This document shows positions 1-64,000 of a stretch of 64,000 nucleotides of DNA, one piece after another. Source of the DNA: Utricularia gibba (taxonomy: Eukaryota > Plantae > Magnoliophyta). The notes below the pieces were generated by a model, which was given only the letters and a program-made list of their open reading frames with translations, made no database searches and had not been told where the DNA came from. A program made the position numbers and the translations under genes. The first letter of the stretch is position 1. Every line of letters starts with the position of its first letter. The stretch covers positions 4,464,001 to 4,528,000 of the forward strand of contig NEEC01000004.1 of NCBI GenBank assembly GCA_002189035.1. Reading direction: 5' to 3'.

Positions 1-9
1 CGGCCGCAG

Positions 10-104
10 GACTCAACATCGACGACTATTCAAGGAAGAAGTTGGACTTAACTGCTCAAGAGCTGACCGAGGAGAAGGAGCTTGCTTATTCCTGCCTCAC
101 CTGA
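10..104 (+). CDS. MDH: Cytosolic malate dehydrogenase, last exon only (gene starts before the window)
   Basis: After the cag acceptor the exon reads (G)[30 protein letters not shown], matching the C-terminus of plant cytosolic MDH (..[24 protein letters not shown]). Confidence 0.88.
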
Positions 105-789
105 ACTAAGGCTTTTTCCTCAATGGAAGAGATCTCCCCGTGTTGTTTGATGAGTGCATCCTCACGGGCATCTATCATTAAGAACCTTGAGACGGGTTAG
201 TCTAAATTTTCAATCTGCATTTGCTCGAGTTTTGATAACGCTGTTGTCACCCCTTCTCCCTCACTTTTTGGTAATAAATCCGTGGAGATTCAATGAAGTG
301 GTTGAGCTCATCGCTGTTGCATGTCGCTTTCCTCGCCATACGCCATTTATTTGTTTGTCATTTAGCAAAGCATGCCGTATTATTTCAACTGCCTGGGGAA
401 TAGGTTGAGCTTCAGAACCATGTGTTTTTTCAACGACAGCAGTTACTCTTTTTTGACTTCCTTCCCATCTCGTGGAACAAGTCCTCGGGGCGCTTGAAGT
501 TTTTTTCCTTTTTCGGTGGGTTTCCAATCTTCACCTAATCCCAACTTGTTTGGTCATTGACTGTGCATAAAAATGCCATCTTTTAGTTGCAGAATAGTCT
601 TGCCACCTTGTTTTTCTTGGTTACCTTTGTCTGACGTTGTGTTGAAAAAATTCAATTTCTCTCAGGAAAATGTTGAAATCCGAAATGGATGTTAACTAAT
701 CGATTTTCAAAGTGAAATTTCACCCCCACAAAGATTTAGGACAACCAGTCGTCGTTTCAGGGGCAAAAAGCCACTTCATTTGCAAGCCT

Positions 790-2409
790 TTAAACTGGAA
801 CAGTTCTAACTCTCCCATCGGGGGTCCTCGTCGCCATCTCCTGATTCTCGTCGACGTTCTCCTGCGATATCTCCTCTAGGGACTTCCCTTTCGACTCCGG
901 CACCAGCAACGTGAAGACCATCCCCAATGCGTTGATGCATCCGAGGACAATGAGGGAGTTCCTCACCCCAATTCCAGCAGGGTACCCTGCGTCTCTCTTC
1001 GTCGGATCCCTTGACTGAGCAGCGTACAGGAACCCGAATGCACCTACTATTGCTCCGGCTTTGCCCGCCGCCGCCGATATACCGTGGCAAGTCGACCTCA
1101 GCCGCGCCGGGAAGATCTCCGCGGGGACAACGAAGGTGGTGGCGTTGGGGCCGAAGTTGGCGAAGAAGAATGTGAGCGAGTAAATGATCACGAACCCGAT
1201 TCGGTTGTCCTTGTGAGTCCAGTGATTGTACGGGATGGCTAAAGCGAACATGAACACGGTCATGAAGAAGAAGCCCATCAGCTGGATCGCGAATCTGCCG
1301 ATTTTGTCGATGAAGAAGACGGTGAACCAGTAGCCGGGAACTGTGCTGCAGAGTGCGATAAGAGTTTGAGCTCTGGCGATTCTGTAGAGTTCTTCGAGAG
1401 CATTCATTGTTTTCGGAGGCGGGATCCATCCGATGGCGGAGAATATGTCTTTTTGGAAGAGGTTTTGGCTGTAGTACGCGATGTCCAGCAAGAACCAGGT
1501 GGTCGTTGTGCCGAGAAGATGAAGGCCGTGACGGCGGAGGAATTGCCGTGAGAAAAGCCCGAATTCGTTCCCGTTTTGTTCCGCGATCTTCACTACTTTC
1601 TCCGGCTCAGCTTCGATTTCAACTTGCAATACTTTCGACATATCTGAGGCCGCTTGTTTCGCGTTTTTGGCAACCAACGCCGTGTACCTGGCAGTTTCCG
1701 GCATCTTCATCCGCCAGTAGTATGTTAACGCCGCTGGCAGAGCACCGAACATGAGAATCAATCTCCAAACGAAATCGGCTTGAGGCACTACGGACCCAGC
1801 GGGGTTATCTTGATAAGCTGGAGACGGAAATGCGGCCTTGAAAGCTGCTGATAGAATTATCGCCACCATTCCTCCGGCCAAAATCCCGAACCCTTGCATC
1901 GCGAATACCGCGGCGATAAACGCGCCACGGGTCTTCTTGTTAGCGTACTCCGACATAATAGTAGCGGAAAGAGGGTAGTCGCCCCCAATTCCAAACCCTA
2001 GCCAAAATCGGAAGAAACAAAGCGTCGCCATAACCGCCTGCGGATTGCTCCCAAACGAAAGCCCCGAGGCGACGGAGCAAAGCACCATCATCAGCAACGT
2101 CATACCATACACCTTTTTCCGTCCGAGCTTATCCCCAAGCCAGCCGAAGAAAAGCTGTCCAGCGAGTGTTCCACAGAAAGCGACGCCGTTAACCGCCGCC
2201 GAGACATTCGGCGGGAGAGTCCCCGGCTTCGCTGCGCCTTCATGGTGATAGTATATCCTTCCTAGTAGCTTAGTCACCAGAGAAATGCAAAAAAGATCGT
2301 ACGCGTCGGTGAAGAAACCCATTCCAGCGATCACAATCGCCGTGAAATGGTACAGCTGCGTCTTCGCCGCGTCAAGCGCATTCAAAACTTGGAGTTGCTC
2401 CTTCGCCAT
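790..2409 (-). CDS. PHT1: High-affinity phosphate transporter (PHT1 family, MFS), intronless, 539 aa
   Basis: Starts [40 protein letters not shown]; carries the [13 protein letters not shown] signature and [16 protein letters not shown] at 2409 (the ORF-track extension upstream has no ATG). Confidence 0.97.
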
Positions 2410-2557
2410 CGATCGGAGTTTCTTGAAATCCTTAACCCGATACGGAGACCTCCGTCGCGAGCCGCGAAGAGAAACAGGAGGAGCCGAGAGCAGGCGGACA
2501 CACGAAGACGATACGATCCGCCGCAAGCAAGAAAAATGCAACTGAATTGCTTCGGCA

Positions 2558-2806
2558 TTTATAAGTCAAGGATTGAATCCTGACCGCTGGATCAAATACA
2601 AGCTCGACGGTGGAAGATCGAGCTTCCACTTCGGCCCACGTGGTGCACTCACACTTGATTACTAGCTTCTGGGCGGTCAATGGTCAACGCGTGATCTTAG
2701 GAACAAATCACACCCCAAATTTAAATAAAAACCATAATTAATTCTTTACTAAACAAAATTGTCAACATTTTTAAGATGTTTTTTTCCAACATGAAAACAA
2801 AGTCAA
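2558..2806 (-). promoter_or_regulatory. PHT1 core promoter: TATA-like box plus four W-boxes
   Basis: TTATAAA (minus strand) at 2558-2564; TTGACY W-boxes (RGTCAA on plus) at 2564, 2675, 2682 and 2801. Confidence 0.45.
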
Positions 2807-3108
2807 GCTTACCTAATAAATGTCAAGATTACCTGAAACGCATGTTTTAAAATCGAATTTTAGAAATTGAGCATACATTATTATTTTTTTTATAATATTT
2901 ATATAATCTATATAGTAATATTTTTTTTAATGTCATGATTTAAAATTTCATTACTTTTTTAAAAATATTTACAAATACAAGATAATAGATTATAAATGCG
3001 GATGATGACGAAAATTTCATATTCATTTGAGAAAAAAATCATATGGTACAAAATATTTCCGTATTCATTAAAATTAAACAAAAAACGAAAATACCCTTTA
3101 GATCAGGT

Positions 3109-3118
3109 GTGACGTCAC
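3109..3118. promoter_or_regulatory. Palindromic C-box/as-1-like bZIP site GTGACGTCAC
   Basis: Perfect 10-bp palindrome; the same GTGTGACGTCAC 12-mer occurs at 19297-19308, upstream of the Csl gene. Confidence 0.35.
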
Positions 3119-4258
3119 CGGCACTCTATCTAGTGATCACTTGTCATTGAAGAGGGGTAGGGATATTATATCTAATAGAAACATATATTTTTATATTCAT
3201 TTATTTAATTTTATCAAAACAAAAAATTGTTAATGTTTGTTTATTTAAAATTTAAGATCGTTCATAAATGTTCATAAATACATATATTATTAATTATTAT
3301 ATTTTTTTATATTTCAAATAATTGAGAAATGTATAATATATTTATATAAATCAAATTTAATGTAACATTAATATTACAATCCAATAACGCTATTGCTTAT
3401 GTTTATTCATTAAAATAATTAAACATATATTTTATTTGTATTCGTTTGTTTACACTATTTAAATAAAAAAATAATTTTAATCAAATAAAGTACAATTCGA
3501 ACACGAATTATTAGTTTATTATAACATCCATAAACAATGGAGGGTAGGGGTCAAAGTTGGTTTTGGAATCCAAAATTTCCACCATGCTGATAAGCTTGCC
3601 TCATTAAATTAATCTCAAATGGAGATTAGAGAGTTTAATTACAATTTAGTGTTCTAATTTCAATAGTTTGACTTTTAACAGTTATGCATACCTACCAACA
3701 AACAGTGTAGGGGCATTTTGATCATTTTATAATGGTGTACCTCGGATTATGTTTGGAACAATTTATACTTATATTTAATATACTTAATAAATATTGTGCT
3801 ATTACATACATGTGAAATTTATTTTAAAAATAATATAAATATCGACCATCTCTTAGTTTTAATAAGTCCTAGAAATTTAAATTGCATTAAGAATCAGTTA
3901 CTAAAACAATTTTATTATCAAATATGAATGAATGTTTTAAAAAAATTAAAAATTTAGAATTATTTATTATTTTTAAAAACGTATGAAATTTCAGATTCTA
4001 ATTCCACATAATTGCTTTTATCAAATAGAGTGTTAGTTTATGTTTTTTAAAAATATATTTTTCTAACATAATGTTAATTAAAAGATTTACGAGAATGCCC
4101 TTGTTTGTGTCGATTGATTTTCCAACAACCTAATCCCTGGTTTTTTGGTGAGGGTTGGAATTTATGGAAAATAATATTGATTTATTTCTTGATAATATTT
4201 ATGGACCCACATTAACACATCATGTTTCATTACACAGTGTTGTTCCCGGCGCCGCCGC

Positions 4259-4743
4259 CTAACTATTTCGCTGCCGTGAGGAGAGCTTCTTCTTCAAGGC
4301 GATCACCGGCGAGCACCCCTCCTCGTGAAGGAAACCGCCCATCTCAGTCAAGGACTGGGTAACCATCTCCACCGGGAAATTGAGCGCCGCCGCGGTCCCT
4401 CTCATCGCAAACGCCGCCTGGTCGTACGCCATCGCCGCCGCCTCCACCGTGTCGAAGGTCCCCAACCAAACCCTCGCCCCCGCCTCGTCGAATCCCGAAT
4501 CTCTGCCGCGAACTTCCCCCACGGCCGTCTCCTCACTCCGCGCCATGGCTTGCCCGTCGCCGGATTCGCCAGTTCCCCTTCCAGCGACGACGGGGATGGC
4601 GTCACCTCCGATGGCGGGTTCCCCAACCCCGTTTCCTCCAGAACGTGATACAGAAGCATTTCCTGTGGATCGTTCTCGTTGAAGGGGAGATATCCATTTG
4701 AAGAAGACGACTCTCTGCTTCGCCAACCATGAAATCCATCCAT
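4259..4743 (-). pseudogene. ERF1: ERF1-like (group IX) AP2/ERF gene, frameshifted within the AP2 domain
   Basis: One frame gives [15 protein letters not shown] and [22 protein letters not shown]; another continues [35 protein letters not shown]. The join needs one extra G in the run at 4477-4481. May be a sequencing error. Confidence 0.85.
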
Positions 4744-5708
4744 TTTTCCCGGAAAACGATGAACTAATCAAAAGACTGGCTTTTAAGTTTTTAACAAGAG
4801 TGACATCTAATTTTTAATTCCAAAATAAAAAAAATAAAAAATAAAAATAGGGAGGTTCCGGTGGGCCCCATAGCGTCAAATACACCTCCTTTGTCTTATG
4901 TGCCCATCCAATCATGCTATTCTTCATTGCTCGCCAAAGTTGATTATTTATATTAGTGTTAGTTTTCATAACCTTTAATTTTATTTTATGTGAAATAATA
5001 ATTAATAATTAAATATTTTATAAATATTGATATTTAGAAGTCGTTTAATAATAAAGTATTAATATATTTGTGTATATATACTCAATTATAGTATATATAA
5101 TAAATCATGTATTTGATATCTATGAATATAGAAAACAAAGAGTATTTAATCTATACGAATACAGATAGATACATAGTAACTTTTAAATAGATGTAAATGA
5201 GAAAACATAACCTAATATATTGATTATAAATATATTTATCGAATATAATGAAATTTTAAAAATATATTTATGAAGTCTAGTCATAAAATATAATTTTCTC
5301 TATATAATATATATTAAATAAATTATTAATCAAATTGTTATATAGAAACATATTAATGTTAAAAGGAGAGTTTTTAAATTAATTTTTTTTAAAACGAAAA
5401 AAAATATATTTAATTGCATTTGGTAATAAAATTATTTTATTATATTTTTCAAGAAGTATAAAATCTTCAACCATCTTAAAATTTAAAGTCAAAACTCTTT
5501 GATGTTTTAATGGATTTATTCAATTTTTTTAGTTTTTATTTTTGGCAGGTGTGACTATATGAATAATGAGATAGGCGGCGATATTTATCGTCATCTCACC
5601 CCCAATTCCCAAAAAAGCCCTACTTCGAGATTTCCATAATGAGCTTGTGAGCATTTAGCGGGTTACGTTTTGGTTGGCTCGTGTGAAGAAGATTGAGCAT
5701 CCGTTAGC

Positions 5709-7512
5709 ATGGATTCGGCTGGCCTAGAGGAATGGATGGATATGATCGATTGTGGAAGCCTGCTGAACGACACTGGAGAGGCGCCGGATCTTGATTGGAA
5801 CACACAAAAGTGAGCATTTTTATTTGATTTTGGTGTGCGGATTCATGTTGCACTTGAATTGGAGATTTTTCTCTTAATGAAAGGCAATCACAACTTTTGG
5901 GTGATTTTGGATCCGAAAACAAAAGAAAAACACCTTTTTTTTGTCGGGACCTGTCCTTGATCACTTGCAGAGCTGTTTATGGATGGGACATAAGTGGATG
6001 CTGAAAATTGCACTTTTGTTTCTGATTCTGTTGACATATGAGTTCTTTTTTCATGGTTTATTAACGCTTTAATACGTTTGGATGCTTTGCTTCAGTAATT
6101 GTGTAGCATTGGAGGCTGCAATTGCTGGAACTCCATCGCATGAAAGTGAGTGCACAGAAAAAGGATGCACGAGAAAGAGGTAACCATAGAATTGATTGGG
6201 ATTGAGAGCTGACGGTCATGAAAGGTTGATCTTATAGATGCCCTAAAATTGGAGAGCAATCTGTTTTCTTGTGCTATTGCATTTTCTATTCCAATAGTTG
6301 AATGCTAAGTTTTCGTTCAGAAATGATTGAGTTATTTGGCTAGTGTGATCTGTAGATCCCAACAAAATTATAACTTCAGCGCTTTTATGTTTTCATTTTT
6401 GATCGTGTCGGGTGTACTGCATGCTTATCACTTTTAGAGAAGCAAAAAAACAAGCATATGCCTTCTTTGGTGTTGCCACCAGAATGTTGCACTTGCATGA
6501 TTTTCAGCTCCCCGAATCTCACTCCAGCATAATTTTTTCTAAACACAGTTTTGGTGTGTATGTGTCTCTTTTATTTTCAGGGCACGCAGTGATTTGTGCA
6601 GTGGTATTGGATCAAAGGCAATCCGTGAAAGATTGAGGAGAGAAAAATTGAACGAGAGGTGAAACTCATTTTTATTATGGTTTATATTTAGTAGGGGCAG
6701 TACTGGTACTCATATGGCAAATTTGGGTATTCCTAATAAACTCAAATGTAACATACAGACCTCTTTCATCTATCTATATCTTTTTCCCACCTGTGTGTAG
6801 GTTCTTGGAACTTTCAGCCATATTAGAACCTGGAAGGCCAGTCAAAGCAGACAAATTGGCCTTACTGGGTGATGCCATTAAATTATTAAGCCAGTTAAGG
6901 GCCGAGTCCCAGGACTATAAAGAGACTAATGAAAAGCTATTGGAAGAGATAAAGTGTTTAAAGGTTGGATTTCTGCATTTGATCAATATGTAGCTTTATG
7001 TGCGGCATCATCATCTTGGCTTTTCATTCCGTCATTTTTCTGCATTTGTCATAAATCCTCCGAATGCCTGATAGGTGGCTGACTGCCCATTTTTTCCATC
7101 TTACCATTCAACGCCATACATACAAAGTCGTTCAGTTTGTGATATGTAGATCACTTGCTTCTGATCCCCTGTTATAATTCCTATTCAGTCAAGAAATAGT
7201 TTAATGAATTGCCTGTTATGCAGCTACCATATGCATCATTTTAATTTGGTTTCTCTCCTGAAAAAACAGGCCGAGAAGAATGAACTTCGTCAAGAGAAGC
7301 AGGTCCTGAAGGCAGAGAAAGAACTGATTGAGCAGAGGTTGAAAGCAATGAGCACTCCTGGGTTCATTCCTGCCATTCCATCCTTATACCAGGCCAACTT
7401 CAACAAGGTCTCTATGATTCCCAGCTACGGACTAGTCCCGATGTGGCAGTATTTACCGCCGGCCACTCGAGATACTTCTCAAGATCATGAACTGAGACCC
7501 CCTGCAGCTTGA
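5709..7512 (+). CDS. bHLH104: bHLH subgroup IVc transcription factor (bHLH104/bHLH34-like, iron homeostasis)
   Basis: GT-AG exons 5709-5809, 6096-6179, 6581-6658, 6801-6963, 7270-7512; RERLRREKLNERFLELSAILEPGR and the C-terminal DTSQDHELRPPAA typical of IVc. Confidence 0.92.
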
Positions 7513-8435
7513 TCTCTGGATTATTCCATTCCTGCCGTCATTCTAGTCCTTCCAACCTTCTTCTCTTTGTAACGTTGTTCGAATGCTGAATAAAGACTCC
7601 AATGAAGGAAAATTGTTCAAAACCTAGATGTCTCTATGGCATGAAGGCCTTTCATTCTCTAAACCAGTGTTTAAAAAATTGATTATATCACAATTATGTA
7701 CAATAACAATTAGATTAAAATTGAATTTTTTAAAATAGAAAAAAGTGAACTATTATATTCAATATTGTAGTTTTTAAATTAATTTTCATGGTTTAATGGA
7801 TTTCTCAAATCATAGTAATTTATGTAATTAGTTGACCATTTTTTAGTTATTTAAATAGAATCCTAAAATACAAAAAGATATGTTATTAATTAGTTTGGAA
7901 TATGATTGTTAACATAAATTAAGTGAATAAAAACGTCCTAAAAACCACCCATTATATTAGGGACAATTAATAAAGTGGTTTAATTAATTCTTTATTTTTA
8001 TTTTTTATTTTTAGAATTAAATAAGTATACTTCATGTAATAAATAAATAAATAAATATATATATATATATATGCGTTTGATGCTTTATAAATATATATTA
8101 AAAATATTATTGTCTTTAAAATAAATGTAAAAGGTAAATCAAAGTACATTTTATTAGTAAACTCAACTAAAAAAAGGTTTAAAAAATATATCTAGAATTG
8201 GAATTGGAAAATTACTGGAAGCGGTTTTTACTTTTTTAGGGTGGCTCGGAATTGGAAAATTGGGGGTAAATCCAGCTGGATCTACCGCGATTTAGCATCT
8301 CCCATTTACAATCCGACGGCTGAGATTCCTCGTTCACAAAATGAAATTAGAGCTTTTTTTATTTTTTTTTCTCGTAACGGCGGCGTGTGGCGGCTCTATC
8401 TACGCGATTCTATGGCGAAGGGCGGAAGCAACAGA

Positions 8436-10031
8436 ATGGGTTTCGTTTCCTTTCTCGGGAGAGTTCTCTTCGCTTCCATCTTCATCCTCTCTGCATGGCA
8501 AATGTATGTAATCTTTCAATTTCGTTCTTCGAAATTATGTTGCATTTTTGCTTTATGCTTCTCTCAGATCTGTCCCCTAATTGCTCCTCACTGCGTAATT
8601 GTCTTTGGTAACCTAGATCTGGACATCTTTTTCTGGTTAGAATCAATTGCGCGAGTGCTGGAAACTCTGAGATTGGCGTTTCTGTGTGTCGTCTTGGTTG
8701 AATTGTAGTGCGAAATCCTCAGCAGCATTTGTGTCTTTCGCGCGCGCGCGCGCGCGTGTGTTTCCTCCTTTTGTTGCCATTTCATAGACCTTCTAAGTTA
8801 TGATTCTTTTCTTGCTGCTTTTTTTTCCCGTGAATTTTCCTGTTCTTCTGGCTGCAAAGGGCTCATTGTTCCTGTTTCTTTTCACCGAATTTTTCGCCGA
8901 CACCATGAAATTCGTTAATTTTTTAAAGTAAACAGAAGTTCTTGGTGGTGGTGTGGGGTAATCATTGTTTGCTTTTCTACGGTGGAATTGTGTCAATGCA
9001 GATTGGATTCTGTGAATCTTAGTAGATTCAGCAGAAAATCTAGGGAAAAAGTGAGTATGAATGCTTGTCTAACGCAAGGCGTATGTTTATATTAATCACT
9101 CGTAGATATGGCTTTTAAATTTCAGATTTTGTGCAAGTTGGGTTTTTCAGAAAATGGTATGGCCTTGAGGGCTTCTCCTTTGTTCAATGATTTGTCAAGG
9201 TTTCTGCACCACGAATGATGAGTAGTCCCACTTTATTATACGCGTGTTTTAATCATGGTGGTTCACTGACGAATGCAATAGCCCTGATGCATTTCATGTG
9301 CAATTTCTCCAAAGTTTTACATCTATTTTCAAGAATCGGTCTCACTTTTCCTTCCTTGATGTATAAGGTTCAATGAATTCGGAGAGGATGGAGGTCCTGC
9401 AGCAAAGGAATGGGCTCCCAAGCTTGCGCTTCTGAAGAAGCACATTGATGGTGTTATTGGGAAAAATAATCTCCGAATCGATGTAATTTCCATCAAGCTG
9501 ATTCTTCTCACATATCCGCTTATAGATGAAGCTTTGATCATATTAAGATGTGATATGTTGCATTTACAGGTACGAACATTTGTTGCTGCCATTATTTTCT
9601 TGAAGAGCTTCGGAGGAATTCTCTTTGTGCTCGGCAGCACCTTCGGGTCTTATCTTCTGGTTAGGACTTGTCTCCTTAGCTCACCTCCTAATTTTCTTTT
9701 TAGAAACCAGTTCAAGCTTCACATCCTTCTTCTCCTGATCTGTACAGATATACTACCTGATATTGACCACTCCCTTGCTATATGACTTCTATAACTATAA
9801 ACCCGGTACACCAAGATTCCACACCCTCTTGCATGACTTCATCCAGGTATCTCTCCCCATTCCAATAGATAAGCAGTCCTCTCTTCGAATTCTTCATTGT
9901 AACATCTGGCAACGGTTTATCCACAGAGCTTGGCATATGTTGGTGCACTGCTGTTCTTTCTAGGGATGAAGAACACTCTTCTGAGGAGGCAACACAAGAA
10001 GAAAACTACTCCCAAGCCAAAGGCATCATGA
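8436..10031 (+). CDS. HR-like lesion-inducing protein (HR_lesion family)
   Basis: Exons 8436-8503, 9368-9482, 9570-9659, 9748-9846, 9927-10031; MGFVSFLGRVLFASIFILSAWQMFNEFGEDGGPAAKE and TPLLYDFYNY motifs. An in-frame upstream ATG lies at 8412. Confidence 0.9.
8739..8761. repeat. (CG)9 followed by TGTG, an alternating purine-pyrimidine tract in intron 1
   Basis: Directly visible cgcgcgcgcgcgcgcgcg at 8739-8756. Confidence 0.95.
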
Positions 10032-11117
10032 TCAGCCTCAACCTGCTCAGAAGTGTTCTTCTGTTTTGTCACTGAGATTTGAACCTAGAACGAAACTGCC
10101 ACATGAAATGGAACTGGTTTTAGTTTCCCCCCTCCATTTGGTATTTGTGAGCTGATTTTGCAGTCTTTAGATGGTCATTCGGAAAGGATTCTCAAGTCTT
10201 TGGGGATTACTTATCGTTTACTTTACTTTTGGTGCAAATGCTTGTTTTTTTGTTTCTCTTTTCTTTTTCAAGCCATGGGATTGGTGAAGACATGACACGG
10301 CGACCCGGACAAAATTGGCGACGCGGACACGTCGTTTTTAGCTTTATTGTCTTTCATTTCAAATGGAGTTCGTTAGGCCTTTAGGTGGTCCAGTGGTCCA
10401 AACACCACCAAATAATCTAAAAGTTGTAATCTTTTCCATATTTTCGGCATAATTTCGACTTTTCTAATAAAAAACAATTTTAACGTAAATTTAGATTTTT
10501 TTTTTTTTGGAAATTTTAGATCAGTTGAATCAATATTTCTTAATATTATAAGATTCTAGCTTTTAAATAGATTAAATAAAAGATGTTCATTCCAAAAAAA
10601 AATTTTCAAAATTTTGGTTTTTAGACTCAATTCGAAATTAAAAGTTTTCCCCAATTTGAACATTGGTGAAATATCTATCTTATGATTCAATAATTAGTCG
10701 TGATAATAAAAATATATTAATATAACTAATATATAGATATATATAATTAAATAAAATATAATTTACATTAAATTAAAAATAATTTTTATATATATGTATA
10801 TTTGAGTAGAATATAATTAATTCTCAATAATTAATTTTCATAGAATAGAATTTTATTATATGCTTGTAAGACAGAAATAATTATGTCAAAATAGAATTGA
10901 TTCCACTAAAGTTAAAACGTTGGGGGCCATCTTCATGACCAAACAACCAACCCTCTTTGAAATGGCTGAAAACCGTTGGAAAGTCAACGCAGCACCAACC
11001 GTAGTAGTTGTTCGCCGCCATGCCTTGTACGTGGTCCGTTGGTGTTTCCGGTAAGAGGCGCTTGTCCTTCCTTATTATTTATTCCTTTTTTTAATCATTT
11101 TGATACGTCATTTCTAA

Positions 11118-11154
11118 AATAATAATAATAATTATTATTATTAATAATAATAAT
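11118..11154. repeat. (AAT)n/(ATT)n microsatellite containing a 24-bp perfect palindrome
   Basis: taataataataattattattatta at 11120-11143 is its own reverse complement. Confidence 0.85.
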
Positions 11155-12625
11155 AGGAAGAGGGTGAGGTATGAATGAATCTGCGTCGGGGTTAATGGCC
11201 AGATTCGGTTGGTTACTATAAATGCACACCAACAACCTGCCTTCCATATTAATATTCTCAACAAATTTGCATCCTAATTATTTTTAGAATTATTTAAATG
11301 CATTTATATTATTATTTATTCGGATGTTTTCACAAAAAAATAATGGAAAATTCATTTTAATTCCTTTCCAACAATATATATATATTAATGATAAGAAACT
11401 AAAAATATCTAGTTATAAGTACAAAAATTAGATAGTGCTTATATTATATATCTTTTATGACTTCATATTTGAAGCACTAAGTTTGTATTGGATAATCGAT
11501 CTTTTATGTATCAATATGATTGGTTCAAAATGAGTTTCGAAACAATGTAGGGTAAATAATGTGAAATATCATGTTTTGTAAAATATCATAATATTTCTGT
11601 CATATATTAAATATATAGATGTTTTTGTTTATATTTATTAATAGTTCATAAATGATATATTTTCAGTAATTATAATTGAAGTGTGTAACATTTATTCGAT
11701 TCCAAATGACTAAAATTCAAAATAAAAATTTTAATACTTTTTAATTTTTATATATTTAAATTATGATTAAAAATAATGGGAATTTATTAAAACTAAAAAA
11801 GGAATGATATTGCACATGAATGGCACTTCTAGTTCGTACCATTTATTAATAATTGGAGTAATGGAATTTAAATTTTATTCGAGTGAATTATGAAATTGCA
11901 GATAATAATTTTAAAATAGATGGATAATAAATGCAGTTATTTTGGGGAAATTTTATTTAGGGACTAATTGCTCGTTGAAAATTGGGGATTTTCTGTTGAA
12001 AATTATTTGATTTTAAGATTTTAAATCAAAAAAAGAAATTTCAAAAAAATGATGAATGATTTGAAAAGAGGAAAACAGAGGAGTGCATTCCTCGGAGACA
12101 GATGGAGAGGGACCATCTTCTTCAAACTGCTCGCTTACCTTTTTTTGAAAACTAATACATCCTACAAATCTCCCCACGGCGACGCCCAAAACTAGTGTAG
12201 TGATTGTAGCCACTACCCGGAAGGGATACGCCAGCCCCAGCTTCCCATTTGGATAAAAAGCTGCCCTTTTTTGCATCTCAAAATCAAATATCCTTCTCTT
12301 GTCTTCCTTCCTTCTGTTGATGTGCTCGAGAATCTCCGCCGGTCACGCTTTGTGGGAATAGCATTGACGCGTTATTGATTCACGGGCATTCCCTTGTTTT
12401 TGAGTGGTACTTTCTGACTTTTCATGTTCCCCCATGTGGTTTTTCACACATATTCACTAGCCCATTTTGAAAAACAAGGTGAAGTTGCTATCTTGGTTCG
12501 TTAGTTCAGAAGATTGGAAGTGGGTTTTCCCCAAGTATGAGGAGTTGTAATGGGAAGTAGATGAGCGGATCTGGGAAGTTGGGTTTTCACTCCTTGAGAT
12601 CTAGTTTTGGGGGAGACGCAGATAA

Positions 12626-14416
12626 ATGGCTGTGGAACCCTGGATTCTGAAATTGGGTAATCAGGTGAGTAGTAATTTGAAGCATTCTCTGTATCTCAAG
12701 AATTCGATGAAGGTTTCAAGCAAAAAGAATGGTGTTTCAGAGAAACAAACTATTGGTATACTGTCGTTCGAGGTTGCTAATATCATGTCCAAGGTTATTC
12801 ATCTGCACAAGTCTCTGGCAGATGCTGAGATTCTCAAGTTGAAAAATGAGATCTTTAAGTCTGAAGGCATTAGAACCCTTGTTTGTGAGGATGAGAGAAA
12901 GCTTCTAGATCTGGCTTTGGCTGAGAAACTTGATGATTTGAACAGGGTTGCTAGTGCCGTGTCTAGATTAGGGAAGAAATGCACCATCCCAGCTCTGCAG
13001 GGATTTGAGCATGTGTATGCGGATATTGTTTCTGGTATCATTGATGTTAAGGAGCTCAGTTTTTTGGTTAAAGACATGGAGAGTATGATCAGGAAAATGG
13101 AAAGATATGTTACCTCAACCGCAACGCTGTATGCTGAAATGGAGGTAATGAATGAGCTTGAGATAGCAACGAAGAAGTTTCGGCAGAATCACCTCGAAGA
13201 AAGTAGCAAAACCTTTGAGCAGAAGCTGGCATGGCAGAAGCAAGGTGTGGAGCATTTGAAGGATATTTCTTTGTGGAACCAGACGTATGATAAGGTTATT
13301 GAGGTGTTGGGAAGGACTATTTGCACCATTTATGCACGAATTCATGTTGCTTTTAGAGATACTCACTCACCATGTACAGCATCCAGTGCTTCAATTTCTC
13401 GATCAGGAGTAGTTTCTACTGAAGGTTCAAGACGCACGAATGCAGACTCTCTCCGGAGGAGATCTGGTCAGTTGAACATGGCTATCAAGGTTCAGAAAAA
13501 TGCTGCCTCGATGAAAACCATTTCTTTCAAAACAATGAGTTCATGTCCTTCAGAGAATCACCCGAAGAAATCACCTACTTCTAACTCCATACTCGGTTTA
13601 CAGAAGCTCCAAAGCAACTTGTTTCTCTCAGAAGACACCAACATTGCTTGTGGTATGGCTCCCAGGAGGCTGCTCATGGAGTGCTTAAGCATGAGTAGCT
13701 CTGTTGTTTCAGATGATTATGATGATCAAGGAAGTCATATCTCTGGCTTCTCCTGCACACCAATGAACATCCATGATAGTCGAATCGACGAATATCAGAG
13801 GCAATCAAGAGCGAGTGTGGGAAATAGTGTGAATGTGGTGACAAAGTGCAATCTTATGAAGCATGCTTTACCATGTACTGTTGGGGGATCAGCCTTGGCC
13901 CTGCATTATGCCAATGTGATCATAGTGATAGAGAAGTTTCTTCGGTATCCGCATCTTGTAGGTGAAGAAGCAAGAGATGACTTGTATCAGATGCTCCCAA
14001 ACAGTCTGCGGAAGGCCTTGAAGAAAGCCATGAAGTCGTCTGCCACAAATATGGCGATCTATGACGCCCCGCTTGCTCATGATTGGAGGGAACGTCTCGA
14101 TCTGATGCTGAAATGGTTGATACCTCTAGCAAAGAACATGATCAGATGGCAAAGTGAGCGAAACTTTGAGCAGCAAGAGCAGATAGTTAGCAGAACAAAC
14201 GTTCTCCTGCTTCAGACAATATATTTTGCAGATAGAGAAAGAACAGAGGCAGCCATCTGTGAGTTGCTCCTCGGCCTGAACTACATCTGCAGGTATGAGC
14301 AACAACAGAACGCTTTGCTTGACTGTGCAAGCAGCTTTGAAATGGAACGTGATTGCATAGAATGGCATGCACAGCTTGGTACTTCGGTTCATTCTTCATA
14401 TGATGAAACTCCTTGA
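12626..14416 (+). CDS. PSI: PSK SIMULATOR-like protein (DUF3475 + DUF668), intronless, 596 aa
   Basis: IGILSFEVANIMSK (DUF3475 start), TVGGSALALHYANVIIVIEK, ARDDLYQMLP and WQSERNFEQQ motifs. Confidence 0.93.
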   Translation: MAVEPWILKLGNQVSSNLKHSLYLKNSMKVSSKKNGVSEKQTIGILSFEVANIMSKVIHLHKSLADAEILKLKNEIFKSEGIRTLVCEDERKLLDLALAEKLDDLNRVASAVSRLGKKCTIPALQGFEHVYADIVSGIIDVKELSFLVKDMESMIRKMERYVTSTATLYAEMEVMNELEIATKKFRQNHLEESSKTFEQKLAWQKQGVEHLKDISLWNQTYDKVIEVLGRTICTIYARIHVAFRDTHSPCTASSASISRSGVVSTEGSRRTNADSLRRRSGQLNMAIKVQKNAASMKTISFKTMSSCPSENHPKKSPTSNSILGLQKLQSNLFLSEDTNIACGMAPRRLLMECLSMSSSVVSDDYDDQGSHISGFSCTPMNIHDSRIDEYQRQSRASVGNSVNVVTKCNLMKHALPCTVGGSALALHYANVIIVIEKFLRYPHLVGEEARDDLYQMLPNSLRKALKKAMKSSATNMAIYDAPLAHDWRERLDLMLKWLIPLAKNMIRWQSERNFEQQEQIVSRTNVLLLQTIYFADRERTEAAICELLLGLNYICRYEQQQNALLDCASSFEMERDCIEWHAQLGTSVHSSYDETP

Positions 14417-14539
14417 ATTATTCTTATTCAAAGTAACGCAGGCTAATGAATGAACGTTCCTTTAAAGAAATGCATGTGTAGTCAGTCACTTGGAAAAAAA
14501 CAAGGAGGTGTTTTCTTCAGACAGGGTCCTGCGCAATCT

Positions 14540-16929
14540 TCAAGAGGCAAGACTGTTATGCAGCAGAACTCTTTTAAGCTCAAAAGCGAAGTCTTGGTAA
14601 GTACCAGGCTTTTGAATGACACCATTGATTCCCATCTGCGAGCATTTGTCTCTCATTTCCTGATCGTCACTGACACTCAAGGCAACGATCAGCGGCCAGC
14701 TCCGGCTTCTGAATTTACGGATTCTCGTGGTGAATTCATAGCCATCCAGGTCAGCCAACTGGAGATCAACGAGAAGAATATGGTATGATGATGATATGGC
14801 GGGGCCAATGCTACTCATGCACTCGTATCCAGTTGGAACCGGAGTAACAACGCAACCCAGTTTCTCCAGAAGCTTTCTTGTAACCGCTCTATTGAGATCA
14901 TCCCCATCAGCCAGAAGAACTCGCAAGCCCCACAAAAGGGAGTTTGAAGGAATGTGATCTGAGGATTCATGGTGTTCTGGGATGACTGGAATGATGGCGG
15001 GCTGCAGTTGTAGCCGCAGCACGAGCCCCATGCTTTTGTAGAATCCCTCTGTACTGGAGGTCACCCACATGTCCCCGTGCATTAGCTGCTCATTTTCCAG
15101 ATTAGAAAGTTTAGTGAATGGATTCAGAATCCTTGAAACGGCGTGATGAATTCAATTATTGTAACCCCAGAACAGATCAAATTCAGAAAAATGTGAACCT
15201 GAACAAGCTTCTTGCATGCACTGAGGCTCATGTTTCCCTCCACTCCAGTGAGGCAATGCTGCTCTGGAGATGCATCCTTGTGTTGAAAGCAACTGGGGAG
15301 GCCGATGCTAGCATCGAAATGGATGAACGTAAAACCATCCAATGGACTCGATTTCCATTGATTCCATTTTGCTTCGTCCCTTCCATGACTTCTGGATGCA
15401 GGATACACTCGCAGAGTAAGAAGCTCACCCTGTCTACCCCTATCCAGCAAACTGCTCACCATTTGCAAAATGAGTTGAAACATTCTTTTTTCATCACCTA
15501 TGACATTATTTTCCAAGGATTTGTCGACTTCAACTTCGAAACTACAACCCCTAGAAGAAGAGAGGCACTTGCATATGCAAGCCACTTCTTTGATAGTGGA
15601 ATGCAACTGAAAGTGCCTTACTTTCAATGAGGATAATCCACCATCCTTCTCTGAATCAACCATCACATCTGTTACCAAACCAGAGAGAAGATCATTCGCT
15701 TTAACCATTGAGTCAACAACTAGCCTTTGCTCACAGCTCAACTTCCCATCCTGCAGCAAGGATAAAAGACCAAGATTTGAATGCATTGGTCTTCTTAAGC
15801 CGCTATTGATTACCTTCTGAAATGCATTCCTTGCTTGACTAGCCATTAGTGCATCCTTCTTTGCTTGCTGCAGTTCTTGGTTCTGGAGCACAAGCTTCTC
15901 CCTCATACTTCTAGATTCTTCAAGAATTGAAGCATGGGAAAGAGCCACAGCAACTTGGTCAGCAACAGACTTCAAGATGTCACGCTCTTTGTTGCTCCAT
16001 GTGCGATTTTTTCCACCAGGAAGCACCAAGACTAGTATTGCATAGCATGCCGGAACCATCTCAGGTGTCCCACCTTTGAAGTTAGAAACCTTCAACATTG
16101 GCATTCTTATTGCAGCCACACATCCCATTTCACCAATTCCGTTGCTTGCAATGGCAAGGACAGAATTAGGATCAAGAATTCTAGCTCCATCATTCGATTC
16201 AATCTCTCGAACATAAGGATCATCAATGGGGATAGTTAACTTACGAAGGTTGGAAAAGTTACTCCTATTCAAGTCATGAGTCAGACACATCTCGGTATTC
16301 GCAGGATTCGCCATCCAAACAGCACAATTCTTCAATCTAAGCATCTTAGACAGCTCAACCAGAGTGGTATACAGTATAGTATGCCGATCAAGAGACTTGC
16401 GAATCTCTTGCGTTAACATCCTGACATGTAATGCAGCTTCTTTCTCCTTTTTTCTAATGCTAATCGTGTGACCAAGATCCCAAGTCTTCTTCCTCAGCAT
16501 AAACTCTCTGACCTTAACTTTAAGCAGCAATGGGATAACAGTTACAAGTGTTATAGCGGTTGCAATTGAGACCAAGGCTGTGAGAAACTTGAAAACAGTG
16601 AGAGCAAGCACGAGCTGAAAAGAATGAGGTTGGCACATCCAGAAGTTGAGGAAATGAGTCATCCCGCACAGCACAATGAATGCAATAAACTGGACAAGGA
16701 CCCATTTGAATGGAACGTTTGAAGAGTTAAGAAAGCATAGCAGCTCAATTGGAATGGAGAAGTAGGCAACAGCAATCAAGAAATCACTAACTTTTTGGAA
16801 CTCAATGATTCTTTCAATGCTCCAGAAGCCCTCCACCTCGCAGTTGCAATGCAGACCATCATTTTCTGAAGCCAAGGTTGCAAACAATTGCAATGAAAAC
16901 AATATCCAAGATGCAACTGCCTTCACCAT
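14540..16929 (-). CDS. ETR2: Subfamily II ethylene receptor (ETR2-like)
   Basis: Exons 16929-15199 and 15085-14540. N-terminal hydrophobic extension, CNC disulfide motif, FIVLCGMTH Cu-binding Cys/His, GAF, degenerate kinase (RRPMHS) and receiver domain (LLVDLQL..DGYE..RSRSWPLIVA). Confidence 0.95.
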
Positions 16930-19504
16930 TCCACTTCTGGCTAACTTGAAGCCCGTTAGCAGGCGCGGCGAGGGCTAGAGTAATTTAAACGATAAGTTCA
17001 AAAAATCCTCCTTGGGTGGAACAATACAAATCCCAGGAACATCGGTCTCGGTTCTCATCCCTGCGGTGATCCAGTCATAACTTTCTCCATCTCAAGCGCG
17101 CACCCAGAAACGCCTTCTTTCGATCGGTGGAGAAAAACCGGAAAAAGCACTGCCCCAGAGAACTAAAATCGACTACTAAACTCATAACGCAGAACCCGAA
17201 AACCAGTCATTCCAAATGAAAACTAATGCCCAAGACCCATTTTCATCATCACTACTCAAAACCAGGCCTTCTCGCGAGTGTCCCGAAAGCGCTCGCTTGG
17301 CCGGAAGTTCAAGCCTGGACGACAGGTACAGTGGCGGTTCCCCAAATGGGCACCAGCTTTTTCCCAAGAAAATAAAGGCTTCCGTTGGAGGCATCAAGAA
17401 TGAAGTGGGTTTCTAAAATACTGATCAATATCCAAGGCTGGAGGACGGCGTAGACTTCGAAGGAGCACTGGAGCGCCCCTTCGTCCCCTCTAAGGGGTAC
17501 TGTGGAAACTTCAAGATGCAATCTTCACTGCCTTGTCTGCTGTTTTGTTTTATACTTTTTGAAAGCTGGGAAAAATAAAAGAAGAAAATTCCCCGTCACA
17601 CTTATTCCATTCCCATGGTGGCCTACCACCACCAGCATAAAAGTTCGCCATTGAATAAAAAAACCCAGTATACTACAAGTTGCAGAACTTCCGTAAGGTT
17701 TGAAAAACAACCTCAACTTTCCTAAAAAACCCACCTACATTTTCGGAAATAATAGCCAACTTCAACATGTTGGAATAAAGTTATTGGAGAAGATGTTAGT
17801 TATACCACATTACTAGTTACTAGTTGAAATGATTTTAAACTAATTTATATCGAAAGTCATAATTCATTGATTTTGATGTACTTGAAAATGATTTGAATCA
17901 TGCACACATAGATTTTTATTTTACTACATCGGGTTGGACTTTTTGAAGGATCCCAAAACCCAAAAATGCTATGCGTAGTAAAGTGCAAAACCCACCTTAA
18001 AAGCTATCGCTTGTAGCTCTCATGTGTGTGAAGACTTTAAATCCATGTTTTACTTCATAATTATGACTGATTTCCAAAAGTCTCTCGTGTTTAAGGTTCA
18101 CGTCGACTAATTTATGAGATAGAAAAAATAATTCCCGAAGAATCTCTTGAATTCTAAGATATCAAAGAATTCTTTAGAACATTATTTTATGTATATGAGG
18201 TTTTAATATTTTATTCTTTTTCATGTTCAATTTACAACCCAACACATCATCAGATTCCATCTATCATCTTGGGGAAGTGTTTACAATAGCATCGTTTTCG
18301 TGTATATTCTACTCCCACAACTGAAGCACGACTTGTGGTCTTGGGTTGAAGAAAACGCATCCCGTTCTCCTCGTGCGCCATCGCCCCTCGTGGAGGCTCC
18401 TCCGCGCTCGTTCCATACTTTTGGTAAAGCGGACTCCATCGGGAACGATGCGATGCACCTTTGCTTTTTAAATCTCGTCATTTTAGAAAATATAGTGAAT
18501 TAAAAAAATTAGTTTATTTTTAGATTAAAAAATAACATTAAAATTCATAATTTATGTCACATACGTATTAAAATTTAATTATTTTTTATAGTCAAATTTT
18601 ATTTATTTTTGTCGATTTATTCATGATTTTAAATTTAATTTATATTCAATTTATTATAATAATAAAAATAATTATTTCATTCTAATATTTTTAAATATCA
18701 TAATTTATTTAAATTTTTTTATAGAAATTATTGAATCAAATCTAAAAATCATAAATTCGAATGAGTTACATCTAACCATGAGTTTAATTTTAGATTTTAA
18801 AACGCTGCAATCATCTAATAAAATTTATAATAGAGATATTTGTGTTCTAAATGTATGCTGACTTTTGTAATTGAAATTATAGAATTAAAACAATCAAGAT
18901 TTCCTAATTTTACTAAATAATAATAATAATGTTTTTTTTTTGGAAAAATTGCATCAATAAGTCTCAACTATTTAATCAAATGATATAACTAGTTCCCAAC
19001 TTATTAAAATTCATCCTCATTATTTCAAAATCAGGAAAAATTAATTCTTATTATTTCATTAGTTGATATTTTTAGTCGAGTGTATTACAAATTTGGCCAT
19101 CATCGTTTGAGTATGTGAGAAAATTGATTATTCTATATGTAAAATTTTAATCATAATATATGAAAAAGAAAGATTAAATTATCAATTTTATAAATGACTC
19201 ATTTTTAGTCATCAATTAAATATTGTTGTAGAAATAGTCCCCAATATTTACGAAAATAGTAAAATTGACACAAGAGTTTATCACCACGTTTTTGTTGTGT
19301 GACGTCACTAATCAATTGGAAACTTATTTTATGAAGTAATTTATAATTTCCGAGAATTTAGCAATGATTCCTTTATAAAAATGCTTTTTCTCCTTTTGCT
19401 TTCCACTGAGGAAGTTGACAAGCAGATGAAGCTCCACGAGCGCCATGCTGGTGGCTCAGATTATAAATGGCGGAGTGGAGAAAATTCAGAGCAGCAACCA
19501 ATCA

Positions 19505-22387
19505 ATGGCGACTTCTTCTTCTTCTTCCCCTTCTTCACTTCCCTTGCACAGCTGCAATGTCAAGAAATCTGATATGCTGATCAATAGGCTCCATATTTCT
19601 GTCCATGGAACTGCGCTTCTTGCTCTTTTCTACTACAGATTCACCACTCTCTTTTGGATACTCAAGACAGGGGGGAACCCATTTCTACCTTATCTCCTGG
19701 TCACCTTTGCAGAGCTCGTACTCGCGTTACTGTGGCTTTTCCATCGCGCTTCCAAATGGCGGCCGGTGACAAGGGAGGCGTTCCCGGAGAGGTTGCCGGA
19801 GGATGGGAGGTTGCCACCGGTTGATATCTTTATCTGTACCGCGGATCCCAGTAAGGAGCCCTCGATAGGGGTGATGAATACTGTTATATCCGCCATGGCT
19901 TTAGATTACCCACCGGAGAAACTCGCCGTTTATTTATCCGACGACGGTGGGGCTCCGGTGACTCTTAGCGCTATGAGGGAGTCCTGGAAGTTTGCTAAAG
20001 TTTGGATTCCTTTTTGCCGGAAATACGGGGTTAATACGAGGTGCCCCGAAGCTTATTTCTCCGGCCCAGAAACTGCCGCCCAGGCGTTGTTTTCCAGCGC
20101 GGAGTTCACCGCCGAGAGGAAGGAACTTGAGGTGTTTAATTTTGCACTGAATTGGGTTTTTCTTTTAACCGTTGATTTAAGTGTTGGATGCTTGCAGAAA
20201 GAGTACGACGACTTCAAGAGAAGATTGCAGAGGAACATTGAGATCATTGGTAACTCTGTGAGCAAAGATCACCCTCCAATTGTGGAGGTACACAAGTCGT
20301 TTGTCAAATGCCCTGAGTGAAACATGCTTCTGATAACTTATGTCAAAGCAGGTGATCAACGATGAGGATTCGGAAAGCAGCATTGAGGTTGTCAGCAGCT
20401 CTGAGGAGGTACATAGTTGATTCTGCCCTGTCCTGGTTGCTTATGTTTCTTACCAGACTTGCCAACCAGGTGATCCAAGATGTCGAAAAATGTGCTACGA
20501 ATCAACTTCGGATGCCCCTTCTTGTTTACATGGCAAGAGAGAAAAGGCCTTCTCATCCACACCATTTCAAAGCTGGAGCAATCAACTCACTGGTAATGCT
20601 ACTTCTGCACACAGTTTCTTGCTTTCTGTTCAGGCTTCGGTGCACTTGGTATTAGTTTGATCAATCTTTTTGTAGCTTCGAGTGTCGGCTGTGATAAGCA
20701 ATGCTCCGTATTTTGCTGTGATTGACTGCGATCATTACTGCAATGATCCGACATCTGCTAGACAAGCAATGTGCTTCTATTTTGACCCAGAAACATCACC
20801 AAAACTGGCTTGGGTCCAGTTTCCCCAGCATTTTTATAACATAAGCAAGCATGACATCTATGATGGCAATCTTCACTATTACTGGGTATGTATGTATCCT
20901 GTAGACATTTGTCCTAGTTTATATTCCAAAGCTTTACTCTTGAACTTTTGCAAAACAGAGAGAGTGGCAAGGGCTAGATGGGCTTCGAGGGCCAACCATC
21001 ACAGGTTGCAACTTTTACATGAGAAGAGAAGCATTCTATGGGATGGACCAAATTCCCAAAGGTTGCACACAAAATGCATGACTAACTCTGTTCGTTGTGA
21101 TGAACACAAGTGTAAGCAGTTTTTGTGACATTGTACCATAAACAGATCTTGATCTCGAGGAGTTGAAGAAGATATTTGGTTCGAGCATCGAGCTGATCAA
21201 ATCCACTTTCAAAAGTTACGAACCAAAAGTTTCAAGGGCTAATGGGAAGTCTACTGAGGAAGTGAAACGGGAGATCAGTCTTGTGGCTTCATGCACATTT
21301 GACTCTGAAACAGAATGGGGAGCTCTGGTTGTTACTTACATTCTTCTTTAGCTTCCGAGTGCGTTTTACTTGATTTAGCCTCTGAAGTGACTCAAGTACC
21401 GAATGCAGGTTGGTGCAACATATAATTCTTTGGTGGAAGATTCGATGACAAGCCTGATCCTGCACTCTAGGGGCTGGAGATCAGTGTGGATTGATCCTTC
21501 AAGGCCATGCTTCTTAGGCACTTGCCCTACTAATCTCAACGATACTCTTGTTCAGCAGACAAGATGGGGTTATGGCCTGCTGAAAATGGCTCTTTCCAAG
21601 TACTCTCCTCTTCTATATGGACCTTTTAGAATGTCCATATTTCAAAGCATGGCTTATGCTGCACTGACAATGGACCCATTTTATGTCATTCCGGTATACA
21701 TTTTAGGCATCATTCCGCAGATCTGCCTGCTTCATGGCATTCCTCTGTATCCTGATGTAAGTAGCTCTCAAATTCTATGTTGCACATGAAGCTGAAGTTC
21801 TTCCAAATAGTAACCATTCTCTTGGTTTCCCATGTGTTCAGGTCCAGAACCCATTCTTCTACGTGTTTGCATTTGTGTTTGTGTCATCTCAACTGAAGCA
21901 CATCCAAGAAGTTCTCTCCTATGGAGATCCATTAAGAACTGCACTGTATGATCTGAGAGTGTGGCTGATGAAGTCCGGGGCATGCTACTTGTACGCTAAT
22001 GTGAACTTGGTACTAGACCTATTCGGCCTAAACCAAGCAGACTTCTCTCTGACCAGCAAAGTGGTGGATGATGAACAAGCAAAGCGGCATCAGGAAGGGA
22101 TCTACGATTTCCAGTCTTCGCCACAGCTCATAGCTCCGATGTGCAGTATATACATACTCAACTTCGCCGCATTTCTCATCGGAACAGCACGAATGCTTCA
22201 GCGTGGCAACTGGAGTGCACTGGTAGCCCAAGCTATGATCCCATTGTTTGGTGTTGCAGTGAACCACCATCTGTTTGAGGGGATGTTCTTGAGGGCGGAT
22301 AAAGGACGAGTTTCGCCTCATGTCACTCGCTTCTCCTTCATTGTTGCTGCTATTGTCTTCTTCCTGGGAACAATCCTTCTGGTTTAG
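19505..22387 (+). CDS. Cellulose synthase-like glycosyltransferase (CslG/CslM type)
   Basis: Exons 19505-20131, 20198-20287, (20352-20408), 20470-20592, 20676-20885, 20959-21061, 21146-21327, 21409-21756, 21842-22387; DIFICTADP, YLSDDGG, HHFKAGA, DCDHYCND, VED and QQTRW motifs intact. Confidence 0.93.
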
Positions 22388-23608
22388 TGACAGTCCTTGG
22401 TGTTCTCAGTGAATAAAGGCACCATATTGAGTGTAAAATAAATCATTCGCATTGCATGTTGCAGCTTAGAATTTCAATTTGTGTAACCATAAAGATCACT
22501 GGAATTCAAGACAAAGGGCCACATAGAACAAATAAAACAAGAAGAGTGACAAACCAAATCCAGAAAAGGATGAGCCCAATTTCCACAGGCCAGGATAACA
22601 GCAGAAATGACAGCGGAGCGCAGGGTGACTGGCCGTGAGACGCGGTCAGTGTCCTTCGTTAGGGACTCAACCAGAGGCTCCGGGAGCCGCCGTTCTTACC
22701 GTTGTAACTCCGGCCGTTAATGCTCGGACATCCTTGACTCCACCGCTTTCGTAGGGTGCAGCGCGGAGTCAGCCAAACTGAAGTTGACCCAAAACCGATG
22801 TTTCTTTTGATTGTTCAGTCAAAATTAGGGTTCTTCATTCACCCAAAACTTTCCGTAGAAAAAACGGTTACATTACAGCACGGATTTTGGAGGTGAGCGG
22901 GTCGGATCCCAGTCCACAAACGGGGCGGATTGTTCCGAAAATTCTACTATAATAAAATCCCTTTTTTCTTTTCTTCCACTCTCTCTGCACTTCCGCTGCA
23001 CTCCGTCTTCTTCGGTATCCTTTCGCAAACCTCACCGCCTCTGACCGATTATTGGTCACTGAATTGTGTGGTAGAACTTCGCTTTTATATCAGAAGTCTG
23101 ATTTTTCGAACCGATAGAATCTGTGTTTTTCTGTTGTAGTGGTTACTGTTGCTTTTGTTAATTGCATATCTGATTTGTGTGCGTTGGGGATGGGTGGGAT
23201 TTTCGACAAGCGTATTTGGAGAGATTATCGATGAAAATTTTCATGATTTGATCGTGGTTTGTGAATTAAAGTCGTGGACTTTATTTATTCTCATGGTTTG
23301 TTATGTTGTAATGGATCAACTGAGCTAGGTTTTTGAGCTGGCGGGGGTTTTTGACGGTTAGACTTTCTTGACATGCTCATCCTTAAGTGTTAATCGCACA
23401 TTTTTTTGCATATTAGAATGCGTTGGTTGTAGTAAAGATGTTACTGAATGGTTTTTATCAAGACATTAGTTGATTGGCGTTTATAGATATTGTTATGTTT
23501 TGCACCAATGTCGGCTAGCAGTCTTGTGAATCATTGATTACGCTAGTTTCCTTTTCAACAGGGCAGCTGAAGAATAGGAGCGTGGTGGGAGGTGACGACT
23601 GGGAGAAT

Positions 23609-26600
23609 ATGGCTGAAGTTCCATCTGAGGAAGTGGTTACTGGAAGTTCCACTGAAGGGGATATCAGTGATCAGCAACAGCAATTCCCATCTAGCGAGTC
23701 ATTGGCAGAATGGAGATCTTCAGAGCAACTTGAGAATGGCACTCCATCAACTTCGCCCCCTTATTGGGATAGTGATGATGATGATGATGGAGGTCAGCCG
23801 TTTTATGTTTGTAATGTGACAGTCATACGTTCAAGAGTGCTTAGAGCACCACTGTATTGCTTTCAAATTATTGATCCGATTGTAATTTTATAAAAATTTT
23901 GAATGTTGCACACAGGGCCCAAACCTGCTGAGCTATATGGAAAGTATACTTGGAAAATCGATAAATTCTCCCAAATTAACAAAAGAGAGCTTCGGAGTAA
24001 TCCTTTTGAGATTGGCGGTTACAAGTGGTATGTTTGGCAAATGAACTTGTACCATCAGCGTTACGTTAACTTCATTCCATTTGGAAAGTTTTTCAATTTG
24101 ATTGGCGATGCTTTTTTCTGTGATGTTATGATCTTTATATATGCATTTTAATCAGATTATAGAAATTCCCCGATTTTGAACTCAGTATTATAACTAATTT
24201 AATTGCATGCAGTGTAGTATCCCATGTTTTTTTGTAACCTGGAAGGAATAACTCCCTGTATTGCTAGGGCCATTTGAAACTGTATGGGGCTTTACTGTTT
24301 CCTCATTAATGTGTAATGTGCTTTATGCATCTGCCATCATATTTGGTTCTTTTATCCGCTTGTCCCATTCTTCGGATTTCTTTGATTTGTTTATGTTTAA
24401 CATGCCTGAAGTCAATTTTTTATGTTTGCATTTTCTTGTTAACCACTGATTAAGATTAAGCTCCTAATTCCAGGTATATTTTGATTTACCCACAAGGCTG
24501 TGATGTTTGTAATCATCTGTCTTTGTTTCTTTGTGTTGCTAATCATGACAAGCTTCTTCCAGGTACGATGATCGTAATAGTATAATAGTTCCTCCTGTTT
24601 TGGGAAAGGGTCTTTTTTAAAAAAACAAAGTAAATGATATCAACATACCACGCTCTTTTTTTTCAGGATGGAGTCATTTTGCACAATTCACTATAGCTGT
24701 GGTGAACAAAGATCCAAAAAAGTCGAAGTATTCTGGTCGGTGATGGAATAGTGCTTCTGGTTTGTAATTTTAGATTTACGCCTAATCTATTTGATGGAAC
24801 TTCTAGTGTTTTGAAAAACATGCAGATACATTGCATCGCTTTTGGAAAAAAGAGCATGATTGGGGATGGAAGAAATTTATGGAGCTCTCAAAAGTCTTTG
24901 ATGGATTTATTGATTCGGATACTTTGATTATCAAAGCTCAAGTTCAAGTCATCAGGTATGTCTTTCAATGCTTCTTTAATTGTTTAACATTTTACTGAGA
25001 GAATAAAGCCACGCTGAATTTATGTTTCATGAGAGTGTTTTTTAGTTGGCCTTTTTTGATGTCGTGGATGCGCCAATCAGTTCCCTCGGTATCAAACTCT
25101 CATACTTCAAGATTTATCTGTTCATTGTAGGGAAAGAGCTGATCGACCATTCCGATGCCTTGACTGTCATTATAGGAGGGAGTTAATACGAGTATATTTA
25201 ACAAATGTTGAACAAGTTTGCAGGAGATTTGTGGAAGATAGGCAAAACAAACTAGGGAAGCTATTAGAAGATAAAGTTAGATGGTCCAGGTATTAAACAA
25301 TGCTTGGTGTAAGAGTTTTCAGCACCGTGTATGTGATCTTCGTTTGGCACTCCGGTTCAAGTTATTAACTGATAAACAATGTTCCCTCAAGTTACTACTT
25401 TATCCATTATGTGCTTCATCCATCTATTTTCAGCTTCTGTGCATTCTGGCGGAGCATTGACCCTCGTTCCAGATGTCAAATGTCCCAAGAGAAAACGGAG
25501 ACCATACTGAAAGTGGTTGTAAAACAGTTTTTTATAGAAAAAGAAGTCACATCTACCCTTGTCATGGATTCATTGTACAGTGGTTTAAAGGCCCTTGAAG
25601 GTCCATCTAAAGACACAAAGAACAAGAGCAAATATTTGGAATCTGAAGAATCATTCACACCTATTATTAGAGTGGAGAAAAATATGTTCATGCTTGATGA
25701 TGATGTGCTGCAACTTCTTGAGAGAGCTGCAACTGAACTATTACCACCAAAAGACGAGACAGGCCCACAAAACCGTTCAAAAGTAAGTTATGATTCATGA
25801 AACTGTTGCTTTCATTGTGTGCAACTTCCGTCTTCTTAAAGAGCATGGCATTTTTCACATCTGGAAGTTTCATCTTCTGTAAACTTAAGCTCGTATTCGT
25901 TGATCTGATCTTAGGATGGAGCAGTGGGGGGAGAGTTCAACAAGGATTGTGTTGAACGGGATGAGAGGAGGCTTACTAAATTGGGCCGCTGGACGATTGA
26001 AATATTCATCTTAGCACATATGTTCAGGTAAACGAGTGCTGTCTTTTTCATGTTATTCATCCATGTTGCTCTGATGCTAGTAGTTCTTATCCTGAAATCT
26101 TTCTCAATTCTAGTGAGCTTTGGCGTTTTGTTTCTTAGGGTATCACCCAGTTGAAAAAATCGTTATTGAAAATGTATTCCATCACTATTTCTACTTTTTT
26201 TTTTCTCTTCTTTGGATTTTTTGCTTGCTTTAATTTAAAAAAGTATTTTTGTTGCTTTAAATTGAGTGATGTATGTTCAAAATTCTTATCTTTTCTGATA
26301 TCCCCTATTGAAGCAAAATTGAAGTTGCATACCAGGAGGCTATTGCTCTAAAGAAGCAAGAAGAGCTAATACGCGAAGAGGAGGCAGCTTGGCTCGCTGG
26401 AACTGAGCACAGATCAAGGCGTGGTAGGGCAGATAAAGAAAAGAAGTCTAAAAAGAAGCAGGTTTGCAAGTCCTTGTGCTTTCGATTTTCTGTGATATTG
26501 AATGGATCATTGTGGCTTTTAGGTATATTGATGGGCCTTATCTGTTTTCACTTTCTATATATGCATTTACTAGCTCTAGTTTTAACATCAACAGACTAGA

Positions 26601-29278
26601 GCTTGTGCTTTCCAAAATCGAGCTGGTTTTACTATATACGCAAAATTTTCTTGTTTATATGGTCTTTAATTCTTTTTACATCTGACTACTCTGTTCATGC
26701 AATCATTTTCTGTAAGATTTGACTTTCGGCTATTTCTATGTATTCATCACTGTGCTACTTCTGACGTTACTAGTTAGTTCAGAAAGATTGGATGATTTTG
26801 ATGTATAGAGTGAGTTAGAATGAGGGTCTTTTCTGCTTTAAAGGGAAGTCCTACACACTCTTCTCCTGGTTCTGCTAACGCTTTTGCTACAGACATTGGA
26901 GAAGGGAGATTATCGATGCTAGGGGATGCTATTTTTATTTTAGAATATATTTTCTCCTGTTGGAATAATTGGCCATATCTTCCGAGTTGCCATTTCAGGG
27001 GAAACAGAAACGAAATAGTCACAAAGGGAAAGACAAGGCTAGAGATGAAAAGACTAGCCATATTGTACAAGTAGAGATGGAACAAGATAGTTTTGGTGCT
27101 AAGAGTGATGATATTGCAAACTCTAATGAAGCCATGGAACTTGAAAAGTATGTTGCCCCTGCAGATGTTTCTGATGTGTCTGATTCTGTTGACTGTGCCC
27201 CTGAAAGGAATCCTCCAGATTCGGAAGACCGGGATGTGAGTCCACGCAATTGGGATACTGATGTTTCTGAAGCACACCGTCCAATAGAATCATGCACCAG
27301 TGGGGTTACTAGGCCTTCGTCCATGCAAAATGGAACTGAAGGAAATGGTACTATTGTTGACGATAACTCATCTAGTTCTTCTGAGTTAAGTCCGTCCATG
27401 CCTCAAAAAAGTAAATCACGACACAACAAAAGCAAAAAGCCTTCAAGGAGGAGGTAATATCTTGCCTAGAATATTTCTTTCATTACTCTAGGCAGAATAT
27501 AATCGCTAGTACTTAAAACTTTCAGGGGAAGAAGCCATCTTGTTGAGCATATTGCTGATTCACCGGACTTGATTGTTGAAGAAAACAACCATCCATCTGA
27601 AGTTGGGCGCAATGCAGGCCAGGCTAAGCATGTAGGAGAAACTTCAAAGAGTGATGACATTTCTCCCACGGCATTTTCTCATCCTTTTCAAGACATGGCA
27701 GTAAATGGTTCTGAGCACCCTGCTGTGAAGGTTCCTCCCCTTGCGAGATTTAGTTTGCTTGATTTTCGCTTGCACATTCCAACACACTTTGGTGATGTCA
27801 GTTTTTCTTTAAAAATTTACTTGGTGTATTGCTAATATAACGGTATTTGCACTTCCACTTTTTATTTTATTTATGATACCATGAACGAACAAATAATCTT
27901 TCTGTGTTTTCTGTAGGAGGAAGAGGCTAGTTTTGTGCCGAGAAATGTATCTATAAAAGATGCAAATGCAGAAGCATCTTTGATCACATCAGCATGCCTT
28001 GCACGCACATCCAAAGAAGTTCCATCTGCTTCTCAGAAGTTGGTTAAGGTTGATGTTTCAAGTAATCCAGTTTTCAGAAAGAAATCCTCTTCTTATAGCC
28101 TGAAAAAATCTAATATATCCAAGAGTTCAGCGAAGTCATTTGAGAATATTATTCAGAAGGGCAATACTCCGACAGTGGATGAAAAGACACCCAAAGATGC
28201 AGTGCACTCGCGAAGTGAGATGGTACTAAAAGATTCAGTCTCAGTGACAGTGGATAAGCTTGTGGTGCCACCAGTGCCTACGGTGTCCAGATCCTGTAGT
28301 GTGCCTATAGTTCCTAGTTCCAAGGTTAATGTTTCTAGCCTTCCGTTGGTTCCTACATCTTCTACATTAGCAAGATCAGCAAGTGCTGCTGGTAGGTTGG
28401 GTCCCGAATCCACCTCAACTGCAACTCAGAGTTATGTTCCACTGTCTTACAGAAATGCAATGATGGGTGGCCCCGTAACCGGAACTTCAGGTTCATATTC
28501 TCTTAGTCAGTCTTCAAGCTTGGCTGTGAATTCTTCAGTACCATATCCACAAGCGCCACCACAAGTATCCACTTCATTGTTTGCACAATATGGCTCTGAA
28601 AGTATGGACATGAATCAGTTGAAAACAGCTTTGCCAATTGGAATGCTGAATCGTGATCCCTTGCAGCATGGTAGATCTCTCCGGATAGACTCATGTCACA
28701 GGGATGGTATCAGAAACGCACCTGGTGAAGTTGCCACGCAGCTTAAACCACAGGATAATGGCCCATCAGCAACTGCACCCCGAATGCCACACCGGAGTAC
28801 ACATGTATCACCAGAGGAGTTCCCACATCTTGACATAATCAATGATTTGCTTGATGATGAAAATGTTGACACTTCCATAGCTGAATCTGCCTACCAGAGT
28901 TTCAGAAATGCACACAACAGGCCACATTTTGCAAGCAACACTTATGGCTTCCCTGATGATGCTGCACTGCCATCTAGCACCAGACCACTGACTGGTTTAT
29001 GTCGATTGGAAAGGGCTCCTAGCCCTGGTGATGAAAGGTTTCTATACACTTATTCCATGGGACCCTCCTCTGAAGCACTACAAGACATGAATCCCCATTC
29101 TGGCCTGCATTCCTATGGTTTGATCCCCAACCAGTGGCAAGTAGCTGGCCATCCTGAGAGGCCATTCCTGAATGGAAGAAGCTTGGACGACTCCTATGCA
29201 TATCGCCTTCTGGATTTCCAAAACATGAGTATTGGCAGCACTGGTTTCCCATTATACAGACCCTCAAATGGTCTCTGA
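23609..29278 (+). CDS. TRAF1: MATH/TRAF-domain protein (TRAF1a/TRAF1b, MUSE13/14-like)
   Basis: About 12 exons, from 23609-23792 to 27917-29278; EWRSSEQLENGTPSTSPPYWD, YTWKIDKFSQINKRELRS, HDWGWKKFMEL, KIEVAYQEAIAL and EEFPHLDIINDLLDDE motifs. Confidence 0.92.
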
Positions 29279-30076
29279 AGATTGCACAGCCAAACCATCT
29301 GAGATGGAGACTCAACTCATGGATGTAACAAGGTCTGTTGAGCGAGTCTTTTATGGTTAGAAAATCATTTTGTTCCCAAATGTTCCCAGTTTTCTCTCCA
29401 TTCGTTTCTTGGTTTCCATAAAATGTTGGTTCTGAGGCCTCCAGTGTTCGAAAGTATCTGTTTGGCTTCTATCTTTTGCCCTTTACTCACATAGTTGAAT
29501 TTTAATTTAGTATTTGGTTCACGAGATTACTAGGGTTTAAAGTAAAGATTATAAATTATAGTGTATTTATTTTATGAAGATTTTTTTAATTCTATATATA
29601 TGAATTCCTTTATTTATTACTTTATCTAATATCAATGTTAATCTCATTAATTAAAAATAATTTTTTATATTAATTTATTTTAAACTTAAGTAAATAAATT
29701 TCTATTATATTTTATTCTCATCAATCAAGCACTAATTAAATAAGATAACATACTTTGCGTCCCCTGATAAGCTGCAGCTGAATGAGACCAAATCATTCAT
29801 TTTTTTTAACAATATGAAGGTCATTGATGTCTTCTTAAATTCCATGAAATCTGATAATCTTTTTTTCATTTTTAATATATTAAAAAAATTAATTGCGAAA
29901 TTAATCAATTTTTTCACATATATATCATATGATGGACAAATTTGTAAATCACGCCTTATCATCATTCATGGTGACAAGTCTTGTGGTATGGTGTTTGCTC
30001 CTAAAAAGCTTATTCATTCTGTACACTAGGAAGTTAAATTTTTAAATATAAATAAATAAAGAACAAAATTCCTTAA

Positions 30077-30164
30077 TGGGCCTTGATGGAGCCAGAACCA
30101 GGTCCAGGCCCGATCTATTGGAAACCGGGCTGCGGGCAAAAATAGATTTGATTTATATTGGGCC
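30077..30164 (+). promoter_or_regulatory. Site II (TGGGCY) elements upstream of the PPR-like gene
   Basis: TGGGCC at 30077 and 30159. Confidence 0.4.
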
Positions 30165-30829
30165 ATCTGGTCGACCCGTGTGCCGTACTACTCGTGCAGA
30201 CTTCGTTCTACTCAACGACGTTCAGCGGTAAAATTGAATTGCGTTGTAGGTGCCGATACGGGAGCTTGAAAAGAGTGTGGAAACCGGGATTTTTTGCTGA
30301 CCGGTGACGATCTAGGTGCTTTGGTAATCGAGGGCAGCTGTTGCTAATTTGATTTGGCGGCAAGTTTTTTAGGTGATGTATTGTTATAATTTTAGATGGT
30401 GTTGTTCATGCTCATGTGGGTTGTTATGGTATGAAAGAATGTTCTTTTATGGATTGTATGAGCTGGGGAATGAGAATTTAGGATTGAGTTGGAATGCTGA
30501 TGATATTGTGGGGGGGTCGTTTGTATAATACAATATGTTCGAAGAAATGCTGGAAAAGTATCCACTCTTCAGCGGAGTGAGTTGCAGTGGCTAGAAGTAT
30601 TCGATAAAGAAATACAACCCTTCGGTGAATTTAGACATGGTACATGAATAAAAGGATGTTTTGGGATAGATAAATGGTTGGCTACTGCTGCATTCTGGTT
30701 GTTTTCATTTGTCAGCCATCGTGATGATGCTTCATTTCATTCTTTAATGCGTCACTGCTGTTGAAGCGTATGATAATTCCTGTACTGATGTTAGCTTGAT
30801 TTTGGTTTTCAGTTACTCATCCAACACCA

Positions 30830-31654
30830 ATGTCAAGGTCAACTTCAGTGAGAAGGTTGGCTTTTTTAGTTAACCATCTCAACCTACAAAGAGCTCGACC
30901 ATGTTGTCTCTACACCTCCATGGTGCATTCTCACAAGGAAAGTACGGGAGTTTCCATTGAATTAGCTGAAAAGAAGCCAATAGAGAACTCCATATCCGAC
31001 TTTAAGTTCAAAAGTGGTGAAACAGCCTACATCCCCGAAGCAGGAGAAAATGTGTCGAGGAGGGAGAAGATCAGTATTCTTGTTAGGACACTTAAGGAGC
31101 TCGAAGATAACAAGCAGGCAATCTACGGAACCCTTGATGCTTGGGTTGCGTGGGATCGTGACTTCCCCATTGGGCGTCTAAAAAACGTACTGCTTGCTCT
31201 TGAGAAGGAGCAGCAATGGCATAAGATGATCCAAGTTATCAAATGGATGTTGAGCAAGGGACAAGGAACAACAAGGGGAACATATGGTCAATTGATTCAG
31301 GCTCTAGATAAGGATGACAGGTTCGATGAAGCACATGAGATTTGGAAAAAGAAACTTGGTTTCGATTTGCACTCGTTACCGTGGAAGCTGTGCAAACAGA
31401 TGATCTCAATCTATTATCGAAACACTAAGTATGAGGATCTCGTGAAGTTGTTCAAGGGTCTTGAGTCTTTTGATCGTAAGCCGCCAGAGAAATCCATTGT
31501 CAACAAAGTAGCAACTGCATTCGAGCTACTTGGGATGCTTGAAGAGAAAGACCGGATTTTGGAGAAATACAAAGATTTATTCTCCCAAACGAAGAAACAG
31601 AAGTTCTGTCGTCCTCCAAAACGGAGTCAATGCTCAGATGATCATTCTGGATAA
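30830..31654 (+). CDS. Short PPR-like protein (At1g04590/At4g18975/At4g21190 family); true 5' end uncertain
   Basis: YGTLDAWVAW, FPIGRLK, ALEKEQQWHKMIQVIKWMLSKGQG.T.GTY and LPWKLC..MISIYYR motifs in one uninterrupted ORF. Confidence 0.85.
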   Translation: MSRSTSVRRLAFLVNHLNLQRARPCCLYTSMVHSHKESTGVSIELAEKKPIENSISDFKFKSGETAYIPEAGENVSRREKISILVRTLKELEDNKQAIYGTLDAWVAWDRDFPIGRLKNVLLALEKEQQWHKMIQVIKWMLSKGQGTTRGTYGQLIQALDKDDRFDEAHEIWKKKLGFDLHSLPWKLCKQMISIYYRNTKYEDLVKLFKGLESFDRKPPEKSIVNKVATAFELLGMLEEKDRILEKYKDLFSQTKKQKFCRPPKRSQCSDDHSG

Positions 31655-32492
31655 AGGATCAGCCTTTCTTCAATTTACTCCTCACCGTTTCTTAGCAATT
31701 CCTGGGATTGTTGGTGTTTCCAAGTTTGACAATGTGCAGCGATAGGTATGATGTCAACAGAGGTGGGGATGGAGACTCGATCAGAACGACGAGATGTACA
31801 TTTTTGGTGTTGGATTAACATGAAATCGTGTCGCTTTTTTGTGGCAGTCCATAATTTTAATGTACTGTGCAGATAAAGGCGTTAACTTGAACGAAGGTAG
31901 GGGGGGATAAGAAAAGTGGGAAATAGCGTCAGAACACAATATCACTGTCAGTTTTATTGACTTACCGGAAATGCGATTCGATGATGATTCTTGCCAATGA
32001 CGTTGCTGTTCATCACTCCATCTCCCTATATTAGCCTATCGAGTTGCCGTTATCTGACATTCCGTTCACGTCTTGTTCTTAGCGCCTTCCCGTCTGCGCC
32101 ACCCTTCACGGTTAATTCATCAACAACGCCGCAGAGGGGATCTGTCGTGTGAGTCGTCATTTCTTGAAACAGGGTCTTGTTGAAAAGTTTATCTGTGCGG
32201 TGAATGAAGCATTCTTTCGAGTTTGGGTGTTGAAATATGATGAAAGTTATTGTTTTATCTTTCGAACTTCGATGGGTTCATTTGGTGTGGGTTTGTTTTC
32301 ATTATATCTACAGGGAGATGAAGCTTCAGCTCTGTACATGTACTTTCTGAAAATTACTTCTTTGGATGGGTTGTGTTTCTGGTGAATCGAACTTAGTCTT
32401 GCAGATAGTAAAGCCGTTAGATGTTGATTTCTCCACATTTTCGACCATCTTGATATTGCATTTGCAGCAGAAGCATAGTGCCTAGTTTAGCT

Positions 32493-35400
32493 ATGGATAC
32501 TGGTGGAGCCAAAGCTACTGGAGAAGCACCTTTGGATGAGTCTTTTTTGATGTCTAAATTGCTTCAGCAGTTCACAGAGATACCCATTGTTGATAAAGCC
32601 TGGACATGTAAATCAAAAATGGGTAAGGCTGATTAATGTTGATGGTTTTTTATCTGGTTTGCTTTGCTATTTTTGACATTTTTACTGCTTCCGTATTGGA
32701 CTACTGCCAGGGGATAGTTCTCAGGCTATGTTCGTGATCAGTCAGCCTAATCTAATTGCCAACAAGAGGAGGAAATCTATACTAACCAGTCATATATTGA
32801 AAACAAGCAGCGATTCTGTTAGCTCTCACTGGGCACCATTCCCTATTGAGATGACTGGCGTATCAGCAATGGTACCCTCTCCATCAGGTTTGAAGACTCT
32901 GGTAGTCCGAAATAACGAAGGTGACTCTCCAACTCAGATTGAAATATGGAATCAAGCTGGAGTTGAGAGGGAATTTCCTATTCCCCGCTCCATTCATGGA
33001 TCAATATTTACAGACGGATGGTAAATGGCAACTTTTGAATTACTAGACAAACGCGCCAGTATTAAAATAGAGTGTCAAGTGCTTGCTGCATTCTACTTTT
33101 TGTAACTTGTGGTGGCAGGTTTGAAGGAATCGCATGGAACTCTGATGAAACAATCATTGCATACGTTGCTGAGGAGCCTGATCAACCGAAACCCAGATTT
33201 TCAATCTCTGATAATAAGAAAGACGGTGAAAAAGAAAAGGATATTGGTACTTGGAGTTTCCAAGGTGATTGGGAAGAGGACTGGGGCGAGACGTATTCTG
33301 GGAAAAGAAAGCCATCTCTCTTTGTAATTAATGCATGCAGGTTTAGCTAGCCGTAACCTTTACTCATGACAAATGATTATTCAACTGCTCCATGTGCTTG
33401 TTATATCTTTTTTTTTTTCAGTGGGGTGATTTTTCCTGTCGAAGGAATAAGTAGCGACTTGAGCGTCGGGCAAGTTGTCTGGAGTCCATCAGCTGGAGGC
33501 CAACAGCAGCTGGTTTTTGTTGGTTGGCCGTCTGGTGCTAGAAAGTTGGGTATTAAGTACTGCTATAACAGGCCTTGTGCTTTGTATGCAGTGGAAGCTC
33601 CTACATCCAGCAAAACCACGTAAGACAACTCCTTGTTTGCATCACTACCATCCTTTGTGAATAGTGTTGGCACATTGTTGATTAAATTTATTTGTGGCTT
33701 ATTCAGGAGTAGTGCAAAGATACCTGCAACTAATCTCACACCAAGCATATCTAGTGCATTTTTCCCTCGTTTCAGGTCAGTTAAACTGATGTGTCTGTGT
33801 GTACAAATATATATATATATATATACTGAGTTTACAGATTTATTTGTGTATATTTTTTTTATTGTGGTGAACTGACAGATTTATCTATGGTGACTTGGTC
33901 AATGTTTAATTCCTTCTTCGTTGTCATGATGCAGCCCGGATGGGAAGTTTCTCATCTTTGTTTCTGCCCAATGTTCTGTTGATTCCGGGGCTCATTCAGC
34001 TACAGACTCTATTCATAAGCTTGAATGGCCTTCTAATGGAAAATTCGATGGATCCTCAAAAATTATTGATGTGGTATTTCGTCATTCTGTATTCTCATTA
34101 TACTAGATGAAAAGAAAAATGACGGACTGATGAAAAGAAAAATGCTGAAAAGCTCTGATTCCTGTTAAGGTTTATGCATAAAAAAAAATCTTTTTGTTTT
34201 CCTCTATAATCTTCTTAGCATGGCTAGCTTTTCCCTCTGTCATCTCTACTAGGTGCCTGCTGTTATGCGTCCTGAGGAAGACGGCTTTCCAGGTTTGTAC
34301 TCCTCCAAGTTTCTCTCGGACCCATGGCTCTCTGATGGACATACAATTGTCACAACCTCGATCTGGGGCAGTGTTCAAACCATAATTTCAGTGAATATAT
34401 CGAGGTAACTGATAACACCTCATAGTTACAGTAGAAGTTTGTAGCATGACCAGGCTTTTTTTTTTTTTTTTTTGAAGTGGTCGAGTATCAAGAATCAGTC
34501 CACAAAGCTCAATCTCTTCCTGGGATGTCCTTGCTTTAGATGGTGACAATATAATTGCCGGTATGTGAGAACAATTTCAAGAGTTCTCTGGTTTGCTCAT
34601 ACTGAATTCCCATCACTTCCTCTGTTTAAGTTTCAAGTAGTCCGGTCGATATTCCAAAAATCAAGTATGGAAGTCTTGCTGGGAATATATCCTCGGAGTG
34701 TAAATGGAATTGGCTGGATGTTGCAAGCCCTGTTCCTGGATGCTGTGAAACGGTATGTTTTTCAAGGTTATACAAGTATTTGACTACCTGAAGCACATCA
34801 CTGAAATTGAGACTTTCACAGGTTTCGTCAAAACTAGCAGATTTAGAGTCTACCATCTTAAAGATTCCAGTTAGGAATGTCTCTGGCAACCTCACAGAAG
34901 GTTCAAAAATTATCAGCAAGTAGAATTTTTTTTAATATCACCTGAACATTTATGTTGGCTAACAATGAAGTATGAAGAAGGCCTTCATCTGTAGGATGAA
35001 AAAACTCTTCTCTATTTGTTGTTGAGCATGAATTTCTCTCAGGAGCGAGATTACCCTTTGAAGCAATATATGTATCACCAAAGTCCTCGAAGCACGACTC
35101 CTCTGATCCGTTAGTTGTAATTCTGCATGGAGGCCCTCACTCTGTCTCTTTGTCAAGCTTCTCAAAAACCTCTGCTTTCTTGGCCTCACTTGGCTACAGT
35201 CTGCTCATCGTGAACTACAGGTAACCTTGTTCCTCATCATCATCAAGTGCAAAATCAGTTCAGCAAAGTTGTGTTACTTTTAAGAATTTCCTCTGCTAAC
35301 AGGGGCTCCCTTGGATTCGGTGAGGAAGCATTGCAGTCTCTACCAGGGAACATCGGATCTCAGGTTCTCAGACCTCTGATGCATTAAAATTGCTCCTTTT

Positions 35401-36339
35401 TTAACTGATTATGGTTGTCATTTCACATTTCATGACTGGTCTGTCTATCTACTCTCCTATGAATGCCTTCTTCTCCTTCATCCAGGATGTGGAAGATGTG
35501 CTCACCGCCGTAGATTTTGCTATTGAGAAGGGACTTGCGGATCCCTCTAAAATAGCAGTGGTTGGTGGATCACATGGTGGTTTCTTGACTACTCACTTGA
35601 TCGGCCAGGTAAATCTTCGTATCTTCGTTGCAAGTGACTCCTGATGCCTGAAAAATCATCCATACGCATTGCTTAGGCACCGGAGAAGTTCGCCGCCGCA
35701 GCGGCTCGGAATCCAGTGTGCAATCTGGCACTGATGTTGGGCACAACTGATATCCCTGACTGGTGCTTCTTTGAAGCATACGGAGAAGATGGCAAGGCAC
35801 GCTTCACAGAAGCTCCATCAGCAGACCACCTTGCGCTGCTTCACAGCAAGTCACCAATCTCCCATATCTCCAAGGTCGGAAATTCATCCCTTCTCCTCCG
35901 GTATTCCGCCCTGCTCAAAAATGCCCTGGTGTTGTGCAGGTGAAAACACCAACCCTCCTCCTTCTGGGTGCTCAGGACCTTCGTGTGCCGGTCACTAATG
36001 GGTTACAAGTAAGACCACCATGTCCTTCCATCCCTCTTTTTCCCCTGGTGTTCTGATAGCCATGCCAATCCTTTCGTAGTATGCACGAGCGCTGCAGGAG
36101 AAGGGCGTGCAGTCGAAGGTGATCGTCTTCCCGAAAGATGTACATTCCATCGACCGGTAAGACGATGATCATAAACACTACACCCATGTGGTTCGGTTCA
36201 CTCACTCGATCTGAACAAGGTGACTCCCTCCTCTGCTGCTGATTTTGTGTCTGAGAATGAAGTCTCATGTTGCAGGCCGCAATCTGACTTCGAGAGCTTC
36301 CTCAACATCGGACTATGGTTCAAGAAGTACTGCAGCTAG
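32493..36339 (+). CDS. AARE: Acylamino-acid-releasing enzyme (peptidase S9C)
   Basis: About 17 GT-AG exons; ILHGGPHS, NYRGSLGFG, catalytic GGSHGG, LGAQDLRVP and DVH motifs; stop TAG at 36337-36339. Confidence 0.93.
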
Positions 36340-36498
36340 CGAATCAAAGACGCCCGCCCTCCTTCGCATCATCAAACTCCAAGCCATTGTTTCTCAACAT
36401 CCCAACTTGAAAAATAACTTCTTTGGTGATTTAAACACTACTCTTGTACTAGGTCGAATTTTTGGGAGATGACTTATTACAAATTTATTATTTGTGGT

Positions 36499-36880
36499 TA
36501 GAGGTGGACATGGGGTCGATCACGTAGCTGGTTACAAGTCTTCTTGGTGATTCAATATAAAAAATTAGGATTTGATTGATATAGATCAATATAGTAGATT
36601 TATTCAAGATATAAGTTAATTCAAATCATTATATAATTTATATATAGATGAATTGGATTTAATTTATAAGTATTGAATTCAATTGATTATCCTTTTCAAT
36701 CCATTTGATAAAAAAACATTTTTTTTCTTTTTTGAATTATTTTTTAGATCCAATTTATTTAACTTATAGATTTCACCCTTACTCGTACACGATAGATACA
36801 TTTCGTACCCACTCTTTATGATTATGCGTAACAGATCATTGACAAATATTCGAGTTGATCTGTATTTATGCTCACCTCTA
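36499..36880. mobile_element. Non-autonomous hAT-like MITE (~380 bp)
   Basis: Terminal inverted repeats TAGAGGTGGACAT (left) and TAGAGGTGAGCAT (right, reverse complement); AT-rich interior; flanks tttgtggt / tttgaagt resemble a decayed 8-bp TSD. Confidence 0.55.
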
Positions 36881-37971
36881 ATTTGAAGTTGGTTTTGAAA
36901 AATATAAATTATCAATATAATCCCAAGCTTTTTTTCCCCTTTTTTGGATTAATTCTAAAATTCGATAGTTAATCGATGAATGGAATTAATTAATCCATAT
37001 TTTAGACTCAATTTTGAGAAAATTCTAACCATAAAAGGAAAAATAAAAGGGACATTCTAACACATTTATTTTTATCCATTCTGCTTTAAAAATAGGAACA
37101 ATTTATAATGTTAATCATTTTTCATTTATCTCTGGTATATTAATCTTAAAGATGATGAATTTTTTTCTTACATTTCTGCTCACAAATTCACCATCATTAT
37201 TGTTAGGAATTCCAAGGGCACAAAGAAAGTCAGGGCATCACGAACTCAACTACGATGCTACGTGGATATCGTGGTGTCAAAAAGTAAACATAAAAGTCGT
37301 GGTCAGATTTCATAATTTAAGAATAATTAACTGGCCATCAACCGCCTAATTAAGCTTAATTAATGACGCTTCAATTTTTATTATTTAAAAACCCTAAATT
37401 CGGATTCTAAATACCTTAACATAGCAGTAGGCCTTTGGCACCTGAATATTTTCAACAATTATATTTTTTTTATTCTATTTCTCTACTATTGTAAATGAAT
37501 TGAGTTTATTAAGTTTTTTTTTAAAAAAGTCATCTTGTTATAAATGTTAATATATTTGATATTTTGATAATAATTATTATTATAGTATTTGTATCAGATT
37601 TAAATAGGATAAAATCATTTATCATTTATCATCTGCTATTTACTTGATTTAAGTTTAAATATGAATATAGCTAAATTTGATTTGGTGGGAATCAAATGTT
37701 TTAATTTTTAAAATAAGCTATTCAAATAAAGTAATTAATGATATCATTAATTATTTTTGTAAGAAAACCAAGTAGAAGCCTGACTGGAGCTACATTCCCC
37801 CACTCTGGAGGATGACACTCTGTCCCTCTCCTCTGTGTACACACGCTGAGGCGCGACGCTTCTTGTTTAAATACAGACAGAGATGGCTTTCCGGTAACTC
37901 CCACGCCTAATCTGCAGTGTTTCTTCTTCTTCTTCTTCTTGTTCTCTCTCTGGTGAGCTGCTTGCCGGAAT

Positions 37972-39916
37972 ATGGGGCATGGGGATGACGAGCCTCGAAT
38001 CTCAATCCAGTCAAGGCCTACAAAGCTCCCCATTTTCCAGAGCTCTGCCGGATTGAGGTGCGTGAAGCTTGGGTACCACTTCTTGGTCTCCCATTTGATG
38101 TATTTTCTCCTAGTCCCCGCAGCGTCAGTCTTAGTCTACTGCATCTCGTCTCCGGGAGGCCGGTTCAATCTCCCCACGCTCTTCCTCTGTTCATTTCTAG
38201 CACTTATAGTGGCTGCTTTCTACTTCCTGACCCGACCCAGAAGAGTCTTCCTCATTGATTTTGCGTGCTACAAGCCGAGCGCACGCAACATGTGCTCCGG
38301 CGAGGGGTTCATCGCGATATCGGAGCTCACGAAGCGATTCACCCCTGAAACCTTGGAGTTTCAGAGGAGGATTGCGGAGAGATCGGGTTTGGGGAAAAAA
38401 ACGTACCTCCCAGATTCGATACTCGCCTCCCGGACGAGCCCCTCGATGGCGGCGGCGAGGCAGGAGGCGGAGGAGGTTATGTTCGGCGCGATCGATGAGC
38501 TGCTGGGGAAGACAGGGGTTAGAGCCAAGGACATCGGAATCCTTGTGGTGAACTGTAGTCTCTTTAATCCGACGCCGTCGCTTGCTTCCATGATCGTGAA
38601 TCGTTACAAGCTCAGAGGGAACCTGCTGAGTTACAATCTCGGAGGAATGGGATGCAGCGCAGGGCTGATCTCCATTGATCTCGCCAAGCACCTTCTCCAG
38701 GTTACTCTTCTTTCTCCTAGAAGTTGGACGTATTGACAAATATTTAAATAATTTAATTAAATATATTTCTGGATTTTTTTTTTGAAAATTAATTGTATGT
38801 TATCAAAAAATTTTGAATATTATTTTTACTTTTGAAAAAAAAAATACAAATAGAGATTTTTTTGTAAGAATTATAAATAGAAATAAAGTTTTTGAAAAAT
38901 TACAGAAACAAAAATATTTTCATGAATTTGATAACAAAAATAAAAATGTGAACTATTTTCTTATTTCTACTTCTTATTCAATTTTAATTATATCTAAAAA
39001 TTATTTTTATCAAAAACATAAATAGAAATAAGAATTGTTTTATACAAAATTATTTTCGATAAAAAAAAGAAGTAAAACCAATATTCAAAAATTTTTCAAA
39101 ACATAAATTAAATATATTTTTTAATTTTTTTTGAAGGTTAATCCTGAATCATATGCATTGGTGGTGAGCACCGAGAACATAACACTCAACTGGTACTTCG
39201 GCAACCAACGTTCCATGCTCATCACCAACTGCATTTTCCGTGTGGGCGGCGCCGCCATTCTTCTCTCCAACCACCCCGGCGACCGCCACCGTGCCAAGTA
39301 CCAACTCATGCACACCGTCCGTACACACAGAGGCTCCGAAGACCGGAGCTACTCCTGCGTGCTCCAGGAAGAAGACGGCGAATCGGAAATCGGGGTGTCG
39401 CTGTCCAAGGACCTGATGGCCGTCGCCGGGGACGCCCTCAAGACCAACATCACTACTCTCGGCCCCCTCGTCCTCCCGATGTCGGAGCAGCTCCTCTTCT
39501 TCGCCACCTCGGTCCTCAGAAGACTCGTCAGGCTCAACATTAAGCCGCGCGTCCCCAATTTCAAGCTCGCCTTCGAGCATTTCTGCATCCACGCCGGCGG
39601 CCGGGGGGTGCTGGATGAGCTCGAGAAGAATCTACAACTCTCCAAATGGCACATGGAACCTTCCAGAATGACGCTCTACAGGTTCGGGAACACGTCCAGC
39701 AGTTCGCTGTGGTATGAATTAGCGTATTCGGAAGCCAAGGGGCGGATAAATAGAGGTGATCGGGTCTGGCAGATTGCATTCGGGTCGGGTTTTAAGTGTA
39801 ATAGTGCGGTTTGGAAGGCGCTCCGGCGGGTCGACCCGCAGGAGGGACGCAACCCATGGCTCGATGAGATTCTTGAGTTCCCCGTCGAGGTTCCAACCAG
39901 TGTTAAAAAAATGTAG
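37972..39916 (+). CDS. KCS: 3-ketoacyl-CoA synthase (FAE1/KCS; KCS2/11/20-like)
   Basis: Exons 37972-38700 and 39137-39916; [24 protein letters not shown] and [13 protein letters not shown] motifs. Confidence 0.95.
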
Positions 39917-40229
39917 TTGAACACTTCATTATAATGAATTAGTTTAAATCATTTTAAATATTTAAAATTCATGCACTATTAATAATATATGTTTGATAGA
40001 CCACTTTATTAATAAACAAATGCTTTACAAAAATACTATAAAACACTTCGAATTACGTATTTCAAAACTCAATTTTTAAATATGTTTTGTTAAACAATTC
40101 GATTTTTGTATCTTAATTTTTACACATATATTCAAAACATATGTGTCAAATAAATTTTAATTTTAAAAATAATATACTTATTTATCTAAATACAAATAAT
40201 ATTATCGAATAGATATATAAATTGAATCA

Positions 40230-40424
40230 AAATCGAATTAAAAACAAAATTACATAAAAATTTGTTCAATTATCTAAAAAAATAATTAATTTCATAAATA
40301 ACCAAATTAATCGATAACCGATTTATGCAAAATTTAACTTATCAAAACCGAACAGAATTTTATCGATTTCATTCGATTCGTTTAATCGATTTTTGGTTTA
40401 TTATCCAAGATTTGCTCAGCCCTA
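40230..40424. mobile_element. Probable single end of an hAT-type non-autonomous element
   Basis: GCTCAGCCCTA (reverse complement TAGGGCTGAGC) preceded by AACCGA/ATCGA subterminal repeats; no partner TIR seen. Confidence 0.35.
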
Positions 40425-41013
40425 GTAATTAGTAATAATTCTTTAAATGAATATTGCGAATTAACTGTTCAGGGAATTGAATATTAAATAAGAATAATAT
40501 TCCCTAATATTAAGAATAAATACTTCAATAATTTCTCGTTCAATGAATGCAAGTTTAGACACAGGTGAAGAATTATTTCTGATTCCCCCACACAGCAGAC
40601 ACACACAACGAGTCGCGGGCCAGGTTCATGCATGTGGCCTCCATTAAAGCATCCGCCGCTCTCGCAAGATCCAATCTTTGCCCACTGAATTGAGAAGAGG
40701 GATACAAGGAAGGCAAGTGGTTTTGATTTAGTGGTGATCGTTTTAAAGGAGAGAGTGCTTGTTATCTGTAAGCTCTATCCATCACTTGGTACCCTGAACC
40801 TGAAATTTGGAGGTGCGAAATGTTGGGTTTCGAGTCATTGGTTGTGTTTGTGGGCTTGTTGTTCCATGTGGATTATTGGGTTTTGTGGGCTTGCATCATT
40901 TCGAGTCGAATTCCAGTTTCTGATAATGATCTGGGAATGCTCTCGGCTCTGCAAATTTCCATGTTTCAAGTTGATCAAATGCTTACTTTATGGTAACTTT
41001 TGTCGTTTGTAGA

Positions 41014-42570
41014 ATGGGGGATGCTGATTTTGGAGCTTACACGTATGAGAATCTGGAGAGGGAGCCCTATTGGCCTTCAGAAAAGCTCAAAATTTCTGTA
41101 ACTGGAGCTGGTGGATTCATTGCTTCTCACATTGCTAGGAGATTGAAGAGTGAGGGGCATTACATTATTGCCTCTGATTGGAAGAAAAATGAGCACATGA
41201 CTGAGGATATGTTCTGTCATGAGTTCCACCTTGTTGATCTAAGGGTGATGGATAATTGCCTCAAAGTTACCAATGGAGTAGATCACGTGTTTAATCTAGC
41301 AGCCGATATGGGAGGAATGGGTTTCATTCAGTCTAATCACTCTGTTATCATGTACAACAATACTATGATCAGCTTTAACATGATTGAAGCTGCAAGAATA
41401 AGTGGAGTTAAGAGGTAATCAATTAGTCTCTTAACCTTCTGGTTTATCCTCAAAATCAGATACTTATTCATCTTGCTTGATTTGGTTGTAGATTCTTTTA
41501 TGCTTCTAGTGCTTGTATTTATCCTGAGTTCAAGCAGTTGGATACAAATGTGAGCTTAAAGGAGTCTGATGCTTGGCCTGCTGAGGTTTTTCTCTCTGTA
41601 CCCAGTGTTAACTTCTGAAGTAATGTTACCTTGTCTAACTTATCTCCATCTCATCTTATGGGGCAGCCTCAAGATGCATATGGGTTAGAGAAGCTGGCTA
41701 CTGAGGAGATCTGCAAACACTACAACAAGGACTTTGGAATCGAGTGTCGTATTGGCAGGTTCCATAACATCTATGGCCCCTTCGGCACATGGAAAGGTGA
41801 ATCTACTTAGCTCTTAAAAGCTGTAGTAGTTTACAAGCATATTTGGAGCAGTATGTTTACCTAAAAACTTAGTAGCATTCCTGCACATAAGCGAAAAAAA
41901 GCTTGGATTTTGCAGGTGGGAGGGAGAAAGCTCCAGCTGCATTCTGCCGGAAAGTCCTCACATCCATTGATAAGTTTGAAATGTGGGGAGATGGACTCCA
42001 GACAAGATCTTTCACGTTTATAGATGAATGTGTCGAGGGTGTTTTAAGGTATGCATACATATGTTGCAACTCATCTTCATTTGTCTCATGTTTCATTCAG
42101 AACCTCCAAAAGCCATTTGTTTTGCACAGGCTAACGAAATCCGACTTCCGCGAGCCGGTTAACATCGGAAGCGACGAAATGGTGAGCATGAACGAGATGG
42201 CTGAGATCATTCTGAGCTTTGAGGAGAAGCAGCTTCCAATCCACCACATCCCAGGCCCAGAAGGCGTCCGAGGCAGAAATTCAGACAATACTCTGATCAA
42301 AGAAAAGCTGGGCTGGGCACCTTCTATGAAACTCAAGGTATCGAACCAGAAACTAGCTTCAGCTTCTCATCTGTCATACCAAAAAACCATGCTTAACTTG
42401 AATTCATTGCATAGGATGGGCTGAGAATCACCTACTTCTGGATCAAGGATCAGATAGAAAAGGAGAAATCTCAGGGCCTCGACGTGTCCGTGTACGGGTC
42501 GTCGAAGGTTGTCGGGACACAAGCGCCGGTGCAACTTGGCTCTCTCCGTGCTGCTGATGGCAAAGAATGA
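41014..42570 (+). CDS. GME: GDP-mannose 3',5'-epimerase
   Basis: Exons 41014-41414, 41492-41585, 41667-41796, 41916-42048, 42130-42337, 42415-42570; TGAGGFIASH, AADMGGMGFIQSN and C-terminal LRAADGKE. Confidence 0.97.
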
Positions 42571-42979
42571 GGCCATGCAGTGTTGTTGTTCTTCTCAGCG
42601 GCGGTTTCTCCGGTGGCAACCGGAATAACTGCAGCTTCTCGTTGTATCATTTCTGTCAACTGTTCGTCTTTTGTCTGGCTAATACATGGGGTCTTAATGA
42701 TTAATTTCGCTAAACAGAACACACTAATTGTGATTAAAGCTGACTAATCTTTCGATTAGGAGCCGCGCTAATCGAGAACGTAAATGGGCACCGCGTCATC
42801 GCCGCAGGCTACATAAAGGTATAATGTTGCTTGGCGCTTTGGCTTTGTGCACAAGGCGATTCGGCGGAAGAAGGGCAGCCGGTTTGTCTGCCATCGTCGC
42901 CGTCGAAACGGAATCTTTTCTAAAAGGTTCGAATTTGCTGAATTGACTGGTTTTTTTTTAGTCTTCCTCGCGATTATGA

Positions 42980-43875
<896 letters not shown>

Positions 43876-44039
43876 TCCATGATGCTCTTTTTTTTTTTTT
43901 TCTTTTTGAATCCTTCAAGATACAGGAATTGGTTACACACAAGATGATGATGTATCAATTGATCAGATAGCTGAAAACATACTGCTTTATATCTGTGCTT
44001 TTTGGGACATAACTTGTTCCTTTCACTCGGTTCCTGCCA

Positions 44040-44465
44040 GTAGTAGGAGCATGAGCAGGCGCCATTCCATATATGAGTGATGAGAGCGAACACCAGCTCG
44101 ATTCACGCGCTGTGTCTCAGGAGTGGAGCCTCCTCCTCCCCTTCTTCCAAATCGAACATGGCATCCATAGCCTTTCATGGATGCCAGCTTTACAGTTCAC
44201 TGATCTTTCAGGTATATCTCTCTTCCACATGCCTGGACAAGCACGCCTAAACTAGGCTCACCTCGTTGAGATCCACAGATGCCTTCTGCATTAGGCGGAA
44301 CAACCTTAAGACCGCCATGGATGAGCAGCAGCGCTTCCATCAAAACCAGAGGTTGCTATGCTCATAGGCAGAGAGCATCGAGTTCCATGTGGCCAAATGC
44401 AGATCCTTGATTTGATCAAAGAACCACCTTACAATCTATCCTCAGTGCAGAACTCCGGGGAACCT
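44040..44465 (-). pseudogene. Decayed PLS-class PPR gene (At5g43790-like relic)
   Basis: Minus frame reads *G*IVRWFFDQIKDLHLATWNSMLSAYEHSNLWF*WKRCCSSMAVLRLFRLMQKASVDLNEVSLV*, with stops at 44444, 44438, 44342 and 44249. Confidence 0.75.
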
Positions 44466-46991
44466 AAAATAAGCCACAACGTTAAACCAGCAAAAAGCAA
44501 GCTACAAGTGGGAAATCATCGCATGATGTAATAGGATTTCAGCCAACTTCATGGTGAAAAATCGCAGTATCATTGGCGAATTTGGCCAAGAAATACATCG
44601 AACGATTAACTGGGTATGGGCTACCAATGAAGAAAAACGCGATCTTGAAAAAGTGAGCAGACGAAGAAACATGTACCTTGAGAACCCAGGAAAAAAAAAC
44701 TTCAATCGAGCATCCCAGATTAGATTCCATACCTCCCCCAACCGGACAAAAGGAACCATCTATATGAACTAGTTGCCTCGATTACAGCCGGCGATCCTCA
44801 GAGGGAATTCTCTAATCCTCGGCCTCAGCCCCAAAGCTGAACTGATTCGCGCCACCGGAGAGAAAGAAAATACCCCTCAATTGGGCAAAACGAAACTACA
44901 GCTCAAGATTGTTTGTGGCGGACCGGAACTGAGAGGACCCAAGTGCTGGAAAACCGCATTACCGGCCCATCTCTTCTGGTACACATTCGGGTCCCCGGTG
45001 GCGCCCAGTTCAAGAGTGAGGAATCTCGGTGGAGGGAAAAAGAAAAAAGGAGGGAGCAAGATACAGTAGTAGTAGGGGTGGGTATACGTTTCGTCCCTTG
45101 TATGGCCGGCTGATGCCGCAGACCGCCTGCGATGTTGGACTACGATGTCTCGAGAGACCAAGCAACCGGACGTGACAACACTAGCAGCACAAGCTCATTC
45201 TTCTCAGGGTTCACACCTCCGTCGTCTATGCCTTGTCCCCCGTAATCGCCATCTGGGCCCCCAATCCTCCAACCACCCAAATCTTCCTCAAAAACAAAAC
45301 AATACAAACACACAACACAAAGATGAAGAGAGGATACCACACGATTTATTCACTTTATATAGTTTAATTTTTAATTATTTTATTGTAAAAATAAAAATGA
45401 TTTGTTTTATAAATTATTGAATTTCTTAATTTTATATTTCAAGAAATTAATTAAAAATTATATTATTCATTTTTATATGATGTAAAATATATATTTATAT
45501 CATAAAATTAAATTTTGTAATATAATTTTATATTAACATATAGAATAATCTTACAATATTAAAATTGACTCTAATCCAGAAATATATATATATATTGAAA
45601 TTAAAAACACCACATAGAGAGAGAAATCCACGTTTTAGCTTATATTTCACCTATATTTTCGAATGAATGATGTTTTATAACTTTAAAAAAAGACTGTAAT
45701 ATGATACAAAATATACTATAATAATATTTAAATGATAATTTACATAATGCATTCAACCTCTAACACTTAGAAACCTTTGAAATGAAAAATTTGATAAGAA
45801 ATTATAAGAAAAGGGAAGAAAAAATAGAATTATTGAAAAACAAACCATTATAATAAAAATGAAAGTAAAATTCATTTTAATACAATAATGAGAATTTATA
45901 CAAAACTTATAATGTATGAAAAAAATGTATTAATTCGATTTTGTGGCAGTAAAATAAGAAGAAATGTAAAATACAAAATAGGCCTCGGAGAGCTTCTTCA
46001 CTGCAGGCCATAAATAGGAGTCGGTTGCATGTCACTTTTGCGGCACGTGACCGATCAGATCCTTCCTCACCACAAACTAACTGGGGACTCCCGCACCCAA
46101 TCAATTCCCATCTCTTTATTAAATTTTATTTTAAATCAATTTTAAAATTTATCATACGCGTGTATGAGAAATAACGAGATTAAATTCAACCATTTACGCA
46201 TTTTAAAACCTTAATTTATTTTAAATACTAATTTAATCTATTTATTTCCATGCCAATTTCCACGTCCGGTGTGGTCCACGGTAGGTACTTTGTGGACGCG
46301 GGAGTATCAAGTCCACTTGGTCTTCCATAACACAAAAGAAAAGTAAAAAGGTATTTTATTTATTTCTTTAATAATTTGGTTTCCCCAACACGGATGTGAT
46401 TCCTGACAAATCTAACGGCCATAAACGCTCTGGGTTGGGCTTACTGCACCGGCGACATACTATACATTTGACTTGGCGGCGCTGTCCACCGGAGGTGGGG
46501 CCGTCTGTGAAAAAGCAGCAAAAAAAAAGGTGACTTCGATGGAATCGGGCGGCTTCCTCAAATCTGCAAAATCGATCAATTCACGATTTTGAATCCACGT
46601 TTTGGTTTTCCGGTGTGGGACTAACCCTAATGGGGGAAACTGGCTTCCAGGCCGGCCGCCGGTGGCCAGGATTGGGGGCTTGCCGGGGACTCGCGGTGCA
46701 CAATGTGTATGAATTCTATCGGCTAGTACGGAAATCTGTGAGCTGCTAGAGATGAAGAAGGAGAGACAGAGAACAAAAAGGAAGGATTTTTATTATAAAA
46801 TATGAAAGAAAGATAGCAGTGCAAGAAACCCGAAGTGGGTTTCATCTATGGAACATGTCCCGACAGCACAATGGAAAGCAGAACATATCCATAGAAAAAA
46901 GAAAGGAAAAAGATTTTGCTATTCAAGTTTCCCGGCTGAGGAAGGATTAAAAAATTAGGGTTTTCAGTTTGTGTGTTTTGGTTTTTATTCA

Positions 46992-47092
46992 GACAAGAAG
47001 AATGAGATGAAGCTACCACATGATCTGATCTTTCCACAGCAGGAGGAGGAGAGTTTAGATCATGCTGGCAGCTTCATCAGATGCTCTTGCAA
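46992..47092 (-). ncRNA. MIR167: MIR167 precursor hairpin; mature miR167a-5p at 47056-47076, star at 47006-47026
   Basis: The reverse complement of 47056-47076 is TGAAGCTGCCAGCATGATCTA (miR167a); the 3' arm is AGATCATGTGGTAGCTTCATC; a pyrimidine-rich leader lies upstream on the minus strand. Confidence 0.96.
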
Positions 47093-50039
47093 GATAAACC
47101 CGCAGAATAAAAATCCAATCTTTAGAGGGGGGAGGAGAAGAAGGGGAAGAAGAAAGGAGAAAAAGGGGGTGCTCAGAATTGTGTGGGAGAGGATGGGATA
47201 TAAATAGGGGATTCCAGAGGAAGAGGTTTCGAAAGTAGAGAGTGGTTTTAGTGAATAAAAGGTAAGATATAAGTGAAGCAAAAGCAAGCACGAGAGCAAA
47301 TACACACAAAGAAAAGAGAAAAAAAAAAAAAAAAGAAGACGAAGAAGAAGAAGAATCGAAAGTCATCAAGGTTCCACTGGTTCTCAGTGGTCCCAATCCT
47401 CAATTCATTTTCAAAATTGAAAATAGCCTCCTACTCCATCACTAAGATTTTCCCTCTTACCAATCCCCCAATAACATTAAACACTTACCCATATTCCATT
47501 TTTCCTTTTTCTTTTTCCCCTTAGTACAGGGACACCGTGTCCTAAAGTATCCACCCCTTTTGGGACACCCCTCTCTCGACCCTAATCATGTGTCCAAAGA
47601 CAGCGAACCCACATCAGACCAACCAACCATACTACAGAATTCGGGGCTCAGACGTATGTATCTCAGTGGTGAGACTTGCTATATCAGTAAGCAATGGTAT
47701 TAATCTACATGAATCATTATCTGATATATGGTTATGGTGGTTGTGCTACATGACAAAGTCGTACATTTCATTTGTGGCAATGAGGATGACAGCACTTAGG
47801 AGACTAAAAAAAGGCCCCCTGAGAGACTAAAAAGCTTAGAGAATGGGCATATTCCGTGACTAAAAACGATTGATTTGTTCGGCACGGCTCATGCATCCAC
47901 TCCACTGCGCAAGGGGGCATCCGTCATCCACCTTTTGGTCTCCAGAACACCCTAGTGGTATACAACAGCACTTCTTCAGTTGGCGTGCGCACTGCGCCAG
48001 TTGTTAGAAAAAGAGATTCTGTCTCACCTTGCAAAAACAATAGCTTATTTATTCAACATCTCTTGTTTTTCTGTAAGATTCATGGAACTTGTTCACTGTG
48101 TTGAGACACTTGTCTGGTTATCAGGTTCAGCACAGTGTCCCGACGAGGAATCCCACCCTGAGAAGATGGTTTATTATGAATAGAGATGGAGGTGAGGGGA
48201 TGATGAGGGAATCCATGAAGGGGTTTTGTCGTATTGAAAGGAATAGAATCTGTTAGGTGTGCAGTTCAAATGTCATCCCTCTCTCGTTTCTTTCCAGTTG
48301 TATGCATCAAGCGAGCCAGCTGGGAGAGTTACAAATCGATTCCCGTTTACCTATATGCATTAAAAGAAAGTGACCTGTGATGGATTTTTTTTAATCATAA
48401 TTTCACCCCCTCCAGCTTCTGGTCTCTCGAAATTATTAGCAGAATACCGATGGCAATGCCTACGTTTGCAGATCTGATCTGCATTCAATTCTTCCTCTGA
48501 AACGAAAACCCTTGTTCCCCCTATCCCCGATTGGACGCCTGATTCCGTGATTAGGTGTGTGTCAAAAACCACATTATGGGGAGCTTCTGCTAATCATTTC
48601 ACCACCTCTGATGCGAGTGTCTCTCACGTTTAATCCAATACTCTACTGAAATTGAATCCAGAAAACACCCCAAGTTCTCAATTCTAAATATTAGACAAAC
48701 AGAGCTTCCATTTCTAAACTTTCGAAGTAGAAGCAAACTTGAGGGTTGATTTTTTTTCATGCTGGTTAAATTCGATTTCCAACGAGACAACCGTGAATGA
48801 AAGAATCAGGGGCAAGAGAGAGAGAGGGAGGGAAGGAGTTAATGTGGCTGGCGCGGGCGGCGGGTCGCCGGGGATCTGCTGATCTGACCGGCGACGCCGA
48901 CAGCTTTTGTCCGGAGAACAAGAGTAGATTTGCATTCAGAAATCCACATGTTATTTCTTATTTAACGCCCTCCCTCCTTCCTAACCCTAAATTCATTACA
49001 CATAAATACCCGCATTTAATCCAATCAACGGAAGCTGTCCCCACTCAACTCGACTATTAAGATTTCGATTCTCATTTATTGCGCAATTAAATAAATTGTA
49101 TATTTATTAAAAAATAGAAAAAAGGAATCAATTAAACTCATTGCATTTTGCATGTAGACACAATGAATCTACTTTATAGCGTTTTAAAATCAGGTTCAAA
49201 TTATTCTCCCATTTATGTATGCCTCTAGGTTCAATTTATTTCAAAAATATTATATAAAAAAAAATAATTATCTAATTTAATATTTCTAATTTTCTTAAAA
49301 AATATTGAATGAAATCTTAAAAAAGGAATAGGAACTAACCCATTATTTTAACCTATTTTTAGTTTTTTTAAAAGTAAAAAATAAAAAGTATAAATTTTTT
49401 ATAAAATTCAAAATAAAATTGTGGGTATTCTTCAAAATCATTTTTTTATATGAAATCCACACAATTAAAAATGTATCTAAAAAGATCAAAAGTAACCTAT
49501 TTTTGCTTTTAAACACTATCTAGTATAAATGGATGACAAAAAATTTACAAAAAGCCAATCCTTATTTTCTATCCCACACAAAAATTATATAAAAATATGT
49601 TTTTTTCTTTTTTGAAAGATCCTAATTTTAATTTTTAAAAGTAAAAAATATTTGGAATTGGAGTTGGGGTTGGATGAAGCAAAAGGAGGGCAGAACTAGA
49701 GATGACAGTCACATAAATATGTATAAATATTAAAGAAATGGGGGACTCAAGGTGGTCCATAAATCCTTATTGTGATGGCTACAGGGTGACAGCAGAAGGG
49801 GCTGCCCCAAGGGCTACAATCTTTGTATTGAACATAGGCTGGTCCTCATCCCACTCCTCTTCACACAAAATCAAATCAAGATTGGTCAATATCTTATTTT
49901 ATCTCATACATTCACTCCAAAATTTTTAATTCAGAATGATCCATTTTTTCACACATCATCAAAGATGACAAGATTTCTAATACATTCCAGAATCACACAA
50001 AGATTAATCCAACAGGTTAGGTTTCATTTGGATAGCCAC

Positions 50040-50130
50040 CCCCATGGCTCATTGCAGTTTGATGAGGTAGCTAGCAGCATGCAGCATCTGCTCTTGATGA
50101 TTCTTTCATTTGGGAAGATAGAAACCCCAT
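50040..50130 (-). pseudogene. AGO10: Candidate relic of the ARGONAUTE10 N-terminus
   Basis: CAA ATG AAA GAA TCA TCA (a) GAG CAG = QMKESS/EQ, then LIKLQ*AM, versus recalled AGO10 MPIRQMKESSEQHLVIKTHLQNTM. Syntenic slot fits; the match is short. Confidence 0.4.
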
Positions 50131-50256
50131 TGGGTGGTTCGGTTCATATTAGGGTTTATGGAGGAGGAAGAAGGCAACCTGTGTTAGGGTTGACAGAGGA
50201 GGTTAGTGATTGGATGGATGGTTCTAAGGGTGAGTGCACAAGTGAGTGAATGGATC

Positions 50257-50305
50257 GGGGTGAAAAGGGCGATGGGGAGTGCAGGGCAGGGCGGGGCAGG
50301 CTGGG
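50257..50305 (+). other. Potential G-quadruplex (seven G3+ tracts)
   Basis: G runs at 50257, 50267, 50274, 50284, 50289, 50293 and 50303, with 1-6 nt loops. Confidence 0.7.
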
Positions 50306-50625
50306 CGGCCAGCTGAAGGAAGTTAATGGGGTGCTGTTCATTAATGGTTTACTGGCAGCCCCAGCCATGAATAGAAAAAGACAAGGTATTTAAAGCTTTG
50401 CTCATTGCTTCTCGTTATGTCATTCACAAGAGGACTTCATAAATCTGCGACCCAGGAGCAGCAGTCAAACACACTGCATTTTTATTGATGCTGCGCGCAG
50501 CTGCTGCCCCTCCTACATTTAATCATCTTCTTCTTCCTCTTCCTCCCCCCAGCACCAAATTTCGTACTTGCCTTTTTTCTTTTTACAGCAGAAGAGACTG
50601 CGTGCTCGGCAGTCGTTGACGTAAA

Positions 50626-50709
50626 TGGGCCGGGCCTGCTTTGGGAGGAGCTCACCAGGCTATTAGCAAAAGCTCAGGAATGGAGGAGGGTGGCCCAAAC
50701 ACAGGCCCA
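50626..50709 (+). promoter_or_regulatory. Site II element cluster upstream of the DMC1 relic
   Basis: TGGGCC at 50626; GGCCCA at 50692 and 50704. Confidence 0.5.
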
Positions 50710-50817
50710 GAGGTTTAAAGTAACGTCTAGTTCGAAAGTCGGTGGGCGCTTGCCGTCTCTTTGCCGCGCTCGTGTTCTTCCTGGAAAACTACCTATAGAG
50801 TGATTTGGTATTCACAA

Positions 50818-51532
50818 ATGTTTGCTGCTTTTGAATTTTTTTTATCAAGTTTGATGTATAGGGATGAAGAACCGAGTCCGCTGTTCCAAATCGCTGATAT
50901 ACAGTGCGATCGAAGATGAGGAGGAGTTTCGAGAAGCAATCGATTGACCTAAGCTTCTTTTTTTAATTTTCCGGGTTTCCTATTGTTTTCAGTCGAATTC
51001 CGTGCTGTTTTCTGATTTTGGAAATGGGAATTCTTCGTTAACACTGATATCTTGATTGTTCATTTTTTCCTGATGGCAATGTGGATTCAGAAGACCTCGT
51101 TAAGTAGTAATGGGTTAACAACTGGTTATGTCATGCAATGCTGGGACTTGAACTGACTACTGAATGACGTAGAGATGCACACCAAAAAAAATTGAATACT
51201 GAATGCCCAAACTATGAGTTGTAATGCATATCAACTTGCCTATGTTAACCAGGACTTGGCTCTGGGATCAGGGGGCTGTCTATGAGGCCAATGTAGATTA
51301 CCTGTAGACAAGATAGCGGGCAAAGGCTAACAATGGGTTTTCTATGTATTTGATGCTCCAGATCCTCCTGAACCTTAAGCGATATCCCTTTCAGTCTTCA
51401 AGTTCTTGAAACGTGCTTTTAGCAATCAAATTCTAGAGTTGAATGAATAGTCAGTCATTGCTTGGGCAAGTTTCCTTAGCTTCACAAGTTTTGCAGGTTG
51501 CTCCTCGTGGAATTGCAGATGCAAGGGACTGA
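50818..51532 (+). pseudogene. DMC1: DMC1 meiotic recombinase pseudogene, internally deleted
   Basis: Collinear fragments: MFAAF (50818), DEEPSPL..IEDEEEFREAID* (50863-50947), MHTKK (51175-51189), GIRGLS/EANVD/VDKI (51264-51315), GKG*QWVFYVFDAPDPPEP*A (51319-51381), AT-AC intron, VLQVAPRGIADARD* (51488-51532). Confidence 0.93.
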
Positions 51533-51870
51533 TGGGGGTTCTCCCTTTGGGTAGCCTCCACCACTCAGTAACTTCTTGCTGTCAAATTCAGATATGTAAG
51601 GGCAGATGAATATGGCGACCATCATTCATGGAAACATTACACAGTTGCTCTTGCATGCATCAACTTTCCAGGCAAGACTACTTTCCTCTCTTCCAGATTC
51701 TGTAATGCTTCATATTGTTGCTCTAACAGATCTGTGATTAGAAGGCATTCAGTAGATGTAAAACACTGCATAAAGAAAGCATACGATGTACAAGGCATGT
51801 TTGTCATAAACGATGAAGTAAGTTTTTGTGTAGGTGAATTAACTGGGAGTAGGATAGCAGAATATCTTAA

Positions 51871-52277
51871 GGCTTCGTTTAGTTTGTGGGTCCGAGTTTA
51901 ACTTGGGTGTGAATTATTTGGGTATTTTTAAACTTATAATCATGAGTTTTGTGGAAAAATGTGTTTGACCACCCGATTAATATTATTTAGATTTTTTATT
52001 ACATGAGTTTTGAATGCTGATTTATAAAAGATGTGTTTACCATTATTTATGTATGAAATTACTTAATTTCCACTTAAAATTGAAAAATAAAATATATTAT
52101 AAGATAGGATATATTTAAACATACCTTTGGATGGGTTTATATAAACCCATATTTATGGGTTACTGATTAGTTTATCTAAGCTTATAGAATAAATTTATAT
52201 TTTACAATAACCCACGTATCAATCATTCTAAAATATTAAATTTATCTATAAACATGGTTTGCGAACCAAATTTGGCC
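51871..52277. mobile_element. Tourist-like (PIF/Harbinger) MITE
   Basis: TAA on both flanks (51868-51870, 52278-52280); degenerate TIRs GGCTTCGTTTAGTTTG / GGCCAAATTTGGTTCG; AT-rich interior with a 20-bp palindrome at 52131-52150. Confidence 0.5.
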
Positions 52278-52765
52278 TAAATCATATAAGATAATTTTAA
52301 TTTTTTTATGTTATATTAGAACATTTTTTTGTATAAATAATATTCACTTTTTTAATATTATGTAAGATAATTTCAATTTTTTTCACTCGATTTCTTTATC
52401 ATTCTTCATTTTTTAAAATAATTATTTTTTTTACATCCTTCTTTTCGATTTATTCAAATAAATCGATATTTGATGTATATTTTTAAAAAATTATGTACTT
52501 TTAATTATAATTTATTTAAAATGATATTATTGTTTAACATATTTTTATACTTCCTAATTATCAAACAAAATCTAATATTTAAAATATTTTTATTTCTCAT
52601 GTAATATAGCTATTAAAACATTATCTCGTATATCAATTTTCCCGAAACAAATGCAAATTGAGATCAAAATGCAGAATGCGAGAAACATGATCGTAAGTAT
52701 AAAAAATTATTCATAGTGCATAAAATAGAAAATCAAGATGGTTATTTTTTTAAATGGCCAAGTTT

Positions 52766-53035
52766 CACGTGGCATAACGTATGGCTTCAGTTGAGTTTCG
52801 AGCAATAAGATTGGAGCCTAGGAATGAAGCAGAAGTTGGTGTCGTTGCAAACTCCCTATTGGGGGTTGGAATCCAAGGTCTCCCTTGCTCTTGATTTAAA
52901 AACAAAAAACAAAACAAAGGTGGAATTTTGATCACCACCACTCAGGAGGAGGTACTAGAAGTTTCCGGTGGCCAAGTCAGGTACGTGGAAGTTGTTCCGC
53001 TTTCCATTTTGAGATGCTGCGGACACCGACGTGTC
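52766..53035 (+). promoter_or_regulatory. G-box/ABRE cluster in the ELIP promoter
   Basis: CACGTGGC at 52766, ACGTGG at 52983, ACGTGTC at 53029. Confidence 0.55.
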
Positions 53036-53154
53036 CGCGGAATATCCATGTGTTTGTTTGTTGGCACTTTTTCATTCTCTTTAAATTCCCACCATCCGGC
53101 AGCATCCACCATCAACTCCAGCCCAGATTTGCAGTCCAGTATACATTTCCGGCA

Positions 53155-53749
53155 ATGGCAATGGCAATGGCAATGTCCAGCAGCATCCTCTCATTCGTTC
53201 GATCAAATCCCTCTGTTGGGCTGCCACCCAAGCACACGATGAAGAGGATTTCAAATTTCCGAGTTCGAAGCATGGCGGACGTAAGTTTTGTCTTCAATTC
53301 CTCTCTAGTTTTAAGAAACCCACAGGAAATATTGAATCAAAGTTGGATCTTGATGTCTTTTTTCAGGGACCCGAGGATGCTGTACCCGAGGCGCCACCAG
53401 TGAAGGCGGCACCTGGGTTTTCCCAGATCCTGGCGTTCAGTGGTCCCGGCCCAGAGAGGATCAACGGTAGGCTGGCGATGATCGGTTTCGTGGCGGCGAT
53501 CGGCGCCGAGTTGATCAACGGACAGGATTTGCTCCTCCAGCTGCAAAACGGCGGCGTGTCGTGGTTCTTGGGACCAGCGCATTGCTCACCGTGGCCTCTT
53601 TGTTGCCGTTGTTCAAGGGAGTGACGGCGGAGTCTGAATCCGGCAATGTAATGAGCTCAGATGCCGAGCTTTGGAATGGCAGATTTGCGATGCTCGGTTT
53701 GGTGGCTCTGGCGCTCACCGAGTTCGTCAAAGGAGGAGCTTTGGTTTAA
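53155..53749 (+). CDS. ELIP: Early light-induced protein; 1-bp frameshift at ~53570 (sequencing error or pseudogene)
   Basis: Exons 53155-53280 and 53367-53749; [19 protein letters not shown], then the frame shifts at WFLG to [44 protein letters not shown]. Confidence 0.9.
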
Positions 53750-54068
53750 AGAAGCCCTCACCAGAATTCCAAGTGAAAAGCAAAACTTTTTGTTAGCTTT
53801 AGTACAGGTCGTATGTATGAATTCTACATGTGGAATGATATTTGCAAGCCCTGGTTTTTATTACAGAAAACCACCCATGACACACATTAGTTACATACTT
53901 CATCCCTTCAAGCTGACAAGCGTATGGTGGAGCTAAGCTCCATCATTTTATTGTTCTACTTATACAGTGCCGTAACAGTGCTACCGTTTCTCTGATCTCC
54001 AAGGGGCACATCAAAGCTGAGGCACAGTTTTATCAGATGTGCCACATAAGGGAGGGGGAGATGAGTTT

Positions 54069-55679
54069 TCAGGCAGAAGCACCGATCCCCTGTCTGTCCC
54101 CCAGCTTCTGCACGAATGCCTCAATGTATCGTTGCCTAGGACGTGCCAATAGCCCAGCATTAGACAACATATCTTAACCAGAATTGTGTGTATATGTAGG
54201 CAAGATGCAGCAATGAAGATGAAAGAGAGAAGATGGAAGAGCACCTTGCAGGGAGATGATCATGGGGTCGGTTATATGGAGTCCAGACAGGCTCACCAAC
54301 AAAGAGGCGCATAGCCTGCAGTGATAAACGAATGATTCTACTGTGTTTGGAGAAGTTTACATTGAAGCAATGGAGGCTGGTTCGATGAGAGAAGGATCCT
54401 TATAGGGTACATCACCTTGATGTAGTTGTCAGAATCAAGTGTGAATCGGTGGTATATTCCGGCGGGGAAGACAACCAGAGCCCCTTTCTTCACCCAAACG
54501 CGGATCCAAGCTTCATCATGGTCACGCACATCAAAATAACCTACACTTTCAGAAAGCCATTTAGATATACATATAAAGAATCAACAAGAGCATCATGGGA
54601 AGCAGTAAGTAGTGGCAGTGATTGAGAATATACCACTTCCTGCAAGGCAGTAGCGTATCTCTTCATCAATGTGCAGGTGCTCCTCGTAGAAGCTCTTGAT
54701 CTTCTCATTGTAGTTTGGCATCTTCTCTTTACTTACTTCGCAAAAATCCTACAGATTAATCACGTAGAATCCTATAATACGAGCCATCTACCATGGAAAA
54801 TTTTCGCAAACATATTGATCTTCCAGGTAGCTCAAACAAAATATACCATGTAGGTGTATCCACGGCTTTCACGAATTTTCTGCAATTCTGGATCTGTTTC
54901 GTATTTGTCTGCATCCAACTTCCAAGCAAGCACTCCAAGCTCTAAGAAATTTCCAGGAACAAATCATCATTCAGAAAGAAGCATTTACAAATTCTCGACT
55001 TTGGAAAGTAACTGAATTCCTATATACTCAATCTATTTAACTCAGGAAAAGACACAAGCATCTAACTCGATCAACAATGATATGTTTAAAGTCTCAATTC
55101 ACGAACTGCAACATAGGAAACTTCGGAGTATGCATTTTCACCTTCAAGTTTTTCAAAGGAAACGAACTCCTTGGGATTCCGGTGATGAGGGAGTCTCTGA
55201 TCCTCCTCACTGTCATCCATATACCAAGCTTGGATAACTTCCTCCCGCTCATCCTGCATCGTGAGACCGTATTCACATTATCCTCAAGAAGACTCTCTAT
55301 GTCTCTATCAAATCATGAGATCAGGGAAAGATCATAAGGAGCCAAACACCAAATTCATGAGCAATAGACGCATACACCTCATGAAAAACCGTAACTTGCA
55401 ATGAAAAGGGTCTCATTCACCTCATGAAAAAAACCAACCAAGCACATACCAAATAAAAAACTCAAGTAAATCCAATAGACCCAAAAACTGGGCGCCTTTA
55501 TCTTCTTCCCAGAAACTAGATACCTTCAATCACGGCAAATATACTAACTAAACTAATAACCAACCAATAGAAGACTCGTGCCGGCAGCGCCCATGAAACA
55601 TTGGACATCCGAACAATGCAATTCCAGAACGCTAACTCTCATATACCTCCGATGATCTTACCTTGCACAGAGAACCCAT
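54069..55679 (-). CDS. ARD: Acireductone dioxygenase (methionine salvage)
   Basis: Exons 55679-55662, 55253-55142, 54941-54847, 54748-54634, 54540-54416, 54315-54245, 54135-54069; [11 protein letters not shown] and GIYHRFTLD metal ligands. Confidence 0.96.
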
Positions 55680-55871
55680 AATCCTCTTCGCGCTGAAATC
55701 TTCCATCACGAAAAGCATGTGAAAAAGGCGTATAAGAGTTTGCCAAGACGGCTATTAAGTACTAAATTACCCCTCACCCAGCTGCCAGTGTTGCTGGTTA
55801 TTTCGTCATTTACTTGTATGCACGGGGAGTAGATATTTATAATGTTGTAAGCAGTTGTTTTTAAAATAAGC

Positions 55872-56530
55872 ATGAAAGAGACTTGCCGGCGATACCACCG
55901 GCGCCCACCGTGTTCGCATTTTGTTTTTGCTGACTCCTACATTCCGTAATCCTGTTCATTGGTGTTTTTGAAAGTTGAATATCAACTCATTCGAACGGTA
56001 ATTTTGGTGCAGGGAAATCGAGACGACAAGTTGTTGGGAGCCGCAGCATTTGAAATTGAAAACTCGGAGAAAGATATAGAGGAAAGTGACCACAAATTGG
56101 ACATATCCCACAAGGTGTTCGACAAATTGAGTGAAAGAAATTGATTACTTGGGCAAACAAAACCAAGCCCAGAAAGAGACACATTTTAAATTCACGGTGT
56201 CAGCCGCCAACCTGCGCCCTGCAGTTATTTCTTTGCTTCTATTTCTTCTTAATCTCGTCCTCATACATCTCCTTCACTTGTCTTTTATATTTCTACGGTA
56301 CGGTGCTCCCTCCATTTACCCAGTTCTCTTCATTATGTCTTTGCAGATTCACCATGAGGGTCTGAACAGGGAGAAGAAGTCACGTTTGTGTGAAGTTTTT
56401 CCTGCAAAAAAACTGTTGGTCTATCTGAAGCATGGTTGAAGGCAAAACGAGGTCCCCTCCCTCCCTTACCCTGTACTAGACATCCATTATTGAATTTATT
56501 GCAGGTGGAAGGAACAGAACAGAACAGTAC
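55872..56530 (+). pseudogene. Unidentified multi-exon relic (PEAPOD/TIFY4 candidate; also a PPR-like word)
   Basis: ETCRRYHRRPPC (55878-55913), EGLNREKKS after an acceptor (56356-56382), KVFDKLSERN (56113-56142); several tgcag acceptors and no intact ORF. Confidence 0.35.
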
Positions 56531-57120
56531 AGTAACCACCAATTTGTAGCACTCTCCAAGTTTTTACCAAACTTCACATGTGCATTGTTTCTCCCCAAAG
56601 ATGTAATCTTTGTATCCCTTTGGGGTGCTGTTTATTCTGATTTGAGGTGTGGATTCATGGGTTTCTTAGATTATGAATGAACTGTTGATGTCAAAACAAA
56701 ACACACACCGTCAAAGCAGTGGAAAAATTCTACCTTGTTGTCTTGTCTTGACGTCTGCGGGTTCACATTTCGTGACTTTTTGTATCAAAGTTTCCTGCTT
56801 TATTCCTGCTGGTATTTATTGCATTGGACTTTGTGGTGGAAGTTGATTAGTCTGAAACTCTCATCTCATCTCCAACTGTAAATTAAATTCAGGGGATTGT
56901 AGATTGATGATGGGTGATGATAACATGAAAGTTATACTTTTTTATTGTGGAAGCCGACACGCACAAATAAATGTCTCTGTCCCATGACATCTTCACTCAA
57001 TCACCCACACGCACTCAGCTCATTTGACATAGACTCACTTATCTTCTCTTCTTTTTTCTCTTCTCTAGTTGTTCTTCTCTCTGTTCCTTCTTCCTGTCTC
57101 CTTTCTTCTTCTAGATTCCG

Positions 57121-57568
57121 ATGGGGTGGCTCCGCCGTATCTCCGTGGCGTTTGTTCTCCTCACCGCCGTGGCAGCTCTGCGTTTCGACTCACAACCACC
57201 ACCTGAACTCAGTAAACCCGTTCACTTACTCATTGGCACTGACTCAACCCTGAGTCTCTTTGCATATTCATCCAGAAGCACATACAACGCACATCACCGG
57301 CTCGTCTTTCCCTAGTCTTCTGATCTGGAATTCCACCTTCCATTAACTCCTCTCGTTATCCCTTTCAGGCTTGGCGGATGAAAGGGGCGTGGGGCGGCGG
57401 CGAGCCAGCTTGCTGGGGTCGTGGCCACCGTCCTGCAGATTGAAATGCGGGCGGTGCTGGCCGTGCGTGGCGGTGCACGTGCCGATAGAACCCGGGATGA
57501 GCATAGCGATGGAGTACTATCCCGAGGCATGGAGATGCAAGTGTAGAAACAAGCTCTTCATGCCTTAG
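57121..57568 (+). CDS. EPFL: EPIDERMAL PATTERNING FACTOR-LIKE peptide (EPFL4/5/6 clade)
   Basis: Exons 57121-57211 and 57369-57568; signal peptide, then GSWPPSCRLKCGRCWPCVAVHVPIEPG..EYYPEAWRCKCRNKLFMP with six Cys. Confidence 0.93.
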
Positions 57569-58837
57569 GAGCAGCAGGAAAAATATTATATTGTTTTTTT
57601 GCCTTTTTTAATCGCAATATTTTGTTTTTAAAGCATTTTATTTCACTTATTAAAATTAAAATCCATGAATAACGAACACATATATTATATTGTAATATTT
57701 TAATTAAAAAAAAAGTGGAAATGGATTCAATTATTGCAATTAGTCACTAATAAATTCGTACATTAAAATAATGGGGTATGTTCCTCAACCGCAGGCATGG
57801 AAGGGGTTGGTTGCACTTTGCATCAAATCCACTTTAATTTAATAATAATTATTATTCATTTTAATCAAATAAACCATTTTCGTCTTTTCCTGTATTACCG
57901 AATAACATCCAACTAATTTATTCCTTTATTCAAAAAACAATGAGGTGTTCGTATAATGACCCTAGAATTATTAATTAAATAAATTACGAAAATACGTTAA
58001 TTAAATAAATCACGTTGTTGACAGTCGCAAACCCCGGCGGCAGGGGCGGCCCACCTGCCCCCCGATCATCAAGAGAAGCATGGGATCCATGGCCGTGAGA
58101 TGACGGAAATCGTATCGGCCGGCGGCGCCTCTTTTGAAATCAGGGAATCGGATTTATAACCAGACTCCGATGATGGTCCGACGGTGTAGACTACATAGTG
58201 TAATAACATATGGTATGTTTAAATTAAACATCCAATAGATCTGATTAACACGTGTGTAAAACATAATTACATAATAAATATGTATTACATTGTTAAAAAT
58301 AATTTTAATCAATTATTAGTAATTTAAAATCTTTTATATATATGATTATATTATTTTAATTTTCTAAAGTAAAATTATTTGTTCTAATAATTATATTCAA
58401 GTTGAACTAGTCTTTTTGTATGTGATTAAAAAAATTTTATTGTAAAATCAAAACAAAGAAAAAAATGCTGGTGAAGGTTGTAAGGGATGAGTTGCTCCCA
58501 CACTGGAATATTAATTAGATCTATTTTTCATATGCCAAATCTAATATATATCTTTTTTTAAATAGTATTTTGAAAAAATTTTAAAAATTATTTTTACTTT
58601 TTTAAAAAATAGAAATAAAAAGTAAAATTAACGTATTCTATACTTTTCGAAAAATAATTTTGTATTACAATTTAAAAAGTATTTTTGATCAAATTAATTT
58701 TACGATTGATAATATTCTAAAATAAAATTATTTTTATTTGTTGAAAAATAAAAATAAACTTCAAAATTTTTTCAAAACAGTGATTTAATTTAATTGAAAC
58801 TCATACTACTATCAAATTCATTTTATTTATTTAAATC

Positions 58838-58940
58838 ATCATGTTGAAATTAATATCTCAATGGAACACATATGTCAAACTCAAATATCATGTTGAGATT
58901 AATAGATGGATGGAACGCGTACGTGAAACTCAAATATCAT
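58838..58940. repeat. Diverged 49-bp tandem duplication
   Basis: Units start at 58838 and 58887 (atcatgttga.attaata....atggaac....a.gt.aaactcaaat). Confidence 0.7.
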
Positions 58941-59446
58941 CATAAGTTTGAGCTGAAACACCCTCCACTGGGATTGGATCAAAGGGACTGATTTGCATTA
59001 CACAATCCATCATAAGTTCCGGTGAGTGCTCGACTGGGGACCGACGCGTGGCGGAGGATGGGGCCTGGGGAGCAGTTGGGGCGAGCCCGGCGCCACGTGA
59101 GGCTGTGTGGCACCTGTGCGGCACCCTACAGGGAGCCCTTTTGTATGGACCGCGCGTCTCATCATGTGCGCGGTCACCCTTTTTGGTGGAGCCATTCATT
59201 CGCTCTCTCTCTGGTTTCGTGTGCAGCCCTCCCTCGGCACACAATCGGACCCCTCGCCCCATCAATCACCAACACACTGGTCATTAATAACACATAATAA
59301 TAAAATATATAATATATTATAAAACAATACTACCAGATTGAGTTTAATTTTTTTTAATATAATCTATATTTTTTTTGTATATTTAAATTTCAAGTATATT
59401 CATGACAACCCATCATATTCTTGAATTTCAACACAACAAACCTGAA

Positions 59447-59697
59447 ATACTTGTTTGGTTGATGTGTTTTAGGTATTAGTGGGTTTATATTATTTGATTT
59501 TAACTAAACCTAAATATGCGGGTATAAAAATACTCATAACCTCTATTAAATATACATATATCCATATTGGAGGTTATTACATGAATATGATAATTATTAT
59601 ACCCATATATAAAGTATAATTATAACTACATACCAAACAACACGATTTTATTAAACCTACCATAAACCAACCTTATACCATCATATCAAACAAGGAT
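59447..59697. mobile_element. Possible Tourist-like MITE
   Basis: Left CTTGTTTGGTTGATG versus right (reverse complement) CTTGTTTGATATGATG; AT-rich interior; no clear TSD. Confidence 0.35.
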
Positions 59698-60883
59698 AGT
59701 TATATGATGCGGTATGTTGCGCACCACTTCCACCGGCTCAACTGGTACTCAAGATCTGGAAGTCGGTCCGCGGAAACTCTGTGGATTTGGCCAGTCAAGG
59801 TCAACTGGTTGCTTTAAATAGCCCCATCCTCGTATTGCGTACACCTGCATTTTATTTCCCAAAATACTCTTACAATTAAAAATATCAAGAATTGTAATAA
59901 ATGAACTCGTGTTCTAAACACACCTACATTTAGAGCAATGCCAGTTTGATTGATGTGTTCTTACTCATTCAATTATATTTATTTAAACTTTTAGAGTTGA
60001 TTTGATAGTAAAGTATTTGAATATAGTATAATTAATTATGTATATACTTAATTATAAAGCATATAACAAATTTTGTATTTTATATATGAGAATTGAGGTT
60101 AAAATATAACAGTTGAAAATAATGTTTAATAGTTATTAGTAAAGATAGATATATAATAATTTTTAAAATGATATAAATGATAAAACATGTACTTATGTAA
60201 ATATAATTGATCTACTCTCTTCTCCCTCCTCCTTCATTGGTATATATCACTTTAATACTCAAAAAATGAATATGTTATTAATATTATCATATAAGATTGA
60301 CATATATATACTAGTTAATAAAACAATATTTATGTGTAAACTTGGTATAAATTTTATATACTATACTATCAAACAACTTGTCATTATATATGAATTTTCT
60401 TAGGCAACTGAGTTTTAAATTTAATTTGTTTTAAGTATATATTTGCAAAATTTACATACTAAAGCACTTTCAATTACAATTAAATGAAGTAAACGTCATT
60501 TTATATATTACATATTACAGTATTTCAAATAAAAAATATCAAATATTTCAAATAAATTAAATATTTATCATTGAATAAGATGTATGTCATAAGATATCAA
60601 TAGTTATAAATAATTTTTTTCAATATATATAGTAATTTAAAATTTAAATTAATATAAGTAGGTAATTTATTTATTTAATATTTTAAATAAATAACATATT
60701 TCATTTAAACAATATAATAAATTTTTGTGTACGTTTTCGGAATAAATAAATACAACAACGGGCACAAGGGGCCCAATATTGGACATTAATCATTTTAAAT
60801 GAAAATTTAATTATATTAATTAATTACGCATTACAACCTAATCCAAGAATTAAACGACCCAGCTGCAGCTCTTTGAAGGAGAA

Positions 60884-63000
60884 TTAGAATGTGTGTCTGT
60901 TGCTCCTCTGTTGTGCCGTCTCCAGCAACTTTGCGATCCCCTGCGTCCACGCCTGGTAATCCCTCTGGTTCTTGCATTCGAACTCCACGAGGCCGCGGGA
61001 CACCGTCCGCAGCCCGAAGTAGCGACGCTGGTCTCCTCCTTCGAGAAGGTGACGCCCCGGCCATGCCGGAATATCTTTCACTAACTCCGATACCACGTCT
61101 GAAAAGAATGAAAGTGGAATGAGATGAGCCATTCTGTTGCTTTTAGTCGAGCTCTTTATGCTTTTCTTCAATCCGATAACCCCATGTAAGAAACTACTCA
61201 CTCTTTTTCTTCTTTGTCACCGTCCCTGCAACATGCCTGCTCTTGGTTTTCAGCATTACCTGCGTTGTTTGTGAAGTGTTTTTTGGTTGTTTTGGTGGGA
61301 TTACGTGTGGAAAAGTGAGGTTATTACCTGACCCAATTTGTTGATGTAAACGGACACAACCTTCCAATGGAGATCGCCTGAAGTGGAGAACTTGATCAGC
61401 ATCAGCTGTTTGGTTTGGAGAAACAGGGGATTGGAATTTGATTGCAGAAGAGATTACCGTTTCTGGTTCGCTTGAGAAGCTCGCAGCCTCTAGCGAGAAG
61501 TTCCCGATTACACACTGCCAGAAAATCTTGCTCCGGGGTGTCGCCTCCGCGGCCGCCGGTCCCGTTCCAGACATCCTTCAGCGTCCTGGCCTTTAAGGTC
61601 GTGGCCGCCCGAAGAGCTACGAAATGTACTTGGTTATATACTGCAAGAGTGTAAAAGGATGGAATTATTGGTGATTGTAGTGTGGAACGGAGGTTATACC
61701 AGTTGCGGCGGCGGCGGTGAGGGTCATGATGTCGCTTGCGGAGGAGCAATTTACAGCTGAACTCACGACAGAAGCTAAATGCTCCCGCTCCGCCCCCATC
61801 GCTTCCGCCGTCTCAACGCATTGCGCTGCGACCAATGTGGCTGCGGAAGCTAGTGCTCGATCAAATTTCATGGCCTGTTCCTCCTTCGCGGAGGAAGAAG
61901 CCGTGGATGCGGCGATTGCAGCAATCGCGGACGCTAACCCGGCGACGGAAACCGCCGCGTGGAGATGCGCATTGTGGGCTCTCAACTCTTCCTTCTTCTT
62001 CTCCTTACGGTCCTTCAACCATCTCCCAACAGTTTTATTGCCCCCGCCGTTTGCGGCGACGGAAACAGTGTACTTCATCGGAATACTCGCCTGCCGGTGA
62101 TGCTGTAAGAGATTTTGTCCACGTCAAGGATATGAATCATGTGGGCGATACAGATCACGCGGATTATTAAAAGCTCCGGAATACCCCACCGGAAAACTGA
62201 TCGAAAAATCGTAAGAATTTAACAAGAACCACAAAAACATAAATGGTGGGTGTCATTCCTAACTTCATAAAAAAAAACAGCGATTCTGAAAGCAAAACTG
62301 CAACTATCTTCTCCGGCATTGCCCGAATCCCTGATTTACCATTCGTCGGAAATTCCGGAGCCCATAAAAAAAACAAAGCTTTAAGAATCCCTGACGGTCC
62401 ATTTGTCGGAAATGCCGAAAAAAATGCTCAGAAATGCCGGAAGGTAAAAAAGAACAATTTTGAAATGGATTGAAAAAAGATAACCAAACCTTTGGATTAC
62501 CGATTTCTGATGGCGAAGCAGGGGGGCTATCAGAGAGAGATCCACAACTCAGACCGCCGTTGAGGGTGCCGCTGCTGTGAGAAATCCGACCGGAAGTTCG
62601 TGGTGATGCATCCTGCTGCAGATATTGTACCTGCCCATCATGAAATACAGCTGGAATTTTAGGAACCAGAAAATCATCACAGAGCAATCTTTCGAGTGAC
62701 CCACAGCCTCAAAAAAAGAAAATAACTCACAGACTGAGACATGATCCTTTCCAGTACAACCATCGAAGTCTCCGACGTAGCGAAGGAAAACAGGTTAATC
62801 GAGGAGCGCGCAGCCTCCGGCGACAACTGTTCATGTATGACGTCGACGCAGCTCCCACGGGGACTACTCTCTTCGGTCAACAGAGCTCGTGGAGCACCAG
62901 CTTGTGAGATTTCACGGGCAGAGAGGCTCCAAGAACGGCAGAGAAACTCCATGGGCTCCGGCAGCGGCCGGAAAAGTGGATGCAGATGCGGCTTCTCCAT
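60884..63000 (-). CDS. FORKED-like / VAN3-binding protein (DUF828 + plant PH domain)
   Basis: Exons 63000-62731, 62615-62490, 62102-61700, 61616-61458, 61377-61328, 61259-61202, 61098-60884; [41 protein letters not shown] and [13 protein letters not shown] motifs. Confidence 0.93.
62325..62417. repeat. 33-bp imperfect direct repeat (period 60) in FORKED-like intron 2
   Basis: gaatccctgatttaccattcgtcggaaattccg versus gaatccctgacggtccatttgtcggaaatgccg. Confidence 0.7.
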
Positions 63001-63529
63001 GAAAGCGGGGTTCCGCGAAGTGAAATGACAGCAGCAGCCGCAGGATGACGGAGAATCCTTATACAGATACCAAGGAGCCGCAACGGAGAGAGAAGGGAGC
63101 GAGTGGGGGGGCCGAACTGCCACTGGAGTTGAGTGCAGTGGGAACTGGGGAAGTAAAATTACTCAGAAAACGAGGTTCCATTTATGACGCAATTAATCAA
63201 TTAATTCGTTCTCCCAATCTTTTTTTCCCTAATTTAAAATAAATTGATAAATACCAAACCCCTTTTTATCTTGTTTTTTAATTCTGAAACTAATACAAAA
63301 AATAAAAAATTAGGTAAATGGAATAATTTAATCCGGTAAAAACGTAAAAGAGGAATTAATGAGGAATGTGACATGTCGGTGACTGAGATGCCCTACGCTG
63401 TCACTTGTATTTTTCAATCCGCCGTCCCCCAGCCGTACGCCGCCGTCACAGACCCCAATCCAATAATAATAATAATAATAAACACCTCAATAATTCATTG
63501 ACAGCAACATGCTGTACGTGCGACATTAG

Positions 63530-63613
63530 TGGGCTTTCAGTGACCGTTGGCCCAATTCTCGAACCTAAAAGCCTATTCATTTTATTCAAGCCCATTCGAT
63601 AACTACAGGCCCA
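63530..63613. promoter_or_regulatory. Site II cluster (four TGGGCY)
   Basis: TGGGCT at 63530, GGCCCA at 63549, AGCCCA at 63589, GGCCCA at 63608. Confidence 0.5.
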
Positions 63614-64000
63614 ATTCTGTTCTCCATTGACCCAAATGATGAAAAATACTTTGAAGTTGTGTCTGATATAGCTCTAGTCATGAGTATGAGTTGTCTGATA
63701 TATTTGTGAGAATTGCAAATGAAATCTTTTGTTTCAATTGGATTTAAATTATTGTAAAAATCAGATTTGATGATCTCATGTTTTCGAATATTATAGGAAA
63801 TAATATTTTATTTCACATTTGTAATAAAATATTCAAATAACTTTTGATTAATTCCATCGAATATTTCAAATAAAACCAGACATTATAAGACACACCTTCC
63901 ATATAAAAAAAATTGAATTTCTAATTAAGTTTTATTTTAAAAATTGGATTTTGGGCTCAGAAAATTCATTTTCGGGTCAACCCAGGAGTTGTGTGTGTGT

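Follow-up and report, generated by a model that had tools for sequence, protein, structure and literature searches.

The stretch of Utricularia gibba DNA analysed here (64 kb, hereafter the window) is most probably, with a likelihood that we put at about 80%, a thinned copy of a conserved gene block that holds one demonstrable fossil, a DMC1 pseudogene, and that went through ordinary fractionation after genome duplication. The phenomenon itself is a known one, namely ordinary gene loss after genome duplication with one unprocessed pseudogene left, and unprocessed pseudogenes following whole-genome duplication have been described for U. gibba and for many paleopolyploids. An earlier note on this DNA had gone further and had read the intergenic spacers as an ordered "graveyard" of five recently shrunken gene relics, those of an At5g43790-like PPR gene, AGO10, DMC1, PEAPOD and possibly CLH2, lying in the slots that Arabidopsis synteny predicts. 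Only one of the five could be demonstrated, and seven further neighbours expected from synteny are traceless.

Conserved anchors and block order

In both order and orientation (GME, ARFC1, MIR167, DMC1, ELIP, ARD, EPFL, FORKED-like) the window resembles a conserved eudicot block, which corresponds to At3g22810-22950 and At4g14690-14750 in Arabidopsis and to Solyc09g082600-082990 in tomato. The anchors GME, ARFC1, MIR167, ELIP, ARD, EPFL and FORKED-like (Table 1) follow one another as they do in the Salvia, Andrographis, Oldenlandia, Brassica, Melastoma, Cucurbita and carrot loci and in the published gene numbers of tomato chromosome 9, in agreement with the earlier note, whose anchors from ARFC1 to FORKED-like are real and stand in the order it gave. 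Exons were searched singly against the references, without joined spliced gene models. Exons 2-3 of ELIP showed 75-78% identity with the Buddleja and Oldenlandia ELIPs, five ARD exons matched their Melastoma and Cucurbita counterparts at 70-88%, the top matches of EPFL were the Salvia and Andrographis EPFL (E 2e-24), and the FORKED-like exons were collinear with the Andrographis, Melastoma and Cucurbita genes. The Buddleja ELIP locus contains tandem ELIPs only.

The MIR167 assignment was made on an exact 20-mer match to mature miR167, matched by none of 100 shuffles, located in the 5' arm of a hairpin that folds stably (-43 kcal/mol, z -5.6). Against Rfam RF00640 the precursor scored 60.6 bits (E 9e-11), below the curated gathering score of 100; a scan at that threshold accordingly gave no match and MIR167 emerged only below it. 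In the Melastoma locus the same miRNA adjoins ARD.

Table 1. Coordinates of the features in the 64-kb window
Feature	Position	Strand	Remarks
GME gene	40990-42424		just upstream of ARFC1
ARFC1-type small GTPase gene (intact anchor)	43061-43875	+	two coding pieces match Pfam Arf, E 1.2e-18 and 1.5e-43
Spacer A (claimed PPR relic)	43876-46996	.	no recognisable gene remnant
MIR167 precursor hairpin	46997-47087	-	mature miR167 at 47057-47076, 5' arm
Spacer B (claimed AGO10 relic)	47088-50853	.	no recognisable gene remnant
DMC1 pseudogene, whole	50854-51532	+	about 680 bp, upstream of ELIP
DMC1 pseudogene, exon 1	50854-50943	+	ATG, frameshift, stop
DMC1 pseudogene, exon 2 trace	51138-51188	+	weak, frameshifted; p about 0.04 singly
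DMC1 pseudogene, exon 3 trace	51262-51297	+	weak, frameshifted; p 0.24 singly
DMC1 pseudogene, penultimate exon, 3' third	51318-51381	+	two in-frame stops; DNA alignment against shuffles z 10.4
DMC1 pseudogene, last intron	51382-51487	+	AT-AC (U12-like) type; final base changed
DMC1 pseudogene, last exon with stop codon	51488-51532	+	DNA alignment against shuffles z 10.5
Spacer C (DMC1 relic to ELIP)	51533-53149	.	without DUF3700 or p24 remnant
ELIP gene (intact anchor)	about 53150-53749	+	top matches Lamiales ELIPs, E 1e-24
ARD (acireductone dioxygenase) gene (intact anchor)	54244-55253	-	Pfam ARD, E 1.8e-19
Spacer D (claimed PEAPOD relic)	55254-57120	.	shared upstream region of divergent ARD and EPFL
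EPFL4/5-type gene (intact anchor)	about 57121-57568	+	Pfam EPF, E 1.2e-18
Spacer E (possible CLH2 relic)	57569-60892	.	slot fits synteny; remnant not found
FORKED-like gene (intact anchor)	60893-63123	-	Pfam Auxin_canalis, E 4e-54

A DMC1 pseudogene upstream of ELIP

DMC1 is a meiosis-specific recombinase of the RecA/Rad51 family, needed for meiosis, and its Arabidopsis gene is At3g22880. When the whole window was compared by tblastx with two independent intact DMC1 genes, matches were found only at 51319-51399 and 51488-51532, with E values of 3e-4 and 7e-5 (Oldenlandia) and 3e-5 (Brassica); the last exon was also recovered from the whole window by blastn (E 0.008). The DNA alignments of the last two exons stand far above those of shuffled sequences (Table 1), and those of exon 1 reached z 3.9-5.5, with the alignment of 50866-50943 to Brassica DMC1 exon 1 (z 5.5) equalled by none of 300 shuffles. 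At the peptide level, IEDEEEFREAID of exon 1 matches IEDEEDLFEAID of Oldenlandia, the penultimate exon reads GKG*QWVFYVFDAPDPPEP*A against a 21-letter stretch of the DMC1 protein, and the last exon, VLQVAPRGIADARD*, aligns to VFQITPGGIADAKD*. The weak traces of exons 2 and 3 are collinear with these strong pieces, and the chain of all five has a z of 10.7. The similarity to DMC1 coding exons is therefore beyond chance and, together with the retained intron, it upholds the DMC1 relic that had been claimed. That last intron begins with ATATCC, as in Brassica and Oldenlandia, and has a branch-site-like box, TCCTTAGC, upstream of its 3' end, where the relic shows CAA and both intact genes CAC.

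The relic thus shares with the intact Brassica and Oldenlandia genes its exon 1, the end of its penultimate exon, its last exon, its AT-AC last intron and its ELIP neighbour, but unlike them it is without exons 4-12, which carry the RecA core and the nucleotide-binding motifs and which gave null-level scores in exon-wise DNA alignments within 50700-51600. What is left is damaged, exon 1 having a frameshift as well as a stop and the penultimate exon two stops (three stops in total), and it differs at 17 of the 82 sites at which the two intact genes agree. As the ATPase core and an open reading frame are both missing, and given the frameshift and stops, the locus is a pseudogene and not a functional DMC1 member; a recombinase could not be encoded by it. 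The earlier description of relics shrunk by deletion with their ends kept is accurate for DMC1, of which both ends persist and the middle is gone; of the other four genes no remnant was detected. Nor is there support for calling the decay "recent", considering the proportion of otherwise invariant sites that are altered and the presence of two stops within 21 codons.

The retained 5' region, and the ATG of exon 1 that opens a short frame of 21 codons, could be taken as signs that the truncated remnant is still in use, perhaps giving a non-coding transcript or a short exon-1 peptide. However, the retained exons bear the frameshift and stops, the changes extend to sites that are otherwise invariant and the terminal base of the intron has been lost, and we regard such a use as highly improbable.

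In regards to its position, the relic lies upstream of ELIP and on the same strand, just as the intact gene does in Brassica, where the order is DMC1 (+), DUF3700, p24, ELIP (+) and HSF. ELIP is also a neighbour of DMC1 in Oldenlandia (DUF3700, DMC1, ELIP, dymeclin), but there its orientation to ELIP is the reverse; some lineages have therefore seen rearrangement of the block. The orientation unlike that of Oldenlandia, and the fact that a gene of 2.6-3.6 kb is represented by no more than about 680 bp, might suggest that the DMC1-like pieces were brought in from another locus as a fragment, by transposon capture or as a retrocopy. This origin is exceedingly unlikely, since position and orientation to ELIP are those of the intact Brassica gene, and no flanking repeat or terminal inverted repeat was found, nor any repeated sequence in that part of the window (self-comparison of the region yielded no repeats, and a tRNA scan no tRNAs). 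Moreover, it is not a retrocopy, because the AT-AC intron signals and the spacing between exons 1 and 2 are retained. With its intron kept and its ancestral position held between retained neighbours, the DMC1 relic has the features of an unprocessed syntenic pseudogene, inactivated by an internal deletion and point mutations, and shows no essential difference from the unprocessed pseudogenes that fractionation leaves; it is a clear small case of a gene that has kept both ends and lost its catalytic core.

Loss after duplication remains the preferred reading. The block from GME to FORKED-like is old and widely conserved, with one of its copies heavily thinned in a very compact genome. DMC1 stayed at its ancestral place and lost exons 4-12, the entire RecA/Rad51 ATPase core, to one internal deletion or several, and the pieces left have since drifted neutrally, acquiring the frameshift and the three stops and losing the terminal base of the intron. 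DMC1 is essential and normally single-copy. Because it is needed for meiosis, we infer that an intact, working copy exists elsewhere in the genome, and the relic would therefore be a redundant duplicate lost after the duplication. The remaining spacers would consist of normal intergenic or promoter sequence, or of remnants decayed past recognition. The DMC1 relic offers a clean and well-anchored example of a minute plant genome shedding a superfluous copy of an indispensable meiosis gene, the core being deleted and both ends and a rare AT-AC intron being left to decay. A single such fossil is what one would expect of a paleopolyploid and opens no new question.

Thinning of the block and missing neighbours

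The extent of the thinning can be appreciated from the tomato numbering, which runs from CLH3 (Solyc09g082600) through the EPF-like gene (082620), ARD (082630), ELIP (082690/700, ELIP2 being Solyc09g082700), AGO10a (082830) and ATP sulfurylase (082860) to GME2 (Solyc09g082990). Since the numbers go from Solyc09g082700 to 082990, as many as 28 gene models could lie between ELIP2 and GME2, versus only ARFC1, MIR167 and the DMC1 fossil between ELIP and GME in the window, and the proposal of a fractionated block copy is well founded in this respect. Unlike the tomato block, the window is missing most of the ELIP-GME genes, including AGO10a and ATP sulfurylase, as well as HSF, dymeclin and chlorophyllase. 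Using reference genes for seven expected neighbours (DUF3700, p24, HSF, dymeclin, aldo-keto reductase, LOR and chlorophyllase), nothing was detectable in the window; in spacer C, tblastx with DUF3700 and p24 of Brassica and Oldenlandia stayed at chance level, and Pfam gave nothing. The earlier statement that the window has no HSF gene was confirmed with three HSF references. Among the matches listed for the Brassica HSF exon there was a Salvia HSF but no HSFA6A-type protein. In Arabidopsis, HSFA6A sits next to AGO10 and CLH2 on chromosome 5.

Outgroup synteny gave a mixed answer on the relic slots, being favourable to DMC1, AGO10 and chlorophyllase and unfavourable to PEAPOD. AGO10 belongs between ELIP and ARFC1/GME according to the tomato numbering, where AGO10a comes between ELIP and ATP sulfurylase/GME2. 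A chlorophyllase beside EPFL is found in carrot, in which EPFL (+) is followed 3.6 kb downstream by a chlorophyllase (-), and in tomato, in which CLH3 is two models from 082620, although Andrographis, Melastoma and Cucurbita lack it. For PEAPOD, the slot between ARD and EPFL is known from Arabidopsis alone and is not supported, as it is contradicted by Salvia (EPFL, ARD, HSF, dymeclin), Melastoma (MIR167, ARD, ARD, EPFL, FORKED-like), Cucurbita (HSF, ARD, EPFL, FORKED-like) and the consecutive tomato models 082620 and 082630. ARD and EPFL are separated by 1.4 kb in Melastoma and by 2.7 kb in Cucurbita, with no gene between them in either, PPD is missing from a second carrot EPFL locus, and SlPPD2 (Solyc09g065630) is located elsewhere on tomato chromosome 9, in another block.

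Search for relics in the spacers

The Pfam scans covered 161 distinct stop-free pieces from the five spacers (minimum length 30 aa, raised to 40 aa for spacers A and B) and returned only chance-level matches to unrelated families, with no PPR, Piwi/PAZ, tify/Jas or chlorophyllase. In spacer A, no PPR family was seen at E<=1 among 40 pieces of at least 40 aa, which gave chance matches only, and the At5g43790-like PPR relic was therefore not borne out. For AGO10 (At5g43810), the slot agrees with the tomato numbering but the relic was not recovered, the 43 pieces from spacer B that reach 40 aa showing no Piwi, PAZ or Argo family at E<=1 and four of its pieces no Argonaute chain in the PDB at E<=10, in what is a low-sensitivity test made at the protein level. 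A 157-aa piece of spacer B had an Atlas recognition of 1112, within the range of shuffled sequences. A weak, ungapped likeness to the C-terminal end of Argonaute, noticed by eye at 47956-48180 (+), was without support from Pfam and PDB and was treated as chance.

The PEAPOD relic (At4g14713/20) lacks both a signal and an outgroup that places PPD between ARD and EPFL: no tify, Jas or PPD family was found in 38 stop-free pieces of spacer D, a search for tify/Jas/PPD motifs in the window and in three loci found none, and no segment of the spacer is conserved with Salvia or Andrographis. In the case of CLH2 (At5g43860), the slot fits carrot and tomato, but the carrot chlorophyllase (L011:14049-15336) gave at most 24-25 bits (E >0.5), whether compared with the window or with spacer E only, and Pfam found no Chlorophyllase match in the spacer.

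The negatives for AGO10, PEAPOD and PPR come from family models run over stop-free pieces, which are blind to stop-riddled relics. The DMC1 relic itself would escape such a test, its pieces between stops being mostly shorter than 20 aa. Its 29-aa last piece had no match in a PDB search, so protein searches are insensitive to relics of this kind, and relics of AGO10, PEAPOD or PPR as decayed as DMC1 may still be present. Even so, we consider it very unlikely that three or more of the five genes persist as ordered, deletion-shrunken relics in syntenic slots. The real DMC1 relic, the fitting AGO10 and chlorophyllase slots and exon-like G+C islands in the spacers would all accord with such a series, but the 161 pieces are devoid of the expected domains, the carrot chlorophyllase is unmatched although the same method detects DMC1, PEAPOD is missing from the outgroup ARD-EPFL intervals, and seven other expected neighbours are equally traceless. 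Arabidopsis synteny over-predicts relics, and even where it gives the right slot, as for AGO10 and chlorophyllase, nothing recognisable is found.

The G+C-richer islands lie at 44000-45400, 47100-48950, 49750-50850 and 58930-59300, with 42-48% G+C versus 24-31% in the A+T-rich stretches between them. They could conceivably be the eroded ends of further lost genes, possibly AGO10 and chlorophyllase, in a stepwise, deletion-driven fractionation in which ends outlast middles, but we hold this to be improbable; if true, the series of islands could serve to gauge the sizes of the genome-shrinking deletions and the pace at which they occurred. The G+C-rich piece of spacer E at 58930-59300 had an Atlas recognition of 1186.

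Decay of DMC1 upstream of ELIP

The segment 50854-51532 (+) is a real DMC1 remnant, an unprocessed pseudogene from which the RecA core has been deleted. In a tblastx comparison of the entire window with the intact DMC1 genes of Oldenlandia and Brassica, matches were found only at 51319-51399 and 51488-51532 (+), with E-values of 3e-4 and 7e-5 against Oldenlandia and 3e-5 against Brassica. Further pieces were tested by restricted comparisons and by exon-by-exon DNA alignment with shuffled controls (see the table); exons 4-12 gave null-level scores in the relic region. Exon 1 (IEDEEEFREAID aligned against IEDEEDLFEAID) keeps its ATG and its frame hits a stop after a frameshift, and the penultimate exon reads GKG*QWVFYVFDAPDPPEP*A against 21 residues of intact DMC1. 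The collinear chain of five Brassica pieces scored 85, versus 44.6 +/- 3.8 in shuffled sequence (z 10.7) and, together with the tblastx matches and the exon z-scores, bears out the DMC1 relic that the earlier note had proposed.

The relic measures about 680 bp, versus 2.6-3.6 kb for intact DMC1 genes. Its decay had been described as recent, which is not borne out: it is substantial, 17 of the 82 sites identical in both intact genes being changed. Like the intact Brassica gene, the relic sits upstream of ELIP and shares its strand, whereas in Oldenlandia the DMC1-DUF3700 pair (2829-6397 of the DMC1/ELIP locus L004, versus 1577-4165 of its Brassica counterpart L008) is inverted relative to ELIP.

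In the relic, Brassica and Oldenlandia alike, the intron that precedes the last exon opens with ATATCC. Its 3' end, which has a TCCTTAGC box upstream, is CAC in both intact genes, where the relic has CAA. With this start and the CAC of the intact genes, the intron belongs to the AT-AC, U12-like type, and its final base has been lost in the relic. Introns of this type are rare.

A collinear block with few genes left

The window is extremely gene-dense (~1 gene per 3 kb), with G+C-richer genic segments alternating with A+T-rich spacers. All the named anchors were found, in the order claimed and apparently intact, and Lamiales (Salvia, Andrographis, Striga, Buddleja and Sesamum) provide the top protein matches of the EPFL and ELIP exons, none of them identical; an intronless product of 596 aa had no protein record.

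Features of the window, with scores for the pieces of the DMC1 relic
Feature	Position	Strand	Remarks
GME	40990-42424	+	
Arf-family gene (ARFC1)	43061-43875	+	
MIR167 hairpin	46997-47087		mature miR167 exact, 47057-47076 (-), 5' arm
DMC1 relic, exon 1	50866-50943	+	z 5.5 (Brassica), 3.9 (Oldenlandia)
DMC1 relic, exon 2, 3' half	51138-51188	+	p about 0.04
DMC1 relic, exon 3	51262-51297	+	not significant singly
DMC1 relic, penultimate exon, last third	51318-51381	+	z 10.4
DMC1 relic, last intron	51382-51487	+	in the intact genes: L004 about 2845-2940 (-), L008 about 4036-4120 (+)
DMC1 relic, last exon including stop	51488-51532	+	z 10.5
ELIP	about 53150-53749	+	
ARD	54244-55253	-	five exons aligned to Melastoma and Cucurbita ARD
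EPFL	about 57121-57568	+	
FORKED-like (FL)	60893-63123	-	

The fetched loci show the following orders: EPFL(+), FL(-) in Andrographis; dymeclin, HSF, ARD, an 8-kb gap and EPFL in Salvia; DUF3700(+), DMC1(-), ELIP(+), dymeclin(-) in Oldenlandia; DMC1(+), DUF3700(-), p24(-), ELIP(+), HSF(-) in three Brassica assemblies; LOR, an unknown gene, MIR167(-), ARD, ARD, EPFL, FL, IQD in Melastoma; HSF, ARD, EPFL, FL, IQD in Cucurbita; and aldo-keto reductase, EPFL(+), chlorophyllase(-) in carrot, where a second copy has EPFL followed by a Bax-inhibitor-like gene. The published gene numbers of tomato chromosome 9 (prefix Solyc09g) give CLH3 (082600), a 'guard cell differentiation' gene (082620) that is presumably EPF-like, three ARD genes (082630-082650), HSF (082670), ELIP1 (082690), ELIP2 (082700), AGO10a (082830), ATP sulfurylase (082860) and GME2 (082990). 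From these loci and this numbering, the window is thus a collinear, much thinner copy of the block. ELIP and ARD stand tail to tail across a gap of about 490 bp (53750-54243); in Salvia, Oldenlandia and tomato, dymeclin and/or HSF lie between or beside them, and both are gone from the window without trace.

The MIR167 hairpin folds at -43 kcal/mol (z -5.6). The Rfam model scores it at 60.6 bits on the plus strand versus 35.6 on the minus, though it is the minus strand that carries the exact mature miR167, and the default scan misses the gene because neither score reaches the 100-bit gathering score. Exact miR167 is also present at 3016-3035 (-) of the Melastoma ARD/EPFL locus (L005), adjoining the ARD-ARD-EPFL-FL run and oriented as it is in the window, which makes MIR167 an old member of the block.

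The other gene slots

Spacers A (43876-46996, claimed PPR), B (47088-50853, claimed AGO10), C (51533-53149), D (55254-57120, claimed PEAPOD) and E (57569-60892, possible CLH2) were cut into stop-free pieces, each scanned singly against Pfam (40, 43 and 38 pieces in A, B and D, and 40 in C and E together; at least 40 aa in A and B, at least 30 aa elsewhere). These scans, like the PDB searches, are blind to relics broken by stops every 10-20 codons and would miss that of DMC1; no piece matched a family model for PPR, Argonaute, PAZ, Piwi, tify, Jas or chlorophyllase, the lowest E-values (0.0012-0.05 per protein) falling on unrelated families at chance level, and the most suspect pieces gave no Argonaute at E<=10 in PDB. 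In language-model 'recognition', the two longest pieces stayed within the shuffled-sequence range. Remains of AGO10 or other genes, decayed as far as the DMC1 relic, may possibly lie in the spacers.

The PPR relic thus found no support in Pfam. For AGO10 the slot is correct, as tomato has AGO10a between ELIP and GME2, but the relic itself, judged by family models, gave no Argonaute signal. For PEAPOD the slot itself fails, since the ARD-EPFL interval is gene-free in Salvia, Melastoma and Cucurbita and the tomato models of both are consecutive; tomato PPD2 (Solyc09g065630) adjoins CLH2, in a different block. This interval (1.9 kb in the window, 1.4-2.7 kb in Melastoma and Cucurbita) is the upstream region common to two divergent genes. 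The CLH2 relic was likewise not upheld: besides the lack of a Pfam family, carrot chlorophyllase from the matching slot had no match in the window or in spacer E alone, by a procedure that does detect DMC1. Together with chlorophyllase, DUF3700, p24, HSF (references from three species), dymeclin, LOR and aldo-keto reductase make seven neighbours whose genomic references found no detectable trace, so that genes lost from this block have as a rule been removed completely and have not lingered as fossils. Fractionation by deletion is a reasonable explanation for DMC1, a further example of a familiar kind of feature, the fractionation pseudogene, but an 'ordered graveyard' is an overstatement, since one of the five claimed relics is confirmed.

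Islands of ~42-48% G+C occur in the A+T-rich spacers (44000-45400, 47100-48950, 49750-50850 and 58930-59300), with several frames open simultaneously; they match none of the families, structures or fetched loci, and could represent untranslated regions, non-coding transcripts or gene remains decayed beyond recognition. In tomato, chlorophyllase, HSF and PPD genes are neighbours again in Solyc06g053960/053980, Solyc09g065620/065630 and Solyc12g005300-007070, which suggests old paralogous copies of one ancestral block.

Follow-up and report, generated by a model that had tools for sequence, protein, structure and literature searches.

Positions 50818-51532 on the plus strand of a 64,000-nt stretch of the Utricularia gibba contig NEEC01000004.1 (hereafter the window) had been read, in an initial annotation made from the sequence, as a pseudogene of DMC1 whose RecA core was removed by an in-frame fusion. 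The locus raises the question of whether these scattered fragments really derive from DMC1, how the middle of the gene was lost, and whether the relic is the discarded copy of a duplicated gene or the last trace of the only DMC1 that the species had.

Identity of the relic

No long open reading frame was present at 50818-51532 (plus strand), only short pieces in shifting frames. In order, these pieces read MFAAFE; ..PLFQIADIQ followed by AIEDEEEFREAID and a stop; ..QCWDLN, a stop and LLNDVEMHTKK; GIRGLS; EANVD; VDKIAGKG, a stop, QWVFYVFDAPDPPEP, a second stop and A; and VLQVAPRGIADARD with its terminal stop. All six fragments named in the initial annotation were present in the sequence at the coordinates given there. 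Together, the pieces are the collinear remnants of a plant DMC1 gene, comprising exons 1-4, remnants of three introns, the final 63 nt of the penultimate exon, the last intron and the last exon. The order of the exons is that of plant DMC1, and the positions of introns 1-3 and of the last intron are shared with it.

Single pieces stayed at chance level when compared with Arabidopsis DMC1 (Q39009, sequence as printed in PMC9957857): tblastn searches of the 64-kb window with both ends of the protein gave E values of 0.4-1.6 for the three best matches, amid unrelated ones. The collinear chain of matches scored 52 at the relic locus, and the second-best place in the 64-kb window scored 24. With 400 shuffled queries, the mean was 25.7 (sd 4.3) and the maximum 44, and 0/400 reached 52. 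Each piece is at chance level alone, but their collinear arrangement is significant. In the chain test, an ungapped match counted from 23 raw BLOSUM62 units upwards, each segment cost 22, and successive segments could lie up to 300 nt apart. These parameters were picked after two looser versions had failed to set the locus apart from shuffles (z 4.2, where the best shuffle equalled the real score, and z 0.5), and for this reason the test is taken as supporting evidence only. A minus-strand chain at 49.9-48.1 kb, considered as a second relic, came from incomplete tblastn hit lists and was rejected, its stricter score of 23 being at the shuffle mean.

When the pieces were joined by X into one read-through, the sole NCBIfam match among 18,950 models was TIGR02238 recomb_DMC1 (E 0.011), in two stretches, the better of which covered the last 33 profile positions. 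Among 177,635 PDB sequences, the best six matches of the read-through were all DMC1 (human, yeast), and their alignments were collinear over residues ~14-82 and 294-339; the 29-aa piece of the last exon alone matched nothing in PDB. These protein-level statistics are weak by themselves (E 0.01-0.07). Additionally, full-length plant DMC1 proteins were compared with the window by tblastn, as the initial annotation had proposed, and found a significant match in the 64-kb window at the relic locus only (E 4e-5 to 5e-3). In blastn comparisons, the penultimate-exon piece found its best DNA match in Phtheirospermum DMC1 (81% identity over 75 nt, E 9e-15), and the last exon matched DMC1 genes with an E value of 3e-8 and 77-83% identity across four of them. 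Overall, the relic exon DNA was 72-85% identical to the DMC1 genes of Lamiales and Vitis.

RAD51 belongs to the same superfamily, and the C-terminal 34 residues of the relic give a weak Pfam Rad51 match (E 0.27). A better match to RAD51, which the initial annotation had named as the finding that would speak against DMC1, was seen neither among the NCBIfam models nor among the PDB chains matched by the read-through. The motifs MHTKK, VFDAP and GIADA(K/R)D of the relic are found in the retrieved DMC1 sequences, and synteny points to the DMC1 locus. With the collinear chain, the recomb_DMC1 profile, the PDB DMC1 chains and the blastn matches all in agreement, the reading as a DMC1 pseudogene holds, and these sequence comparisons support a derivation from DMC1 and not from RAD51 or another gene.

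Remaining exons and introns

The genomic DMC1 loci used as references were those of Phtheirospermum japonicum (L001), Handroanthus impetiginosus (L002), Orobanche gracilis (L003) and Vitis rotundifolia (L004). The exon 1 remnant (50818-50835) retains the start codon and reads ATG TTT GCT GCT TTT GAA (MFAAFE, compared with MIAALK in Vitis). Intron 1 (50836-50861) is shrunk to 26 nt, against ~70-110 nt in intact Lamiales DMC1 genes, and has lost its donor GT and retained its acceptor TATAG. The exon 2 remnant (50862-50948, ..EEPSPLFQIADIQ / AIEDEEEFREAID) is 77% identical to exon 2 of Handroanthus and Orobanche (blastn); it carries +3 and +1 insertions and a lysine codon changed to TGA at 50945-50947, and CT stands in place of its GT donor (50949-50950). 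Intron 2 (50949-51090) retains the acceptor CAG at 51088-51090.

The exon 3 remnant (51091-51189) is 75-79% identical to exon 3 of Lamiales. It has acquired several indels and, at 51154-51156, a TGA in frame, and it no longer has the GGTG donor that would follow AAGAAG. The MHTKK fragment described previously was found at the end of this exon, whereas the residue N read after it comes from intron sequence. Intron 3 (51190-51252) is alignable in part to the Lamiales intron, with its acceptor CCAG retained.

The exon 4 remnant (51253-51318) reaches the last codon of the exon with 84-85% identity to Lamiales. It holds GIRGLS, EANVD, VDKI (ancestrally VEKI) and GCG (ancestrally GTG), with two insertions of +2 and a 10-nt deletion. 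The initial annotation had assigned VDKI to the KVDKI of GLSEAKVDKI, which turned out to be mistaken: VDKI (GTAGACAAGATA, 51304-51315) is the VEKI of ...CEAVEKIV (CTGTAGAGAAGATAG), and the KVDKI of GLSEAKVDKI is represented by the EANVD piece. At this end of the exon, CTGTAGACAAGATAG and CTGTAGAGAAGATAG match at 14/15 positions. An 11-nt duplication-like feature around GTAGATTACCTGTAGAC, an earlier idea, was discarded in favour of the 10-nt deletion that the alignment shows within this exon.

Of the penultimate exon, the last 63 nt remain (51319-51381), in which two GAA codons have become TAA stops (51328-51330 and 51376-51378). The last exon (51488-51532) is ungapped, is 76-83% identical to the four DMC1 genes and ends with a TGA stop at the ancestral position. 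It is followed by a probable 3' untranslated region (51533-51809); in two RNA-labelled runs, contigs stop at 51806 and 51809.

The last intron (51382-51487) is U12-like with AT-AA ends, starting with ATATCCCTTT, carrying TTCCTTAG inside and ending with CACAA. An AC at 51484-51485 was rejected as its end, which is the AA at 51487. A ATATCCTT start, a branch-like box and a GCAA/GT end (the slash marking the intron boundary) are common to the orthologous last introns of Phtheirospermum (L001:11057-11275), Handroanthus (L002:6671-6903), Orobanche (L003:12962-13134) and Vitis (L004:13880-14160). In plant DMC1, the final intron is conserved as a U12-like AT-AA intron, with a TCCTTAAC-like box ~10 nt from its end and then ...GCAA/GTTTT. 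Many public plant DMC1 gene models (here P0009, P0011, P0012, P0017, P0122, P0131, P0133, P0156 and P0158) read through this intron and acquire false C-termini (...AEAISF...) in place of ...AEAVFQITPGGIADAKD. This misreading in public models is a practical by-product of the analysis.

Three site II-like motifs were found upstream of the relic at 50626-50709 (plus strand; TGGGCC at 50626 and GGCCCA at 50692 and 50704), 115-193 nt from its ATG. Their density, 3 in 84 nt, compares with 0.69 per kb in the window. The earlier proposal that a site II promoter persists was correct as to the motifs, but their reading as the ancestral DMC1 promoter is unsupported because the intact DMC1 genes of Orobanche, Vitis and Handroanthus have no site II-like motifs in the 400 nt before the ATG.

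Loss of the core and subsequent decay

At the deletion junction (51318/51319, plus strand), exon 4 directly abuts sequence from within the penultimate exon, in contiguous DNA. Exon 4 reaches its final codon (GTG, now GCG), and GGCAAAGGC, which encodes the GKG within the penultimate exon, follows immediately. Intact genes read ...AAGATAGTG/GTTAGTG (...ATAGTG/GTTAGT) at the left breakpoint and ...GGAAR/GGCAAAGG at the right one. Since VDKI is the VEKI that closes exon 4, the deletion spans from the exon-4 donor to inside the penultimate exon. The fusion is codon-to-codon and in frame; the junction, which the initial annotation had suggested inspecting for microhomology, has a 1-2 nt G/GG overlap, and its placement is ambiguous within ~3 nt. 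A DNA contig (run X4) and an RNA-labelled contig (run X8) both cross the fusion.

The loss at the junction amounts to ~1.7-2.9 kb, with ten exons and 221 codons (Arabidopsis DMC1 residues 89-309). The lost segment carried both Walker motifs (A and B) as well as the DNA-binding loops L1 and L2, and tblastn with plant DMC1 proteins gave no credible match to this core (residues 89-309) anywhere in the 64-kb window. The central claim of the initial annotation, removal of the RecA core by an in-frame fusion, is borne out by the contiguous junction and by the absence of the core from the window. Its details needed adjustment: exon 4 is indeed fused to GKG, but the right breakpoint lies mid-exon and the penultimate exon is not preserved from its start, and the large core loss, put at ~230 codons, comes to ~221.

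We consider it likely that the relic decayed in place, having lost its core by one deletion, as the losing copy in a duplicated block. The sequence shows one genomic deletion, which fused the final exon-4 codon to an internal part of the penultimate exon, and the G/GG overlap would fit end-joining or illegitimate recombination. Stops, frameshifts, donor losses and the collapse of intron 1 then accumulated in what was left, presumably by neutral erosion.

The left breakpoint coincides with the exon-4 splice donor; for random deletions, such a coincidence is expected only ~1-2% of the time. An RNA-mediated deletion, in which the exon-4 donor was spliced to a cryptic acceptor in the penultimate exon and a reverse transcript of the product recombined with the gene, would account for a left breakpoint within ~3 nt of that donor, for the codon-to-codon in-frame fusion and for the AG that precedes the right breakpoint in Handroanthus and Phtheirospermum. 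This route appears improbable. It is weakened because the AG is not conserved, Orobanche and Vitis having AA before the right breakpoint, and because the exact position of the junction is uncertain by ~3 nt. Moreover, the four flanking introns are still present, and a plain deletion with a G/GG overlap yields the same sequence in fewer steps.

The relic contains at least four stops (at 50945, 51154, 51328 and 51376) and frameshifts in exons 2, 3 and 4, the donors of introns 1-3 are lost, and the longest frame from the relic ATG is 33 codons. Over alignable exon positions, the relic is 76-77% identical to Lamiales genes and 73% identical to Vitis, compared with 93.6% between the intact genes of Orobanche and Handroanthus and 83-86% between Lamiales and Vitis at the same exon positions. 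In ungapped blocks (150 nt), the mismatches between relic and intact genes were distributed over codon positions 1/2/3 as 11/6/18, whereas those between intact genes were, for example, 0/0/13. First and second codon positions are ~17% substituted in the relic and nearly frozen among intact plant DMC1 genes.

These changes on all codon positions indicate long drift without selection, and no purifying selection on the relic codons was detected. From the usual neutral rates of plants, the relic would have been unselected for tens of millions of years. Meanwhile, the features of a functional DMC1 are missing: the ATPase motifs and L1/L2 are absent, and there is no continuous frame with usable splice sites. 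As judged from its sequence, the 50818-51532 locus is a non-functional DMC1 pseudogene.

Chromosomal setting, transcription and relation to known systems

The relic lies between a MIR167 hairpin 3.7 kb upstream (46997-47087, minus strand) and an ELIP-type gene 1.5 kb downstream (53014-53936, plus strand). MIR167 was not found in the window at the Rfam gathering thresholds, but a permissive scan detected the hairpin (RF00640, 60.6 bits, E 9e-11; gathering score 100). The mature miR167 20-mer is present exactly at 47057-47076 (minus strand), and the hairpin fold has a z of -6.9. The Rfam score of the hairpin was higher on the plus strand than on the strand with the exact mature miR167. The ELIP-type gene (Pfam Chloroa_b-bind, E 2.9e-4, one exon) is expressed according to RNA depth, with a GT..AG joint at 53280/53367 in RNA-labelled contigs.

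In Arabidopsis, MIR167a is AT3G22886 (PMC3074149), DMC1 is AT3G22880 (PMC9957857) and ELIP1 is At3g22840 (PMC3889287). The order MIR167, DMC1 relic, ELIP is thus the Arabidopsis order AT3G22886 / AT3G22880 / At3g22840. The statement in the initial annotation that DMC1 adjoins MIR167a in Arabidopsis agrees with these locus numbers, and the relic sits in the matching slot. Mature miR167 was absent from the flanks of the four foreign DMC1 loci (L001-L004) over their fetched extent.

In Vitis and Orobanche, the downstream neighbours of DMC1 are DUF3700 and/or EMP24 genes, which we take to correspond to Arabidopsis AT3G22850 and AT3G22845. When the Vitis, Orobanche and Handroanthus flanks were compared with the window as six-frame pieces, neither EMP24 nor DUF3700 nor any other neighbour gave a detectable relic. 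Because EMP24 and DUF3700 traces are absent, the block has lost more than the decay of one gene would remove. Gene order and sequence place the relic in the ancestral DMC1 slot, within a block that has lost several genes. An Arf-family gene at 43.1-43.9 kb of the window may, as we assume, correspond to Arabidopsis ARFC1 (AT3G22950). The ~9 kb from this gene to ELIP (44000-53000) contain nothing besides the MIR167 hairpin and the relic.

After polyploidy, fractionation in maize and other palaeopolyploids proceeds by loss via short deletions. The relic would be the loser in a duplicated block that underwent such fractionation, and the DMC1 function would be carried by an intact copy at another place in the genome. 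A fractionated duplicate with such an intact partner is the most likely origin, much likelier than a lineage-level loss. In two reports (bioRxiv 10.1101/482521; PMC6813927), duplicated meiotic recombination genes are described as returning to single copy faster than average, in agreement with the earlier remark that meiotic genes quickly become single-copy after polyploidy. Several points count against the overall reading of a DMC1 gene that decayed in place as a losing copy, namely the missing EMP24/DUF3700 traces, the breakpoint at a donor site, the weak protein statistics and the tuned chain test.

A relic in the ancestral DMC1 slot would also be expected if this were the only DMC1 locus of the species, which would then depend solely on RAD51 or bypass normal meiosis for most of its reproduction. 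Such a loss of the sole copy is very unlikely because DMC1 occurs in all major green-plant lineages surveyed (PMC9957857); moreover, the relic is old, with ~17% change at constrained codon positions. If true, it would mean a flowering plant without the meiosis-specific recombinase, performing or avoiding meiosis without DMC1, and the relic would matter much more only if the species has no intact DMC1.

Any RNA made from the relic would be without function. In three RNA-labelled runs, RNA depth was confined to ~50.5-51.8 kb and then to the ELIP gene, with zero depth at 49.0-50.5 kb and 51.84-53.0 kb and low word depth (2-10) on the relic; the kinds of the runs (RNA/DNA) were guessed by the tool, and the contigs are strandless. 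The contig of run X7 is unspliced (51091-51806) and starts exactly at the first base past the intron-2 acceptor. The RNA-labelled contig of run X8 (50794-51594) crosses the exon-4/GKG fusion without mismatch. These observations are evidence, short of proof, that the relic is transcribed at a low level.

The relic and the fusion were also present in DNA contigs of run X4, from another accession. One X4 contig has a joint at 49256-51974 that skips 2717 nt and thus the whole relic; its shorter side has 21 letters and is AT-rich, and the skip is probably a repeat artefact, presence/absence polymorphism being the alternative. The X8 contig, from a more diverged accession, shows three further skips of 199, 84 and ~109 nt, one of which takes most of the U12-like intron. 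Splicing was rejected as their source, their ends being non-canonical (GA..GG, AC..CC, GA..AG) with extra letters between the sides. The X8 skips look like extra deletions in a diverged accession, reflecting continued erosion by short deletions.

The confinement of RNA-labelled coverage to ~50.5-51.8 kb ahead of the ELIP gene, the coinciding contig ends at 51806 and 51809 in two runs and the survival of the U12-like splice signals and the ATG might suggest that the old transcription unit was retained for a functional non-coding RNA or a short N-terminal peptide. We find this highly implausible in view of the low depth (word depth 2-10), the substitutions on all codon positions, the three destroyed donors, the longest frame of 33 codons from the ATG and the three further deletions that the X8 accession appears to carry in the relic unit. 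Least credible is capture by a transposon of the Pack-MULE or Helitron type, of which fused exon fragments with introns kept are typical, since the relic lies in the ancestral DMC1 slot and would not be a moved fragment: its neighbours keep the ancestral MIR167-DMC1-ELIP order, its start codon, upstream region, first four and last two exons and 3' end are all in order, and no terminal inverted or long direct repeats of at least 16 nt bracket it (46-56 kb; only short AT-rich or low-complexity pairs).

Decay in place of a losing copy thus remains our preferred reading. The relic is a real, well-defined DMC1 pseudogene, and the type of object is already known. Its value lies in being a clean, mapped case of the death of a duplicated meiotic gene, by one core deletion and then slow erosion, through which the start codon, the stop codon, the signals of a minor-spliceosome intron and some transcription have persisted. 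It would add a molecular case to the reported return of meiotic recombination genes to single copy after polyploidy.

Compared with intact plant DMC1 (Arabidopsis AT3G22880, Vitis, Orobanche, Handroanthus), the relic has the same start and stop positions and the same type of last intron, but it lacks ten exons, 221 codons and Walker A/B and has no reading frame left. The Phtheirospermum japonicum locus L001 (protein P0015) is a partial DMC1 as well. At L001:9977-11320, only a DMC1-like C-terminal half is present, from QLPINMKGGNGK on and with odd substitutions, and no N-terminal DMC1 exons were found within 10 kb upstream; this may be another truncated DMC1 copy. It has the PEPEA motif and the last intron in common with the relic, and of the DNA compared it matches the penultimate exon of the relic best (81%). 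However, L001 keeps the C-terminal half of the core without the N-terminal exons, whereas the relic keeps both ends without the core. Set against fractionation relics, the DMC1 relic is distinguished by the left end of its deletion, which is a splice donor, and by a partner copy that we infer; like them, it has decayed in place between kept neighbours, with an internal deletion, a tiny overlap at the junction and neutral drift.
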